Origin: an uncultured Gammaproteobacteria bacterium
Lineage (GTDB): Bacteria; Patescibacteriota; Patescibacteriia; 2-12-FULL-60-25
DNA length: 64,000 nt
NCBI GenBank assembly: GCA_964542945.1
Contig: CAZIVC010000004.1
Span: 8,062-72,061, forward strand
Direction: 5' to 3'
Shown: piece after piece, positions 1-64,000 of the stretch
Numbering within the stretch: position 1 is the first letter of the stretch
Layout of the letters: every line of letters begins with the position of its first letter
Notes under the pieces: model-generated
The model's input: only the letters and a program-made list of their open reading frames with translations
Told to the model about the DNA's origin: nothing
The model's database searches: none
Translations under genes and position numbers: made by a program

Positions 1-1
1 T

Positions 2-169
2 TCTCCGGGTGAAAAGCTTGCTGATGCGGACCTCTTAGGCTCGCCAGTACGCGTCTTGTTCTCAGAAAAGACGCTTTCCGAAGAGTCGGCGGAGGTAAAA
101 GCGCGTTCTGCGGCAGAACCAGAGTTCATCCGTTTGGAAGATCTCGAAGAACGGTTGCTCGCTCGATAA
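2..169 (+). CDS. 3' end of a class II aminoacyl-tRNA synthetase gene, most like prolyl-tRNA synthetase (partial, runs off window start)
   Basis: Frame 2 is open from the window edge to TAA 167-169. It reads SPGEKLADADLLGSPVRVLFSEKTLSEESAEVKARSAAEPEFIRLEDLEERLLAR. The PGxK..DADLxGxP ... VEVK.R pattern is the C-terminal anticodon-binding domain typical of bacterial ProRS. It is absent from the ORF track because it has no start in the window. Confidence 0.5.
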   Translation, partial: SPGEKLADADLLGSPVRVLFSEKTLSEESAEVKARSAAEPEFIRLEDLEERLLAR

Positions 170-197
170 AAAATCCCCCATCCGGGGGAATTTTTTT
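170..197. terminator. bidirectional rho-independent terminator (aaRS gene on +, hup on -)
   Basis: A-run 168-173, stem TCCCCC 174-179 / GGGGGA 184-189, loop ATCC, T-run 191-197. It reads as hairpin plus U-run on both strands. Confidence 0.8.
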
Positions 198-225
198 GGC
201 TATTCGCCAGAGGCGAGGGCTCTTT

Positions 226-531
226 TTACGAGGCGGACTGTGGCTCGTGGCTGTGCTTGAGCGCCTCTTTTAAGCCCTTTCCAGCCTTGAACTTAGGCAC
301 GGTCACCGCAGGAATCTGGATCTTTTCTTCTGGGGACTGTGGGTTCACGCCCAAACGAGGAGCGCGTGTTTTGGCCATAAAACAGCCAAAACCGGCAATG
401 TTGACCTCCCCGCCTTCTTTCAGGGTCTGGGTAATGACGGAGACGAGCGCTTCAATCACTTCTTCAGCTTGTTTTTTGCTAAGATCGTGAACATGTTCTG
501 AAAGATATCCGATCAATTCTGCCTTGTTCAT
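226..531 (-). CDS. hup: HU family DNA-binding protein
   Basis: 101-aa ORF starting MNKAELIGYLSE. It has the HU/IHF beta-arm region GFGCFMAKTRAPRLGVNPQSPEEKIQIPAVTVPKFKAGKGLK, with a short extra C-terminal tail. Confidence 0.9.
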   Translation of the reverse strand: MNKAELIGYLSEHVHDLSKKQAEEVIEALVSVITQTLKEGGEVNIAGFGCFMAKTRAPRLGVNPQSPEEKIQIPAVTVPKFKAGKGLKEALKHSHEPQSAS

Positions 532-609
532 ACGTTGGTCGTAAGGGGAGAAGAGGAGTTAAGACGAGGAGTAGTATAGCAGATATTCTATTTTTGCGCA
601 ATATTAGCC

Positions 610-634
610 AAAAATCCCCTCATGGGGGATTTTA
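610..634 (-). terminator. rho-independent terminator of rny
   Basis: Stem ATCCCC 614-619 / GGGGAT 625-630. On the minus strand it is followed by T5 (A-run 610-614 on +). It lies directly after the rny stop at 641. Confidence 0.7.
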
Positions 635-640
635 TCTAGC

Positions 641-2227
641 TTAACGAACGTATTCTGTGATGCGCGTTTCACGAATCAGTGTGACACGGATTTCTCCGGG
701 GTGTTTTAGCTCCGTTTCGATCTTTTTTGCAATATCGCGAGCGAGTTTTTCGGCTGCGAGGTCATCCACGCGACTTGGGTTCACGAAAACGCGGATTTCA
801 CGGCCAGCCTGAATGGCGTATACCTTCTCAACTCCTTCAAACGAGCAAGCGGCTTTTTCGAGATCCTCAAGGCGTTTAATGTAGAATTCGAGTGAATCTT
901 TACGGGCCCCGGGGCGCGCTCCCGAAATAGCGTCAGCTGCTTTCACGATCACGGCTTCGAGGGTTTTTGGCTTATCTTCGTGATGACCAATCGATTGGTA
1001 GCAGATTTCTTCGGGGAAGCCATACTTTTTCATGATCTTATAGCCCAGTTCCGGATGGCTGCCTTGCATGTCGTGGTCAACGGCTTTGCCGATATCGTGG
1101 AACAATCCTCCTTTTCGACAAACAGACACATCGGCGCCGAGCTCTTCTGCGAGTGCGGCTGAGAGCTGAGCGACTTCAAGTGAGTGGAGAAGGGCGTTTT
1201 GACCGTAACTGGTACGGAATTTGAGGCGACCCAAGATCTGAATGAACTTTGGGTCGATTTCCGCGTAAGAAATGCCTAACTGGTATAACGCCTCTTCGCC
1301 GGCTTTTTTAATTTCAAGAGCGAGTTCTTTTTTAGAGGTTTCAACGAACTCTTCGATGCGGCCCGGGTGGATGCGTCCGTCAGCAATGAGTTTTTCGAGG
1401 GCGCGCTTCGCGACATTGCGACGAATCGGAGAAAAGCCAGAAATACTGACGAGATTCGGTGTTTCGTCGATGATGAGCTCGCAGCCCGTGAGAAGCTCGA
1501 TTGCTTTGATGTTACGGCCTTCGCGACCGATAATACGCCCCTTCATTTCCTCAGTAGGAAGCTCAACGTAGGTAGTGGTCGTTTCAACCACGTGAGATGA
1601 GGCTTGGCGTTGAATGGCAAGGGCGAGGTAGTTTTTGGCTTTTCGATCGAGTTCTTCGAGGCCGTCGCTTTCAAGCTTGCGAAGGCGTGAGAGCAGGGCA
1701 TCAGACGCTTCTTGTTCCACCTGTTCTAACAAGCGCTTCGTGGCCTCCTCGCGGCTTAGCTGGCTTACGCGTTCTAGCGTTTGCGCCCAATTTGCTTTGA
1801 TCGCCTCAATCTCGTTAAGACGGTCCGCCGCCTGTTGTTTTTGCGTTTCAATGAGTTCCTTTTCTTGTTTCAAGGTCTTTTCTCGCTCACCTAATTCGAC
1901 CTCAAGATCTGTCACCCGCTTTTGCTGAGCGTGAATCTGTTCGAGGAGTTGCTTCTCCTCAATGCGCGCATCTTCTAGAATCTTGATCGCTTTTTCCTTT
2001 GCTCGCTGAAGGACGTCCTGGTGTTTTTGTTCTGCCTCCTTGAGCTGCTCTTCCATCTTCGCGAGACGTTCGCCGTGCGCCCGTTCGGCCTCCTTCAGGA
2101 TGACCACAGATTGCGCGACTTCTTTATCCGTCCCGAGCCGGCGACGATGTGCGTGCCAGTAATAACCCAAAGCCATGCCAGCGCCCAAAAAGATGAGCGA
2201 GGCGATAATAATGTTTAAATAATCCAT
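641..2227 (-). CDS. rny: ribonuclease Y
   Basis: 528 aa with an N-terminal TM helix, a long Glu/Lys/Gln coiled coil, KH motif GRIIGREGRNIKA and HD domain (LLHSLEV ... GLFHDIGKA). This is the canonical RNase Y architecture. Confidence 0.95.
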   Translation of the reverse strand: MDYLNIIIASLIFLGAGMALGYYWHAHRRRLGTDKEVAQSVVILKEAERAHGERLAKMEEQLKEAEQKHQDVLQRAKEKAIKILEDARIEEKQLLEQIHAQQKRVTDLEVELGEREKTLKQEKELIETQKQQAADRLNEIEAIKANWAQTLERVSQLSREEATKRLLEQVEQEASDALLSRLRKLESDGLEELDRKAKNYLALAIQRQASSHVVETTTTYVELPTEEMKGRIIGREGRNIKAIELLTGCELIIDETPNLVSISGFSPIRRNVAKRALEKLIADGRIHPGRIEEFVETSKKELALEIKKAGEEALYQLGISYAEIDPKFIQILGRLKFRTSYGQNALLHSLEVAQLSAALAEELGADVSVCRKGGLFHDIGKAVDHDMQGSHPELGYKIMKKYGFPEEICYQSIGHHEDKPKTLEAVIVKAADAISGARPGARKDSLEFYIKRLEDLEKAACSFEGVEKVYAIQAGREIRVFVNPSRVDDLAAEKLARDIAKKIETELKHPGEIRVTLIRETRITEYVR

Positions 2228-2346
2228 AAAAGTAAGAATCAGTACAGCCGCTCATCAAAACGTCATCCAGTAGTTGTTGTGTTCGGTGAGTGTTTTGAGT
2301 GTAACAGACCTTTTTCTGCGCGTCGAATATCTAAAAAATGCTATAT

Positions 2347-2829
2347 TTAGCGATTTTTAAGACGTTGACGACTCATTTCCTTCTTGTTCTCGTAGTAAGC
2401 GGCAAGGCTTTCTCGCAAAATCTGCAGGGATTCAGCCTTCTTTTCAGGGTGTTTTCGGAAATAGGCGATCGATTTCTCGTGGGTCAGCTCATCTGGGAAT
2501 TCTGATGTTACGATCGGTAATCCTTTTATCACCTCGAGGGCTTCTTCTGCGCTGAAGCCCTCTTTTTTGAGATCGTCACACGCATGCGCTATTTGTGTTT
2601 CGAGCGGAAGATCAGCGTCTCTATCAGGGTTGTATGATCGATTGTTTAACACAAGAGTGGTTACACCCGGAACGATAAAACGAAGGGCGCCATCATCAAA
2701 TGACCAGCCGTTTGGTAAAAATGGTTTCAGTTCGCTACTCCAAGGAAGGGTAGTGCTAAACAGTTCGGGACAAAGTCGCAAAACGCTGAGGGTGCGCTGA
2801 ATGATCTGATCTGGCAAAGAACGAGGCAT
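2347..2829 (-). CDS. hypothetical protein (160 aa)
   Basis: Clean ORF in an operon-like position between truB and rny on the same strand. I recognise no motif. Confidence 0.6.
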   Translation of the reverse strand: MPRSLPDQIIQRTLSVLRLCPELFSTTLPWSSELKPFLPNGWSFDDGALRFIVPGVTTLVLNNRSYNPDRDADLPLETQIAHACDDLKKEGFSAEEALEVIKGLPIVTSEFPDELTHEKSIAYFRKHPEKKAESLQILRESLAAYYENKKEMSRQRLKNR

Positions 2830-2864
2830 ATTACTTCCATAGTATCACGTGAGCAGATTGCTCG

Positions 2865-3551
2865 TTAAATCGCTAGAACGGTGCGGAGCGCGTCGTCTTT
2901 TGAAGATTTTTGCAAAGAAATCGCCTCTAAAACATCATAAGAACCGACGTGTGTGCGACGAAGCTCTTGAACGAATGCGCCGGTTCCGAGCGCGGCGCCG
3001 ATATCATCAACGAGGCTGCGGACGTATGTTCCAGAAGAAACATGGGCGCGTAGTTTGAGGGTGGGCCAGGTGTAATCAAGAAGTTCTAGCGAGAAAATAG
3101 TGACGGTTCGTGTGGGACGCATGTCTTCTGTCGCCACTCCGGCACGAGCGAGTTCGTAAAGTTTTTTGCCCTGACGCTTGATCGCGGAAAAAAGAGGAGC
3201 TTTTTGCTCAACCGTGCCACGAAAGCCAGCGAGAACAATATCGACATCTTCTCGTGAAGGGGCGTGCCCAGCAAAAGGCTCTCCAATGGGCTGACCTTCG
3301 CGATCGAACGTGTCGGTGCGATAGCCGAGGGTCGCCTCAATTTCGTAGGTTTTCTCCAGGCCGACGAGGTTGGTAAGTGCTTTTGTGCCATTGTTGACGC
3401 CTAAAATCAGGAGGCCGCTCGCAAAAGGATCGAGGGTTCCGGCATGGCCAATCCGGCGCGTTCCAAGGAGGCGGCGCGCTTGATCGACGATATCGTGGGA
3501 AGTGGGGCCGCTCGGCTTATCAACGAAGAGGAGTCCATTAGGGGAGGTCAT
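2865..3551 (-). CDS. truB: tRNA pseudouridine-55 synthase TruB
   Basis: GLLFVDKPSGPTSHDIV ... RIGHAGTLDPFASGLLILGV (catalytic Asp motif) and typical TruB length (228 aa, no PUA extension). Confidence 0.9.
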   Translation of the reverse strand: MTSPNGLLFVDKPSGPTSHDIVDQARRLLGTRRIGHAGTLDPFASGLLILGVNNGTKALTNLVGLEKTYEIEATLGYRTDTFDREGQPIGEPFAGHAPSREDVDIVLAGFRGTVEQKAPLFSAIKRQGKKLYELARAGVATEDMRPTRTVTIFSLELLDYTWPTLKLRAHVSSGTYVRSLVDDIGAALGTGAFVQELRRTHVGSYDVLEAISLQKSSKDDALRTVLAI

Positions 3552-3619
3552 AGCGAGATTCTGTCTGTTTTTTGCCTAATCCGTCAATAAAATTGCTTTG
3601 CTACGAACGGTTTCTTTCC

Positions 3620-3648
3620 TTGACGTAGTGGGGGTTGACGCGTACACT
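3620..3648 (+). promoter_or_regulatory. sigma70-like promoter of infB (TTGACG-N17-TACACT)
   Basis: TTGACG 3620-3625, 17-nt spacer, TACACT 3643-3648. The ATG of infB at 3656 is only 7 nt downstream of the -10 box. Confidence 0.45.
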
Positions 3649-3655
3649 CGAGCCG

Positions 3656-5656
3656 ATGAACGTTACAGAACTTGCCCGCCGGTTGCGCGTGACCCCGCAA
3701 GAGCTCTTGGCGAAACTGCCAGAGCTTGGTTTTGATATTGGGGCTCGCGCCATCAAGGTGGATGATCGTGTCGCCGATCAAATTTATCGTAAATGGCTCG
3801 ACCAAGCTCGTCGTGAGCGCTTGCGCCAACAGTTGCTTCGTCAGGATCAGGCGGCTGGTATTGAAGAAGGCGGAAAGAAGCGAGAAGTCGCTATTCCTTC
3901 GATTCTTACCGTGCGCGAGTTCGCTGGTTTGTTAAACTTGCCAATTACCCGTGTTATTCAACAGCTCATGAAAGCGGGAATCTTGGCCTCGCAGAATGAG
4001 CGTATCGACTTCACGACAGCGTCGATTATTGCGGATGAGCTTGGATTCGCGGCGATGGCAGAACAGGCAGATCAAAAAGAAATTGCATCCGTTGGTGAAG
4101 AGAACCGCATCAAAGAAATTCTCTCAAAAGAAAGTGATCTTGTGTCACGTCCACCGGTGGTCGTGGTTATGGGTCACGTTGACCACGGAAAAACCAAGAC
4201 GCTGGATGCGATTCGCAAAACCAACGTCATGGAAGGTGAATCGGGAGGCATCACGCAGCACATCGGTGCCTACCAAGTTGAGAAGAAGGGAAAGAAAATT
4301 ACCTTTATTGATACGCCGGGTCACGAAGCGTTTACCGTCATGCGTTCACGTGGTGCGAAAGTGGCGGATGTAGCGATTTTAGTCGTTGCAGCCGATGATG
4401 GGGTTCAGCCACAAACAAAGGAAGCGCTTGAAATTATTCGTGCAGCCAAGCTTCCGTTTATCGTGGCACTCAACAAGATGGATAAGCCCGAAGCTGATCC
4501 AAACCGTGTTTTGGGCCAGCTCGCAGAGCTCAATGTCACGACCGAAGAATGGGGTGGAACGACTCCATTGGCTAAGATTTCGGCTAAAGCAGGAACGGGG
4601 ATCGATGCTCTGCTTGAAACAGTCCTCTTGATTGTTGAGATGGAGCAGGCTCAGATCGTTGCAAACCCAAACGCTCGCGCCGCAGGAACCGTGATCGAAT
4701 CACACGTCGATAAGGGAGAAGGAGCGGTCGCGACAGTCATTGTGCAGAACGGAATTTTACGTCGTAACGACTGGCTTGGCATCGACGGTGCCGCTTACGG
4801 CCGTGTGCGTTTACTGCGTGACTGGAAAGGTCAAGCACTCGACGAAGCGCCTCCCGGAGCGCCTGTCAAAATTCTTGGTTTCAAAGTGGCGCCGTCGGTT
4901 GGTGATATCGTGGAGGTTCCAGAGGATCCAAAGTCGTTACAGCAAAAGAAAGTGAAGACCAGTATGCAGGTGGCGGACGCGTTTACCGCCGTAAAGTCAC
5001 AATCCTCAACCGAAGAAGTGACAAAGAAGACGTTGAACGTGATCCTCAAAACGGACGTGCTAGGCTCTTTGGAGGCAATCCTGGGAATGTTGGAAAAAGT
5101 GTCTCACGACCTCGTGGCTGTTCAGGTGATTCAAAAGGGCCTTGGAAATGTGACCGAATCAGATATCGAGCGTGCAGCAACAAGCGCACCATCGGTGGTC
5201 TATGGCTTTAACGTGATGGCTCCAACGCAAATTGAAGTAGCGGCTCGTGAGAAAGGCGTTGACATTCGCACCTATAAGATCATTTACGAGTTATTTAACG
5301 ACGTAATTGAACGGTTGAACGCACTTTTGCCACAAGAAACGTTGATTAATGAGCATGGTCGCGCTGAAGTGGCGGCTATCTTCCGCACGGAACCAGGGAA
5401 AATGATCGTGGGTATCAAGGTGAAAGAAGGTTCGTTGAATCCCGGTCACAAGCTTCGTGTGTGGCGTGGCGAAGAGCTGATTGGGGACGGGGTGATTGAG
5501 TCTCTGCAATCCGGCAAATCGTCCACAAAAGAACTAAGCGGTGGCCAGGAGGGCGGCATGCTCTATCGTGGAAGGGTGAAACTTCAGCCAGGCGATCGGT
5601 TTGAGGCATTCACCGAAGAATTGAAAGCGCGCCGCATCGAATCGATGCGTGCCTAA
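3656..5656 (+). CDS. infB: translation initiation factor IF-2
   Basis: GTPase motifs GHVDHGKT, DTPGHEAF and NKMD. The IF2 N-terminal domain begins MNVTELARRLRV. The ORF-track start 3635 is a TTG. ATG 3656 fits homolog N-termini. Confidence 0.95.
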   Translation: MNVTELARRLRVTPQELLAKLPELGFDIGARAIKVDDRVADQIYRKWLDQARRERLRQQLLRQDQAAGIEEGGKKREVAIPSILTVREFAGLLNLPITRVIQQLMKAGILASQNERIDFTTASIIADELGFAAMAEQADQKEIASVGEENRIKEILSKESDLVSRPPVVVVMGHVDHGKTKTLDAIRKTNVMEGESGGITQHIGAYQVEKKGKKITFIDTPGHEAFTVMRSRGAKVADVAILVVAADDGVQPQTKEALEIIRAAKLPFIVALNKMDKPEADPNRVLGQLAELNVTTEEWGGTTPLAKISAKAGTGIDALLETVLLIVEMEQAQIVANPNARAAGTVIESHVDKGEGAVATVIVQNGILRRNDWLGIDGAAYGRVRLLRDWKGQALDEAPPGAPVKILGFKVAPSVGDIVEVPEDPKSLQQKKVKTSMQVADAFTAVKSQSSTEEVTKKTLNVILKTDVLGSLEAILGMLEKVSHDLVAVQVIQKGLGNVTESDIERAATSAPSVVYGFNVMAPTQIEVAAREKGVDIRTYKIIYELFNDVIERLNALLPQETLINEHGRAEVAAIFRTEPGKMIVGIKVKEGSLNPGHKLRVWRGEELIGDGVIESLQSGKSSTKELSGGQEGGMLYRGRVKLQPGDRFEAFTEELKARRIESMRA

Positions 5657-5691
5657 AAAAGGAGCTCTCGATGTTTTGAGAGCTTCTTTTT
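5657..5691 (+). terminator. rho-independent terminator of infB
   Basis: About 10-bp stem (GGAGCTCTC 5661-5669 / GAGAGCTTC 5678-5686) followed by a T-run at 5687-5691. Confidence 0.75.
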
Positions 5692-5751
5692 ATCTTGCTC
5701 TCTTTGCGTTGTCATTTTATGATCCTGGTATTACTCTGAATCTGATCTTCT

Positions 5752-6072
5752 ATGGCACATGTTTTTACGGAAGCGAACTTTCAAACAGAAGTTGTAAATT
5801 CTCCGGTTCCTGTTTTGGTTGATTTTTGGGCTGCGTGGTGTGGTCCGTGTATTGCGCTTGCGCCAACCATCGAAGAGCTGGCTCAAGAAATCCCTGAAAC
5901 AAGTCTAAAAATCGGCAAGTTGAACGTGGATGAGGAGCCTGCCGTCGCCGAGCGCTACCGCATCATGTCGATTCCGACGTTACATGTTTTCAAGGGTGGC
6001 GAAGTCGTTGAAACCTTGGTTGGGTTTATGTCGAGGGACGAATTAAAAGCGGCCCTCGCGAAGTGGATGTAA
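5752..6072 (+). CDS. trxA: thioredoxin
   Basis: 106 aa with active site WCGPC and the typical thioredoxin layout. Confidence 0.9.
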   Translation: MAHVFTEANFQTEVVNSPVPVLVDFWAAWCGPCIALAPTIEELAQEIPETSLKIGKLNVDEEPAVAERYRIMSIPTLHVFKGGEVVETLVGFMSRDELKAALAKWM

Positions 6073-6079
6073 ACCCGCT

Positions 6080-7015
6080 ATGGATGTTCGCAATGTTATT
6101 ATTATTGGATCTGGACCGGCAGGGTGGACAGCGGCGATTTACGCTTCTCGTGCCAATCTCGAGCCTCTCGTTATCGAAGGAAATGAGCCTGGCGGTCAAC
6201 TCATGACGACGACAGATGTAGAGAATTTTCCCGGTTTCCCCCAGGGTATTCAAGGTCCAGAACTCATGAAGCTTATGCGCGAGCAGGCTAAGCGCTTTGG
6301 AACGGAGATTCTTTCCTCGTTTGTGGATGAAGTCAAAGAGATTGATGGGGGCTTTTTGGTGCGCGTTCGAGATACGGAATATATGGCAAAGACATTGATT
6401 ATCGCGACAGGAGCTTCGGCAAAGCGATTGGGTTTAGAGTCGGAAAAAGCATTGTACGGAAAAGGAGTGTCCGCCTGCGCGACATGCGACGGATTTTTCT
6501 TTCGGAACAAAGAAGTGATAGTCGTGGGTGGTGGGGACAGCGCCATGGAAGAAGCCTCGTTTCTGACGCGTTTTGCGTCTCGAGTCACGATTGTGCATCG
6601 TCGAGACAGTTTTCGTGCGTCGAAGATAATGCAAGATCGTGTGTTTGCAAATCCAAAGATTCGCGTGCTCTGGAATACGGCCGTAAAGGATATTTTGGGA
6701 GTAGAGGAGGGGCGTGTGACAGGAGTTAAGCTCGAAGATACGGTGACTCGTGAAGAACGAGATGAGCGAGTGGACGGCGTCTTCGCGGCTATTGGTCATG
6801 AGCCGAACACAGGGTTCCTGAAGGGTCTCATTGAGGTAGATGAAAAGGGGTATATAAAAACCGTGCCCGGAACCACAAAAACCAACCGTCCTGGCGTTTT
6901 TGCCTGTGGGGATGTCCAGGATGCTCACTATCGCCAAGCGATTACCGCGGCAGGAACGGGCTGTATGGCGGCTCTTGAGGCGGAGCGGTATTTGGCGGAG
7001 CTTGCCCAGGGGTGA
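6080..7015 (+). CDS. trxB: thioredoxin-disulfide reductase
   Basis: 311 aa with FAD motif GSGPAG, redox-active CATC (GVSACATCDG), NADPH motif GGGDSA and C-terminal GDVQD. Confidence 0.9.
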   Translation: MDVRNVIIIGSGPAGWTAAIYASRANLEPLVIEGNEPGGQLMTTTDVENFPGFPQGIQGPELMKLMREQAKRFGTEILSSFVDEVKEIDGGFLVRVRDTEYMAKTLIIATGASAKRLGLESEKALYGKGVSACATCDGFFFRNKEVIVVGGGDSAMEEASFLTRFASRVTIVHRRDSFRASKIMQDRVFANPKIRVLWNTAVKDILGVEEGRVTGVKLEDTVTREERDERVDGVFAAIGHEPNTGFLKGLIEVDEKGYIKTVPGTTKTNRPGVFACGDVQDAHYRQAITAAGTGCMAALEAERYLAELAQG

Positions 7016-7031
7016 ACCCCGCATTGAAAAT

Positions 7032-7058
7032 CAAAACCCCCGGTAAAACCGGGGGTTT
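7032..7058. terminator. bidirectional rho-independent terminator
   Basis: A-run, 9-bp stem AACCCCCGG 7034-7042 / CCGGGGGTT 7048-7056, T-run. It works on both strands. Confidence 0.8.
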
Positions 7059-7207
7059 TCAAGTCCTCAAGCAATCCGCACCCAAGAAACCTTTCTAGAG
7101 GGGAGGGCGAGTCCGAAGACCAGCAACACCCTGCGGAAAGGTCCCATGCTTGTCGTGGATGCGGATTGCTAAAGAACTCGAAGCTCTTTTCACGAAACCA
7201 ATTAATG
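7032..7207 (-). ncRNA. candidate small RNA (about 175 nt, or about 235 nt from the upstream promoter); family unassigned
   Basis: Two canonical minus-strand promoters point into this region. It contains a 101-nt irregular hairpin (7069-7169) of 11+4+7+4+3 bp with an apical C(UUCG)G loop on the minus strand. A second small hairpin (7171-7187) needs a G-U pair that exists only on the minus strand. The region ends at the 7032-7058 terminator. No coding potential is apparent. Confidence 0.4.
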
Positions 7208-7214
7208 TTGGCGT

Positions 7215-7243
7215 ATCGTACCAGAACGAACGGGGTGTGTCAA
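7215..7243 (-). promoter_or_regulatory. sigma70-like promoter P2 (TTGACA-N17-TACGAT, minus strand)
   Basis: Reverse complement of 7238-7243 is TTGACA, spacer is 17 nt, and reverse complement of 7215-7220 is TACGAT. Confidence 0.45.
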
Positions 7244-7272
7244 GAATATCCTAACACACCGTTTGGACTTGT

Positions 7273-7301
7273 ATTATCCCTAGGAACATCCAAATTGTCA
7301 A
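7273..7301 (-). promoter_or_regulatory. sigma70-like promoter P1 (TTGACA-N17-GATAAT, minus strand)
   Basis: Reverse complement of 7296-7301 is TTGACA, spacer is 17 nt, and reverse complement of 7273-7278 is GATAAT. Confidence 0.45.
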
Positions 7302-7354
7302 GCGAGCCTAAACGAATTCTAGTGGGGATACGCCAACTAATTTAATAAACCGTG

Positions 7355-9208
7355 TTAGCCGGGGTTATTGAGGCCTGTCTCGTCCGGCAAAGACCCAGCA
7401 GGAAGCGGAGCGGTGGTCTTGGCGACGCCGACTAAACAAACGGCTTGCCACGGTCGATAATGGCTGGTAAATGTCACTTTCTTTTCTTCGCCATTTGCAT
7501 ATGTGACGCTGTAGTCAAATGATGCCGTCGCTCCAGCATGTTCTTTTTCGGTACACTTCTTTTCTCCTGGCTTGAGCTCGGTCGTTTCGATGAGCTTCAT
7601 GGGGGGTGGAGCCACGATGTTTGTCACCTTGGGTGTTGTTTTTACGACGTTTCGGCCATCTTTTGTTCCCCAAAAGTGAAACGTGACGTCGTTTGCTCTT
7701 AGGTCTTTCGTGATCAGAATCCAGTTCTCTGTATCGTTTTTAAACTTAAAGTCTGGCGCCGGATCGTAGATGGTGGCGTCTGTGCCCGCCGGTTCATAGT
7801 AGCTCACCCGATAGCTGTGGTTCTGACGGGCGGTGATCGGCATTCCAATATTGGTGGAGCCGCGAAACACGGTTGTCCCAATTTGGCAAAGACCGCCACC
7901 GAATTCGGGGGTCGTTTTATTGCCTTTGATGACAAGCTCCGGCAACCAGCCATGTTCACCATCGATCTCACCAAGTGTTTTTAGGAGGGAAAATTCTTCT
8001 CCGGGAGCGACAAGAGAGCCGTGCACTTTTTCCGCGCCGAGGGCGATATTCTTGCGTCGATTGGTTGGGGATCCGGCAAAGTTAGAGGTACCGTTTCCAA
8101 GCCAATCACGCAGTCCGTATTTTTCGGCGTCGGGACCTTCGATGCGTCCCGGCAGGTTTTCGTAGGCGCCTCGGAAGGTTGAAGAACCGGCTTGGTCAAG
8201 AAGAGCTTGAAACGCCACGAGTGTTTTTTCGATGTTGAGTCCGTAGCCGTCAATGGGTGCTGTAAAGGCTACGAGTTTATTGTCTTGAATCGAGAGAGTG
8301 CCGGGTTTTGCGTCGATACGCATGTCAGCCGTAAGACTATTTAGCGATGTAGCAGCGCGCTCGCGATCAATAGAAGCGCTGGCTCCGGCGGTATCGGGTT
8401 GCACGGTAATCCAAGAAGCGATGACGGCCGGAGGAATGGTTATCGGCTTTTTTCCACCGGTGAGCGTAACGGGGCCGCGGGATAGCCACTCCCGAATCGT
8501 TGGAAGCGCGGGCTCTAGGTCGGCGGATGTGATGGTGGGCTCTGTGTCTTTAGTAAAGGGAAGTGTAATGGTTACATGTTGACCAGCCATCGCTTGTGGA
8601 AGAGCCTTTTTTGCATCAGAGATCGCTCGATCACGTGCCACGCGAACACCGATATGCTCTGGAAGGATGGTGACGCTCGAAGAGGCGCCTTCAAAGGAAA
8701 ACTGCAATTCTGCGGGCTTGGATGGCTCCTCGAATGGTCGAGCGGCATCTTCGATGGCTTGTTCAAGAGCTTCTTCGTTGAGGTGGGTTTGCAGGGTGGC
8801 GAGGTCTGTTGTTCCGATGCGTAACGCGAATGGCGCGTAAAACCATGGGCTAAGCGGGTTCTTACCAAAACGTACCGCCTGTTCATATGTCATTTGCGTT
8901 CCAGCGGTGAGGTAGCTTGTTGGTAAACGGAGCGTCTTATCGCCGACGCGCCACTCAATGCGGCGCATAATATCATCAGCGTTTTGAGAGGCGATCTGTG
9001 CGATGTGTGTGTCAAACGTGACTTGGTCGGCACCGCCAATTGTTTGTCCTGCGAGTTTTATTCCCGGAAAAATCTGATCGGCATAGACGGCGTGGTACGC
9101 AGCCGTCAAAAAAACATAGCCAAAAACACAGGCGAGAAGGATAGCGCTAAATCGACGAAGAGAAGGAGGGAGCGAAGGTGTTGTCATGCTACGAAGAAAG
9201 AAGTTCAT
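7355..9208 (-). CDS. VanW-domain protein with N-terminal membrane anchor
   Basis: VanW signature EFGGGLCQIGTTVFRGS ... SYYEPAGTDATIYDPAPDFKFKND near the C-terminus and an N-terminal TM helix (FSAILLACVFGYVFLTAAY). The start may instead be ATG 9187, which lies 1 nt after the stop of the upstream small ORF. Confidence 0.85.
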   Translation of the reverse strand: MNFFLRSMTTPSLPPSLRRFSAILLACVFGYVFLTAAYHAVYADQIFPGIKLAGQTIGGADQVTFDTHIAQIASQNADDIMRRIEWRVGDKTLRLPTSYLTAGTQMTYEQAVRFGKNPLSPWFYAPFALRIGTTDLATLQTHLNEEALEQAIEDAARPFEEPSKPAELQFSFEGASSSVTILPEHIGVRVARDRAISDAKKALPQAMAGQHVTITLPFTKDTEPTITSADLEPALPTIREWLSRGPVTLTGGKKPITIPPAVIASWITVQPDTAGASASIDRERAATSLNSLTADMRIDAKPGTLSIQDNKLVAFTAPIDGYGLNIEKTLVAFQALLDQAGSSTFRGAYENLPGRIEGPDAEKYGLRDWLGNGTSNFAGSPTNRRKNIALGAEKVHGSLVAPGEEFSLLKTLGEIDGEHGWLPELVIKGNKTTPEFGGGLCQIGTTVFRGSTNIGMPITARQNHSYRVSYYEPAGTDATIYDPAPDFKFKNDTENWILITKDLRANDVTFHFWGTKDGRNVVKTTPKVTNIVAPPPMKLIETTELKPGEKKCTEKEHAGATASFDYSVTYANGEEKKVTFTSHYRPWQAVCLVGVAKTTAPLPAGSLPDETGLNNPG

Positions 9209-9383
9209 TCAAAAGATCGGCCTCTGGGGGCGAGTCTTTAACGATCAGCCAAAGCGCGTCTGTGGAAGGCGGAGGAGTCGCTGTACTCACTGGAAGCGGG
9301 ATCACGAAGGTGTTTCCTTCGATGTGAAGAGTGAGCTCGTTATTTGTTGATGCCAAAAGACGGCACGGAAGCACGTATTCCAT
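9189..9383 (-). CDS. small hypothetical protein (64 aa)
   Basis: Its TAG stop (9189-9191) is 1 nt from the alternative VanW start at 9187, a translational-coupling geometry. No SD and no recognisable motif. Confidence 0.3.
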   Translation of the reverse strand: MEYVLPCRLLASTNNELTLHIEGNTFVIPLPVSTATPPPSTDALWLIVKDSPPEADLLNELLSS

Positions 9384-9414
9384 GCGCGTAGGTTAGCACG
9401 ATTCGAAGGTGGTT

Positions 9415-9816
9415 TCAATGTGTGCGCACGGGTATTTTACGATGTGCGGTTCGAATAGGAAGCCTAATCTCTAAGACGCCGTTAACATAGCTTGCTTGGG
9501 CACGTTCGCTTTCTACGTCTTCTGGAAGGAGAATGGTTCGGCTAAAGCTCCCCCAATAGCACTCACGATGCATCCAGTCGTGCTCTTCAATGGATCGCTT
9601 GTGTGAACGTTGGCCACGGATCGTGAGCAAATCGTGATGAACGTGAATATCAAGGTCGTTGGGTTTCGCTCCAGCAACGGGCGCACGCACGATAAGATCT
9701 GACCCATCGCGAAAAACATCGACGGCAAGCTCACCTTCTTCGGTCGGAAGAAACGATAAATCACTTGCCTCCAAGGGAGCGTCTGTTTTTGTAAAGGAGA
9801 GGGCGATGTCTGGCAT
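9415..9816 (-). CDS. Hsp20/alpha-crystallin family small heat-shock protein
   Basis: Alpha-crystallin domain (LAVDVFRDGSDLIVRAPVAGAKPNDLDIHVHHDLLTIRGQR ... GSFSRTILLPEDVESERAQASYVNGVLEIRLP). The ORF track starts at 9870. I prefer ATG 9816 (MPDIAL...) because an extended -10 box lies inside the longer ORF. Confidence 0.85.
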   Translation of the reverse strand: MPDIALSFTKTDAPLEASDLSFLPTEEGELAVDVFRDGSDLIVRAPVAGAKPNDLDIHVHHDLLTIRGQRSHKRSIEEHDWMHRECYWGSFSRTILLPEDVESERAQASYVNGVLEIRLPIRTAHRKIPVRTH

Positions 9817-9829
9817 AGCGTTATCATGC

Positions 9830-9838
9830 ATTATAGCA
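9830..9838 (-). promoter_or_regulatory. extended -10 box TGCTATAAT upstream of hsp20
   Basis: Reverse complement of 9830-9838 is TGCTATAAT, a perfect TATAAT with a TGn extension. It ends 13 nt before ATG 9816. Confidence 0.4.
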
Positions 9839-9904
9839 GAGTTGCAGACAGGGATAAAAAGACGTTGCATGGTTTGTGTGATACACTTCGCTTATTCCTA
9901 TTAT

Positions 9905-10612
9905 ATGCGAGCCGGTCCTTTTAAAGAACGATTTCGAGCATGGTGGAATGAGCTTTATCCTGAACAACGAAGCTCGCTCCTCGTGATTGGCCCCTTGGGG
10001 GTCTTGGCATTGTTTTTATCCATATGGCAGCTGCAGTCGCATCTCACTTTTCCTTTTCGGGTGTCACGCGAAACTCTTGCCGTTGCAAATAAATTGGCGC
10101 CAAAGAATACACCCGAACCTGTCACCCAAGATACTGACGGTGATGGCTTGTATGATCGTGACGAAATGGAACGCTATTTTACATCGCCTTATCTGGACGA
10201 TACGGATTCAGACGGAATCTTGGATGGCGAAGAGGTTCGACTTAATAAAAACCCGAACTGCCCGGAAGGAAAAACGTGCGGCTATGGAGGGGGTGAGGGG
10301 GAGATTGTTGAATCAACGAGTACCCTTCGTGTTTCGAGCGGAGCGAATACGGCGGCGCTTCTACCGGATGGTCAACTCACGACCCCTCCCTTGCCAGAAG
10401 AGGCGAACGGGGAACAGATTCGTCGATACCTGTTACAGAACGGACTTATTTCTACAAGTCTTTTATCTTCGCTCGACGAAGCGGGTGTGCTAGAATTATA
10501 TCGTCGTTTATATCCAGAGATTCAGGGGGTGACGCGTTTGCAATCCTCGCCTGTAACGAGTACGCCGCCAACATCATTTACGACTTCAACCGCTTCATCT
10601 CCTCAACCATAG
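9905..10612 (+). CDS. membrane protein with thrombospondin type-3-like Ca-binding repeats and Ser/Thr/Pro tail
   Basis: ATG 9905 (MRAGPFKERF...) is in frame within ORF 9659-10612. The upstream part of that ORF overlaps hsp20 antisense. One TM helix (SSLLVIGPLGVLALFLSIW). Repeats DTDGDGLYDRDE and DDTDSDGILDGEE. It ends 15 nt before the giant gene. Confidence 0.7.
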   Translation: MRAGPFKERFRAWWNELYPEQRSSLLVIGPLGVLALFLSIWQLQSHLTFPFRVSRETLAVANKLAPKNTPEPVTQDTDGDGLYDRDEMERYFTSPYLDDTDSDGILDGEEVRLNKNPNCPEGKTCGYGGGEGEIVESTSTLRVSSGANTAALLPDGQLTTPPLPEEANGEQIRRYLLQNGLISTSLLSSLDEAGVLELYRRLYPEIQGVTRLQSSPVTSTPPTSFTTSTASSPQP

Positions 10613-10627
10613 CCCTGCGCTCACTGT

Positions 10628-13600
10628 ATGGTTTCGCTCTCTCATCGCCCGTTCTTTCGTCGGTTTTTCGCCGCCCTGTTTTTGCTCGTAATGGTCTTTG
10701 CGCTCGTTCCTCGAACGAGTTTTGCCTTTTCTGCGGATGGGCCAACGATTCTCGATCGTGTTCCTGCTGCTGGGTATCCAACCATGGATGTTGGGCAAAA
10801 GGTTGATGCTGCTTATCAAAACATTCGTTACGAATTACTGGGCGCGGGTACGATAGCCCTCATGAACGCGGCGCAGGTGTTTTTTGGTCAATTAGCCTAC
10901 GATTTTGCAAACTACTTAGCATCGGGAGGCAAGGGGCAGGGCGCATTGTTTTATAAAAAGGGTTTCGATGGATATTTAAAAGATGTTTCTGGGTCGGCAT
11001 TGGGTGAGTTTATAGGCTCTCTGTCGCAAGGAGAGGGGTTAGCCGGGTCGAATAACTTTTTTCGTGGACTGGGCCTCGACTTGTGCGCTCCGAATCCGAG
11101 TTCGCTTCTTCGTATCCAGCTTTCGCTTGGGGGGATGTTTCCAAATCCCGGTCAGGGGCGATTTCAGCGCCCTCGTCCCCGTTGTGAATTCAATGACATT
11201 GTTCAGAATTATGATCGTTTGTACACGAGCATGTCGAACGGTGATGTTTTGAAGAACTTGGAAGCGAACTTAAACACAAACGCAAACGACCTCGGAGTCG
11301 CGTTTTCCATTTTCGGTCGATCAGAAGAATTCATGCTCAACCGCCGAAATGCGGCGCAGCAAGATCGTCAGGAAGGGGGTGGGTTTTTGGGTATTTCCAG
11401 CATTATCTCAGGAAACGTTCGTACGCCAGCGGAAACAATTCGAGAGCAAACCAATAATCAACTCGTTCGAGCTCCTCAGCAACAACAGCTGGCCATGACC
11501 ACCTCGCTTTTAGAAAACGCGTGGAATCTTGGTCCGATTCGTTTAGCGACCTACACCGCTTCTATTTTTCTTAATACGCTTACAAATCGATTGTTGCAGC
11601 GTGTGATGGAAGATGGAATTGGGGTATTTGACTTTTTGTTCCAAAATGGTGGAGGGAACGTTAGTGACCCTGATGATATTGCGGAAGGCGATAAGAAAGA
11701 TGTTCGTCAAGCAAATATCGGGATTCGTACGCCAATGCTATTTAAAAATGAAGCGTACGATGTATTGAGCGAGATGCAGGCCTGCCCGCCAGAAAATCGT
11801 GGTACGTGGAACTGTACTCTCGATGAAGGTCTCTCGCTCGCTGTGCGTATTAAGGACGGATTGGGAGGAGTGACGATTTTGGACGCTCTCGAGCGTGGCT
11901 ATCTCCATCAAGATTGGCCTTTGTTGCCCGCGTCTTCTTACGAAGATGAGCGCGACCCCTTGTGTTATTCTCGGGCGTACTGTACGGGGAACCTGCGTAA
12001 ATTACGAGCGATGCGCATTTTGCCGGTCGGCTTTGAATTTGCGGCAAATAGTCAAGAAAATATTGAGCGTTGCGCATCTACGCGAGGCTGTATCACGTTG
12101 GGTGATGTCGTGAAAGAGTTTCAAAATTGCAATGCTCAAGGCGAGCGCGACGGAGCCCATCCTTGGTGCAAGTTAATTGATCCAAACTGGGTCATCGCAC
12201 TTCCGCAGCAGCAATGTGCCTTAAATGGCTATGGCGAAACATTTCTCGCTGGCTCCATCCCGCAGCGTCGTCAGGAGTGTCAGGATATTCAAACCTGTTT
12301 GCAGCGCAATGATCGCGGTGAATGCGTGGGTGGATATGGGTATTGTGTCGCCGAAAAAACGGTTTATCGTTTCGGCGCGCAAGAATGTAAGCCGCGCAAT
12401 GCTTCTTGCCGAACCTATCAAAACCCGGCCGGAGAAACCGTTTCTTATCTTCGAAATACCCTCGATTACTCCGCCTGTACGCAAGACAATGTTGGTTGTC
12501 GCTGGTATGCGACGGAACGTTCCGTTTCGGGGGTGGCAGACGCATGGGAGGGAACGGTCACGGTTGGACCTCGCCAGTATATGGATAATTCTTTTCAAGA
12601 ATGTCCCGCCGATCAAGACGGTTGTACGAAGCTTCTCGAGGTAAAATCCGGCGTCGCAGGATTAAACATAATCGAAAACAGCTCCTTTGAACGGACGACG
12701 CAAAATGGAGCCCGGCTCACGGGTTGGCTACCTTACGCGGGAGGGAATGACGCGTTTGTTCCTCCGCGTGGGGAAGGTTCACTCAGCATTGACGGTCAGT
12801 CTTCTGCGTCATTTGCGGGTGGATTTAGCGGCGGCTACCTCCAAACGATCGCGCTTGAACCGAATCGAACCTATGTCGTTTCCGCGTTTGTTCGAGCTCA
12901 GGCGACAAACGGAGCACGTGTTACGGTCGGAGTCCGTCAGTTCGATAACGCTTCACCCGCCGATGGGAACGTTCTATCTGGTACGGATGTCGCTCGTGAT
13001 TTTGTGAGCCGCGAGTGTGTATACGACGCAGAATCGCGAGCTCTTGTTATTCGTGCAGGAACAAACTTGGATGGCCAGGGAACGAATTGGAAGCGAATAG
13101 AATGCGCATTTACCACGAATGCTCAGACGCATTCAGGTCAACTTGTCATCACGAATGGTCGCGATGCGCTCGTAGACGCGGTCCAGATAGAGGAGGGTTC
13201 GACGGCAGGAACATGGATCGATGGAGCGAATACGTCGCTCGCGGCTGTTCATCTCAAGCTTCCGCCGACCGAGTTGCGTTGTACGGGAGCGGCAAACGAT
13301 CCTGCGATTTGTGGTCAGTATGCAAAAGTGTGTCGTCAGACAGAGGCGGGATGTGATGGGTTCACTGATAAATCTGGTATTTTTCCAGAAGTCGCTGCTC
13401 AGATGACAGCGGGCGACGCTTGTCCAAGCGCATGTGTTGGATATGCGGAGTTTCGTAAGCTGCCATCATCATTTGACTTAGTACGTAACGCGATCGCCGA
13501 TGTAAATGATCCCGAAGATGCCACGTCAACGTACTTTATTCCTGCGACGGCAGAAGCATGCTCCGAAGAGAATGTAGGCTGTGAGGCGTTCACCGCTCTT

Positions 13601-16600
13601 TCGGCAAGTTCGAGCGAGCAGGTGAGCTACTTTAAGGCGGTTCGCTATTGTGAGCAGCCGGGAAACGACACGGAGACGTATTTCACATGGGAAGGATCTG
13701 AATCCACGGGGTACCAATTGCGTACCTGGAGCTTAAAGAAGCGCACACCGGAAAAACCAGGAGTCACCCCACCAGAAGGGGCGGAGGTGGGCACGAGTGC
13801 TGGTCCTCGGGTTGTGATTACAGGTTCTTCGGACTTGTCGGCGCAACGCGATCCTTTAGCGTGTAACGAAAGCGCTTGGCGTGCACAGACGGATGCAGAT
13901 TGCCGTCAATTCTACGATTCAACAGGTGTTGTTTACTACCGTTTTTATTCGCAAACCGTGATCTCGTCAGACGCGTGTCAGGCGTACCGTATTGCTCGGT
14001 CAAATAATGCAGACTGTACGAAAACGGGCGGTAGCTGGAATGCGCAGACGGCTAGTTGTACCTATAACGTATTAGCCTCAGAAAGCCGAACATGCTCTCA
14101 AGAGTTCGCCGGATGTCGTGCGTATGCTGGGGCTGAAGCGGGAAATATTCAAACGACACTGAACGCGTCATTTCGCTCGAATCAGGAAAGTGGGTTCACG
14201 GGTGGTCGTATTTCAACGGAAGCGCTTTCTGTAAACGATGGGTCGTATCGTGTTGATGTCGCAGCGCGCTCAACGGGATCCGTCGGTGTTTCTCCAACGG
14301 GTGATGCGAACGGTCTTTACCGTGTGAATTTCTGGGCGAAGGCGTCCGCACCAACGGCGGTCACCTTTCGTCGTGGAGCGGCAGATGGTGACGTGATTGC
14401 CACAGCAGCGCTCACGACAGATTGGCGTCAGTACACCTTTGGCTTGTTTAAGGGCGAGGCAGGGCAGATGCGTTTGTCTTGGAATTTTGCCGCAGATCAG
14501 GTCGGAAGCGCCGTGTTCATCGATGAGGTGCTCATTCAGAAAATGCAAGACGTGGTATATGTGAAACAAGGAACGTGGAATACGCCGGCTGTATGCGATC
14601 AAAATGCTTATAGCGTGCCAGAACCGCAGGCGATGTTGGGTTGTCGCTTGTATCGTAAGCGAAGCGGTGAAGAGGTGGCTGTTCGTCAATTTACGCGCCT
14701 TTGTCGTCAGGATGTAATCGGCTGTAAGGCGTTTATTGATACGCGTAATTCTGATTCAGCGTACAAACAAACGTTTGTTGTGGGAACGGGCGCTGATACA
14801 GTAACGACGACCCGTCGCGCCGACCACGTTGTCTACGTCATCGACGAACCGGGTAAGCGATGTAAATCTGAAAACGCGAGTTGTCGCGCCTTTGGAAAAC
14901 CGGTGTTTTCGGCAGATCATGCCACGATTCAGCGCTTTGAGACGGTTTACTTTAAGGATGATATCAATGTCTATCCGCAAGGGCTGTGTCGAGCTTCGGA
15001 GCTGTTTTGCCAAGAATTTGCAGCCAGCGCAGGAAAAGAATACTTCAAAGATCCGGAAGGAAAGACCTGTGAATATCGTGAAAATGTGACAGTCTCTGGA
15101 GTAATAGGCGTTTCTGGTGGTCAGTATTCTGGCTGGTTTCAGACCGACACGTCCATTCCGTGTTATCCAAACGCGCTTACATCAGGATCAAGTTTTAGCA
15201 TTCTTCGCACAGGCGACGCGTTGCCGGCTCCTGGATATAGTGGCTGGGTGGGATCGTGTGAAGAGCAAGAGGCGGAGTGTACGGAATTTCGTGATCCGAA
15301 TGATCGAAGCAGTGATTTTACGACGGGCAGATCATACTTCTTCCTGAGGAATAATCAGATTGATACAACATCGTGCGCGGGAACGGTTGATCCATCGAAG
15401 GGGTGTGTGCTGCTTCGTGACATGTCGAGTGCTCAGCCGCTTTACAACACCAATGCATCCTATGCGGCGTTTCAGGCAAACCGATTGAACCCAGTCCAGC
15501 CGGTGAATTGCCAAACGGATCCAACAAACCAACACTGTCGGCAAGGAGCCATTGTTGGGCGTTGTCAGATTGAGACGCGAACGCTACGTCGCCGTGTTGA
15601 ACGTGTAGGAACCGACTTTGTTAACGATGTTCCAACGCGATTTATCGATCAAATTGTGGAGACGTCGCAGACGGCTACAACGACGGGTGGAGTATGTACA
15701 TTCGACCGAGATTGTGAAGCTCCTGTTTCGTCGGTTGGTCCAGATGTGGTGTATGTCGATAGAAACGGACGTAACGTGCTCACACCGTCGTTCGAGAGTC
15801 GATCGGTGGCGTCCTGCATTCCCGGAGAAGTGAACGATGCCAACATCATCGCGAAGGTCACTCTTGATCGTGACTGTGCTCAGTGGCTTGGGTGTTCGAG
15901 TGGCGAAACGGTCTTTGATCCTGCCACGGGTCGTTACCGGGAGATTTGCACCAACACGGCCATGTGTGATCGCTTGGGAGCTAATGGCGGAGAGCAGTTC
16001 TGCGCAAACTATGTATCGCGCTCAACAACGACAACGGAGCCGGTATTAACAAAGGGGGCTTACTTTGATGCGTCTCGGTACGCGTCGCGACAAGTTGGTT
16101 TGGGCCGCAAAGATTATTCTGGGTTCGCCGTTCCAGGCGCCTTTCAGGTGGCTGATCTTCGAAATGCCAAGATGGCAGACTTAATTGGAAGCGCCGATAC
16201 GGGCCTTGGGAAAGAAGCCCGCATGGTGGTAGCCGTACGCATGCCTCCTGTGCGCCGGACCCGTGGTTCCGTGAACCAGTTCGAACAGGTCATTCGAACA
16301 ACGCAACCAAACGAAGCAATGGTGCTTGCAAATGATGATCCGCTGCGTGCCGCGTTTCCCGGGTATCGCTTATGTCGTCATGTGGGTACCGGCAGAATAG
16401 GATTCTTTTCTCCGGTCGAAGCGCAGAACTCTGACACCACGGGCCAGTCGTTAAATTGTTACTTGTCATTTCGCGGAGCGTCCGAAGCATATGACTTTCA
16501 GCGCTTGGCACAAGCGGAGAGTCGAGAGGGTGGCGTTGGTCAAAACGACATTCTTGATCAAGCATTCCCAGGGGCGATCTGCCGCGCCTATCCAGAGCCG

Positions 16601-19600
16601 AACTCTCCTTATGCTAAAGAGACGGTTCTTAAATGGGATATGTCAAAGAACCCGATCGCTCCCGAACAGAAGGCGACCGGCTATGAACGCGTGAACACCT
16701 GTGAGTATGGGGAAGACTGCTTGTGTACATACAAACGAGCCACCTTTGAGACGGCAACGAAATTCTATGGACCGAATTCTCAAGCGATTCCGACAGGGCT
16801 GTGTGTGGGGGGTCCTCGTGCCGGACAGGCCTGTTTACCGGGTGAGATCTTTAGTATTAACGCGGCAACGGCTTCTACCACCAACGAACGAGCTGCGAGA
16901 GTCACGGAGGGGGCCAACCTGGCTCAGTCCTGTGGTCCAGTAGAGGCGGGTGGTCGCTGTGTGGCCGCGTCAGACATCTCCATTGTGCGCGGTATTTACG
17001 GAAACTGTCTTGAACCGGATACGACACGGGCTCGAGGCGCCCTCGGCCAAGAGTCTTATCCGTGCCTCACCTGGAACCCAACACCGGTCATGTTTGGAGA
17101 TAAGGATCCGTATCACTACGTTCCAACGGCAGGGTACTTCCCGCCGCAAAATGCGGGCCAGTACTACTGCGTTTCGCCGGCACGAGGAGCGAAAAATCTC
17201 TATCTCGACGCCAGTGTCTTCCCGATACTTCCAACAGGCATGACGGCGATGAGCTACTCTGACTGGACGGTATCCGATGGAAGTGCTGCGGCCACGACGG
17301 GAGATGATGCGGGGGCCTATTTCTACGGCATGAAGCCAGAAGGTAGTAACGCGGCAAAACAGTGTGAAGACGCGGATGATATTCAGGATGACGACTTGTA
17401 TAACAATGACCGAGATTCTATTGGTTTGCGTCTTATTCAGACGGGCCGGACCACGGATAGTAGCTACACCGAAACCTTCTACGGCGTTGATGCGACGAAG
17501 TTCGCGAACTGGCTCTATGGGGCAACAACGGATCGTGCAAAGGCTAAAGCAACACAGGACTACAACTTTAGCTATTTCGAGTTTCAGCCAATCAAGAACC
17601 GTAATGGCAAAGGTCGCTTAGCTTGTGCCTATCAAGAAGATTGGGTTGAGGGTGTTCGGGTAGACGACTATGCGGATGAGGATAAAATTATTGCGGCAGA
17701 TCGTCAGTGGCAGCAGAACTTCTCAAGCGAGCCAGATCGTCAGCCGTACCTCACACGTGGAAGCGAGTCGATGCTTGTTGACGCAACCGGTAAGCCCATG
17801 GCTCTTTCGTGTGAGACAAGTGGCTTGGGAACGAATGAGTTTGCCCCGGGCACATCTTGTTACTTCAAGTATTGGGAAGGAGGGTATCGCGCCTCGGGCA
17901 AAGAGGCGTTCGTTGGATTCAATCCACGCGAAGGAGGCTATCGTTCTTTTAAGGACATGGTGGTTACGCCTTACATGAAAGAATGTTCGGCGGATCGTCC
18001 TTACTACTCCATTCGGGCAGTCTTTCAGACGTCAGCAGACCGATCGGTGCAGAACTTTCCGGTGTCAGACGCGAGCGCGGCTCGTATCTCGGCGATTCGT
18101 GGTCCTTGGCGCTTTATCGGCTTCTGGGTGTCGGCGTGTGCCGGAAAGTCAACGAATGACAACCGTTTTATCTACACAACGATTCGTGTTCAAAACGCGG
18201 ACGTGTGTAAGGAGCTTGCAGAAGTTCGTTCAATCGCCTCAAACCAAGACGCGGCCTTTACGGATCGTGTGTGGAAAGATGGTAAGTATGTCGTTCCGGA
18301 TTTGAACATCGAGTACAACCAAACATTCGCACCGTTCTCGAGCGCCCTGAACACGGGGCCGGCAGGGCAAGATCCTCTCTACCAGGTGGGAGGTCGTTTA
18401 GCGGGTTTCTCGCCACTCAGGCCGCCGGTCTTCTTGGGGGCGGGGTATTCGACCTACTTCTCAGCCGCGCGAGAAGCGCCGGTTCGATCCTACGCCTATC
18501 TCACCAACCTCTTTGCTCGTATCTATCGTATTTACCGATACAACGAGCAAAAGATCGATGTGCAGGACTATATTTGCTCAGGCGGTCCGAATAAGGGTCG
18601 AAAGTGCGTTCCGGGAAATCCTCCTCAGCCAAGCGGGCGAATTCTACCGGGACCAAGCGAAGATTGTCGCGTGACAGACATGGTGGAGTGTCGAACGAAT
18701 ATCACCGCGACAGAGCGACGCGGATTGCAGTCACAAAAAATCTGTAATGCGCTTTCTGGTGTGAATGCGGGTCGCTCGTGCATAGGCCGCATACCGGAAG
18801 CGCAAGAAAGTTGTCACTTGTACGCCTTGAATCCGCGTAATAGCCAGCCGTTGCGAACATCTTGCAACGTTGTAGAAGGCTGGACGCAGCGTGACGGTGG
18901 GTGGGTCTTTCGAGCAAGAGGCGGTATCGATGGTATTGCGGAGCCGGTTACTCAAGAAGAGGCCTACGGTATGGGGGCGTTTCGTTGCGCTCCGGGAGCG
19001 GTAAAAGATGGGAGTAGGGAGGACGCTCCAACGGTTGCCTGCAGCGCTCCAACAAACGGTGCGCCAAGTCGCGAATGTCCGCTCGAGGTACGTGGTGAAT
19101 GCCGCGGGGCGGGCACGCAAGAGATTTTGGGAATAAGCGTCACCGTGCCGGGAACGTGTTTCGGGACGTGGCAGGGTCAAACGACTCCCGTCGCCTTTCC
19201 GGATGCGGCGCCGTGCATGACGAATAACGACTGTTCGTTCAACCAAAACCACTTCTGGTTGCTACGTCCGTATTCGCCGCGACTCATTTCCCGACAGGAG
19301 GCTCTCATGGTTAATGGAAGCAACCGCATGTGTTACAACTTAATGGATCGGTTGGCGAATCCGTTTTCGGCGTACGAGCCCGGATCATCGGTTGGTAGCC
19401 CGGTTGTGCCTGGCGGTCACAGCTATAGTTATGCACAGCTGGGAAGTGATTGTGACTCTCTTCTAAATCCTTGTGCTGCTAGGTTAAGAGGCATGTGTCT
19501 TGAGTCACCAATTAATACGACTGGATGGAACACTCTCTTGCCGCGTATGGGGGGGAGTTCGGGGTACGTTGGTTATGACCCTTCCGCTCGTTTCCCGGGC

Positions 19601-21580
19601 ATTGCTCCTGGTCGTGACGTGATCGGGGCGTGTGAATCGGTGACGGATCTCTTGCCGGCTCTTGCGGATCCCGCCAGTGGCCCAAGTCTCGGTGTGTGTA
19701 CCGGTGGAACGCGTATGGGTCAGACGTGTGCATCGATTCCTGATTCGGTCACGTTGTCGCGTCCAGGTTGGATGGGGGCCTCGATCGGCTGTCCGGCGGC
19801 AACAACGGCTTCCGGTTCCGATGATCAATGCGCGCCTGTCTCCGATTTTGCGCCGAGTACGCGACCTGGGACGCCAGATCGCTACACGCCGACGCGCGAA
19901 TGTCTCAAGCCTGGAGCCCGTGCGAACCAGACGAAGGAGGAATATTGGGACGGCTTGGTCCCATCTCCGGTGCTTGAGGCGCGGAACCTGAATACGGATA
20001 ACAACACCTGTACGCAAGAAGTTGGGTACGTGACAGATGCTGAAACTTGTCCCGATCCAACGAACGAGTACTGCGGGTTGCTCACATATCAATTGCGCAG
20101 TCGTGGAACAGGCGCGGGTGCACGACCGATCGCCAACTCCATTGATGGAGCTATCAATCAGAAGTTGCCAACAGACGTGACGCTTGGGTACTACACGCCC
20201 GCCTTCCTTGGTCTTCAGGGTGGAACGCCAACGAAGTACGCCTACATGGACTACTACACGCCGCGTCCGCCGCGCATCGCCGCTCCGGATACGTCGCGTT
20301 GTACAGGTTCAGGAAACTGCTCGATCGCAAGCTTCGACCGCTTCACCTTTAACGGGGTGACCGAAGGCGTGCTCAATGTGCAAGCTGGCCAGCAGCGTTC
20401 AACGATTAAGTTCTATGGATGGGCTGCTGATAACCAAATGGCGATTCGTCAGATGGCTGTCGACTGGGGAGATGGCTTCGTCCAATCCTTCGATGATGTG
20501 AAGCTCAAGAACCGCAAGCCGTTCTGTTCGGTTCAAAAAGAGTGTTATTCGCCGAGCGAAGGATTTACGGGCCTAACCTGTACGGCGGATACAGATTGTC
20601 CGGTCACGGCGCAAGCCTGTCGTCCAAAGGGAACCTGTAAAGACAATGCAGCGATTCTCTGTAGTCAGGACAGCGATTGTCGCCGTGGAGGAGGAGAAGA
20701 TACGTGTGAAGTGCGCACCTTCTTTGGAAGCAGCGCCGAGGCCTGTGAAGCCACGTACTTTGACTTCTCGCACGTCTACACCTGCAACCAGAATGCGGCG
20801 AGCCAATTGCCTCGCTGTAGCAATCGTAATCCGTTGAACGTTGACCCGGGACGCGAACTCGTGGTCCCAAGCAACGTTCGTGCGGGCACGTGCTTCTTCG
20901 GAGAATTCGATAGCATCGCGATGGAGGCCGAGCGTGATCGTCCATCGTGTCAAAACGTTTCTGAGTGTCAACGCTACTTCACGACGCGTTATCCAGAAGC
21001 GGCATCAGCAAACACGAGTAATTTCTCCTGTGGGCCAATCTCGCAAACACGAGAATATACGCTCCCGGGACCAACGCAGGCACGTTGCTCTGGTGACGCC
21101 TCACGCGTCTGTACAGATGATACGGACTGCGCTGCGGGTGACCGCTGTGTGTCTGGTGGTCTTGCGCCACCCGGAGGGTGTTTCGACGAAACGGCCGGCG
21201 TATGTCGGTATACGCCGCGTGTGCTCATTCGAGACAACTGGGGCTGGTGTACGGGCGAGTGTCGCTCGGTGCGCTTAGGAGGTGCGCTCGCCGATCCAAA
21301 CGATGCGTTGATCGTTCACCCCTATGGTGGATGTTACTCAGCGGTGCCGTTGGGATCTGTGAAGCCATACGAGCAAGCTACTCGTCTGAATACGGACGGC
21401 AATGTCTCATCGTTCGTACCAGATAGAGAAAATAATTACGACGAGTGTTCTGTAGCTGCCCCAAGTGGTCGATTCACTTCTGCAAAGAGTGGGTCAACAC
21501 CGCTGCAGGCACAGTCAACACGTAACAATCGTCCGTGGATTGTCTTTCCTGGATCGATCCAATTGCGTCCGAGAAACTAA
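10628..21580 (+). CDS. giant secreted cysteine-rich protein (3650 aa), unknown family
   Basis: Uninterrupted 10.95-kb ORF. Signal-peptide-like N-terminus (RRFFAALFLLVMVFALVPRTSFA/FS). About 140 Cys by hand count. Two CBM4/9-like beta-sandwich segments and a PKD-like VDWGDG segment. It has its own terminator. Confidence 0.9.
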   Translation: MVSLSHRPFFRRFFAALFLLVMVFALVPRTSFAFSADGPTILDRVPAAGYPTMDVGQKVDAAYQNIRYELLGAGTIALMNAAQVFFGQLAYDFANYLASGGKGQGALFYKKGFDGYLKDVSGSALGEFIGSLSQGEGLAGSNNFFRGLGLDLCAPNPSSLLRIQLSLGGMFPNPGQGRFQRPRPRCEFNDIVQNYDRLYTSMSNGDVLKNLEANLNTNANDLGVAFSIFGRSEEFMLNRRNAAQQDRQEGGGFLGISSIISGNVRTPAETIREQTNNQLVRAPQQQQLAMTTSLLENAWNLGPIRLATYTASIFLNTLTNRLLQRVMEDGIGVFDFLFQNGGGNVSDPDDIAEGDKKDVRQANIGIRTPMLFKNEAYDVLSEMQACPPENRGTWNCTLDEGLSLAVRIKDGLGGVTILDALERGYLHQDWPLLPASSYEDERDPLCYSRAYCTGNLRKLRAMRILPVGFEFAANSQENIERCASTRGCITLGDVVKEFQNCNAQGERDGAHPWCKLIDPNWVIALPQQQCALNGYGETFLAGSIPQRRQECQDIQTCLQRNDRGECVGGYGYCVAEKTVYRFGAQECKPRNASCRTYQNPAGETVSYLRNTLDYSACTQDNVGCRWYATERSVSGVADAWEGTVTVGPRQYMDNSFQECPADQDGCTKLLEVKSGVAGLNIIENSSFERTTQNGARLTGWLPYAGGNDAFVPPRGEGSLSIDGQSSASFAGGFSGGYLQTIALEPNRTYVVSAFVRAQATNGARVTVGVRQFDNASPADGNVLSGTDVARDFVSRECVYDAESRALVIRAGTNLDGQGTNWKRIECAFTTNAQTHSGQLVITNGRDALVDAVQIEEGSTAGTWIDGANTSLAAVHLKLPPTELRCTGAANDPAICGQYAKVCRQTEAGCDGFTDKSGIFPEVAAQMTAGDACPSACVGYAEFRKLPSSFDLVRNAIADVNDPEDATSTYFIPATAEACSEENVGCEAFTALSASSSEQVSYFKAVRYCEQPGNDTETYFTWEGSESTGYQLRTWSLKKRTPEKPGVTPPEGAEVGTSAGPRVVITGSSDLSAQRDPLACNESAWRAQTDADCRQFYDSTGVVYYRFYSQTVISSDACQAYRIARSNNADCTKTGGSWNAQTASCTYNVLASESRTCSQEFAGCRAYAGAEAGNIQTTLNASFRSNQESGFTGGRISTEALSVNDGSYRVDVAARSTGSVGVSPTGDANGLYRVNFWAKASAPTAVTFRRGAADGDVIATAALTTDWRQYTFGLFKGEAGQMRLSWNFAADQVGSAVFIDEVLIQKMQDVVYVKQGTWNTPAVCDQNAYSVPEPQAMLGCRLYRKRSGEEVAVRQFTRLCRQDVIGCKAFIDTRNSDSAYKQTFVVGTGADTVTTTRRADHVVYVIDEPGKRCKSENASCRAFGKPVFSADHATIQRFETVYFKDDINVYPQGLCRASELFCQEFAASAGKEYFKDPEGKTCEYRENVTVSGVIGVSGGQYSGWFQTDTSIPCYPNALTSGSSFSILRTGDALPAPGYSGWVGSCEEQEAECTEFRDPNDRSSDFTTGRSYFFLRNNQIDTTSCAGTVDPSKGCVLLRDMSSAQPLYNTNASYAAFQANRLNPVQPVNCQTDPTNQHCRQGAIVGRCQIETRTLRRRVERVGTDFVNDVPTRFIDQIVETSQTATTTGGVCTFDRDCEAPVSSVGPDVVYVDRNGRNVLTPSFESRSVASCIPGEVNDANIIAKVTLDRDCAQWLGCSSGETVFDPATGRYREICTNTAMCDRLGANGGEQFCANYVSRSTTTTEPVLTKGAYFDASRYASRQVGLGRKDYSGFAVPGAFQVADLRNAKMADLIGSADTGLGKEARMVVAVRMPPVRRTRGSVNQFEQVIRTTQPNEAMVLANDDPLRAAFPGYRLCRHVGTGRIGFFSPVEAQNSDTTGQSLNCYLSFRGASEAYDFQRLAQAESREGGVGQNDILDQAFPGAICRAYPEPNSPYAKETVLKWDMSKNPIAPEQKATGYERVNTCEYGEDCLCTYKRATFETATKFYGPNSQAIPTGLCVGGPRAGQACLPGEIFSINAATASTTNERAARVTEGANLAQSCGPVEAGGRCVAASDISIVRGIYGNCLEPDTTRARGALGQESYPCLTWNPTPVMFGDKDPYHYVPTAGYFPPQNAGQYYCVSPARGAKNLYLDASVFPILPTGMTAMSYSDWTVSDGSAAATTGDDAGAYFYGMKPEGSNAAKQCEDADDIQDDDLYNNDRDSIGLRLIQTGRTTDSSYTETFYGVDATKFANWLYGATTDRAKAKATQDYNFSYFEFQPIKNRNGKGRLACAYQEDWVEGVRVDDYADEDKIIAADRQWQQNFSSEPDRQPYLTRGSESMLVDATGKPMALSCETSGLGTNEFAPGTSCYFKYWEGGYRASGKEAFVGFNPREGGYRSFKDMVVTPYMKECSADRPYYSIRAVFQTSADRSVQNFPVSDASAARISAIRGPWRFIGFWVSACAGKSTNDNRFIYTTIRVQNADVCKELAEVRSIASNQDAAFTDRVWKDGKYVVPDLNIEYNQTFAPFSSALNTGPAGQDPLYQVGGRLAGFSPLRPPVFLGAGYSTYFSAAREAPVRSYAYLTNLFARIYRIYRYNEQKIDVQDYICSGGPNKGRKCVPGNPPQPSGRILPGPSEDCRVTDMVECRTNITATERRGLQSQKICNALSGVNAGRSCIGRIPEAQESCHLYALNPRNSQPLRTSCNVVEGWTQRDGGWVFRARGGIDGIAEPVTQEEAYGMGAFRCAPGAVKDGSREDAPTVACSAPTNGAPSRECPLEVRGECRGAGTQEILGISVTVPGTCFGTWQGQTTPVAFPDAAPCMTNNDCSFNQNHFWLLRPYSPRLISRQEALMVNGSNRMCYNLMDRLANPFSAYEPGSSVGSPVVPGGHSYSYAQLGSDCDSLLNPCAARLRGMCLESPINTTGWNTLLPRMGGSSGYVGYDPSARFPGIAPGRDVIGACESVTDLLPALADPASGPSLGVCTGGTRMGQTCASIPDSVTLSRPGWMGASIGCPAATTASGSDDQCAPVSDFAPSTRPGTPDRYTPTRECLKPGARANQTKEEYWDGLVPSPVLEARNLNTDNNTCTQEVGYVTDAETCPDPTNEYCGLLTYQLRSRGTGAGARPIANSIDGAINQKLPTDVTLGYYTPAFLGLQGGTPTKYAYMDYYTPRPPRIAAPDTSRCTGSGNCSIASFDRFTFNGVTEGVLNVQAGQQRSTIKFYGWAADNQMAIRQMAVDWGDGFVQSFDDVKLKNRKPFCSVQKECYSPSEGFTGLTCTADTDCPVTAQACRPKGTCKDNAAILCSQDSDCRRGGGEDTCEVRTFFGSSAEACEATYFDFSHVYTCNQNAASQLPRCSNRNPLNVDPGRELVVPSNVRAGTCFFGEFDSIAMEAERDRPSCQNVSECQRYFTTRYPEAASANTSNFSCGPISQTREYTLPGPTQARCSGDASRVCTDDTDCAAGDRCVSGGLAPPGGCFDETAGVCRYTPRVLIRDNWGWCTGECRSVRLGGALADPNDALIVHPYGGCYSAVPLGSVKPYEQATRLNTDGNVSSFVPDRENNYDECSVAAPSGRFTSAKSGSTPLQAQSTRNNRPWIVFPGSIQLRPRN

Positions 21581-21582
21581 TC

Positions 21583-21610
21583 AAAAGACTCCCTTCGGGG
21601 AGTTTTTTGT
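21583..21610 (+). terminator. rho-independent terminator of the giant gene
   Basis: Stem ACTCCC 21588-21593 / GGGAGT 21598-21603 with a UUCG loop, then T6. Confidence 0.8.
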
Positions 21611-21757
21611 TCGTAAAAAACGGTCAGTGAAGACTTGTACCTTCGCGTGAAGAGCGAGGCGACGCCCACGCACCGGAGTAAGGCGTATGCAACCATACGC
21701 CGTCGAGAAGCGGAGGCGGCAACAAAGCTATTCGCCAAAGGCGGGAAGTCTTGCGGT

Positions 21758-21782
21758 AAAAAAAACGACCCCAGAAGGGGTT
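21758..21782 (-). terminator. rho-independent terminator of the GC-rich lipoprotein gene
   Basis: Minus strand reads GAACCCC TTCT GGGGTC followed by T8 (A-run 21758-21765 on +). Confidence 0.7.
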
Positions 21783-22621
21783 CAGGTGCAGCTCGGCCTC
21801 GTCGTCAGGAAGCGCTGCCGCCTCGTCATGTCCTCCGTCCCGTCGGGGCGGAAGACGCGGAGATAGGCGGCGCATCGTCCCTCGAACGAGAGTTCGAAAC
21901 TCCAGGCGGTGTTGCCGGGAAGGCCCGAGAGCCCCCGTCGGTAGTAGCAGGCCGGTCCTGCGCAGCGGAGGGTGACAGACTCCTCTCCGAGCACCGGTCG
22001 CGTGTCTCGAGGGGCTGACGTGAGGACGATCATTCGGTATCCGTGCTCATCTCGCTGGAACATGGTTCCATCGATGTTGAGCGCGTTGTCACCGTTCGTC
22101 CAGCTATACTCGCCCCAGATCATCTCGCGCTCGTTGTTACGCCAGCGCGTGAGGGTGAGAGTCGTCGAGCGGAAGAAGTCGTTCTCGCTCACGAACGGCG
22201 ACCAGTCGGTGCCGCGCGGAAGGTCCACGTTGCAGTGGTTTCGCCCCGGTGCGCAGCTGATCTGCGCCATGCATCCGGGCATCATTTCACCCGTGCGGCA
22301 CGGCTCCGGCATGTCTCGTTCGGTGACGGCACAGGTGCAGGCCTGCGCGCCCTCACAGAGGACGTTGTCCTCGTTGGGGCGGCAGAGGGCCGCGCCGCGA
22401 CAGGTGTCGGTCGGGTGCGGAACACAGGCCATCGTCTGGCCCGCATCCGGCATGGTCGCGCCGCGGTCGCCCGGGGGCGTCGCGGCATCGGTCGTGGCGC
22501 GGTCGGTGCTGGGCACGTCGTTCATCGCGACGGTCCCGGCATCCGGCGTGGGGGTGTTGGTGGGGTCGGTCCCTCCGCAGCCCATCAGGCTGAGGAGAGC
22601 GAACGCGGTGAGCTTCTTCAT
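21782..22621 (-). CDS. lipoprotein, Cys-rich with acidic Pro/Asp/Thr linker (GC-rich island 1)
   Basis: MKKLTAFALLSLMGCGG has a lipobox (LMGC). SD AAGGAG lies 6 nt upstream of the ATG. A sample 60-nt line (22381-22440) is 44/60 G+C versus 26-32/60 in flanking lines. Confidence 0.8.
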   Translation of the reverse strand: MKKLTAFALLSLMGCGGTDPTNTPTPDAGTVAMNDVPSTDRATTDAATPPGDRGATMPDAGQTMACVPHPTDTCRGAALCRPNEDNVLCEGAQACTCAVTERDMPEPCRTGEMMPGCMAQISCAPGRNHCNVDLPRGTDWSPFVSENDFFRSTTLTLTRWRNNEREMIWGEYSWTNGDNALNIDGTMFQRDEHGYRMIVLTSAPRDTRPVLGEESVTLRCAGPACYYRRGLSGLPGNTAWSFELSFEGRCAAYLRVFRPDGTEDMTRRQRFLTTRPSCT

Positions 22622-22691
22622 CGCAGTCTCCTTGGCAATCCAGCCTTCCGGGCTGGAGGGTGGCCTATTCCTACACTAATCCAAGCGTTCC

Positions 22692-22720
22692 TTTCTAGCA
22701 ACAATTTAGGTTTTTGTCAA
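22692..22720 (-). promoter_or_regulatory. sigma70-like promoter of lipoprotein gene (TTGACA-N17-TAGAAA)
   Basis: Reverse complement of 22715-22720 is TTGACA, spacer is 17 nt, and reverse complement of 22692-22697 is TAGAAA. Confidence 0.45.
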
Positions 22721-22732
22721 GGAAGAATAAAC

Positions 22733-22752
22733 AAAAAAGGGGCATCGCCCCC
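22733..22752 (-). terminator. rho-independent terminator about 250 nt downstream of the DUF4342-like gene
   Basis: Minus strand reads GGGGC GAT GCCCC followed by T6. Confidence 0.6.
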
Positions 22753-22775
22753 TAAGCTCTCGTCTAAAATAGCTT

Positions 22776-22808
22776 CAACTTCATCGAGTGGTTCCGGCTA
22801 TCGCCGGG
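22776..22808. repeat. 33-nt imperfect direct repeat, copy 1 (hairpin TTCCGGCT..GCCGGG)
   Basis: CAACTTCATCGAGTGGTTCCGGCTATCGCCGGG. 24/33 positions are identical to 22891-22923. Confidence 0.5.
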
Positions 22809-22890
22809 AAGCGGGGCTGGATGCCCCGGACCCCACTTAAGAGGCAAAGTTTCTTGCTCTGGTCCAGGGGTTCGACCCCCTGGGGTTTTT

Positions 22891-22923
22891 CAGCTTCGCT
22901 GAAGGATTCCGGCTTGCGCCGGG
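22891..22923. repeat. 33-nt imperfect direct repeat, copy 2
   Basis: CAGCTTCGCTGAAGGATTCCGGCTTGCGCCGGG. 24/33 positions are identical to 22776-22808. Confidence 0.5.
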
Positions 22924-23003
22924 TTTGGGATCAGTTTCGAAGCTGCTCTGGGAGCAGCTCCAGAACTCCAGACCTGACACGAACCTGACACCAATTGGCC
23001 GCA

Positions 23004-23285
23004 TTATGCGGGAAGCGCCGGTTGGTTGGGTGGTTCACGATCGTTCTCATCGCGTTTAATCACCACAATCGTGCATTTGGTGATGAGCGCGGTAACGGCG
23101 CCGAGCACAGCGATCGCTGGTGCGATAACGGTACCGACGGCTCCCCAGGTGAGTGGGATCTCGAGCACCGTTTCGCCCTGTTCGTTCTTGATTAAAATGC
23201 GTCGTGCGTTGCCGGCTTTAATAATCTCTTTCACTTTATTCATGACATCTTCGCCAGAGAGGCGAAATTCTTCTTGTTGGGCCAT
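23004..23285 (-). CDS. small membrane-associated protein, DUF4342-like
   Basis: 93 aa. The pattern VKEIIKAGNARRILIKNEQGETVLEIPLTWGAVGTVIAPAIAVLGAVTALITKCTIVV matches what I remember of DUF4342. Confidence 0.6.
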   Translation of the reverse strand: MAQQEEFRLSGEDVMNKVKEIIKAGNARRILIKNEQGETVLEIPLTWGAVGTVIAPAIAVLGAVTALITKCTIVVIKRDENDREPPNQPALPA

Positions 23286-23376
23286 ATATTCTTACTAAAC
23301 GACGATCGCGCGTTTTTCGCAAGGGTCTTCTGATCAAATTGGCTTTTTCTTAGGGTTTTCTGCTACGCTTTCTGAT

Positions 23377-24105
23377 ATGAGGGATATTCGCGTCGTGATT
23401 CCGGCGAAAAATGAAGAAGCGATGCTGCCACGCCTTATCGAGGGCTTAGTGTCTCAAAAAGAGGTTGATTTTGAAGTTGTGCTCGCCGACGCCGGCTCTA
23501 CCGACCGCACCGCCGAGCTCGCCCGGGCCGCGGGGTGGAGCGTGGTTCCTGGTGGGCTTCCGGGGCCGGGGCGTAATCGTGGCGCGAAAGGCTCAACGTC
23601 GGAATGGCTTATCTTTTTAGATGCAGATAATGAAATTTACGACCCGTTCTTTTTAAAGAAAGCGCTGACGGAACTACGCGAACGACGTCTAGATTTTGCG
23701 GCGGCTTGGATTTTGCCTGATGCGGAAGGACGTCTCATTGATCAAGTGATGATGCAGCTTTACAACGGCTATGCGTTTTTTACGGCTCGCGTGTGGCCAC
23801 ATGCGCCGGGCGCTGGCTTGTTTGTAAAAACACGCTTGTTTCAGGAGATGCACGGGTTCGATGAAACGGTCGTGTTTGCGGAAGATCAAGAGTTTGCGTA
23901 TCGCATGGGACAAGCAGGGTATCGCTTTGGAGTGTTGCGCTCAGCGCCAATCTTTACCTCGATGCGTCGGTTTATTCGCGACGGCTATGGCAAAGTCGCG
24001 TATCGTTTACTCAAGACAGAATGGTACATGCGTTTTCACGGCCCCATCCGCAAGGAGCTGTTTCCGTACGACTTCGCGGACTATCCACATCAGAAAAAAG
24101 ATTAG
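23377..24105 (+). CDS. family 2 glycosyltransferase
   Basis: VVIPAKNEE ... ADAGSTDRT ... FLDADN ... FAEDQEF, which is the GT-A fold DxD/ED pattern. Confidence 0.8.
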   Translation: MRDIRVVIPAKNEEAMLPRLIEGLVSQKEVDFEVVLADAGSTDRTAELARAAGWSVVPGGLPGPGRNRGAKGSTSEWLIFLDADNEIYDPFFLKKALTELRERRLDFAAAWILPDAEGRLIDQVMMQLYNGYAFFTARVWPHAPGAGLFVKTRLFQEMHGFDETVVFAEDQEFAYRMGQAGYRFGVLRSAPIFTSMRRFIRDGYGKVAYRLLKTEWYMRFHGPIRKELFPYDFADYPHQKKD

Positions 24106-24116
24106 GCATCTTCGTT

Positions 24117-24455
24117 ATGACGATTCGTGTAGCAGCGCTCGATGAGTTAAAGGATGGTGAGGTGAAGCGATTTGCACTTGGCCCGCTACCGGCGTTACTT
24201 GTTCGGCAGGGTGGTGAACTCAGAGCGTTTATCAATCGCTGTACGCACATGGGCGGTCCGTTGCGATGTGCGACACATGATGGAAAACCTGTTTTGCGCT
24301 GTGAGTGGCACGAAGCAGAATTTGATGCTCGTTCTGGCGAAGCGATTCAGGGACAAGCGCCTTCTGGTAGTTTTTTGCAATCTGTCCCACTCGAGAAACG
24401 CGAAGACGGCTACTACGCGACATGGACGAAGCCTATCGATCCATTCGATTTTTAG
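24117..24455 (+). CDS. Rieske [2Fe-2S] domain protein
   Basis: CTHMGGPL and CEWHEAEF are the two Cys-x-His / Cys-x2-His Rieske boxes. ATG 24117 (MTIRVAAL) is in frame within ORF 24021-24455. Confidence 0.75.
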   Translation: MTIRVAALDELKDGEVKRFALGPLPALLVRQGGELRAFINRCTHMGGPLRCATHDGKPVLRCEWHEAEFDARSGEAIQGQAPSGSFLQSVPLEKREDGYYATWTKPIDPFDF

Positions 24456-24490
24456 AGTCGCAAAAAATCCTGTATCCTAAGCGCATTCTT

Positions 24491-26077
24491 ATGATGTTAC
24501 GGCTCGTGCGTTTAAAGGAGTGGTGTTTTGAAGAATCGGGAAGCGTCGGGCGAGCCGCGGCGCTCTTGGCGATTGCTTCGATCCTGTCTCGTTTGCTTGG
24601 GGTGTTGCGTGATCGTTTGCTCGCAACGACGTTTGGGGCGGGCATGCAACTTGATGCGTACTATGCAGCCTTTCGTTTACCGGATACGTTATACAACCTC
24701 ATTATTCTGGGCGCGTTAAGTGCGGGGTTTCTCCCCGTTTTTGCGGAGCTAAAAGAAAAGAAGGGACGAGAAGAGGCGTTCGCTTTTGCGTCACAGGTGT
24801 TTGGGTGGTTTGCGTGCGCGCTCATCGTGCTGGCGGTCGTTGGCATCGTGTTTGCGGAAACGCTCGTCCCGCTCATAATGCATGGCTTTGGCGGTGAACG
24901 ATTAGATCTCACGGTTAAGCTTACACGTATCTTGTTTTTGTCGCCCGTGTTGCTGGGTGTCTCAGCGGTGTTTGGAGGCGTCCTTCAATCAATGCGAAAA
25001 ACACTGGTGTTTGCCTTCGCGCCTGTTTGGTATAACGTGGGCATTTTGCTGGGTATTATTCTTCTGACCCCTTGGCTTGGGGTTATGGGTGTTGCGATAG
25101 GTGTCTTGGTGGGCGCATTTTTTCATGTAATGACACAGGGGATTGGGGCACAGCGATTGGGTTTAGCATGGCCAACGCAGCTTCGTTTTACGCCCGAGCT
25201 AAAACGTTTATTGGTGCTCACGGGCCCGCGCCTCGCGGCACTTGGCGCGTCACAAGTGAGTCTTGTGGTGATGCTGTCATTTGCCTCAACGTTGCAAACG
25301 GGTTCTGTGGCCGTGTTCCAGTTGGGGAATAACTTGCAGAGTTTTCCGTTGGGGGTTGTTGGAATTTCATTCGCGGTGGCGGCGTTTCCGCTTCTTTCTG
25401 AAGCAGCCGGAAAAGGAGCGTTTGACGTCTATCACGACACTCTCGGAAAAACGGGCCGTCGTATTTTGTTTTTTCTCTTGCCACTATCGCTTTTGTTCAT
25501 TCTCTTACGAGCGCAATTGGTGCGTTTGATTTTGGGTGATGGGCAATTTGACTGGACGGCAACCATCGCTACGGCAGAGGTTGTAGGATGGCTATCGGTT
25601 TCATTGGTGGCGCAGGCATTGATTCCGCTTCTCGCGCGAGCGTTTTATGCGCTTCAGTCTACCTGGACGCCGTTTCTCGTAACCATGATTGGAGAATCGT
25701 TCACGATTGGTTTAGCATGGCAATTAAAAGGTGTATACGGAGTACGTGGGCTTGCGATCGCGTTTTCGGCGGCTTCAGCCATTCAACTTATGTGTCTTTG
25801 GATGGCGCTTCGTCGTCGTGTTGGGGCTCGTTTTCAGGCGATGTTTATCGCTATGAGTGTGCGCTCGTTTGCAGCTTGCGTCCCGGCGCTTGCCGTGGCG
25901 TGGGCAGTTCGGCAAACAATTGGCACCGTGTTTCCATTGCGAACGTTTTGGCAGGTGGCCTTGCAGTTCAGTGTAGCCATGGCGAGTGCTGGGGTCGTTT
26001 ATCTCGTGATGATGCATCTCATGAAAACAGAGGAAAGTCGCGAGCTTGTGGATCGAGTGAAGCGCCTGGTATCCTGA
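24491..26077 (+). CDS. murJ: lipid II flippase MurJ
   Basis: Polytopic protein. N-terminal SILSRLLGVLRDRLLATTFGAG and overall MviN/MurJ layout. ATG-ATG at 24491 is chosen over 24422. Confidence 0.85.
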   Translation: MMLRLVRLKEWCFEESGSVGRAAALLAIASILSRLLGVLRDRLLATTFGAGMQLDAYYAAFRLPDTLYNLIILGALSAGFLPVFAELKEKKGREEAFAFASQVFGWFACALIVLAVVGIVFAETLVPLIMHGFGGERLDLTVKLTRILFLSPVLLGVSAVFGGVLQSMRKTLVFAFAPVWYNVGILLGIILLTPWLGVMGVAIGVLVGAFFHVMTQGIGAQRLGLAWPTQLRFTPELKRLLVLTGPRLAALGASQVSLVVMLSFASTLQTGSVAVFQLGNNLQSFPLGVVGISFAVAAFPLLSEAAGKGAFDVYHDTLGKTGRRILFFLLPLSLLFILLRAQLVRLILGDGQFDWTATIATAEVVGWLSVSLVAQALIPLLARAFYALQSTWTPFLVTMIGESFTIGLAWQLKGVYGVRGLAIAFSAASAIQLMCLWMALRRRVGARFQAMFIAMSVRSFAACVPALAVAWAVRQTIGTVFPLRTFWQVALQFSVAMASAGVVYLVMMHLMKTEESRELVDRVKRLVS

Positions 26078-26084
26078 GAAGGAT

Positions 26085-26675
26085 ATGATTTCGCTCTTGT
26101 ACGTTGCTTTGGGCATTGTGCTCGTGTTCGTGCTTTTTGGTTGTCTGGATGTACTTGCCACGCGACGTAGTCGGGTGTTTGCTGGGCGTCACAACCTGCA
26201 TTCAACGCGAGGATCGATTGACCGTGCGGCGCCGCTTGCTGGCACCATTGCTGGAGCGTCGGTGCAGATAGAGCCTGAGCGTCGGATGGTACCTCGTGGC
26301 GGGAATAGTATTCGGATGGCATTTCTGGTTGAAACAAATACGCGAGAGATCGCGATACTGAAGCGCTACCGTGGTCGTTTTGTTGAGATGTCTCAAGCGA
26401 GTGCTCCATCTGGTATGAAGCGCGGTGAACTTCCGGCATCGCTCGTGAATGAGTTCGAATTATGGATTCCGACGGGATCAAGAGCAAAGGGGTTGAAGGT
26501 TCTTGAACAAGAGGCGATTGCTTCTCTGCTGTGTGGATTTTGGGCATTGCACGAAGTTCAGTGGCTTGGTGGACAGTTGGTTGTTCGGGTAAACGGCGAT
26601 ACGTCCAACACGGAGGCCGCTGAGCGCGCGTGGTCGCTTACGGAGCGTCTCTTGAAACGTGAACACACGAAATAG
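26085..26675 (+). CDS. hypothetical membrane-anchored protein (196 aa)
   Basis: N-terminal TM helix MISLLYVALGIVLVFVLFGCL. No recognisable domain. Confidence 0.6.
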   Translation: MISLLYVALGIVLVFVLFGCLDVLATRRSRVFAGRHNLHSTRGSIDRAAPLAGTIAGASVQIEPERRMVPRGGNSIRMAFLVETNTREIAILKRYRGRFVEMSQASAPSGMKRGELPASLVNEFELWIPTGSRAKGLKVLEQEAIASLLCGFWALHEVQWLGGQLVVRVNGDTSNTEAAERAWSLTERLLKREHTK

Positions 26676-26676
26676 C

Positions 26677-27705
26677 ATGCCAGGATTCTCCGAACGCGGT
26701 CCATCTGAAATGGACAAAGTCATCGAGAAGCCATTGCGGGAATACGCGCAAGAACGGTTTATAGATGAATTGAACGATGAACTAGGGTTGAATTTGCTCC
26801 TCCCGTATTTTGAGGATGGGTGCAATGTAGAGGATGTAAATACGTTACTCACGTCACTTCCTGAGTTTGGAGCAAAACGTGAACGCGAAGACGTGCATAC
26901 CCGTGGCGAACTTGTCATGCACACGCTTGGCAGATTTGTCGCGTACTATGCAAAAACGGAGACGATGTTTTTACCACTCGCCCCCATTCCGCTAGACGAG
27001 GAGGAGGTGACGCGACAAGCTGATATCCAGGAACGGTTCATTCAAAATCGATCTGTTCGATCGGATCTGAACGAGGTATTCGCGGGCTATCTTGCACAGC
27101 GCGTGAAGACGGAAGAGGATATCGAGCCGTGCATCGATCTCTTGGGTGATCGAAACTTCCAGTATCACTTTGCACGCTATCTTACGGCGCTCACTCGTCC
27201 GGATTTGCTTCAACGCGACCGGCCGGGCGAGCGGCCGTTAGAAAATAATGAGTATTTGCAAGAGTACCGCATCTACCAGAGCGGCGTTCCACTGCCATCA
27301 TTGAGTGAGCTCGAGCGAGCGTTCTCAGGAGAAAGGTCCGTTTCCAGCGGCTTTGATGGTCGGCCTTGGGAGCGGCATCCTGCGTGCAAAGCGGTAGCAA
27401 GCGTGCCAGGGGAGTGTATTATAGCGGTAAGAGACTTCGATCGAGTGCTTAAGACGAGCGAGGCGATTGACGAGGTGGAAGAAGCATATCGTCCGGCAAT
27501 AGAAACAGAAGTGTATGATGCGTCCATCATGTATCCGCGCCTACAAAGACGGAGCTGGTTGGTGGCGTGCGGTTCGTTCGTCACCCGTGACGGTGTCCAA
27601 CGTGTCGCAGTACTCGGGGGCGGCTTAGATGAGCGCAGCCTTCTCGATAGCTGGTCGGGTGGTGCGTGGGGTAGTCGCTTCCTGTTTTTATTTGTTCGTA
27701 AATAG
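26677..27705 (+). CDS. hypothetical protein (about 342 aa)
   Basis: ATG 26677 lies 1 nt after the stop of the previous gene. The track start 26659 is GTG. Acidic protein with no recognisable domain. Confidence 0.6.
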   Translation: MPGFSERGPSEMDKVIEKPLREYAQERFIDELNDELGLNLLLPYFEDGCNVEDVNTLLTSLPEFGAKREREDVHTRGELVMHTLGRFVAYYAKTETMFLPLAPIPLDEEEVTRQADIQERFIQNRSVRSDLNEVFAGYLAQRVKTEEDIEPCIDLLGDRNFQYHFARYLTALTRPDLLQRDRPGERPLENNEYLQEYRIYQSGVPLPSLSELERAFSGERSVSSGFDGRPWERHPACKAVASVPGECIIAVRDFDRVLKTSEAIDEVEEAYRPAIETEVYDASIMYPRLQRRSWLVACGSFVTRDGVQRVAVLGGGLDERSLLDSWSGGAWGSRFLFLFVRK

Positions 27706-27792
27706 CGTTTACGCCCATGCTTTCTTGGTCTCGCCAAAGTGTCTTTGGCTTGGCTTGCTTTTTTCGCTTATTTCCGGCACGATTCCCGCCAT

Positions 27793-29598
27793 ATGGACCA
27801 GCGCCGCATCCGAAATTTCTGCATTATCGCCCACATTGACCACGGAAAGTCGACGCTTTCTGATCGTTTGCTTGAGGTGACGGCGACGGTTGAGAAGCGC
27901 AAAATGAAAGACCAGCTCCTCGATACGATGGAGCTTGAACGCGAGCGCGGCATCACGATTAAGCTTCAGCCGGCACGGATGTCGTATACGGCAAAGGATG
28001 GCGAAACGTACGAGCTTAACCTCATCGATACGCCTGGGCACGTGGACTTCACTTACGAAGTATCGCGATCGCTTGCGGCGGTTGAAGGCGCGGTATTACT
28101 CGTTGATGCAACGCAAGGTGTACAGGCACAAACCATCGCCAACCTGTATTTAGCGATCGAGCAAAATCTCACCATCATTCCGATTTTGAACAAGATCGAC
28201 CTGCCGAACGCAGATGTCGAGCGTCGTGCGGCCGAAATCATGCAGCTTATCGGCTGTAAGCGAGAAGAAATTGGCACCGCCTCTGGGAAAACGGGAGAGG
28301 GTGTTCCAGCCATCTTGGAGCGTATTGTAAAAGAAGTTCCGCCGCCATCCGGAAACGAGACTGCTCCGTTGCGTGCCGTGATTTTTGATTCGAAATACGA
28401 TGATTATCAGGGCGTGGTTGCTTATATTCGTTGCGTCGATGGTCGTTTACCGAAGAATGCGAATATTCGCTTTTTAGCGACCGCGGCAGATGGCCAAGCG
28501 CTCGATGTTGGTGCGCTCAAGCCGGACTACGTATCGGCGATGGCTCTCGAAACAGGAGAAATTGGGTATGTTGTAAGTGGATTGAAAGACATTTCGTCGG
28601 TACGCGTTGGTGACACGATCACACTCAAAGAATCGGCGGACCAGGTCTCAATGTTGCCAGGCTATAAAGAGGTGCGTCCGATGGTCTACGCAGGTATTTT
28701 TCCATCTGAAGGGAACGAATACGAACGCCTTCGTGACGCTATTTTGAAGTTGAAGCTGAGTGACGCGGCGCTCGCGTTTGAACCGGAACACTCGGCTGCT
28801 TTAGGCTTTGGGTTTCGTTGCGGATTGCTTGGTATGTTGCACTTGGAAATTGTGCAAGAACGCTTGTTTCGTGAATTCAACATGGAAGTGGTGGTCACAA
28901 CGCCGTCGGTGGGATACGAAGTAGATTATACGAATGGCGATTTCAAAATGATTAAATCGCCGGCCGAGTTTCCAGATGCGTCTCTCATTAAAGAAACGCG
29001 CGAGCCGTGGGTGCGGGTAGACATCGTTTCTCCCAAAGAATACTTGGGAAATGTGATGCAGCTCGTTCAGGATCGTCGTGGTGTTTACAAAACAACCGAG
29101 TATCTCGACATGCAGCGCGCGATTTTGCACTACGACATGCCGCTCGCATCGGTGATCGTTGACTTCTACGACAAGCTCAAAGGCGTGACGGCGGGGTATG
29201 CGTCGCTCAACTACGAATTTTCTGATTATCGCGCGTCCGACATCGTACGTCTCACGATTTTAGTCGCCGAAGAGCCGGTTGAAGCGCTCGCGACCCTCTT
29301 ACACGAATCGGAGGCCTATCGTCGTGGCAAAGAAATTGTGGAAACGCTAAAAGAAGAGCTTCCACGCCAACAGTTCGTGGTAAAATTGCAAGCGTCCGTT
29401 GGAGCAAAGGTGATTGCGAGCGAACGGTTGAGCGCTTATCGCAAAGACGTTCTCGCCAAAATGTCAGGAGGAGACTATAGTCGTAAATCTAAGCTCTTGC
29501 AGAAGCAGAAAAAAGGAAAAGCCCGCATGCTCGAGCATGGGAAGGGCGGTGTCGAAATCCCCCCAGATACCTTTATTAAAGTGTTACGCCGTGGATAA
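27793..29598 (+). CDS. lepA: elongation factor 4 (LepA)
   Basis: IRNFCIIAHIDHGKSTLSDRLL, DTPGHVDF, NKIDL and the characteristic LepA C-terminal domain. ATG 27793 fits homolog N-termini. Confidence 0.95.
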   Translation: MDQRRIRNFCIIAHIDHGKSTLSDRLLEVTATVEKRKMKDQLLDTMELERERGITIKLQPARMSYTAKDGETYELNLIDTPGHVDFTYEVSRSLAAVEGAVLLVDATQGVQAQTIANLYLAIEQNLTIIPILNKIDLPNADVERRAAEIMQLIGCKREEIGTASGKTGEGVPAILERIVKEVPPPSGNETAPLRAVIFDSKYDDYQGVVAYIRCVDGRLPKNANIRFLATAADGQALDVGALKPDYVSAMALETGEIGYVVSGLKDISSVRVGDTITLKESADQVSMLPGYKEVRPMVYAGIFPSEGNEYERLRDAILKLKLSDAALAFEPEHSAALGFGFRCGLLGMLHLEIVQERLFREFNMEVVVTTPSVGYEVDYTNGDFKMIKSPAEFPDASLIKETREPWVRVDIVSPKEYLGNVMQLVQDRRGVYKTTEYLDMQRAILHYDMPLASVIVDFYDKLKGVTAGYASLNYEFSDYRASDIVRLTILVAEEPVEALATLLHESEAYRRGKEIVETLKEELPRQQFVVKLQASVGAKVIASERLSAYRKDVLAKMSGGDYSRKSKLLQKQKKGKARMLEHGKGGVEIPPDTFIKVLRRG

Positions 29599-29611
29599 TC
29601 AGTTAGCTCGT

Positions 29612-29707
29612 ATGAAAGCCCATCATCGTTCTATTGCCCTTCGCATTTTGGCGATCTTCATGATTTTATCGACGATTCTCTTTTTGGTTGCTCCCTTGAT
29701 TGGCTAA
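29612..29707 (+). CDS. possible 31-aa membrane peptide
   Basis: MKAHHRSIALRILAIFMILSTILFLVAPLIG. Below the ORF-track cutoff and no SD. Its 3' end overlaps the gatC -35 box. Confidence 0.2.
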   Translation: MKAHHRSIALRILAIFMILSTILFLVAPLIG

Positions 29708-29728
29708 ATAGGGGAAATCGGTTAGGAT
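29700..29728 (+). promoter_or_regulatory. sigma70-like promoter of gatC (TTGGCT-N17-TAGGAT)
   Basis: TTGGCT 29700-29705, 17-nt spacer, TAGGAT 29723-29728. ATG 29735 is 6 nt downstream. Confidence 0.4.
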
Positions 29729-29734
29729 GACGAC

Positions 29735-30034
29735 ATGCAGCTTTCGTCATCTGATATTGCCGCGCTTGCGGATTTAGCCCGAATTTCGCTTACCGAAGAA
29801 GAGCTTTCTCGGTTTAGCGATCAAATGGGTCGCATCTTGACCTACGTTCAGCGATTGCAAGAAGTTCCTCACGAACAAGAGGAAGATTCTTTGCGTGCAC
29901 ACGGTGTTCAGGTGCCGTTGCCTGATGTTTTGCAAGACGCAGGAGATGTGCGTGAAGCGATTATTCAGAATTTTCCGGAACGATTTCGCGACGCGCTTAA
30001 AGTTCCTGCTATTTTTTCCCAGCCAAAAGGCTAG
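29735..30034 (+). CDS. gatC: Asp/Glu-tRNA amidotransferase subunit C
   Basis: 99 aa. IAALADLARISLTEEELSRFSDQMGRILTYVQRLQEV is typical GatC. It lies directly upstream of gatA. Confidence 0.85.
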   Translation: MQLSSSDIAALADLARISLTEEELSRFSDQMGRILTYVQRLQEVPHEQEEDSLRAHGVQVPLPDVLQDAGDVREAIIQNFPERFRDALKVPAIFSQPKG

Positions 30035-30043
30035 TTTACTCGT

Positions 30044-31468
30044 ATGTTTTTTTCTGGATGGACGGTAAAAACGCTGAGCGAGGCGCTTGCTCGCGGAGAA
30101 CGAACGTCGTATGACGTCACAAAAGAATATCTTCAGCTTATCAAGGGTCGGCCGCAACTGAATGCGTACCTCTCTTTTGACGAAGACGCGGCATTGGCGC
30201 AGGCAGATGCGTCCGACGAACGACGCCAAGAAGGGGCGGCACTCGGTATTCTTGATGGAATTCCGCTTGCGATCAAAGATAATATTTGTATAAAAGACGG
30301 CGTGACAACGGCGGGTTCGCGTATTTTAGAGGGCTGGAAAGCGCCCTACGATGCGACAGTGATTGCAAAACTAAAAGCGCAAGGTGCCGTCATGCTTGGA
30401 AAAACCAACCTCGATGAGTTTGCTATGGGGTCTTCGACCGAGTTTTCTGCGTATGGACCAACGCAGCATCCTCGCGATCCACGTCGTGTACCGGGTGGTT
30501 CATCTGGCGGGAGCGCCGCCGCGGTCGCGGCAGATTTATGTGTTGGCGCGCTCGGCTCTGATACGGGTGGGTCGATTCGCCAGCCGGCAGCTTTCTGTGG
30601 GCTCGTAGGGCTCAAACCAACGTATGGTCGCGTTTCTCGTTATGGATTGATTGCGATGGCGTCTTCGCTTGATCAGATCGGTCCCATGACAAAAACGTCA
30701 GAAGACGCATCCATCTTATTACGCGCGACGGAAGGTGTTGATCCGCATGACCAAACAACGGTGGCCTTTACCGATGAGCACGTCTTTCAGAAGAAAACAG
30801 ATTTGCGAGATATTGTTTTCGGGGTTCCGCGCCAAATCTGGGGAAGCGCATTGTCAGATGGGGTGAAACAGGCGCTTGAATTCACAATTTCTGTCGCAAA
30901 AGGCTTGGGAGCGGAGATAAAGGAGGTGGATTTGCCCTACATCGACGAAGCGTTAGCCGTGTATTACGTGCTTGTCCCGTGTGAAGTTTCTTCAAATCTA
31001 GCTCGTTTTGACGGAATTCGGTATGGCACACGTCGCTCGCCAGAGGATTTGCTTTCTGTGTACCGCGATACACGTGCGGATGGCTTTGGGGACGAGGTCA
31101 AGCGACGTATTCTCATGGGGACGTTTGCACTGTCGAAGGGTTCGTACGATGCCTATTACGCGCAAGCCAATCGTGTTCGAGGGCTAATTATGCGCGCATA
31201 CGATGATGTGCTCAAAACGGTTGACGCGCTGCTTTTGCCAACGACGCCAGATATTGCTTTCTTGCGAGGAGAAAAAGTCGACGATCCGCTCTCCCTCTAT
31301 CTTGAAGATGTCTACACAGTGGGGGTAAACGTGGCAGGTGTCCCCGCCGTTTCGTTTCCCTGCGAAACGCATGATGGGATGCCGGTAGGAGCGCAGCTGA
31401 TCGGTCGTCGCTTTGAAGACCAGAGGCTTCTCTCATTTGTTCACGCGTTTGAGACGGTGCTTAATTAG
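30044..31468 (+). CDS. gatA: Asp/Glu-tRNA amidotransferase subunit A
   Basis: Amidase signature GGSSGGSAAAVAA and GSDTGGSIRQPAAFCG. 474 aa. Confidence 0.95.
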   Translation: MFFSGWTVKTLSEALARGERTSYDVTKEYLQLIKGRPQLNAYLSFDEDAALAQADASDERRQEGAALGILDGIPLAIKDNICIKDGVTTAGSRILEGWKAPYDATVIAKLKAQGAVMLGKTNLDEFAMGSSTEFSAYGPTQHPRDPRRVPGGSSGGSAAAVAADLCVGALGSDTGGSIRQPAAFCGLVGLKPTYGRVSRYGLIAMASSLDQIGPMTKTSEDASILLRATEGVDPHDQTTVAFTDEHVFQKKTDLRDIVFGVPRQIWGSALSDGVKQALEFTISVAKGLGAEIKEVDLPYIDEALAVYYVLVPCEVSSNLARFDGIRYGTRRSPEDLLSVYRDTRADGFGDEVKRRILMGTFALSKGSYDAYYAQANRVRGLIMRAYDDVLKTVDALLLPTTPDIAFLRGEKVDDPLSLYLEDVYTVGVNVAGVPAVSFPCETHDGMPVGAQLIGRRFEDQRLLSFVHAFETVLN

Positions 31469-31471
31469 CCT

Positions 31472-31951
31472 ATGCTTCTCTTTCAGCTCCTTTTAGATAC
31501 GAATAACGGTGCCATCACCTCAACAAATGGAAGTTCTTTTCCTTGGGTCTTGATCATCGTATTAGTCTTTGCGTTGCTGGGTCTTCTTGGGCTGATCGTG
31601 TGGCGAGAACGACAAGAGGTGGAGCTTTACGGCATGAGTAAGGAAAAAGTGGCGAAGTCGTGGCGCGAGATCGTGACAACGGTAGAACAGGGAAATATGG
31701 GAGCTAAGCTCGCCGTGATCGAAGCGGATAAGCTTTTGGACCAGGTGTTGCGCGCGCGACTTTTTCCTGGAGAGACAATGGTCGAACGCATGAAGGTTGC
31801 CGAATATAAATATCCTGTGATTAACGAGGTTTGGTGGGCACATAAGCTGCGAAATCAGCTCGTGCACGGAGACGTTACTCTTTCTCCAAGGGAGGCGAAG
31901 CGAGCGATTGCGACCTATGAGCGCGTGCTCAAGGGGTTGCACGTGCTATGA
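31472..31951 (+). CDS. membrane-anchored hypothetical protein with R-x4-H (HEPN-like) motif
   Basis: One TM helix (FPWVLIIVLVFALLGLLGLIVW) and a C-terminal helical domain containing WWAHKLRNQLVHG. Confidence 0.6.
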   Translation: MLLFQLLLDTNNGAITSTNGSSFPWVLIIVLVFALLGLLGLIVWRERQEVELYGMSKEKVAKSWREIVTTVEQGNMGAKLAVIEADKLLDQVLRARLFPGETMVERMKVAEYKYPVINEVWWAHKLRNQLVHGDVTLSPREAKRAIATYERVLKGLHVL

Positions 31952-32715
31952 TCCCATATTTCGGCTGGACAACGATCCCGTTGTTTGGTTTTTCGCTTCA
32001 AGTCTGGGGGGCGTTGGTGGCTGCGGGGTACGCGCTTGCCACGTATCTCGCATGGAAGCGGGCAAAGCGATGTAGTCTCGATGCGGAGCGTGTTTTGGAC
32101 TTGCTTGTCTGGATGTTACCGGCGGTTTTTGTGATGGCGCGTGTATTTCATGTGGCGGTTTACGAACCCGCATACTACCTTGAGCATCCGTTAGAAGCGA
32201 TCGATCCGCGTTTGCCGGGATATTCTTTTTTAGGTGGAATTGTTGGGGCGCTCGGGATGTTTTTTTGGTTATTCCGACACGCCTTTTATCAATGGAAGCA
32301 GTACGCAGACGCTATTGCATGGGGAGTTCCGTGGGGGTGTGGCGTCGGACGGATCGGTTGTTTTTTGATCCATGATCATCCGGGCACGCTAACGCATTTT
32401 TTCTTGGGGGTTCGTTACCCAGACGGATCGGTTCGTCACGATTTAGGTCTCTACCTTTCGCTCGCCGGCTTTCTCATGGGGGTATTATTTCTCCTCCTTA
32501 ACCACAAGCCGCGTGGGCCGGGGTTTTGGCTCGGAAGTTACCTCCTTGCCGAAGGGGTGATTCGTCTACTCTTGGACGGTCTTCGATTGAACGACGTGCG
32601 CTACTGGCTATTCACACCGGCACAGTGGGCCGGATTTCTGCTCATTGGATTTGGCGGATACTTACTCCATTCGTCATTTGCGGCCGAACGCGCTAGGCTA
32701 AAAACAAATTCTTAA
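31948..32715 (+). CDS. lgt: prolipoprotein diacylglyceryl transferase
   Basis: Polytopic 255 aa. The G(R)IGCF...HPG region (GVGRIGCFLIHDHPG) and overall Lgt topology. ATGA overlap with the previous gene. Confidence 0.8.
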   Translation: MIPYFGWTTIPLFGFSLQVWGALVAAGYALATYLAWKRAKRCSLDAERVLDLLVWMLPAVFVMARVFHVAVYEPAYYLEHPLEAIDPRLPGYSFLGGIVGALGMFFWLFRHAFYQWKQYADAIAWGVPWGCGVGRIGCFLIHDHPGTLTHFFLGVRYPDGSVRHDLGLYLSLAGFLMGVLFLLLNHKPRGPGFWLGSYLLAEGVIRLLLDGLRLNDVRYWLFTPAQWAGFLLIGFGGYLLHSSFAAERARLKTNS

Positions 32716-32718
32716 TCT

Positions 32719-33612
32719 ATGTTTGAAGCCGTTATTATTGGTGGTGGGCCTGCCGCGCTTGGAGCGGCGGAAACGCTTTTAAAACAAGCGATTCCCTTTG
32801 CGTGGATGACAGGTACTCGGCGTTCGGTTTTTTTGGAAGAACAAGCATCTGTCGACATTTTTCCTTCGTGGGAGGACCTAATGAACCGTGCGGAAAAGCT
32901 GTTGCGCAAGAGCAAAGCCCAGTTTTTGTTGAAAGAAGGAGGGCGCGTCACGGATATTCAGCGTTCTGGGGGTGTTTTTCGACTTCGTTTAGAGAGCGGC
33001 GAACTGATTGATGCTCAAACCGTGGTACTCGCATCTGGCGTGAAGGCGCGACGGCTATCTGTTGAAGGAGAAGAGATGTTTTTAGGGAAGGGGATTCGCT
33101 ACGGAATTCCTCTTGAGCGACTTTCGTTTCAAGATAAGCAAGTAGCTGTAGTGGGGGGAGGGATGATGGCAATTGAGTCCGCGTTTACGATTGCGCCTTT
33201 AGCGGCATCCCTAAATCTACTCGTGGCACAACCGCGTTTATCAGGCAATGCGTTGCAAAAACGACGACTACTTGAAACGCCTCGTTTAACTCTCACGACC
33301 GGAGTCTCGATTATTGCCTTTGAAGGGAAAAAGCATCTCTCGACAGTGCGCTTTGTGGGACCGGATCAACGCGAACGTACGCTTAAAGTGGATGAGGTTG
33401 TCTTGGCAACTGGGACAGAGCCGGGTGCAGAATATGTTTCCTTTCTTGCGAAGGATCGTTTCGGTCGTGTGATTGTTGACAAGTATCAAAGTACGAATGT
33501 TGAGGGGATATGGGCTGCGGGCATGGTAACGGACCGAGGGATTAACGATCCGCACTGTGCCTTCGGAGAGGGTGTTCGGGCGGCGCTGGAAGTCACTCGG
33601 TATTTACGTTAA
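32719..33612 (+). CDS. thioredoxin-reductase-like flavoprotein lacking the redox-active CxxC
   Basis: IIGGGPAALGAA FAD motif, second Rossmann motif VVGGGMMAIE and C-terminal AAGMVTD. Where trxB has GVSACATCDG, this protein reads GKGIRYGIPLE. Confidence 0.75.
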   Translation: MFEAVIIGGGPAALGAAETLLKQAIPFAWMTGTRRSVFLEEQASVDIFPSWEDLMNRAEKLLRKSKAQFLLKEGGRVTDIQRSGGVFRLRLESGELIDAQTVVLASGVKARRLSVEGEEMFLGKGIRYGIPLERLSFQDKQVAVVGGGMMAIESAFTIAPLAASLNLLVAQPRLSGNALQKRRLLETPRLTLTTGVSIIAFEGKKHLSTVRFVGPDQRERTLKVDEVVLATGTEPGAEYVSFLAKDRFGRVIVDKYQSTNVEGIWAAGMVTDRGINDPHCAFGEGVRAALEVTRYLR

Positions 33613-33616
33613 AGTC

Positions 33617-34303
33617 ATGGCATTGATTATGAATGAACAGAAAAAACTGGGCACAGCCCTTGCTTTGGGGGTGATTATTATCTTGGGGGGGCTTGTTTGG
33701 GCGTTGATGCGCACTCCATCTAATCGTCCCGACCCGGCCGGAAAAATCACTTTTGACAGCGCGCTCGAAACGCCCTCTCAGGGAAAGCAAGATGCGGCGG
33801 TCATTGTTCACTTGTATAGCGACTTTCAATGTCCCGCCTGTCGTATTGCAGAAGAGCCGCTCGCAAAAACGATTGAGGTGTATAAAGACCGTGTGAAGTT
33901 TGTGTGGCGCGATTTTCCGCTCATGAGCATTCATCCGAACGCTCGCAATGCGGCGAACGCGGCGTGGTGCGCAAACGAACAAGGAAAATTTTGGCCGTTC
34001 CATGACCTCTTATTCATGGAACAAGATCGCTGGGCGGGCGAGTCTAATCCGCGCGACCGTTTTATCGATATGGCGCGTCGGTTTGATCTCAATGTCGACC
34101 AATTTACGGGCTGTTACAACGATCGTAAGTACGACAATAAAGTAATGGCAGGTGTCGACGAAGGAAATCGTAATGCTGTTGATCGTACCCCGACGGTATT
34201 CATAAATAAAAAGCGCGCATTTGGGATGTCAGAATCGGAGTGGAGCCAGGCTTTAGAAAAGGCGTTGGCTGATGCAGCGGCTGTTTCCTCAACGACTCCT
34301 TGA
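33617..34303 (+). CDS. membrane-anchored DsbA/BdbD-like thiol-disulfide oxidoreductase
   Basis: TM helix LGTALALGVIIILGGLVWAL and a thioredoxin fold with the CPAC active site (YSDFQCPACR). Confidence 0.8.
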   Translation: MALIMNEQKKLGTALALGVIIILGGLVWALMRTPSNRPDPAGKITFDSALETPSQGKQDAAVIVHLYSDFQCPACRIAEEPLAKTIEVYKDRVKFVWRDFPLMSIHPNARNAANAAWCANEQGKFWPFHDLLFMEQDRWAGESNPRDRFIDMARRFDLNVDQFTGCYNDRKYDNKVMAGVDEGNRNAVDRTPTVFINKKRAFGMSESEWSQALEKALADAAAVSSTTP

Positions 34304-34438
34304 CACAGGGGCTTGCTCGACGGGCGGTGGACACGTATTCTATAATAGACGATCTTTGATCGCTCGCTTATTTGACCGCACTCGTTCTTCTCTTGTGAGT
34401 TGAGTGAGTGCTCGTAACTTTGCTCTCTTCTCCACACT

Positions 34439-41282: not shown

Positions 41283-42436
41283 TGCTTGATCTGCCAAAAA
41301 CGCCATTGGTAGAGCCAGTAACGAGCCCACGCAACAAGAGGGGTTTTGATAGAAAACGGACCTAAATCAAGTATTGCGGTTGATCCAAGCCAGAGAATCG
41401 TGCCAAGCGAAAAGTAACGAAACGGGCGCAGAGGCTGCTTTTGAAGATGTCGTCGAATGTTCTTTGCGAGCGCGCGTCCCATTTTAAGGGCGGTTTGAGC
41501 GTTCTTTGGAATCGCGCGTTGCTTGTCTCGCGCGAGCGCGATGTCCCCGCCGATAAAAATGGAAGGATAGATGCGTAAAAATGGATCAGAGGGCAACCCG
41601 TTTGGCGTTGATTCGATGTGAACGTCGGTTGAGACTAGGTTCGGAGCGAGTCCACCGCCCCAGACGATTGTTTTTGCGACCAATCGATTTCCGGATTTTG
41701 TTTCGCAGCTCGTGTCCGTAACGCGAATCACGGGATCGTTAACGGAAATCACGACGCCTTTTTCCTGGAGGAGAAGACGAGCGCGTTCAATGGTTTTTGG
41801 CAAAAATCCGGGCAATATTTCGGGACCGGCGTGTAGAAGGGCAAAGCGCACTTCTTTTTGAAGTGGGCCGGAACCAATTAAGCGCCTCACGCGCGTTTCA
41901 AGGGCGATGAGCGCTTCAACACCGGTTGCGCCACCACCAACGACGCAAAAACTCAGTAAAGCTAACCGGTCGAGCGGTTCTTTTGTGGTTTTTGCTTGGG
42001 AAATGACCTGTTTTATGTGGCGTTCTAGTGCTTGGAAATCCGCTTCTATTTTGAGAGGAAACGCGTATTCATGGGCTCCAGGCGTGCCAAAAAAGTGCGC
42101 TTGTCCGCCTTGTGCTTCAACGAGAATATCGTACGACACGCTCTGCTCCTCGTCGCGTGCATTTTTTACAACGAGTCGTTTTTCGCGCGCAAAGATGTCT
42201 GTGACGTGCCCATGAATAAAGCGATACCCCCGGTTTTTTGCGAGTTGTGCGTGGCTTGCCACGAGTTGATTGCGTGTAATGCTTCCGCTTAATGCGTCCA
42301 CGAGGCGGGGAGTAAACAGAAATTCGGCCGTCGGGTTGATGAGGGTGATAACACCCATTCCTTGGCGAGCGAGTTCTTTGGCGGCAATCACACCGGTAAA
42401 ACCGCCGCCGATGATAACAATAGAGGGCTCTGGCAT
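41279..42436 (-). CDS. ndh: type II NADH dehydrogenase (NDH-2)-like FAD oxidoreductase
   Basis: IVIIGGGFTGV and VVGGGATGVE dinucleotide motifs and IFIGGD near the C-terminus. 385 aa. Confidence 0.75.
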   Translation of the reverse strand: MPEPSIVIIGGGFTGVIAAKELARQGMGVITLINPTAEFLFTPRLVDALSGSITRNQLVASHAQLAKNRGYRFIHGHVTDIFAREKRLVVKNARDEEQSVSYDILVEAQGGQAHFFGTPGAHEYAFPLKIEADFQALERHIKQVISQAKTTKEPLDRLALLSFCVVGGGATGVEALIALETRVRRLIGSGPLQKEVRFALLHAGPEILPGFLPKTIERARLLLQEKGVVISVNDPVIRVTDTSCETKSGNRLVAKTIVWGGGLAPNLVSTDVHIESTPNGLPSDPFLRIYPSIFIGGDIALARDKQRAIPKNAQTALKMGRALAKNIRRHLQKQPLRPFRYFSLGTILWLGSTAILDLGPFSIKTPLVAWARYWLYQWRFWQIKH

Positions 42437-42490
42437 ACCGGTAGTGTAGGACGTGGATTAAAAGAATGAAAGACAAGCAAACACCGCGGG

Positions 42491-44089
42491 TTAAGCGGTG
42501 CCTTTGTCCCATTGATAGGGGATGTCGTGAAGAGCGATTTTTCGACTTTCTTGCGGATCGTGCAACCCACTCGAACAGTTCGCGATGAGGGCCATTTCTG
42601 GCGCAATATTCTTCCAGGCCATAGCAACTCCAGGCGGGACCGTAAGAAGTTGGTAGTTGTGCTCTCCGAGCGTCACTTCCTGGAACTGTCCGAAGGTGGG
42701 CGATTGTGTACGGGTGTCGTGTAGGACGAACTTGACACGACCTTGTGGTACGGAGACGTTCGTCCAGTTTTTGGTGTGGAGGTTCCAGCCCTTAATCACT
42801 CCGCTGTAAATACCCGAGAAGTACACCTCGCCAAAGGCTTTAAACGCTGGGGTATCGGTCCGCATCATGTGCATGATCTGACCCTGTTCGTTGGCAAGAA
42901 TTTTGAGTGGAGTCAAGCGAATGCCGGCGACGGTGTTTGGGGTCTGAACCATAAGCGCCTCGTCCGCCATTGGTGCAGAAGCGGGGGCTGGCGTTTGCAC
43001 AGAAACCGGCGTTTGCACAAAAGTTGTTGTGCTGGTTTGTTGAGATTGTCCTAAAATTTCTACCCGTTCTTTGTTGCGAGAGTGGAAGTGCTCCTCGTAC
43101 CAAGTGGTGGTTTCGTGAAGACCTTCTTCGAGAGTGAAGGCCGGCTTCCAACCAAGAAGGCGAAGGGCTTTTTCACTAGAAAGTGTTTGTTCTTGGATTT
43201 CCGCTTTGGCCTGGTTAAGAATAACGGGTTCCAGGTGCGATTTGCCCATGGCTTGCAATACGTGATTCACGATCGAAATGGCGGACATGCCATTTCCGGT
43301 GGAAAGGTTGAAGGCTTGTCCAACGACCTCTGGGCGATCCATATTTTCTGCGATCGTGAGATAGCCATTCGCGGCATCACGTACGAAGAAGTAATCACGA
43401 ACGAATTTGCCGTCGCTTCGAATCACAGGACGTTCGCCGTGAATCGCGTGTTTGATAGTTTCCGGAACGATGCGTTGCCAGTTCAAATCACCTGGTCCGT
43501 ACAGGTTGCCACAGCGCGTTACACAGACCGGAAGTTGATACGTTTTGTGATACATCTGCGCCAAAAGATCGGTACACGATTTGGAGCAGTCATAAGGATG
43601 CAAACCGCGCAAGGGAGCGTCTTCGGTATAAGGAAGAACGGGTTGCGCGCCATACGCTTTGTCTGACGAGGCAACCAGGACGCGTTTGACGGTTGGATTT
43701 AAACGACAAGCTTCCAAGACGTTCGCCGTGCCCATGATGTTAATTTCCAGAGTTGGAAGTGGTGTGCGGTTTCCAACGGGAGCGATTGGTTGGGCACCGA
43801 CATGAAATACGGTATCCGCTTCGTACTCAGCAATCGCACGATAGAGCGTTTGATAGTCGACTAAGTCTCCTTGAACGATATTCACTCGTTTGTAGGCAGG
43901 TAAGCTGTATAAGCGGCTATCCGGAGCTAAATCGCGACGAAGCAGTGTGATGTGCGCTCCCATGAGGTCGAGAAGTTCGACAATGGTTGTTCCCAATAAC
44001 CCAAATCCACCTGTCACAAACACGTGACGATTTTCCCAAAATGCACGTCTTTCGGGAGTAACAAGGGCGTTCCAGCGAGGGTTTGTCAT
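42491..44089 (-). CDS. fusion protein: CDP-glucose 4,6-dehydratase-like SDR + RmlC-like (3,5-epimerase) cupin
   Basis: N-terminal FWENRHVFVTGGFGLLG Rossmann motif and SDR YxxxK (YDCSKSC). Thr/Pro/Val/Gln linker. C-terminal cupin with KGWNLH and SPTFGQF resembling dTDP-4-dehydrorhamnose 3,5-epimerases. ATG 44089 (MTNPRWN) is chosen. Confidence 0.75.
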   Translation of the reverse strand: MTNPRWNALVTPERRAFWENRHVFVTGGFGLLGTTIVELLDLMGAHITLLRRDLAPDSRLYSLPAYKRVNIVQGDLVDYQTLYRAIAEYEADTVFHVGAQPIAPVGNRTPLPTLEINIMGTANVLEACRLNPTVKRVLVASSDKAYGAQPVLPYTEDAPLRGLHPYDCSKSCTDLLAQMYHKTYQLPVCVTRCGNLYGPGDLNWQRIVPETIKHAIHGERPVIRSDGKFVRDYFFVRDAANGYLTIAENMDRPEVVGQAFNLSTGNGMSAISIVNHVLQAMGKSHLEPVILNQAKAEIQEQTLSSEKALRLLGWKPAFTLEEGLHETTTWYEEHFHSRNKERVEILGQSQQTSTTTFVQTPVSVQTPAPASAPMADEALMVQTPNTVAGIRLTPLKILANEQGQIMHMMRTDTPAFKAFGEVYFSGIYSGVIKGWNLHTKNWTNVSVPQGRVKFVLHDTRTQSPTFGQFQEVTLGEHNYQLLTVPPGVAMAWKNIAPEMALIANCSSGLHDPQESRKIALHDIPYQWDKGTA

Positions 44090-44273
44090 AGGGAAGAGCG
44101 TTCGTAGAGGAAGAAGAGCGATGGGCTCGAAGATACGAAACAGAGAAAGAATAAAAAACAATCCATTCGCTCAGCACGCGGAAGAAGGCGGCAAGAGGAA
44201 AGGATCGATTGGATTCTACTCTACGAAGCGTGCTATGGGATGACAAGATCTTTTGTCAAGGCGTGGGTGCGGT

Positions 44274-45074
44274 CTACCACGTTTTCCATTTCGGATCGGT
44301 CTTCCAGAGCTTTTCGAGATCTTCTTTGTCTTTATACGTGTCCATCGAGTGCCAAAAATCTTCATGAGCGTACATCGCGACCTTCCCGTCTTTGGCGGCC
44401 TCGATAAGCGCATCTTCGATCATTTGGTTGGGTTTTGTGTAGTCAAAAAAGCCTTGTTCAACGACCCAGAATCCGGCGTTTGTGTAGTCAGGAAGCTGTG
44501 GATATTGGGTAAAGTTCGTCACGAGTCCATCATCAGTAAATTTCACTAAGCCGTATTTGGAGCGTGGGTGCACGCCGGTGATCGTCACCAAGATACCGTG
44601 CTTCTTTCGTTGCTCGTCGTGAAAATCGATGAGTTTTTCAAAATCCACATTTGTAACTCCGTCGCCATACGTAAACATGAACGGCCCATTGTTGAGATAG
44701 GGGCGTACTTTCATGAGGCGATCGGATGTGAGGGATTCGAGACCTGTGTCTGCGCAGAGTACGTGGAAATCATCACTTTCATCTTGCGTTACAACGTTCA
44801 CCATGCCGGTTCGTGTGTTGATATGAACATCATTTGTCAACTCGCGATGATTCAAGAAAAATTCTTTGATCTGGTTACCTCGATAGCCTAAACACAGGAC
44901 AAAATTCTTGTATCCTTGAGCGCTGTACCCCTTCATGATATGCCAGAGAATCGGCTTTCCCCCGATCTCTACCATGGGTTTTGGGCGAAATTCCGTTTCT
45001 TCACGAAGACGTGTTCCCATACCGCCGCATGCAATGACAACGGGCATGAGTTGACGAAGGGGGAGTTTGTCCAT
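44274..45074 (-). CDS. rfbF: glucose-1-phosphate cytidylyltransferase
   Basis: VVIACGGMGTRLREETEFRPKPMVEIGGKPILWHIMKGY ... LCLGYRGNQIKEFF is the RfbF pattern. The start is uncertain (45131, 45074 or 45047). Confidence 0.85.
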   Translation of the reverse strand: MDKLPLRQLMPVVIACGGMGTRLREETEFRPKPMVEIGGKPILWHIMKGYSAQGYKNFVLCLGYRGNQIKEFFLNHRELTNDVHINTRTGMVNVVTQDESDDFHVLCADTGLESLTSDRLMKVRPYLNNGPFMFTYGDGVTNVDFEKLIDFHDEQRKKHGILVTITGVHPRSKYGLVKFTDDGLVTNFTQYPQLPDYTNAGFWVVEQGFFDYTKPNQMIEDALIEAAKDGKVAMYAHEDFWHSMDTYKDKEDLEKLWKTDPKWKTW

Positions 45075-45139
45075 AGGATGCTTTTCAAATGAATTGGAGC
45101 TCATCCTAGGAGGGGAGAGAGCGACTGTCAACGAATTTT

Positions 45140-46030
45140 ATGACCACCCCTACACATCCTGATGTGAGTGTCGTGATTGTGAGCTGGAATGTGCGGCGCC
45201 TCTTAGAGGCGAATCTCCAGCGTCTTCAGGAGCTATCTGATCGTGTCACACGGGAAGTATTTGTGGTCGATAACGGATCCCACGACGGTACTGCCGAAAT
45301 GGTGCGTTCGCGTTTTCCTTGGGTGAAGCTTATAACAAATGATTGGGACGCTGGATTTGCGGGCCCAAACAACCAGGCACTGCGCCTTGCGCGGGGAGAC
45401 GTGTGTATTCTTTTGAATCCCGACATGTTGGTTGAACCTGGCGCTCTCGATCATGTGCACAAGCGATTAACAAGTGAAAACGATCTTGGTGTGTTGGGCG
45501 TACAGCTGCGCGGAATCGACGGAAAACCCATCAAGGGATCTGTGCGTCGCTTGCCAGACATCCGTTCGCAGCTCGTGATTTTGCTTAAATTGCAGCATCT
45601 TTTTCCGCATCTTCTCAATCATTACTTGTGGAATGATTTTGATTTTTCGAGTTCGCAGGACGTTCCCCAGGTGCGCGGCTCCTTTTTCGCGTTTCGTCGG
45701 GAGTTGCTTTCGAGTATTGGGTACCTCGACGATCGCTATCACATTTGGTTTGAAGAAGTGGATTATTGTTTGCGTGTTCAGCAGGCCGGCATGCGTGTTG
45801 CCTACGACGCCACGGTTTTTGCTCAGGATTATGTGGGGAAAAGCGTCTCGCAGATGAAGCGCTTAGAGACCCAGTGGATTTTTGGGAACAGCATGACGCG
45901 CTATTTCTGGAAGTGGAAACCGTTGTGGCAGTTGGTACTCGTGCTTCTCGCGCGTCCAATCGGCCTTTTGGCGGCAATCTTGGCGGATCTCTGGGCCTCG
46001 CTTCGTAAACCGTCACCGTCTTACCTATGA
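45140..46030 (+). CDS. family 2 glycosyltransferase
   Basis: VSVVIVSWN ... VVDNGSHDGT ... LLNPDM ... FEEVDYCLR (rhamnosyltransferase-like GT2 pattern). Confidence 0.8.
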   Translation: MTTPTHPDVSVVIVSWNVRRLLEANLQRLQELSDRVTREVFVVDNGSHDGTAEMVRSRFPWVKLITNDWDAGFAGPNNQALRLARGDVCILLNPDMLVEPGALDHVHKRLTSENDLGVLGVQLRGIDGKPIKGSVRRLPDIRSQLVILLKLQHLFPHLLNHYLWNDFDFSSSQDVPQVRGSFFAFRRELLSSIGYLDDRYHIWFEEVDYCLRVQQAGMRVAYDATVFAQDYVGKSVSQMKRLETQWIFGNSMTRYFWKWKPLWQLVLVLLARPIGLLAAILADLWASLRKPSPSYL

Positions 46031-47850
46031 CCATCGCGCTTCAGCTTTCTTGTTATAATGGCAGTCGCTACCTGCCGCATGTGTTTGCGGCGCTTGCGAG
46101 ACAAACACGCCAAGATTGGACGCTTTACATGCTTGATAACGCTTCTCGCGATGATGAGGCGGCGGTGATTCGTGCGGCAGTTGAGCAGGCGCCATTTCCG
46201 GTGAATCTTTCTCGTGTAGAAAAAAACATTGGTTTTGCCGGAGCACATAACCTGCTTTTTGAGAAGCATAAAGCAACCTCTGACATCGTCGTTCTCTTGA
46301 ATGACGATGCGATGCTTGAGCCAGCCTACGTTGAGGAGGTTGTGAAAACGCTGGAGCAGCATCCAGAGTGCGCGTCTGTTTCAGGGGCTGTCTACCGTTG
46401 GCGATTCGAAGGAAAACATGGTCCGCTCTACGGAAAAACGGAGGTGATCGATACACTGGGCATTAAAGAAGACGTGTTTGGTCGCGTAAAAGACGTGGCG
46501 GCACGTAAAACGATTGCGTGGGAGACGTTGCCATCCGAAGGGTGGGAGGTGGCCGGTGTTTCGGGTTGTTTGCCGGCCTACCGCGTAAAAGCGGTGCTCG
46601 AAGTCAGTCCATGGGGAACGCTCTTCGATCCATCATTCCGCATCTACAAAGAAGATGTCGATATTGCTCGCCGCTTTGCACTTTTTGGGTGGACGGCTCG
46701 TATTGCGCCCCTCGCGATCGCCTATCATCGCCGAACAGCAGGCTCGTCGCTTCTTTCGCTCAATCGTCCGACCGGTGAATCGGCTTATTTTTCCTATCGT
46801 AATCACTTGTGGCTGCTCTTTACGTATGAACAGGGCGCGCGTTGGTTGCGGTTGCCATTGGTGTTGTTCATGGAGCTTGCACAAACGGTGTACTGGCTGC
46901 TTCGTAAGCCGAGTATTGTGATCGATGCGTGGCGTGAAACACGAGAAGCCTGGAAAGCGCTCATGGAAAAACGAGCCTGGATTCGCAAAATGCGTCGTGT
47001 CCATACGGGAGGACGTCGCGTACGCGAACCGGAAATTCCATCGGCGGATATTGCTGTCGTCATGGTCACGCACAACGACGTGAGTGAAGAGTGTTTACGT
47101 TCCTTGGCGTTGGCGAAGCAGTCGTCGAAGCGCAAGATCGGCATCATGGTGGTGGACAATGATTCGAAAAATGCCGATGTTCATCGTGTAGCGACTTCGA
47201 TCATCCCTGACGCGGCCATTCTTTTACGTAATGGGGACTTTGGCTTTGGTCGATCGTGCAATCGTGGAGCAAAACACATTCGAGCAAAGCATTACTTCTT
47301 CTTGAACCCAGATACGGTCGTTACAGATTCTGCGATGTTTGATCGGTTTGCGGATGAGCTTGAAAAAGACGCGAGTATCGGCATCATTGCTCCAAAGATT
47401 TTCTACTTTGACGGTCGCTTGCAAGAAACGTGCCGTCGATTTCCAAAGTGGTACATGCCGTTCGTTCAGCGCTCGAAGCTTGGCGAAACGATCTGGGGAA
47501 AAGCCTATGCGGCAGAATTTGCGATGCGCGACTTCGATCATGCGTCACGCAAGGTTGTGGACTGGGTTCAGGGTTCGGCATTCATGATTTCCGGGGATCT
47601 TTTACGCATCATCGGCGGCTTCGATGAGCGTTTCTGGCTGTACTTTGAGGACATGGACCTGTGCCGACGAGCGGGGGTGTTTGGAAAGAGCGTTGTCTAT
47701 GAACCGGCGCTCACCTTAAAGCATGCGCATGGCAAAGAGTCGGCTAAGTATCGCAATTTCTTTGTGAATTTAGTGGCAAACGAAGCGGCACGGGCGCATA
47801 TTATTAGTTGGTTCCTCTACACGGTGAAGTGGTTTCGCGTACAATCATAA
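46027..47850 (+). CDS. double-domain family 2 glycosyltransferase (607 aa)
   Basis: Two GT-A modules: LDNASRDD ... LNDDA ... KEDVDIARR, and VVDNDSKN ... FLNPDT ... FEDMDLCRR. ATGA overlap with the previous gene. Confidence 0.8.
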   Translation: MTIALQLSCYNGSRYLPHVFAALARQTRQDWTLYMLDNASRDDEAAVIRAAVEQAPFPVNLSRVEKNIGFAGAHNLLFEKHKATSDIVVLLNDDAMLEPAYVEEVVKTLEQHPECASVSGAVYRWRFEGKHGPLYGKTEVIDTLGIKEDVFGRVKDVAARKTIAWETLPSEGWEVAGVSGCLPAYRVKAVLEVSPWGTLFDPSFRIYKEDVDIARRFALFGWTARIAPLAIAYHRRTAGSSLLSLNRPTGESAYFSYRNHLWLLFTYEQGARWLRLPLVLFMELAQTVYWLLRKPSIVIDAWRETREAWKALMEKRAWIRKMRRVHTGGRRVREPEIPSADIAVVMVTHNDVSEECLRSLALAKQSSKRKIGIMVVDNDSKNADVHRVATSIIPDAAILLRNGDFGFGRSCNRGAKHIRAKHYFFLNPDTVVTDSAMFDRFADELEKDASIGIIAPKIFYFDGRLQETCRRFPKWYMPFVQRSKLGETIWGKAYAAEFAMRDFDHASRKVVDWVQGSAFMISGDLLRIIGGFDERFWLYFEDMDLCRRAGVFGKSVVYEPALTLKHAHGKESAKYRNFFVNLVANEAARAHIISWFLYTVKWFRVQS

Positions 47851-47858
47851 ATAGATCT

Positions 47859-49025
47859 ATGTCTCTCATCTCTGTCCTCCCGCGCGTAGCGATCGTTTAT
47901 CTCACTTATAACGGTCCCGATTCAGAGCGCGATATCACGCGTTGCTTTGAAACGATTACCAAGATTAACTATCCTCTGGAGTTGCTTGAAGTGATTTGTG
48001 TAGAAAATCCTTCCAAGCATGGAGCTAGTTGGCCGTTCATCGAGCGTGATTGGCGTTCACGTGAAGGAAAGGATTTTCCAAAACTCACGATTGAGAAAAA
48101 TGAAAAGGATCTTGGGTACTCAGGTGCGTGCAACGTTGGTGCTCGTATTGCAGATGAACACGGATGTGATTACGCGTATCTCCTTAACCAAGACGCAGAC
48201 ACGGATCCTGATTTTATCAAGACCGCCGTTGAACGTGCAGAAAGCGACCCGCAAATTGGGTTTGTACAGTCACTGATATTATTGGGTGATAACAAAGAAG
48301 AGGTGAACTCAATCGGTAACGAATACCATTTCTTGGGATATGGTTACTCGGGGGGCTATCATTGGTCCAAAAAGCGTGCGCTGGCACATCTCGACGTGGA
48401 GCGGCAAACTAACCCTCGCTTGGAAGTCCCGTATTACAGCGGTGCGGGAGTGCTCGTCCGTTTGTCGATGATGCGGAAAATCGGTCTCTATGATACGCCG
48501 TTCTACATGTATCACGAAGATGTTGACGCGAGCTTCAACGCGCGTGTACATGGTTATCATGTCGTGATCGAACCAAAGAGTATCATTTATCACTACTACG
48601 CATTTTCGCGCAGCATCAAAAAGTTCTACTGGATCGAGCGGAACCGTTATCTCGTGATGCTGAGTTACTACAAGCTCGCGACGTGGCTCCTGATTTTCCC
48701 GGCATTCCTCGTGGTCGAAGTCGGCTCGTTCTTGTTTTCTATCAAGAGCGGTTGGTGGCGTGAACGCTTGCGGGCCTACGCGTTTTACCTCAAGCCTTCT
48801 ACTTGGGAATGGGTGCGTATTCGCCGGCAGCGCATTCAAACCGAGCGCATGGTGAATGATCGTGGCTTGCTTGCGCTCGCTGAGTCGCGCATTCTCTTCC
48901 AGGAAGGCACGCAAGAGAACACACAGGTGGGCAGTACCGGAGTGAGTGGTTTCTTGGTGCAAGGTATCGCGAACCCGCTTCTCACACTGTATTGGAACAT
49001 CGTCTACGCGTTGATTCGCTGGTAA
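47859..49025 (+). CDS. family 2 glycosyltransferase with C-terminal membrane segment
   Basis: VAIVYLTYNG ... LLNQDAD ... YHEDVDASFN, with TM helices near the C-terminus. ATG 47859 is chosen. Confidence 0.8.
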   Translation: MSLISVLPRVAIVYLTYNGPDSERDITRCFETITKINYPLELLEVICVENPSKHGASWPFIERDWRSREGKDFPKLTIEKNEKDLGYSGACNVGARIADEHGCDYAYLLNQDADTDPDFIKTAVERAESDPQIGFVQSLILLGDNKEEVNSIGNEYHFLGYGYSGGYHWSKKRALAHLDVERQTNPRLEVPYYSGAGVLVRLSMMRKIGLYDTPFYMYHEDVDASFNARVHGYHVVIEPKSIIYHYYAFSRSIKKFYWIERNRYLVMLSYYKLATWLLIFPAFLVVEVGSFLFSIKSGWWRERLRAYAFYLKPSTWEWVRIRRQRIQTERMVNDRGLLALAESRILFQEGTQENTQVGSTGVSGFLVQGIANPLLTLYWNIVYALIRW

Positions 49026-49032
49026 TGAAAAT

Positions 49033-49056
49033 AAAATCCCCCATCTGGGGTTTTAT
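49033..49056. terminator. bidirectional terminator-like hairpin between convergent genes
   Basis: AAAATCCCCC ATCT GGGGTTTT with flanking A/T runs. Confidence 0.55.
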
Positions 49057-49607
49057 TATGCGGGTTGAATGCCAAGGGAATCGAGGATGGTTCGCATGCT
49101 TGGCACCTCGTCGACGGTCGGATAGCGATAGTCTTCTTTATCATACGGAGTCGAGCCGAGGGCGATGGTCATAACGCGCTCGTCTGTGAGAGGAATCACG
49201 GCATGGTAGACGCCCGCCGGCACGCGCAAACGAGGGAGCGAGCCTTCGTCGAGGGTGTAGCAGGGAAGATCTGGGAGCCCTTCGCTCTTGCGAAGGCCCA
49301 TAATAAACGCGACGGTTTTTTGAAACGTGGGACTCGCTTCACGAAAATCGGACAAAATCCACAACGCCGTCCCACTCATTGGAAGAAAGAGTTCGTTAAG
49401 CACGGGATGATAGTGCCCGCCACGCATGACGTTTTTTCCTTCCGCGGTGAAAGCGTAAACGTCTTTGAGTTCTGAGCCAAAGCCTTCTGGGTTTAATACG
49501 CCTCCAGGAAGAACGTGAAGAACGGCGCCTCGCATGTCGCCAATGCGCGATTGGCGCTCGATAGTGGCTCCGTTGAGACCGGTTTCAATAACGCTTACGG
49601 TTGGCAT
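49056..49607 (-). CDS. RmlC-like cupin (sugar-nucleotide 3,5-epimerase/isomerase family)
   Basis: 183 aa. DMRGAVLH, RGGHYH and ASPTFQK motifs resemble dTDP-4-dehydrorhamnose 3,5-epimerase-type cupins. Confidence 0.65.
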   Translation of the reverse strand: MPTVSVIETGLNGATIERQSRIGDMRGAVLHVLPGGVLNPEGFGSELKDVYAFTAEGKNVMRGGHYHPVLNELFLPMSGTALWILSDFREASPTFQKTVAFIMGLRKSEGLPDLPCYTLDEGSLPRLRVPAGVYHAVIPLTDERVMTIALGSTPYDKEDYRYPTVDEVPSMRTILDSLGIQPA

Positions 49608-50479
49608 AAGTCAGACAGGTTAGGAGGATTTTGCTTAAAAAAGTCACGTTGCGCCTCGCGCCAGTGGCGAAGGGGTGGCAGTTTAGTGGAGAGAAGTTCA
49701 AGGCGCGCTGGTCGTTTTGCGGCGCGGTTTAATTCTTTTGGATCGCGTTCGACGAATGTGGTGGGCAGGTTAAGGTCTTCTCCGATCGCGCATGCCCATT
49801 CGTACCAGGTCGCCGGCGTACCGCTGTTGGTTGCGTGGTAAATACCCGGGGCAGGACGCGTGACAAAGAAGTATGTTTCGAGGTAGCAAGCGAGATCGTG
49901 TACGGACGTTGGCAAGCCGTGCTCTTCGCGGTTCACAGGGACGGTTGCGCTTTTTCCTGCGTCGCGAAGAATGAGATCGATAAAGCTTTTCTTTGCGTTT
50001 ACCGATTCGGCCGATGCGCCAAAGAGACGCGCGGTGCGGATCACCCAACTTCCTTCAGGGTAGGCGTTCAAAACGGCTTGTTCCCCTTGGTGTTTTGATA
50101 ATCCATAGACGTTGATTGGGCTGGGGGCGTCCTCTTCGGTGTAGCAAGGCTTTCTTCCATCGAAGACATAGTCGGTCGAAATATGAAGAAACGGGAGCTG
50201 GAGGTGTTTTGCGGTCTTAGCGAGACGCTCTGGGAGAACCGCGTTCAGGAAAAACGCCTCTTGTTTAACGGGATCGCTTTCGGCTTGATCGACGGCATTG
50301 TTTGCGATTGTGTTCAGAATAAGGTCGGGTGCGTGTGTCTCGAGGTAGGCGCGCAAAGCGCTTTCATTGGACGGATCGAGTTCTTGCCTGGAGGGGGCAA
50401 GAAACGACACAGAAGCGACGTCGTTTCGGAGAGCGGTGCCAAGGCGCCCGCTTCCACCAAGTAAAAGAATGGTAGGCAT
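49595..50479 (-). CDS. dTDP-4-dehydrorhamnose reductase-like SDR (RmlD family)
   Basis: ILLLGGSGRLG Rossmann motif, ISTDYVFDG and YGLSKHQGE (YxxxK). 294 aa. Confidence 0.8.
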   Translation of the reverse strand: MPTILLLGGSGRLGTALRNDVASVSFLAPSRQELDPSNESALRAYLETHAPDLILNTIANNAVDQAESDPVKQEAFFLNAVLPERLAKTAKHLQLPFLHISTDYVFDGRKPCYTEEDAPSPINVYGLSKHQGEQAVLNAYPEGSWVIRTARLFGASAESVNAKKSFIDLILRDAGKSATVPVNREEHGLPTSVHDLACYLETYFFVTRPAPGIYHATNSGTPATWYEWACAIGEDLNLPTTFVERDPKELNRAAKRPARLELLSTKLPPLRHWREAQRDFFKQNPPNLSDLCQP

Positions 50480-50523
50480 GAGGTTATCCTAGAAGGTGCT
50501 GCGCACGTGAGCAAGGCTCCCCC

Positions 50524-50552
50524 TTGCCAAACTCGCCGACTTTCGCTAAGAT
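50524..50552 (+). promoter_or_regulatory. sigma70-like promoter of rpmE (TTGCCA-N17-TAAGAT)
   Basis: TTGCCA 50524-50529, 17-nt spacer, TAAGAT 50547-50552. ATG 50562 is 9 nt downstream. Confidence 0.4.
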
Positions 50553-50561
50553 AGGGCCCAT

Positions 50562-50861
50562 ATGAAATCCAGCCTTCATCCAACGTATTACACGAATTCC
50601 AAGGTGGTTTGCGCCTGTGGAAACGAGTTCAGCGTTGGTTCTACCATGCCGGAATTGCGTGTTGAATTGTGTTCAAAGTGCCACCCGTTCTATACCGGAA
50701 CCCAGAAGCTCTTGGACACGTCGCGCCGTGTTGAGAAATTCGTCGAAAAATCCAAAGCTAAGGACGCGATCACAGCTGTTACAGGCAAAAAAGCCAAGTC
50801 CGCCAAGCGTGCCGCTCAGAAAGAAGCCAAGAAGGCCGCCAAGCAGACGGTTGAGGCTTAG
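50562..50861 (+). CDS. rpmE: 50S ribosomal protein L31 (Cys-containing type A) with Lys/Ala-rich C-terminal tail
   Basis: [10 protein letters not shown] ... CACGNEF ... [10 protein letters not shown]. There are about 30 extra residues ([35 protein letters not shown]). Confidence 0.9.
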
Positions 50862-50870
50862 CATTGAACA

Positions 50871-50894
50871 AAAACGGCCTATTCGGCTGTTTTT
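50871..50894 (+). terminator. rho-independent terminator of rpmE
   Basis: 7-bp stem AACGGCC 50873-50879 / GGCTGTT 50885-50891 (one G-U pair) and a T-run. Confidence 0.65.
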
Positions 50895-50920
50895 GTTATT
50901 CTTAAGTCGGTTTCTTATCT

Positions 50921-51988
50921 ATGTCTCAACTCACTGATCGGGCGAAACAAGCCCTCGAAGCCAAGACGGCGGCCGAAGAGCGATTGAGCGATCCCTCTGT
51001 TTTGGGTGACTCAAAAAAGCTCAAAGAAGCTTCGCTCGTGTACACGCACGCAACGGCTTTGGCTGAAGCGGCAAACAGCTTTTTGCAGGCAGAGCGAGCG
51101 GTTGTAGATACAAAAGAAGCGCTTGCAAGTGATGATGCTGACTTGCGCGCCATGGCAGAAGGGGAGCTCGCCACCCTCGAGACCCGTCTTCTTGAAGAGA
51201 AAGAGCGTTTCGAACTCGCCCTTGTTCCGCCCGACCCACACGACCAAAACGACGTTATTATCGAAATTCGTGCCGGTGCCGGAGGAGACGAGGCGGCGCT
51301 TTTTGCGGGCGAGCTCTTTCGTATGTACGTTCGTTTTTCAGAACGAAAAGGGTGGAAAGCGGAACTTGTGTCGGAATCAAAAAACGAGCTCGGCGGCTAT
51401 AAAGAAGTCGTGTTTGCCATCAAGGGGAACGGTGTCTACGGAGCGTTGAAGTTTGAATCGGGGGTTCATCGTGTACAACGCGTTCCTGCTACGGAAAAGC
51501 AGGGCCGTGTGCACACCTCAACAGTGACGGTCGCCGTACTTCCTGAGATCGAAGAAACAGAAATCAACATCGATCCAAAAGATCTCCGCATCGATACGTT
51601 CTGTGCCGGAGGTAAGGGTGGGCAGTCGGTAAACACAACTTATTCCGCGGTGCGTATCACGCACATTCCGTCTGGGATTGTTGTGAACTGTCAGGACGAG
51701 CGTTCTCAGCTGCAAAACCGTGAGCGCGCCATGACGATCTTGCGTGCTCGTTTGTGGGAAGCGGAGGAAATGAAGAAGCGCGCGGCTCTTGATGCGGAGC
51801 GTCGCTCACAAATCGGAACGGGAGATCGTTCGGAGAAAATCCGTACCTATAATTTCCCCCAAGATCGTTTAACGGATCATCGGATTAAAACATCGTGGCA
51901 TCAAATTCCTCTTATCTTGGATGGAGAAATCGATGCCGTTATTCTCGCGATCAAGTCAGGGAAAAAAGGAAACGAAGAAGAGGAATAA
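50921..51988 (+). CDS. prfA: peptide chain release factor 1
   Basis: PATE tripeptide region ([14 protein letters not shown]) and GGQ motif (GGKGGQSVN). 355 aa. Confidence 0.9.
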
Positions 51989-51998
51989 GTGAGCGAAG

Positions 51999-52027
51999 AA
52001 AAAAACGAACCACGCGTTCGTTTTTTG
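51999..52027 (+). terminator. rho-independent terminator of prfA
   Basis: Stem AAACGAAC 52003-52010 / GTTCGTTT 52016-52023 and a T-run. Confidence 0.75.
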
Positions 52028-52053
52028 CTGCCCGTTTGTTATGATCAGGGTGT

Positions 52054-52584
52054 ATGCCTCTTGCGTCAAAGCAGCCCTCGTTTGGCTCGATATTAGGCCG
52101 TCGTCTGTTTGGCGGTTTTGCGCGCGCCTCATCGATCGAGCGCAAGCTTCGTTCGCTCCCCAAAGAAACGCTGAAACACGTGCTCAAGCAGCATGGAGTG
52201 GATCACTTAAACGAGCGACGCATTGCCAAGTTTTTTGCCGGAGAAGCATCTCTTTCGTCCCATGATACGGCGCGTGCGACGAAAGCCTTGCGAGCGCTCG
52301 GGATGGTTGCGACGGACGAGGGCACGGGGCGGCTTCTCATGGAAAGCAAAAAACGCCTCGATCAAGACACGAACATGCGCCATTCGCGCTTAGGTATTTC
52401 TGCTCCGTCGCTAGGGGTTCGAATCGCTGAAGAGCGAGCAAGGCGAGACTCGGCCGTAGAGCGTGACCCCGAGCTTAAAGGAAAGAGCATTCGTGAAATT
52501 CGCGAGATTCTTTCAAGAAGACTTGGCTTAACAGCGAAGCGGATTGTTCCTCGTGGGGGCGTTCTGCCAAAAAAGAACCCGTAG
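52054..52584 (+). CDS. hypothetical basic protein (176 aa)
   Basis: Clean ORF with no recognisable motif. Confidence 0.5.
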   Translation: MPLASKQPSFGSILGRRLFGGFARASSIERKLRSLPKETLKHVLKQHGVDHLNERRIAKFFAGEASLSSHDTARATKALRALGMVATDEGTGRLLMESKKRLDQDTNMRHSRLGISAPSLGVRIAEERARRDSAVERDPELKGKSIREIREILSRRLGLTAKRIVPRGGVLPKKNP

Positions 52585-52626
52585 AAGTTTGTGGGTAGGT
52601 GGAGAGCGTAAGATTGGCCAAAATAC

Positions 52627-52655
52627 TTGACATTTTGGCTTCTTTTGCGTATGGT
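52627..52655 (+). promoter_or_regulatory. sigma70-like promoter of lipoprotein gene 2 (TTGACA-N17-TATGGT)
   Basis: TTGACA 52627-52632, 17-nt spacer, TATGGT 52650-52655. Confidence 0.45.
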
Positions 52656-52712
52656 GGAGCATTCACGGATGTGTCCGTGAACAGCTTTCACCTCCCACCA
52701 GGAGATTTGCCA

Positions 52713-53759
52713 ATGCGCCGTCTCATCGTCGCCTCGCTCTCCGCTTTCTTTCTCAACGGTTGCGACGGGCTCTACTACGGGCTCACTCTGCCGCACCCGC
52801 CGCCCTTCCCGGAGGAGGACGTCATCGACGATCGTCCCGATGACACGCCGCGGGACGATGCGACGTCGCAGGACGATGTACGTGAGCCGCCCGTTGACGC
52901 GACGCCAGATGCGGTCGTCTCAGACGCTGTGGATGCCTCTACCGAAGACGCGCCCGACGCTTCGGCGCCGGACGTGCTCTTCGCGGACACTCCGGATGCT
53001 TCCGAAACGGAGATGCCGGATGCGGGTGAGGATGCTCCCGCTCTGGATGTGCAGATGCCGCCCGACCTCGTCGTCGCGGATACGCCGGATGTCGTTCTCG
53101 GGATGGATGTGGTCGACGTGCCGCCGCCGGATGATCGTCCGGACGTGGTCGTCTTCCCGGACCGCCCGGATGTCGTTGTCGGGATGGATGTGGTCGACGT
53201 GCCGCCGCCGGATGATCGTCCGGACGTGGTCGTCTTCCCGGACCGCCCCGATGTGGTCGATGTGCCCGCACTTCCCGATGTTCGGGATGTGGGGCCTGAG
53301 ACCATGCCGGACAGCGGACCGCCGACGGTGACGCTCTATTTCCGCTATGCGGCCTTTGCAGCACCGCCGATCGAGCTCGTACGAGTGTCGATGGTCCCAC
53401 GCGGGCGAGAGCTCATCGACTTCCCGTTCCGGGACGCCGACTGCATCGGCGGTCTCCAGAACGGCGTCACCCTGTTCGGGCAGCCGGGCTGGATGAGCTG
53501 CCGCATCGAGGTCTGGGGCACGGCTCCCACGACTCCGGAATACACCCTCTTCTGGCGGCTGTTCCCGCTGCCGGACGAGAGCCGGTGTTACGATGCGGCC
53601 GAGAGCGCTATCGGGGTCGGCGCCCGCCTTTACCGGCTGCGCGACCTCGAGATGAGCAACGGAGGAGCGTGCATCGGAGGTGGTGGACTGATGGGGGTTA
53701 CGTACGCGGGCCGCTTTTACACGAACGGCTTCCGGGTGCGCTTTCCGCTCGCGCCCTAG
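52713..53759 (+). CDS. lipoprotein with acidic Asp/Pro/Val repeats (GC-rich island 2)
   Basis: MRRLIVASLSAFFLNGCDG has a lipobox (LNGC). GGAG lies upstream of ATG 52713. A sample line (53101-53160) is 41/60 G+C. It carries an internal 81-bp tandem repeat. Confidence 0.8.
   Translation: MRRLIVASLSAFFLNGCDGLYYGLTLPHPPPFPEEDVIDDRPDDTPRDDATSQDDVREPPVDATPDAVVSDAVDASTEDAPDASAPDVLFADTPDASETEMPDAGEDAPALDVQMPPDLVVADTPDVVLGMDVVDVPPPDDRPDVVVFPDRPDVVVGMDVVDVPPPDDRPDVVVFPDRPDVVDVPALPDVRDVGPETMPDSGPPTVTLYFRYAAFAAPPIELVRVSMVPRGRELIDFPFRDADCIGGLQNGVTLFGQPGWMSCRIEVWGTAPTTPEYTLFWRLFPLPDESRCYDAAESAIGVGARLYRLRDLEMSNGGACIGGGGLMGVTYAGRFYTNGFRVRFPLAP
53088..53249 (+). repeat. 2 x 81-bp in-frame tandem repeat
   Basis: 53088-53168 and 53169-53249 differ at one position that I can see (GTTCTC vs GTTGTC). 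Each encodes DVV(L/V)GMDVVDVPPPDDRPDVVVFPDRP. Confidence 0.9.
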
Positions 53760-53783
53760 CGACTCGTCGCTGGGGCCTTTTTT
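53758..53783 (+). terminator. terminator-like hairpin after lipoprotein gene 2
   Basis: AGCGAC TC GTCGCT, then GGGGCC and T6. Confidence 0.5.
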
Positions 53784-53942
53784 CTTTTACTCTTGCCTTT
53801 TTTTGCAGGATCGACTATATTTGGCCTGCCATTTGGCACTTATTGAATTCGACTTCCGGCTGGCAAACCCGCCCGGGACCACCGCCTTTTCTCTCTCGTG
53901 AGAGTCTGGTGGCTCGCGGAAGCGCTAAAAAAGGACATTTGT

Positions 53943-54692
53943 ATGAACCAACCAAGCTTACAAGACCTGCTCCAAGCAGGTGCTCACTTCGGACACCAAG
54001 CATCGAAGTGGCACCCAAAGATGAAGAAATTTATCTTTGGTGATCGTCAGGGAATTCACATTTTGAATCTTGAAGCTACACAAAAAGGTCTCGAAGAAGC
54101 CATGAGCTTCGCCAAAAAGACGGCGGCTCGTGGAGGCGTGATCTTGTTTGTGGGCACCAAAAAGCAGGCAGCTCCACTTGTTGAAGAAGCAGCTCGTGCG
54201 TGCAACATGCCGTTCGTCACCAAGCGCTGGCTCGGCGGTACGCTTACCAACTTCTCGAGTATCGTTCAGACGTTGCGTAAATTTAAAGATTTGAAGCGCC
54301 GCCAAGAAAAAGGTGAGCTTGGTAAGTACACGAAATTTGAGCAGTTGAAATTGGCGGAACAGATTAAGCTCATGGATCAAAACATCGGTGGTATCCAAGA
54401 TCTTTCTCGTATGCCAGACGCGGTGTTCATCTTCGATATTCGCAAGGACAAAACGGCCGTACAAGAAGCCTCTCGTCGCGGCGTGAAGGTGATCGCGCTT
54501 TGTGACTCGAACGTCAACCCAAAGGATGTTGATCTCGCGATTCCATGTAACGATGATGCAGCGAAAGCGATTAAGCTTATGGCCGAAGCGATGTCTGCTG
54601 CGATTCGTGAAGGACGTGATGAATGGGAGAAGGCTCGTGCTCGCTTGGGCGGATCGCTTGTTTCGTCTGCCGCTCCTGCTCAGCAGAAATAA
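53943..54692 (+). CDS. rpsB: 30S ribosomal protein S2
   Basis: LLQAGAHFGHQASKWHPKMKKFIFG ... typical S2. ATG 53943 is preceded by AAAGGA. Confidence 0.95.
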   Translation: MNQPSLQDLLQAGAHFGHQASKWHPKMKKFIFGDRQGIHILNLEATQKGLEEAMSFAKKTAARGGVILFVGTKKQAAPLVEEAARACNMPFVTKRWLGGTLTNFSSIVQTLRKFKDLKRRQEKGELGKYTKFEQLKLAEQIKLMDQNIGGIQDLSRMPDAVFIFDIRKDKTAVQEASRRGVKVIALCDSNVNPKDVDLAIPCNDDAAKAIKLMAEAMSAAIREGRDEWEKARARLGGSLVSSAAPAQQK

Positions 54693-54724
54693 TTCCCCCG
54701 TCTTGTTCATTTAACGATATTTGT

Positions 54725-55339
54725 ATGGCAGTAGACGCAAAGATGGTAGCCGAGCTCCGCGCCCGCACGGGAGCGGGCATGGTCGATTGCAAAACGGCTC
54801 TTGAAGAGGCGGGTGGCAATGCAGATCAGGCGATTGAAATCTTGAAGAAGCGTGGCGCGATCAAGGCGGCAAAAAAGCAGGCCGAGCGCCAAGCTTCCGA
54901 AGGAATGATCGCGACCTACGTACACCACAACGGAAAACTCGCGGCTCTTCTTGAGCTCGCCTGTGAAACCGATTTCGTGGCGCGTAACGAGGAGTTTCGT
55001 CAGCTTGCAGCAGATTTAGCTCTTCAGGTGGCGGCGATGGATCCACAGTACGTGAGCCCAGAAACGATTCCGGCGGAAGACACCGAAAAGAAGCGTGCCG
55101 AATTCATGGCGGAACTCGATGGCGATAAAAAGCCAGAAGAGATCAAAGCAAAAATTGTGGATGGCAAGATGAACAAGTGGTTCTCCGAAGTATGTTTGAC
55201 CAAGCAGTCCTTCATTAAAGACGAAGAGACGACGGTGGAAATGCTGATCACTGGATTGGTCGCGAAGATCGGTGAGAAGATCGTTGTTACGCGCTTCTCG
55301 CGCATGCAGATGAACGGTCCTTCCACGAAATCCGCCTAA
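54725..55339 (+). CDS. tsf: elongation factor Ts (short form)
   Basis: VAELRARTGAGMVDCKTALEEAGGNADQAIEILKKRG (UBA-like N-domain) and LACETDFVARNEEF. ATG 54725. Confidence 0.9.
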   Translation: MAVDAKMVAELRARTGAGMVDCKTALEEAGGNADQAIEILKKRGAIKAAKKQAERQASEGMIATYVHHNGKLAALLELACETDFVARNEEFRQLAADLALQVAAMDPQYVSPETIPAEDTEKKRAEFMAELDGDKKPEEIKAKIVDGKMNKWFSEVCLTKQSFIKDEETTVEMLITGLVAKIGEKIVVTRFSRMQMNGPSTKSA

Positions 55340-55416
55340 ACCGAACAAAAATGATGATTTTGCGAATGGCTTTGTTGTCGCGCACTTCATCAATAACCTC
55401 TTTCATCGTAAGGAAG

Positions 55417-55447
55417 AAACGAATCGCAGACAGCGGTTCGTTTTTTT
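55417..55447 (+). terminator. rho-independent terminator of tsf
   Basis: 11-bp stem 55417-55427 / 55433-55443 (one G-U pair) and T7. Confidence 0.8.
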
Positions 55448-55476
55448 GCTATCATAAAAACAATCTCGCTTTTGCT

Positions 55477-56280
55477 ATGTCGTTCTTTTCTCCCTCCATG
55501 ATGCCCGCTCCGCGATCAATGCGGACGGTTCAGCCGTCATGGACAGGACCAAACCCACATCCAGATCACGATCGTAAGAATAAACATTACGAGCGCTGGC
55601 TGTGTGATGCGTCGAATCGTTGTACGCCCTATCAAGAAGAAGATTTTACCGAAAATATTAACTGGCGGATTTTTCGGATCATGGCCGAGTTTGTTGAGGG
55701 GTTCGAATTCCTTTCCAAGCTCAAGCGTGAAGTCACTATTTTTGGGAGCGCGCGCGCTATTCCCGGATCAAAATATTACGACATGGCTCGTCAAATCGGG
55801 TACCTCTGTGGAAAGGCGGGATACACGGTTATTACAGGTGGAGGACCTGGAATGATGGAGGCTGCAAACTGGGGCGCAACCGACTCAGGCGGAGAATCAG
55901 TTGGGTTGGATATTCAGCTTCCCATGGAGCAGCGACGCAACCCGTATGTAAAACGCGCCATGGGGTTTAATTATTTCTTCACGCGCAAGGTTATGCTGTC
56001 GGCGTCGTCCCAGGCGTACGTGTTTATGCCTGGCGGTTTTGGCACCCTGGACGAGCTGTTTGAAATGGTCACGTTGATCCAAACACGTAAAATGTCGAGT
56101 GAAGTGCCGGTGATTTTGGTGGGAAAAGAGTTTTGGGAACCGCTTCTGGCTTGGATCAAGGACGTTTTGTGGCGGGAAGAACGGTTTATTAGCGCCGAGG
56201 AGCTCTCGATCATGAAGCTCGTCGATCGCCCAGAAGAGGCGTTTGCGATCATTCAAAAAACGGTTGAACGTACGTTGTAA
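55477..56280 (+). CDS. LOG family (TIGR00730-type) nucleotide phosphoribohydrolase
   Basis: GGGPGMMEA and PGGFGTLDELFE motifs. The start is placed after the tsf terminator (ATG 55477). The track start 55351 would span the terminator. Confidence 0.8.
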   Translation: MSFFSPSMMPAPRSMRTVQPSWTGPNPHPDHDRKNKHYERWLCDASNRCTPYQEEDFTENINWRIFRIMAEFVEGFEFLSKLKREVTIFGSARAIPGSKYYDMARQIGYLCGKAGYTVITGGGPGMMEAANWGATDSGGESVGLDIQLPMEQRRNPYVKRAMGFNYFFTRKVMLSASSQAYVFMPGGFGTLDELFEMVTLIQTRKMSSEVPVILVGKEFWEPLLAWIKDVLWREERFISAEELSIMKLVDRPEEAFAIIQKTVERTL

Positions 56281-56281
56281 C

Positions 56282-56309
56282 AAAAACCCCGGGTTGAACC
56301 GAGGGTTTT
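56282..56309. terminator. bidirectional terminator between LOG gene (+) and rpmB (-)
   Basis: A5, bulged GC stem 56287-56305, T4. Confidence 0.6.
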
Positions 56310-56310
56310 C

Positions 56311-56508
56311 TTATTTTGCTTGGCCGGACATTTCCGCAGAAAGCTTTTTCAGCGTGCGGAGAGTGCGAGCGGCGACACGGATGCGCTGACCATTGATGCG
56401 CACGACCTGCAGGTTCACGTTTTGACGACGCTTGGTGGCGCGGTTGGAGTGGCTGCGGGACTGCGCGAAGTTGGCGCTTTTTCCGGAGAGGATACAGATG
56501 CGGGACAT
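56311..56508 (-). CDS. rpmB: 50S ribosomal protein L28
   Basis: [34 protein letters not shown] is a typical L28 N-terminus. 65 aa. Confidence 0.9.
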
Positions 56509-56603
56509 ACGAGGTATTCGGTGAATGGGGGTAGAATACAGAAAAAGGCGGAACTTGGCAAGTGCTCGACGTTTGGCGGCGGACTTGGCACCATGGTGGG
56601 TAT

Positions 56604-57239
56604 ATGGCTCTGTTCCAAACGTTGTTTTCTGATCCCTGGCAATTTCTTATCTGGCTGCTAGCCTTTCTCGTGACTCTTTCTGTTCACGAAAGCGCCCATG
56701 CGCTCATGAGTTACTGGCTGGGAGACCAGACCGCCCATCGAGCTGGTCGTATCACGTTAAATCCGTTAGCACATATCGATTTCTTTGGTTTTTTGGCGCT
56801 GGTCACGATTGGGTTTGGGTGGGGAAAGCCCGTACCGTTTAATCCGCATCAGCTAAAGTATAAGCGCATGGGTCCGGTCTTGGTGGCGGGAGCTGGTCCA
56901 GTCTCAAACTTTGTACTCGCTATTTTAGCGGCGCTATTGCTTAGGGGCTTGTTTCCCGGCTTGGGAGCGGAGAACGTTCTCGTTCAGTTTTTGTTTGTTG
57001 TTGTTCTGCTCTCAATCATGTTGGGGTTGTTTAATCTCGTGCCGTTGCCGCCTCTCGATGGGTCAAAAGCGCTCCTTGCATTCTTTGAGTGGAGGCGTTG
57101 GGAGAAGGCACGAGCTTGGATAGAGCAACGTGGTCCAATGCTTCTCTTGGGATTGGTGCTCATCGGAGCTATGACCCCGTTGAATCCGTTTGGTTGGTTG
57201 TTTTCTTCGGCGGAGCGGGTGGCGGCGTGGCTTTTATGA
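56604..57239 (+). CDS. M50 family (site-2 protease-like) membrane metalloprotease
   Basis: HESAHALM (HExxH) in TM1 region and [12 protein letters not shown] (NxxPxxxLDG). Confidence 0.8.
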
Positions 57240-58849
57240 TGGTGTCTTCGTTGCGTAAGAGTGGTTTTATTCCAACCTTCGTGTCGGCGATATGCACGGT
57301 GGCCTTACTTCGATATTTCTTCGTGTTCCTGCTTGGTCCCGCAGTCGATCGTTTGCCTTCACTTTGGGGAGAGCTGTTGTTACCACTGGGAGTTTGTACG
57401 ATTATTGCCACAATCGTGGCGCTCGTGGTGGCGCGGTTCAATAATGTCTCGTTTTTCGCTCTTCCTTCTAAAATGGTGTGGTGGATGGGTGTTTTCTTTA
57501 TTCCAGTCGTGATTGACCGCGTGCTCTTGCGAGGGACAGAAGCATCGTTACCGTTTTTACGCTTTGGATCGGTCAACGCGGCCATTTATGATTGGCTTAC
57601 GCTTGGTCTTGCGCGCCGCGGATTGTTTACCTGGGGAGAATCGATTCTCTTACTGGGGGTGATGAGTTGGTGTTTGTTCCGGTATGCCAAGCATCAGGTA
57701 AAAACGATCGGTTTGGTCTTGGCGACGGGGTGGGGGATCGCGTTCATAGGAATTATTCCTTCGCTTATTGCGGCAACGCGCGTTTCTGCATCGGGAGCAG
57801 CATTCGCTTCTGTGCAGGCACTTGAACGAAGCGTCTCTCTCTGGATGGCGCATGGGTATTGGTGGAATAACGTTGCAGACCGTTTTCCGCTCTTGGGAGC
57901 GTCACTCGCAAATGCGGCGACAGAGTTGTTTTTTGTGGCGCTTGTCTGGTTTGGAGTAATGATTGTTGCGTCCATCTACATTAAGCGACGCTTAGGAATT
58001 ACGTTTGATCGAATTGTGTGGTTGGTGCGCTATGGGCGTTGGGGGTGGGCGTTTTTCCCTGTCTTTTCTGGGTGGTTATTGGGCGGCCCGAGTTTCACGG
58101 GTCAATGGATTCCGTCGTTGCTTGCCTGGGCACTCTTTATCGGGGCGGTTAAATATGTCGCGTGGATGGCATTCCTTGAGAACCAAGAGCGGGACGCGTT
58201 GGTAGACGAAGGGAGGCATCCGCAGGCACCTCTGTTTTTCTTTCAGTGGAATCCGGGCGAGCTGCGCGATGTCTTGCGCGTCATAGAGGGGCTTTTTTAC
58301 GGCCTCATTCTGCTTCTGGGCGCGCCAGTTGCGCTCAGTCTCGCGTTGGCGCGTATCGCCAGAACGCTCTACGAAGATGCATCCGGAGAAGGAAAACGGC
58401 GTTGGGAGGGGAGGTTTATCTTGTTTACAGGGGAGGCGTTTGGTCTATTGGCAGCAGGTTGGTTTTTTGCGCGAGGCTGGACGGAGGGGGGCTTGCGCTT
58501 ACCCGTGATTTGGCTTGTCCTTGTGGCGGCTTGGTTTGGATGGGCGGCGCTCTTAAAAGATTGGAAAGACGCGGAAGTTGATCATTTGGCCGGGTATGAC
58601 ACCCTCGCTCGTGAATCGGCGGGAGATCGTATTTGGCTCTCTGGGGCAGGGATCCTCATGTTTTTGCAGGTGTTTGCAGCTGGTTCCGGCTGGAAAGAGA
58701 TCGGGCTCGTTTCTCTGGTTTTTGGGGCGGCAATTTGGCTCTTTTTTCGCGATCGTACGCCGCGCGGAGTCCGCTTTCTTCGTTATTTATCCTGGGGGTA
58801 TCCCGTATTCTTGGCGATGACGGCCGCGTACTACACATTTCTCCCTTGA
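57236..58849 (+). CDS. polytopic membrane protein, unknown function (537 aa)
   Basis: ATGA overlap with the M50 gene (ATG 57236). More than 10 hydrophobic segments. No confident family. Confidence 0.65.
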   Translation: MMVSSLRKSGFIPTFVSAICTVALLRYFFVFLLGPAVDRLPSLWGELLLPLGVCTIIATIVALVVARFNNVSFFALPSKMVWWMGVFFIPVVIDRVLLRGTEASLPFLRFGSVNAAIYDWLTLGLARRGLFTWGESILLLGVMSWCLFRYAKHQVKTIGLVLATGWGIAFIGIIPSLIAATRVSASGAAFASVQALERSVSLWMAHGYWWNNVADRFPLLGASLANAATELFFVALVWFGVMIVASIYIKRRLGITFDRIVWLVRYGRWGWAFFPVFSGWLLGGPSFTGQWIPSLLAWALFIGAVKYVAWMAFLENQERDALVDEGRHPQAPLFFFQWNPGELRDVLRVIEGLFYGLILLLGAPVALSLALARIARTLYEDASGEGKRRWEGRFILFTGEAFGLLAAGWFFARGWTEGGLRLPVIWLVLVAAWFGWAALLKDWKDAEVDHLAGYDTLARESAGDRIWLSGAGILMFLQVFAAGSGWKEIGLVSLVFGAAIWLFFRDRTPRGVRFLRYLSWGYPVFLAMTAAYYTFLP

Positions 58850-58874
58850 CGACCCCCGTGAAAACCGGTAGATT
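58846..58874 (+). promoter_or_regulatory. sigma70-like promoter of the str operon (TTGACG-N17-TAGATT)
   Basis: TTGACG 58846-58851, 17-nt spacer, TAGATT 58869-58874. It would give an approximately 210-nt leader before rpsL. Confidence 0.4.
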
Positions 58875-59092
58875 ATGCCTACCATTAGAGCTTTTTTAAG
58901 CGCCAGCAAGCGTTTTTGAAAGAACGTTCAATGGAAGGATCTCGCAAAAAAGACCCTTTAAAACCTCTTTCAAAGCAGATGGTGGGACTCATTTCACGAC
59001 GGGCTCGTCTTTCAAAGAGAGCAGGTTCTGAGATGTGTTCCTTTGTCCTTGCTGTTAAGACTTCTTCTTCCTGCTTTCAGGAACCTCTCTTC

Positions 59093-59521
59093 ATGCCTAC
59101 CATGAACCAACTCGTTCGCCGACCACGCAAGTCGGTGAAACGCAAGTCCAAGAGCCCAGCCATGCAATTCGCCATGGACACTCTTCATCGCAAGCGCACG
59201 GAACTTCGCCGTGGAGCTGCTTTTAAGCGCGGCGTGTGCACAAAAGTCACCACGATGACGCCAAAGAAACCAAACTCCGCCATTCGTAAGATCGCTCGTG
59301 TTCGTCTCTCGAACGGTCAGGAGGTGACAGCCTATATTCCGGGCGAAGGTCACAACTTGCAGGAGCACTCGATTGTGCTTATCCGTGGTGGTCGCGTGAA
59401 GGATCTTCCAGGTGTGCGCTACCACATTGTGCGTGGCGTGTACGATACACAGGGTGTTTCCGCTCGTCGCCGCAGCCGCTCCGTCTACGGTGCACGTCGT
59501 CCGAAAGCTGAGAAAAAATAA
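59093..59521 (+). CDS. rpsL: 30S ribosomal protein S12 (with about 15-aa insertion)
   Basis: [12 protein letters not shown] ... [28 protein letters not shown] ... [20 protein letters not shown] 59093 is in frame within ORF 58916-59521. Confidence 0.95.
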
Positions 59522-59542
59522 CGATGTCTAACCTAGTAATCT

Positions 59543-60010
59543 ATGCGTGGTAAGCGTGCTCCGAAGCGTAAAATCGCTAACGATCCAAAATTCAATTCAC
59601 CCGTCATCGCGAAGCTCATCAACGCGGTAATGCGTGATGGTAAAAAAAGTACGGCAACGAAAGTGGTCTATTCGGCTCTCCAGATCGCCGAAGAAAAAAT
59701 GCAGAAGCCGGCCATGGAAGTCTTTGATGAAGCCATGAAAAACGTGTCGCCTTCCGTTGAAGTCAAGTCCAAGCGTATTGGTGGTGGTAACTACCAGGTT
59801 CCGTTCCAGGTTCGTGCTGAACGTCGCCAGCAACTAGCCTTTCGCTGGATCATTTCTGCGGCTCGCTCTCGTAAGGGTAAGCCAATGGCTGAGAAGCTCG
59901 CGACGGAGTTCATTGACGCCGCTCAAAACCAGGGTGACGCCGTGAAGAAAAAGCAAGATGTGCATCGAATGGCCGAAGCGAACCGCGCCTTCGCTCACTT
60001 CGCCAAGTAA
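59543..60010 (+). CDS. rpsG: 30S ribosomal protein S7
   Basis: Typical S7: DPKFNSPVIAKLINAVMRDGKKSTA ... GGGNYQVP ... RMAEANRAFAHF. Confidence 0.95.
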   Translation: MRGKRAPKRKIANDPKFNSPVIAKLINAVMRDGKKSTATKVVYSALQIAEEKMQKPAMEVFDEAMKNVSPSVEVKSKRIGGGNYQVPFQVRAERRQQLAFRWIISAARSRKGKPMAEKLATEFIDAAQNQGDAVKKKQDVHRMAEANRAFAHFAK

Positions 60011-60013
60011 AAG

Positions 60014-60129
60014 CCTTTTATAATCGCGAGCTGCTAGGGTTTCGCCCCGAGAAATCCTCAGCGTACCGCTTATGTACGCCTGCGGTTTCTCGGGGTTCCA
60101 ACCCGTCGCATCTCATCGATTATAAAAGG
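60014..60129 (+). other. 116-nt extended hairpin in the rpsG-fusA spacer
   Basis: Paired segments are 60014-60026/60117-60129 (13 bp), 60037-60041/60100-60104 (5 bp), 60045-60054/60086-60095 (10 bp) and 60061-60066/60074-60079 (6 bp). Confidence 0.6.
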
Positions 60130-60151
60130 TTTTCTTATTTTTACTTACTAT

Positions 60152-62233
60152 ATGCCTCGTGAATATTCGTTAAAAGATACACGTAACTTCGGAATTATTG
60201 CCCACATTGACGCCGGAAAAACGACCGTTTCTGAGCGTGTGTTGTTTTACACGGGTCGTAAGCACAAGATCGGCGAAGTGCACGAAGGTCAAGCAACGAT
60301 GGACTGGATGGAACAAGAGCAGGAGCGCGGTATCACGATTACGGCGGCAGCAACGACCTGTTTTTGGAAGAATAAGCGCCTGAACTTAATTGACACGCCA
60401 GGACACATCGACTTCACGATCGAAGTGCAGCGCTCGTTGCGCGTGCTTGATGGCGCGGTCACGGTATTTGACGGTGTGGCGGGTGTAGAAGCTCAGACCG
60501 AAACAGTGTGGCGTCAGGCGGATAAACACAATGTGCCTCGCATTTGTTTCATCAACAAGCTCGATCGCATGGGCGCCGACTTCTTTAAGGACGTCGCCTC
60601 CATTCATGAGCGTTTGACGAAGCGTGCCCACCCAATGCAGCTTCCGATCGGTGCCGAAGATAACTTTAAGGGCATCATCGATCTCTTGCGCATGAAAGCC
60701 GAGGTGTATCTCGACGAAATGGGTCAGAAGTTTGAAGAAGTCGATATTCCGGCCGACATGCTTGATAAGGCGAAGGAATACCGCGCCAAGCTCGTTGAAG
60801 CGATCGCCGAAACAAATGAGGATCTCATGAACAAGTACCTCGCCGGAGAAGAGATTTCGGTCGATGACTTGAAAGCTGCGCTTCGCCATGCCGTGATCAC
60901 GAACCAGATTTACCCGATTCTGTGTGGATCCGCGTTGAAGAATAAAGGTGTCCAGTTTCTTTTGGATGCGGTTGTGGAGTACCTTCCGGGCCCACTCGAT
61001 GTTCCTGCGACAAAGGGGCACGACGCGGATGATGAATCAAAAGAAATTGCCATCAACGCATCGGATGATGAGCCTTTCGCTGCCTTAGCCTTTAAGGTCA
61101 TGACGGATCCGTTCGTCGGAAAGCTCGTCTTCTTCCGTGTTTACTCGGGTAAGTTGACCTCTGGTTCGTACGTGGTGAACACGACAAGTGGGGAAAAGGA
61201 GCGTATTAGCCGTATCGTGCGTATGCACGCGAACGAGCGTGAAGAAGTGCAAGAAGTGTTCGCGGGTGAAATCGCTGCGGCAGTAGGGCTGAAGGCGACA
61301 TTCACGGGTCACACCTTGTGTGATGAAAAACGTCCACTTGTGCTCGAATCGATCACGATTCCAGAACCGGTTATCTCGCTTGCCATCGAGCCAAAAACGA
61401 AGGCCGACCAAGAAAAGATGGGCGTGGCTCTTCAGAAGCTTTCCGAAGAAGACCCATCGTTCCGTGTGCGCACCGACGAAGAAACGCTCCAGACGATCAT
61501 CTCTGGTATGGGGGAACTTCACCTCGAAATCATTGTTGATCGCATGAAGCGCGAGTTCAAAGTAGAAGCTAACGTTGGTAAGCCGCAGGTGGCCTATCGC
61601 GAAGCGGTGCACAATCCAGCGCTTGACGTTGAAGGAAAATACATCCGTCAATCGGGTGGTCGTGGTCAGTACGGTCACGTGGTGATCGACCTTGAACCAA
61701 CGGAGCGTGGCAAGGGGTACGAATTCGTGGATGCGATTAAGGGTGGTGTGGTTCCGCGTGAATACATCCAGCCGGTCAACAAGGGTATTCAGGAAGCGTT
61801 GCAGCGCGGTGTGCTCGCCGGCTACCCACTGCTCGACGTCAAAGTCACACTCAAGGATGGAAGCTACCACGAAGTGGACTCCTCTGAAGCGGCCTTTAAA
61901 ATCGCGGCTTCGATGGCCTTCCAGGAAGCTTGTCGTAAGGGCGGTCTCTATCTTCTCGAGCCAATCATGAAGGTGGAAGTTGTTACGCCGGAACAATTCA
62001 TGGGAGATGTGATTGGTGACTTGAACGCCAAGCGCGGTCAGATTCAGAGCATGACAGAACGCGGCGGAGCGCGTGTGGTCACGGCTCTCGTTCCTCTCTC
62101 CGAAATGTTCGGCTATACCACAAACCTTCGCTCGATGACGCAAGGACGCGCAAGCTCCAGCATGGAATTTGCCCACTACGGTGAAGTGCCAAACAATGTG
62201 GCGACAGCCGTTGTTGAGGGTAAAAAGAAATAA
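60152..62233 (+). CDS. fusA: elongation factor G
   Basis: [28 protein letters not shown]. Full-length 693-aa EF-G. Confidence 0.97.
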
Positions 62234-62236
62234 CAC

Positions 62237-62268
62237 AAAAAACATCCCAATTTCCGGGATGTTTTTTT
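62237..62268 (+). terminator. rho-independent terminator of fusA
   Basis: Stem ACATCCC 62242-62248 / GGGATGT 62256-62262 and T7. Confidence 0.8.
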
Positions 62269-62313
62269 GACAATAAAAAAGTGTGCTATGATGTGTTCAT
62301 CATTTGAACCTTT

Positions 62314-62487
62314 ATGCCCCAAGCCTCCCCTTCTTTCTCCCAAGCTCTGAGTCAGGCGAAAGCCGCCATGAAAGAACTTGATGTTGCTGTGAAATCTCTC
62401 CGTCGTGCCCGCGAACGGTACGAAGACGCCGTCGCTTTTATGAAGCTCAAGCAGCGTTTATCGGCACGTCCGACACGTAAATCCTAG
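62314..62487 (+). CDS. possible small helical protein (57 aa)
   Basis: MPQASPSFSQALSQAKAAMKELDVAVKSLRRARERYEDAVAFMKLKQRLSARPTRKS. Below the track cutoff. An extended -10 TGCTATGAT lies at 62284-62292. Confidence 0.35.
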   Translation: MPQASPSFSQALSQAKAAMKELDVAVKSLRRARERYEDAVAFMKLKQRLSARPTRKS

Positions 62488-62498
62488 TCGTTTTTTGT

Positions 62499-64000
62499 AT
62501 GCCATCGCATTTTGAAGGAGGGGCTCGTAAAATTTCACCCGCTCACGAAGAGCTTGATAACGATCTAGCCATCGAAGAGCTTTCGGATGAAGAAGCAGAC
62601 CGTCTCGCGCGTGAGGGAAAAGCGCGTTGGGCAAAGTTTGAAGATCTTGAAGATTTGTCTGGTGATGCGCGCAGGGCTGATGGTCTTACAAAATATCCGT
62701 CGGGCATCCATCATCGTGCGGAGACGTTACGAAGCGCATTTGACGAAGGTTCTCGTGAAGAATTTACGGGCAGAGTTCGCGTTGTGCACGAAGCTACGCA
62801 CGACGCGCGGCTTTCAGACGATATCAGTGACAATGAGTTTGATTTAGAGCGCTTGCGTTCCACGTCCCATCAGGATGAATATCATGATGATCTGACGTCA
62901 CTTCGGTGGAAGCTAAATGGTTATCAGCCATTCAATCGTGGTACCGAGTCGAATGATTGGTATGGTGTTTCGGGTGCCGAGGACGCACACGCATTTGCTC
63001 CACGTTTCAACGCGGTTGATGCACGAAAAGATCTTGCCACAGAAAGAACTAAAGAGGGGCTTGAGGAGGGAGAATGGCGCTTGGTTGTAGCCGACCTTCG
63101 GCCTGTTGTGACGCGCTATGAACACGAATCTCAGCTTGCGGCTCAGGCGGAAGCAGAATCTCGACGGCGGTTCATTCAGGACGCAGAGGAGATTGGGGAG
63201 GTAAAAGCGAGCTTTGATCGCATGCGGGCCGGAATAATGGCTGAAAAAGAAGCGCTTGTGCGTGAAGCGGCGGAAGCGGCAGAAAAACTGCGCGCAGAAC
63301 AACGTAACACAGAGCGCAAGGCATCGGCAGCTCGTCGAAGCGTATATCATCTCGCAGCTCTTGTTTTGTCGGGTGTTTTGGGTCGTGGCGCGACGGTGCC
63401 TGAGGTACAGGATTTTATGCGAGATCACGGCGTGAATATTGCTCCAGCCGTTGAAGCGGGAACGCGAGCTATTGACTATGCGGTTGAGCGCTACGCTGCG
63501 CCAGCGTTGGAAGTCGTGGCGGATGGCGTGCGCGGAGTAGCTCGGGGAGTTGACCGTCTGACAATCCGTGATGAGCGCGAGGAGCCGACGCGCCAACAGG
63601 CGGCCGAAGCGGCGGAGGCGAGAGCCTTGATCAATCGCTTTGATCAGCTATTCCAGCGCTCTGAGCGGTCGGGTGAATCGTATGATGAACGTGTTGACCG
63701 ATTTAACGATGCGTTTTCAACTCCGGGTGCGTGGGAGTTACTGGTTGCTCACCGCCGCGAGCTTTCTATTCCAGCAGAGAACGAGTTGATGATGACGTTG
63801 CTTGTGCTAAGAGATCGAGCGCAGGACGCGGTGCTTGAACTCGAGGACTCAGAGCTTGATACCTCTGAGATGGATCTGGCGGATGCAAGACGAGAGCTCA
63901 GTCGGTATAAGCGTCTTGTTTGGCAGATGGGTCCGGAGCCCATTGGCTACGATCAACGTGATCCTACGGACCAACAACTCGAACGACAGGCGAATCGTGA
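62499..64000 (+). CDS. large acidic hypothetical protein, 5' part (runs off window end)
   Basis: ATG 62499 opens a frame with no stop for 500 codons to the window edge (MPSHFEGGARKISPAHEELDNDLAIEELSDEEADRLAREGK...). It is not in the ORF track because no stop is present. It contains coiled-coil-like Glu/Ala/Arg stretches. Confidence 0.65.
   Translation, partial: MPSHFEGGARKISPAHEELDNDLAIEELSDEEADRLAREGKARWAKFEDLEDLSGDARRADGLTKYPSGIHHRAETLRSAFDEGSREEFTGRVRVVHEATHDARLSDDISDNEFDLERLRSTSHQDEYHDDLTSLRWKLNGYQPFNRGTESNDWYGVSGAEDAHAFAPRFNAVDARKDLATERTKEGLEEGEWRLVVADLRPVVTRYEHESQLAAQAEAESRRRFIQDAEEIGEVKASFDRMRAGIMAEKEALVREAAEAAEKLRAEQRNTERKASAARRSVYHLAALVLSGVLGRGATVPEVQDFMRDHGVNIAPAVEAGTRAIDYAVERYAAPALEVVADGVRGVARGVDRLTIRDEREEPTRQQAAEAAEARALINRFDQLFQRSERSGESYDERVDRFNDAFSTPGAWELLVAHRRELSIPAENELMMTLLVLRDRAQDAVLELEDSELDTSEMDLADARRELSRYKRLVWQMGPEPIGYDQRDPTDQQLERQANR

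Follow-up and report, generated by a model that had tools for sequence, protein, structure and literature searches.

What does a bacterium with a very small genome do with a gene of 3650 codons, and what does the membrane-protein gene directly in front of it contribute? The question is raised by positions 9905-21610 of the 64,000-nucleotide stretch of DNA analysed here (the window), which comes from a tiny-genome, groundwater-type member of the Candidatus Uhrbacteria lineage (Patescibacteria/CPR). The answer we favor is that the two gene products probably form a sugar-binding structure at the cell surface. The locus consists of the following:

9905-10612, forward strand: small partner gene, 235 aa, 26 kDa, 15 nt upstream of the giant gene
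10628-21580, forward strand: giant gene, ATG to TAA, 3650 codons, no internal stops
21588-21610, forward strand: intrinsic terminator read from the sequence, stem ACUCCC/GGGAGU with a UUCG loop, then a U-run

The uninterrupted frame and the UUCG-loop terminator, both described in an earlier sequence-only reading of this DNA, are borne out by translation and by folding; over 21578-21615 the flanking A- and U-runs also pair, giving a stem of 12 pairs (-17 kcal/mol, z = -5.2). A scan of GTDB species genomes returned 178 relatives of the giant protein, most of them matching over nearly the whole length, and those with informatively titled records are all Uhrbacteria, Patescibacteria or Parcubacteria. 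HMMER, run as a full scan, gave 1113 clusters at E<=1e-30 when grouped at 50% identity; most are proteins of 2600-4400 aa that align colinearly. The 52 intact full-length homologs that we extracted (2500-4300 aa) belong to a family with 25-57% identity over the whole length, a colinear architecture and a conserved core at aa 400-2200. At about 11 kb, the gene takes up 0.7-0.9% of homolog-bearing contigs of 1.24-1.52 Mb, or about 1% of the DNA. Several public family records are named only "hypothetical protein," and searches of the literature on Uhrbacteria for cysteine-rich proteins, surface proteins or thrombospondin turned up no account of the family.

One might suspect so long a frame of arising from faulty assembly or chimeric joining, or of being a pseudogene in decay, and interrupted orthologs do occur in metagenome assemblies: an in-frame TAA in locus L001, a frameshift in L002, two adjacent same-strand ORFs in L041 and a reading frame that is also split in L051. 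Yet the frame in the window is intact, 52 other genomes carry colinear intact ORFs, and cysteines and motifs are conserved from end to end. The 5′ junction is confirmed by an independently assembled ENA contig that corresponds to window positions 8905-11253 at 99.96% identity and on which the same 235-aa gene is called. We consider an origin of this kind scarcely credible; the giant gene is real and conserved, and it is neither an artefact nor an orphan.

Where the product goes is suggested by its first residues:

10628-10726, forward strand: Sec-type signal peptide, aa 1-33, RRFF...TSFA/FS, with a basic n-region, an h-region and a small-x-small site

By a heuristic feature check, the signal peptide reads RRFF-FAALFLLVMVFALV-PRTSFA, with cleavage before FS. 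The same kind of check finds a basic n-region and a hydrophobic h-region in all 53 family members, 37 of which have an AxA site, so that the Sec signal peptide proposed earlier is upheld across the family. Residues 8-36 are the sole hydrophobic segment of the protein, and the mature form would be about 392 kDa with a pI of 5.2. The signal peptide contains no Cys and fails the lipobox test; the sortase-anchor test fails as well, the protein having neither an LPxT[GAS] motif nor a hydrophobic C-terminal segment. Motif and hydropathy checks thus agree with the reported absence of a C-terminal TM helix, LPXTG and a lipobox, and they find no TSP3 motif in the giant protein.

Its cysteines were estimated at about 140, an even number, and the exact count in the translation is 140 (3.8% of 3650 aa). 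Four had been placed in the first 380 or so residues; four do fall within the first 400, the first being C153, but only C153 and C186 precede residue 385, with C386 and C396 following just behind. Conservation of these residues is high: 129 of the 140 are kept in a 46%-identical homolog, and 86 recur in 80% or more of 54 aligned sequences. The Cys count is even in 52-53 of 53 mature proteins, and the six members with odd totals each have one Cys within the signal peptide. The spacing is non-random, gaps of 6-7 residues separating 30 of the 139 consecutive pairs against 8.7 +/- 2.9 expected. Signal peptides in every member and even mature Cys counts in nearly every member support the claim of an exported, disulfide-rich giant, and we infer that it forms about 70 disulfide bonds. 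Enzymes that could make them are encoded in the window:

33557-35194, forward strand: two membrane-anchored DsbA/MdbA-like thiol-disulfide oxidoreductases with CPAC and CPFC sites (Pfam Thioredoxin_4 and DSBA)

Both carry TM segments and a CxxC site and lie 12 kb downstream of the giant gene. Judging from their domains, they are likely catalysts of the giant's disulfides, and they are not specific to the two-gene cassette; the DsbA/MdbA-type family is reported to be enriched in CPR (bioRxiv 10.1101/335083).

Downstream of the signal peptide, the giant protein can be divided as follows (all forward strand):

10727-11776: Cys-poor, family-specific N-terminal domain, aa 34-383
11777-12223: best-conserved subdomain, aa 384-532, small and helical (family alignment; AF2)
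12224-12664: Cys-hairpin block 1, pattern C-x6-C-polar-x-aromatic, repeat seen by hhalign
12665-13207: CBM4/9-type jelly roll no. 1, aa 680-860 (Pfam CBM_4_9)
13235-14137: Cys-hairpin block 2, aa 870-1170 (motif list, conservation, hhalign)
14153-14554: CBM4/9-like jelly roll no. 2, aa 1176-1309 (hhalign against module 1)
14585-17227: Cys-hairpin block 3, a variable insert (aa 1651-1735) and a conserved Cys-rich core (aa 1740-2200), from the conservation profile
17228-18577: conserved Cys-sparse region, aa 2201-2650, motifs GPWRFVGFWV and NLFARIYRIYR
18578-20212: hypervariable, indel-rich, Cys-rich region, aa 2651-3195, from a 54-sequence alignment
20213-21577: conserved C-terminal region with DWGDG and DNWGWCTGEC motifs

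The earlier statement that most of this protein matches nothing nameable holds for about 90% of it, which has no match in Pfam, NCBIfam or PDB, and fails for the two CBM4/9 jelly rolls, which that reading overlooked along with the oxidoreductases and the conservation throughout the lineage. The first is recognized by Pfam at aa 680-774 (PF02018, E 5.7e-9, 36.9 bits, above the gathering cut-off of 25.9), and CBM_4_9 is detected in 12 of 13 diverse full-length members. The family profile matches carbohydrate-binding chains of an S-layer-associated endoglucanase, hyaluronate lyase, alginase and laminarinase 16A in the PDB. The second aligns with the first by hhalign (probability 95%, E 3e-8) and weakly matches the carbohydrate-binding part of xylanase 4xup. 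By these profile matches, both modules are predicted to be of carbohydrate-binding type; CBM folds also serve contacts with partners other than glycans.

Family profiles of aa 1-1250, 1251-2250, 2251-3650, 30-400, 384-532 and 3195-3650 matched nothing in the PDB except carbohydrate-binding modules. This includes the Cys-rich core stretch, the Cys-sparse region and the C-terminal region, the last also having no significant Pfam match. For aa 34-383 a 50-sequence profile found nothing in Pfam or PDB. NCBIfam returned no family for the giant protein at E<=0.1, and Pfam, searched leniently with 50 N-terminal and 47 C-terminal regions, gave single chance-level matches only. We had considered a PKD domain for the DWGDG...HxY region, and rejected it when 47 C-terminal regions scanned at E<=5 gave no PKD and chance matches to small Cys-knots. 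The region closes with a conserved strand-like tail, RPWIVFPGSIQLR. The hypervariable region preceding it has an alignment occupancy of 0.18-0.6 and low identity among 54 sequences.

Structure prediction was informative for one short part. AF2 was run on aa 34-690 with an 11-sequence alignment and reached a pLDDT of 42, usable at aa ~394-523 only; for most of the protein it performs poorly because the alignment is shallow. It draws long helices of low confidence (pLDDT about 30-45) in the N-terminal domain. Predicted alone, the aa 384-532 subdomain reaches pLDDT 81 and pTM 0.76, and its invariant residues in the alignment are R460, R463, G468, E470, A472 and A473. A Foldseek search with this model against PDB and BFVD found no match (best E 3.5-6, TM about 0.2).

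TRF found no tandem repeats in the giant gene, there are no direct DNA repeats of at least 24 nt, and self-BLASTP found no internal protein repeats, in keeping with the earlier remark that long DNA repeats are lacking. Profile-profile comparison (hhalign) finds one degenerate repeat that was beyond the reach of the sequence-only reading, a double Cys-hairpin module about 90 aa long that occurs three times (aa 584-680, 897-993 and 1333-1422; mutual E 1e-5 to 4e-4), and the Cys of the first hairpin block are conserved in 53 of 54 sequences. The sequence-only reading had itself named RHS/teneurin, MAM7 and Ig-like adhesins as examples of families that would refute its proposal; an RHS/teneurin-type protein can be weighed here together with a polymorphic toxin and a classical repeat adhesin (Ig-like, cadherin, MAM7). 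What the giant shares with all of these is size and an extracellular nature. Pfam and NCBIfam are negative for such domains in the window protein and 12 further diverse homologs, these 13 members matching CBM_4_9 only; DNA repeats and strong protein repeats are missing; and the C-terminus is conserved, whereas that of a polymorphic toxin would vary. Any identity of this class, RHS/YD-repeat or teneurin proteins included, is effectively refuted, and for arrays of Ig-like, cadherin, FN3 or MAM7 domains Pfam was as negative as the BLASTP, TRF and direct-repeat searches. We hold this whole class of explanation to be very improbable, and the view that the giant is not a simple tandem-repeat adhesin stands.

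The small protein is easier to describe (all forward strand):

9974-10027: TM helix, aa 24-41, from hydropathy; a single N-terminal TM is kept in the family
10130-10234: two bacterial TSP3-type Ca2+-binding repeats, DTDGDGLYDRDE and DTDSDGILDGEE, 23 residues apart
10250-10279: Cys pair DPNCPxGxxC after the TSP3 repeats, family consensus
10418-10513: C-terminal motif IRxxLxxxG...LxxLxDxxLxxxY, family consensus

It crosses the membrane once; its N-terminus is short and basic, which makes an N-in orientation probable, its ectodomain is acidic (pI 4.4) and its tail is rich in Ser, Thr and Pro. The two loops (nt 10130-10165 and 10199-10234) are recognized by Pfam TSP3_bac (PF18884) at 25.2 bits, barely meeting the cut-off of 25 with two repeats. 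Residues D76, T77, D78, D80, D84, E87, D103 and D107 do not vary among 47 homologs, and the family profile aligns at E 0.0045 with the repeats that bind Ca in staphylococcal Bap (7c7r). The earlier description of this gene, with its 15-nt spacing, one TM helix, two TSP3 loops and Ser/Thr/Pro tail, is confirmed. The C-terminal motif, for which Pfam and PDB gave no significant match, is a candidate docking element. Two identities were set aside. Dockerin_1 was absent from a Pfam search at E<=1, which returned TSP3_bac and three sub-threshold chance matches, and a GspM/PilO-like assignment came down to a T2SSM match (E 0.25) covering the TM segment only.

The connection between the two proteins is written in their gene order. 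The sequence-only reading had proposed looking for a TSP3 membrane-protein gene upstream of giant homologs, and in all 54 loci the small gene lies directly upstream of a full-length giant, in most of them with a 2-6 nt gap or a 4-nt overlap. Since the small gene is kept beside giant homologs, the pairing survives the conservation test set for it beforehand. There is no other universal neighbor among the 54 loci. The remaining neighbors depend on the clade (VanW/HSP20/Trx in one, GroEL-PrfB-TsaC-KsgA in the other), and a functional link to VanW, HSP20 or Trx/TrxR was dropped, since these genes adjoin the pair in a single clade only (26-30 of the 54 loci). We also rejected a setting within a type IV pilus or a secretion system, the neighbors being housekeeping genes: IF-2, RNase Y, GroEL, PrfB, KsgA, NusA and YidC surround the pair. 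The universal single-copy occurrence, the housekeeping setting and the whole-length conservation suit a core envelope component better than a host-specific adhesin that evolves fast. Of the suggestion that the small protein is a tether or partner, the pairing part is supported, conserved gene order pointing to a dedicated partner of the giant, while tethering and physical contact between the two stay at the level of suggestion.

What these genes encode could therefore be read in more than one way. The pair may be a core part of the envelope, an S-layer-like or "exoskeletal" disulfide coat or a wall scaffold, with a TSP3 anchor and with CBMs that bind the cell's own wall polysaccharide. Its lineage-wide conservation (80 loci from 80 different assemblies), its place among housekeeping genes and its colinear architecture with a conserved core all suit such a role, and the rhamnose and glycosyltransferase cluster and MurJ that the window also encodes imply an elaborate wall. 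On the other hand, Pfam found no SLH or other known S-layer or wall-anchoring domain in the window protein and diverse members, most S-layer proteins are much smaller, have few Cys and assemble by themselves, and the hypervariable C-terminal third is better suited to outward-facing ligand binding. We judge a coat or scaffold unlikely, though far from negligible.

A second possibility follows from the fact that we identified neither an anchoring motif nor an interface for interaction in the giant: it could simply be released. It would then be a secreted factor acting on prey, host or environmental polymers, for example in lysis or nutrient scavenging, with the small protein as an export or folding helper. 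A seemingly cleavable signal peptide and the missing anchor are what one would expect, CBM4/9 modules typically come attached to glycoside hydrolases, and a role in breaking down cell walls has been suggested for giant genes found in predatory bacteria (bioRxiv 10.1101/2023.11.21.568195). With about 90% of the protein unannotated, and most of it poorly modelled by AF2, enzymatic domains could be hidden there. Nonetheless, no catalytic family appears in 13 diverse members searched with Pfam or in the family profiles searched against PDB, and the tight translational coupling to a membrane protein suggests a stoichiometric partner. A released factor seems to us rather improbable.

Our preferred reading, to which we give about an even chance, is that the giant is an exported surface protein, stapled by disulfides and able to bind glycans, which its TSP3 membrane partner tethers or assembles. 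Positions 9905-21610 would constitute a two-gene operon on the chromosome of this lineage. The giant would be exported by Sec and trimmed of its signal peptide, and its disulfides, intramolecular and probably formed outside the membrane by the DsbA/MdbA-type oxidoreductases, would lock a scaffold that is a chain of degenerate Cys-hairpin modules. Into that scaffold the two jelly rolls and the family-specific domains without detectable relatives would be inserted. Such a structure may be rigid and resist protease and shear. We suspect that the small protein retains or assembles it at the cell surface, probably in a Ca2+-dependent manner, and that the CBMs and the hypervariable C-terminal third, the two pointers to binding that the protein offers, would engage glycans of another cell or of a surface polymer. 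Surface retention, contact between giant and small protein, dependence on Ca2+ and binding to glycans or a host are each suggested by this architecture, and attachment to a host cell, as first proposed, may be one outcome.

A large part of bacterial diversity belongs to the CPR/Patescibacteria, whose genomes are about 1 Mb and which are presumed to live fixed to other cells. To our knowledge, their interface molecules are nearly unknown outside the cultivated Saccharibacteria. A bolder proposal, which we regard as doubtful and put forward tentatively, is that the cassette encodes a previously unrecognized surface organelle and lineage-defining interface of about 390 kDa, with about 70 disulfides, a Ca2+-binding membrane tether and folds largely without solved relatives. 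If so, it would be the interface to partner cells or resources in Uhrbacteria and apparently related CPR such as Magasanikbacteria, and a core determinant of episymbiotic life, not just one more adhesin. The pair is in any case a concrete, testable candidate for the surface machinery of an uncultivated lineage. The family offers structural biology a large new set of disulfide-rich bacterial modules, and its near-perfect rule of even Cys numbers provides a natural case in which to test how a protein with some 70 disulfides folds oxidatively outside the cytoplasm of a minimal cell.

Several known systems resemble the cassette in part. The chlamydial OmcA and OmcB are disulfide-rich envelope proteins that provide mechanical stability, and the giant has in common with them the concept of a stabilizing envelope protein rich in disulfides. 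Theirs are intermolecular, in the outer-membrane complex of a diderm; they are much smaller, and homology is undetected. In the cellulosome, a very large exported scaffoldin bearing a CBM is held at the surface through a small module with duplicated Ca2+-binding loops. The analogy is functional only, a big exported CBM scaffold with a Ca2+-loop holder on a monoderm-type cell: cohesin and dockerin are undetected in our pair, the loops of the small protein score TSP3_bac and not Dockerin_1, enzyme recruitment is not visible and the giant scaffold is disulfide-rich. With Bap, Myxococcus CglD and MtsD and OmpA-type TSP3 proteins, the small protein shares DxDxDGxxD Ca2+-binding repeats. This likeness to Bap, CglD and MtsD is confined to about 45 residues (local NCBIfam matches to CglD and MtsD score 20 and 14 bits against cut-offs of 400 and 800), and a 235-aa single-pass membrane protein is unlike the large adhesins and lipoproteins that carry TSP3 repeats. 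The jelly rolls belong to CBM families 4, 9 and 22 (CBM_4_9), and in this case they sit in a Cys-rich giant that we see as non-enzymatic, with a putative glycan ligand.

The closest description comes from CPR Peribacteria, where large Cys-rich extracellular proteins have been proposed to serve in rigidity and/or attachment (Anantharaman et al. 2016, PMC4736985). With these described earlier, and with several public records of the family already in existence, calling the present module "novel," as the sequence-only reading did, overstates the case. In both, a small-genome CPR bacterium encodes large, very Cys-rich, mostly unannotated proteins with a signal peptide, and each genome has a disulfide-forming protein; the giant fits the class of large Cys-rich extracellular CPR proteins, a class drawn by description and not by homology. 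Those of Peribacteria have a mean length of about 1650 aa, lie in a cluster of 14 genes, differ between strains and are weakly similar to Myxococcus Cys-rich repeats or to FG-GAP (PMC4736985). By description, the giant is set apart from them as a single gene of about 3000-4400 aa, colinear across its lineage and always paired with a TSP3 gene, and it matches neither the Myxococcus cysteine-rich repeat models nor FG-GAP in Pfam and NCBIfam. Giant1-5 of Apilactobacillus kunkeei (PMC12863079) and giant genes of Omnitrophota (bioRxiv 10.1101/2023.11.21.568195) also encode extracellular products of more than 3000 aa for which a part in cell-cell interaction has been proposed. No sequence relationship was detected between our giant and any characterized family. 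It resembles the Apilactobacillus and Omnitrophota giants in being extracellular, longer than 3000 aa and a notable share of a small genome; in a comparison made by description only, the cassette described here has as its features a disulfide-rich scaffold of Cys-hairpins and a TSP3 partner that is obligatory.

The giant gene lies immediately downstream of the gene for its small partner, a TSP3 membrane protein:

9905-10612, + strand: small gene, 235 aa, 15 nt upstream of the giant gene
10628-21580, + strand: giant gene, ATG start, TAA stop, 3650 codons, zero internal stops

The uninterrupted frame of 3650 codons claimed from sequence alone is confirmed, and the claim that the gene lacks long nucleotide-level repeats also holds: it contains neither tandem repeats nor direct DNA repeats of at least 24 nt, and self-BLASTP detects no internal repeats in the protein. 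The proposed UUCG-loop terminator is borne out by an ACUCCC-UUCG-GGGAGU hairpin and U-run 3′ of the giant stop codon; the region (21578-21615) folds at -17 kcal/mol (z = -5.2 against shuffles). Upstream of the operon, the + strand shows no sigma-70-like promoter. Between the small gene and the start of the mechanically called HSP20 ORF (9415-9870, - strand, 151 aa) there are 34 nt. An ENA contig from an independent assembly matches window positions 8905-11253 at 99.96% identity and has the 235-aa gene called identically; there HSP20 is annotated with 133 aa, a start that would widen the divergent intergenic DNA to about 88 nt.

Relatives of the giant protein are widespread within one lineage. 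When one genome per GTDB species was scanned with two peptide patterns taken from the giant protein, 178 genomes proved to encode a relative; 80 loci were kept, 52 of them with an intact full-length ORF of 2500-4300 aa. An exhaustive HMMER search (query aa 430-1629, 1.84 billion cluster representatives) returned 1113 proteins at E<=1e-30, mostly 2600-4400 aa long, in which the query aligns at the same relative position. Named public records read 'hypothetical protein [Patescibacteria group bacterium]', and the informative titles of relatives are all Candidatus Uhrbacteria, Patescibacteria group or Parcubacteria, with one fragment match named Candidatus Magasanikbacteria. Many MAGs clearly of Uhrbacteria/Patescibacteria lineage (loci L003-L082; third-party binchicken submissions) are titled 'uncultured Gammaproteobacteria bacterium', which looks like a placeholder or mislabel. 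Homologs reside on contigs of 1.24-1.52 Mb, so that the giant gene accounts for about 0.7-0.9% of such sequence. A few copies are interrupted, among them L001 by an in-frame TAA at codon 628 (L001 11882-11884), despite which it is conserved over its full length at 46% identity; L002 by a frameshift at about L002 8150-8236; and L041 at 9540-9542, where the frame is divided between two neighboring ORFs of one strand (5304-9539 and 9543-14576). The simplest explanation is an error of sequencing or assembly, or a recent lesion, real splits being the alternative. The giant ORF itself is not an artefact, since it is intact in the window and full-length at those 52 loci.

The giant protein co-occurs strictly with the TSP3 membrane protein, a solid observation: when all flanking ORFs are clustered, each of the 54 loci with a full-length giant has the small gene as its immediate upstream neighbor in the same orientation. 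This goes against the refuting condition set by the sequence-only reading, a small gene not conserved beside homologs of the giant. As a rule 2-6 nt separate the two genes, or they overlap by 4 nt. Such adjacency and spacing imply that the two genes would be co-transcribed and are probably translationally coupled. No other neighbor is universal across the 54 loci. Upstream lie VanW, HSP20, Trx, TrxR and IF-2 in one clade and GroEL, PrfB, an epimerase, TsaC and KsgA in the other, with NusA and YidC downstream at some loci; the conserved unit is thus a two-gene cassette. The small protein has the features ascribed to it, namely one TM helix (aa 24-41), two TSP3 loops (Pfam TSP3_bac, 25.2 bits against a cut-off of 25) and an S/T/P-rich tail, together with a Cys pair. 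Its consensus is W..L..EQK - TM - PF - KDTDxDGLSDYDE...YxTSPYLxDTDSDG..D..E...GxDPNCPxGxxC - variable linker - IRxxLxxxG...LxxLxDxxLxxxY, with invariant Asp residues. Against the profile, the Ca-binding repeats of staphylococcal Bap score E 0.0045, and there are local matches to CglD and MtsD.

That the giant protein is exported and extracytoplasmic is predicted on solid grounds: all 53 family members combine a basic n-region with a hydrophobic h-region, and 37 of their signal peptides have AxA, the rest similar small-x-small sites; the site predicted in the window protein is TSFA|FS, in keeping with the Sec signal peptide originally suggested. The mature protein would be about 392 kDa (pI 5.2). 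As had been noted, it lacks LPXTG, a lipobox and a C-terminal TM anchor, its sole hydrophobic segment being aa 8-36. The extreme C-terminus carries a conserved strand-like motif, [RDN]PW[IV]x[YF]xG..., that corresponds to no known sorting signal.

A hand count of about 140 cysteines, an even number, proved to be exactly 140. The N-terminus is Cys-poor as described, with fewer than the four cysteines assigned to the first ~380 residues: only C153 and C186 precede residue 385, and C386 and C396 follow. Relative to the L001 homolog (46% identical), 129/140 are kept and the remainder fall within indels; among 54 sequences, 86 window cysteines recur in 80% or more of members, and most of those in aa 530-2200 in 49-54. 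Mature proteins have an even count in 52-53 of 53 cases, whichever reasonable signal-peptide cut is used (binomial p ~2e-16 for 53/53); where the total is odd, as in six proteins, the signal peptide itself contains one Cys. Consecutive cysteines are separated by 6-7 residues in 30 of 139 gaps (8.7 +/- 2.9 expected; median across the family likewise 30), and a C-x(5,6)-C-polar-x-aromatic motif occurs 12 times in the window protein. Complete intramolecular disulfide pairing (~70 bonds) would produce such a pattern, and free thiols or metal sites would not; on these solid grounds the cysteines behave as paired. Two candidate oxidoreductases are encoded in the window:

33557-34303, + strand: membrane-anchored DsbA-like protein, CPAC site
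34439-35194, + strand: membrane-anchored DsbA-like protein, CPFC site

These TM-anchored DsbA/MdbA-like proteins form a cluster (31948-35194, + strand) with Lgt (prolipoprotein diacylglyceryl transferase) and a TrxR-like flavoprotein (32719-33612), adjoined by a soluble 192-aa ORF without a Pfam match (35266-35844). No VKOR or DsbB partner was recognized among window ORFs scanned with Pfam. The MdbA-like family is reported to be CPR-enriched and has been proposed as an oxidant of secreted proteins (bioRxiv 10.1101/335083).

The only Pfam domain in the giant protein is CBM_4_9 (aa 680-774, E 5.7e-9), which is likewise the sole Pfam domain in 12 of 13 diverse full-length members; NCBIfam recognizes no family. 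Family profiles run against all PDB sequences match solely carbohydrate-binding chains, and hhalign identifies a second jelly roll at aa 1176-1309 (probability 95%, E 3e-8), so that two CBM-type modules are solidly predicted. Weak reciprocal similarity also links three double Cys-hairpin modules, each spanning some 90 aa (hhalign). Readings of the protein as RHS, a toxin or a repeat adhesin were rejected on the Pfam, NCBIfam and repeat results. Conservation peaks at aa 400-2200; hypervariability and frequent indels mark aa 2651-3195 and 3400-3500. Neither Pfam nor PDB offers a relative of the Cys-poor domain at the N-terminus, of the C-terminal region or of aa 384-532, the best-conserved subdomain. 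An AF2 model of aa 34-690 from a shallow alignment was unusable (pLDDT 42); that of aa 384-532 is fair (pLDDT 81, pTM 0.76) and matches nothing in PDB or BFVD by Foldseek (best E 3.5-6, TM ~0.2). With 90% of the protein structurally opaque, it might instead be a released enzyme-like factor, which we consider quite improbable. We suspect that the giant protein is tethered or assembled by its small partner, perhaps via Ca2+, and that the assembly would bind glycans on another cell.

Foremost among the competing readings, though unlikely in our estimation, is that the cassette serves as a core envelope or coat component; lineage-wide conservation and the housekeeping context favor it. The window is ordinary chromosome, encoding RNase Y, IF-2, thioredoxin reductase, VanW, HSP20, MurJ, LepA, ribosomal proteins, EF-G, EF-Ts and RF-1. 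At 42491-50479, a dTDP-rhamnose-type sugar-nucleotide synthesis cluster (epimerase/dehydratase, NTP transferase, RmlD, RmlC-like) with three family-2 glycosyltransferases indicates a putative elaborate surface polysaccharide, possibly the ligand of the CBM modules. Downstream of the giant gene and convergent with it is a gene for a 279-aa protein (21782-22621, - strand) with a lipoprotein-type signal (MKKLTAFALLSLMGC), 14 further cysteines and no Pfam or NCBIfam match; it has homologs in only two related loci (L004, L020) and sits where G+C is raised (56-57% versus ~51%). Another possible surface or secreted factor is a 729-aa protein (37006-39195, + strand) in which Pfam recognizes Peptidase_C25, a gingipain-like cysteine protease domain, at E 1.8e-30. 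Within a G+C island at ~52-54 kb (60% versus ~51% elsewhere) lies a highly acidic 386-aa ORF with PDVV-type repeats (52599-53759, + strand), which includes an 81-nt tandem repeat (53085-53254, 2.1 copies, 97% identical). That ORF and one of 586 aa (57089-58849, + strand) lack Pfam matches, and one of 348 aa (26659-27705, + strand) lacks Pfam and NCBIfam matches.

No description of the giant-protein family was found in the literature searched. Large Cys-rich, signal-peptide-bearing, unannotated proteins have already been described in CPR Peribacteria, where attachment or rigidity was proposed (PMC4736985), and giant surface proteins are known from elsewhere too. What is new here is that most of the giant protein is without sequence or structural relative, that it follows a near-perfect even-Cys rule, that its TSP3 partner is obligatory, and that it represents a specific, very large, colinear family across a whole CPR lineage.
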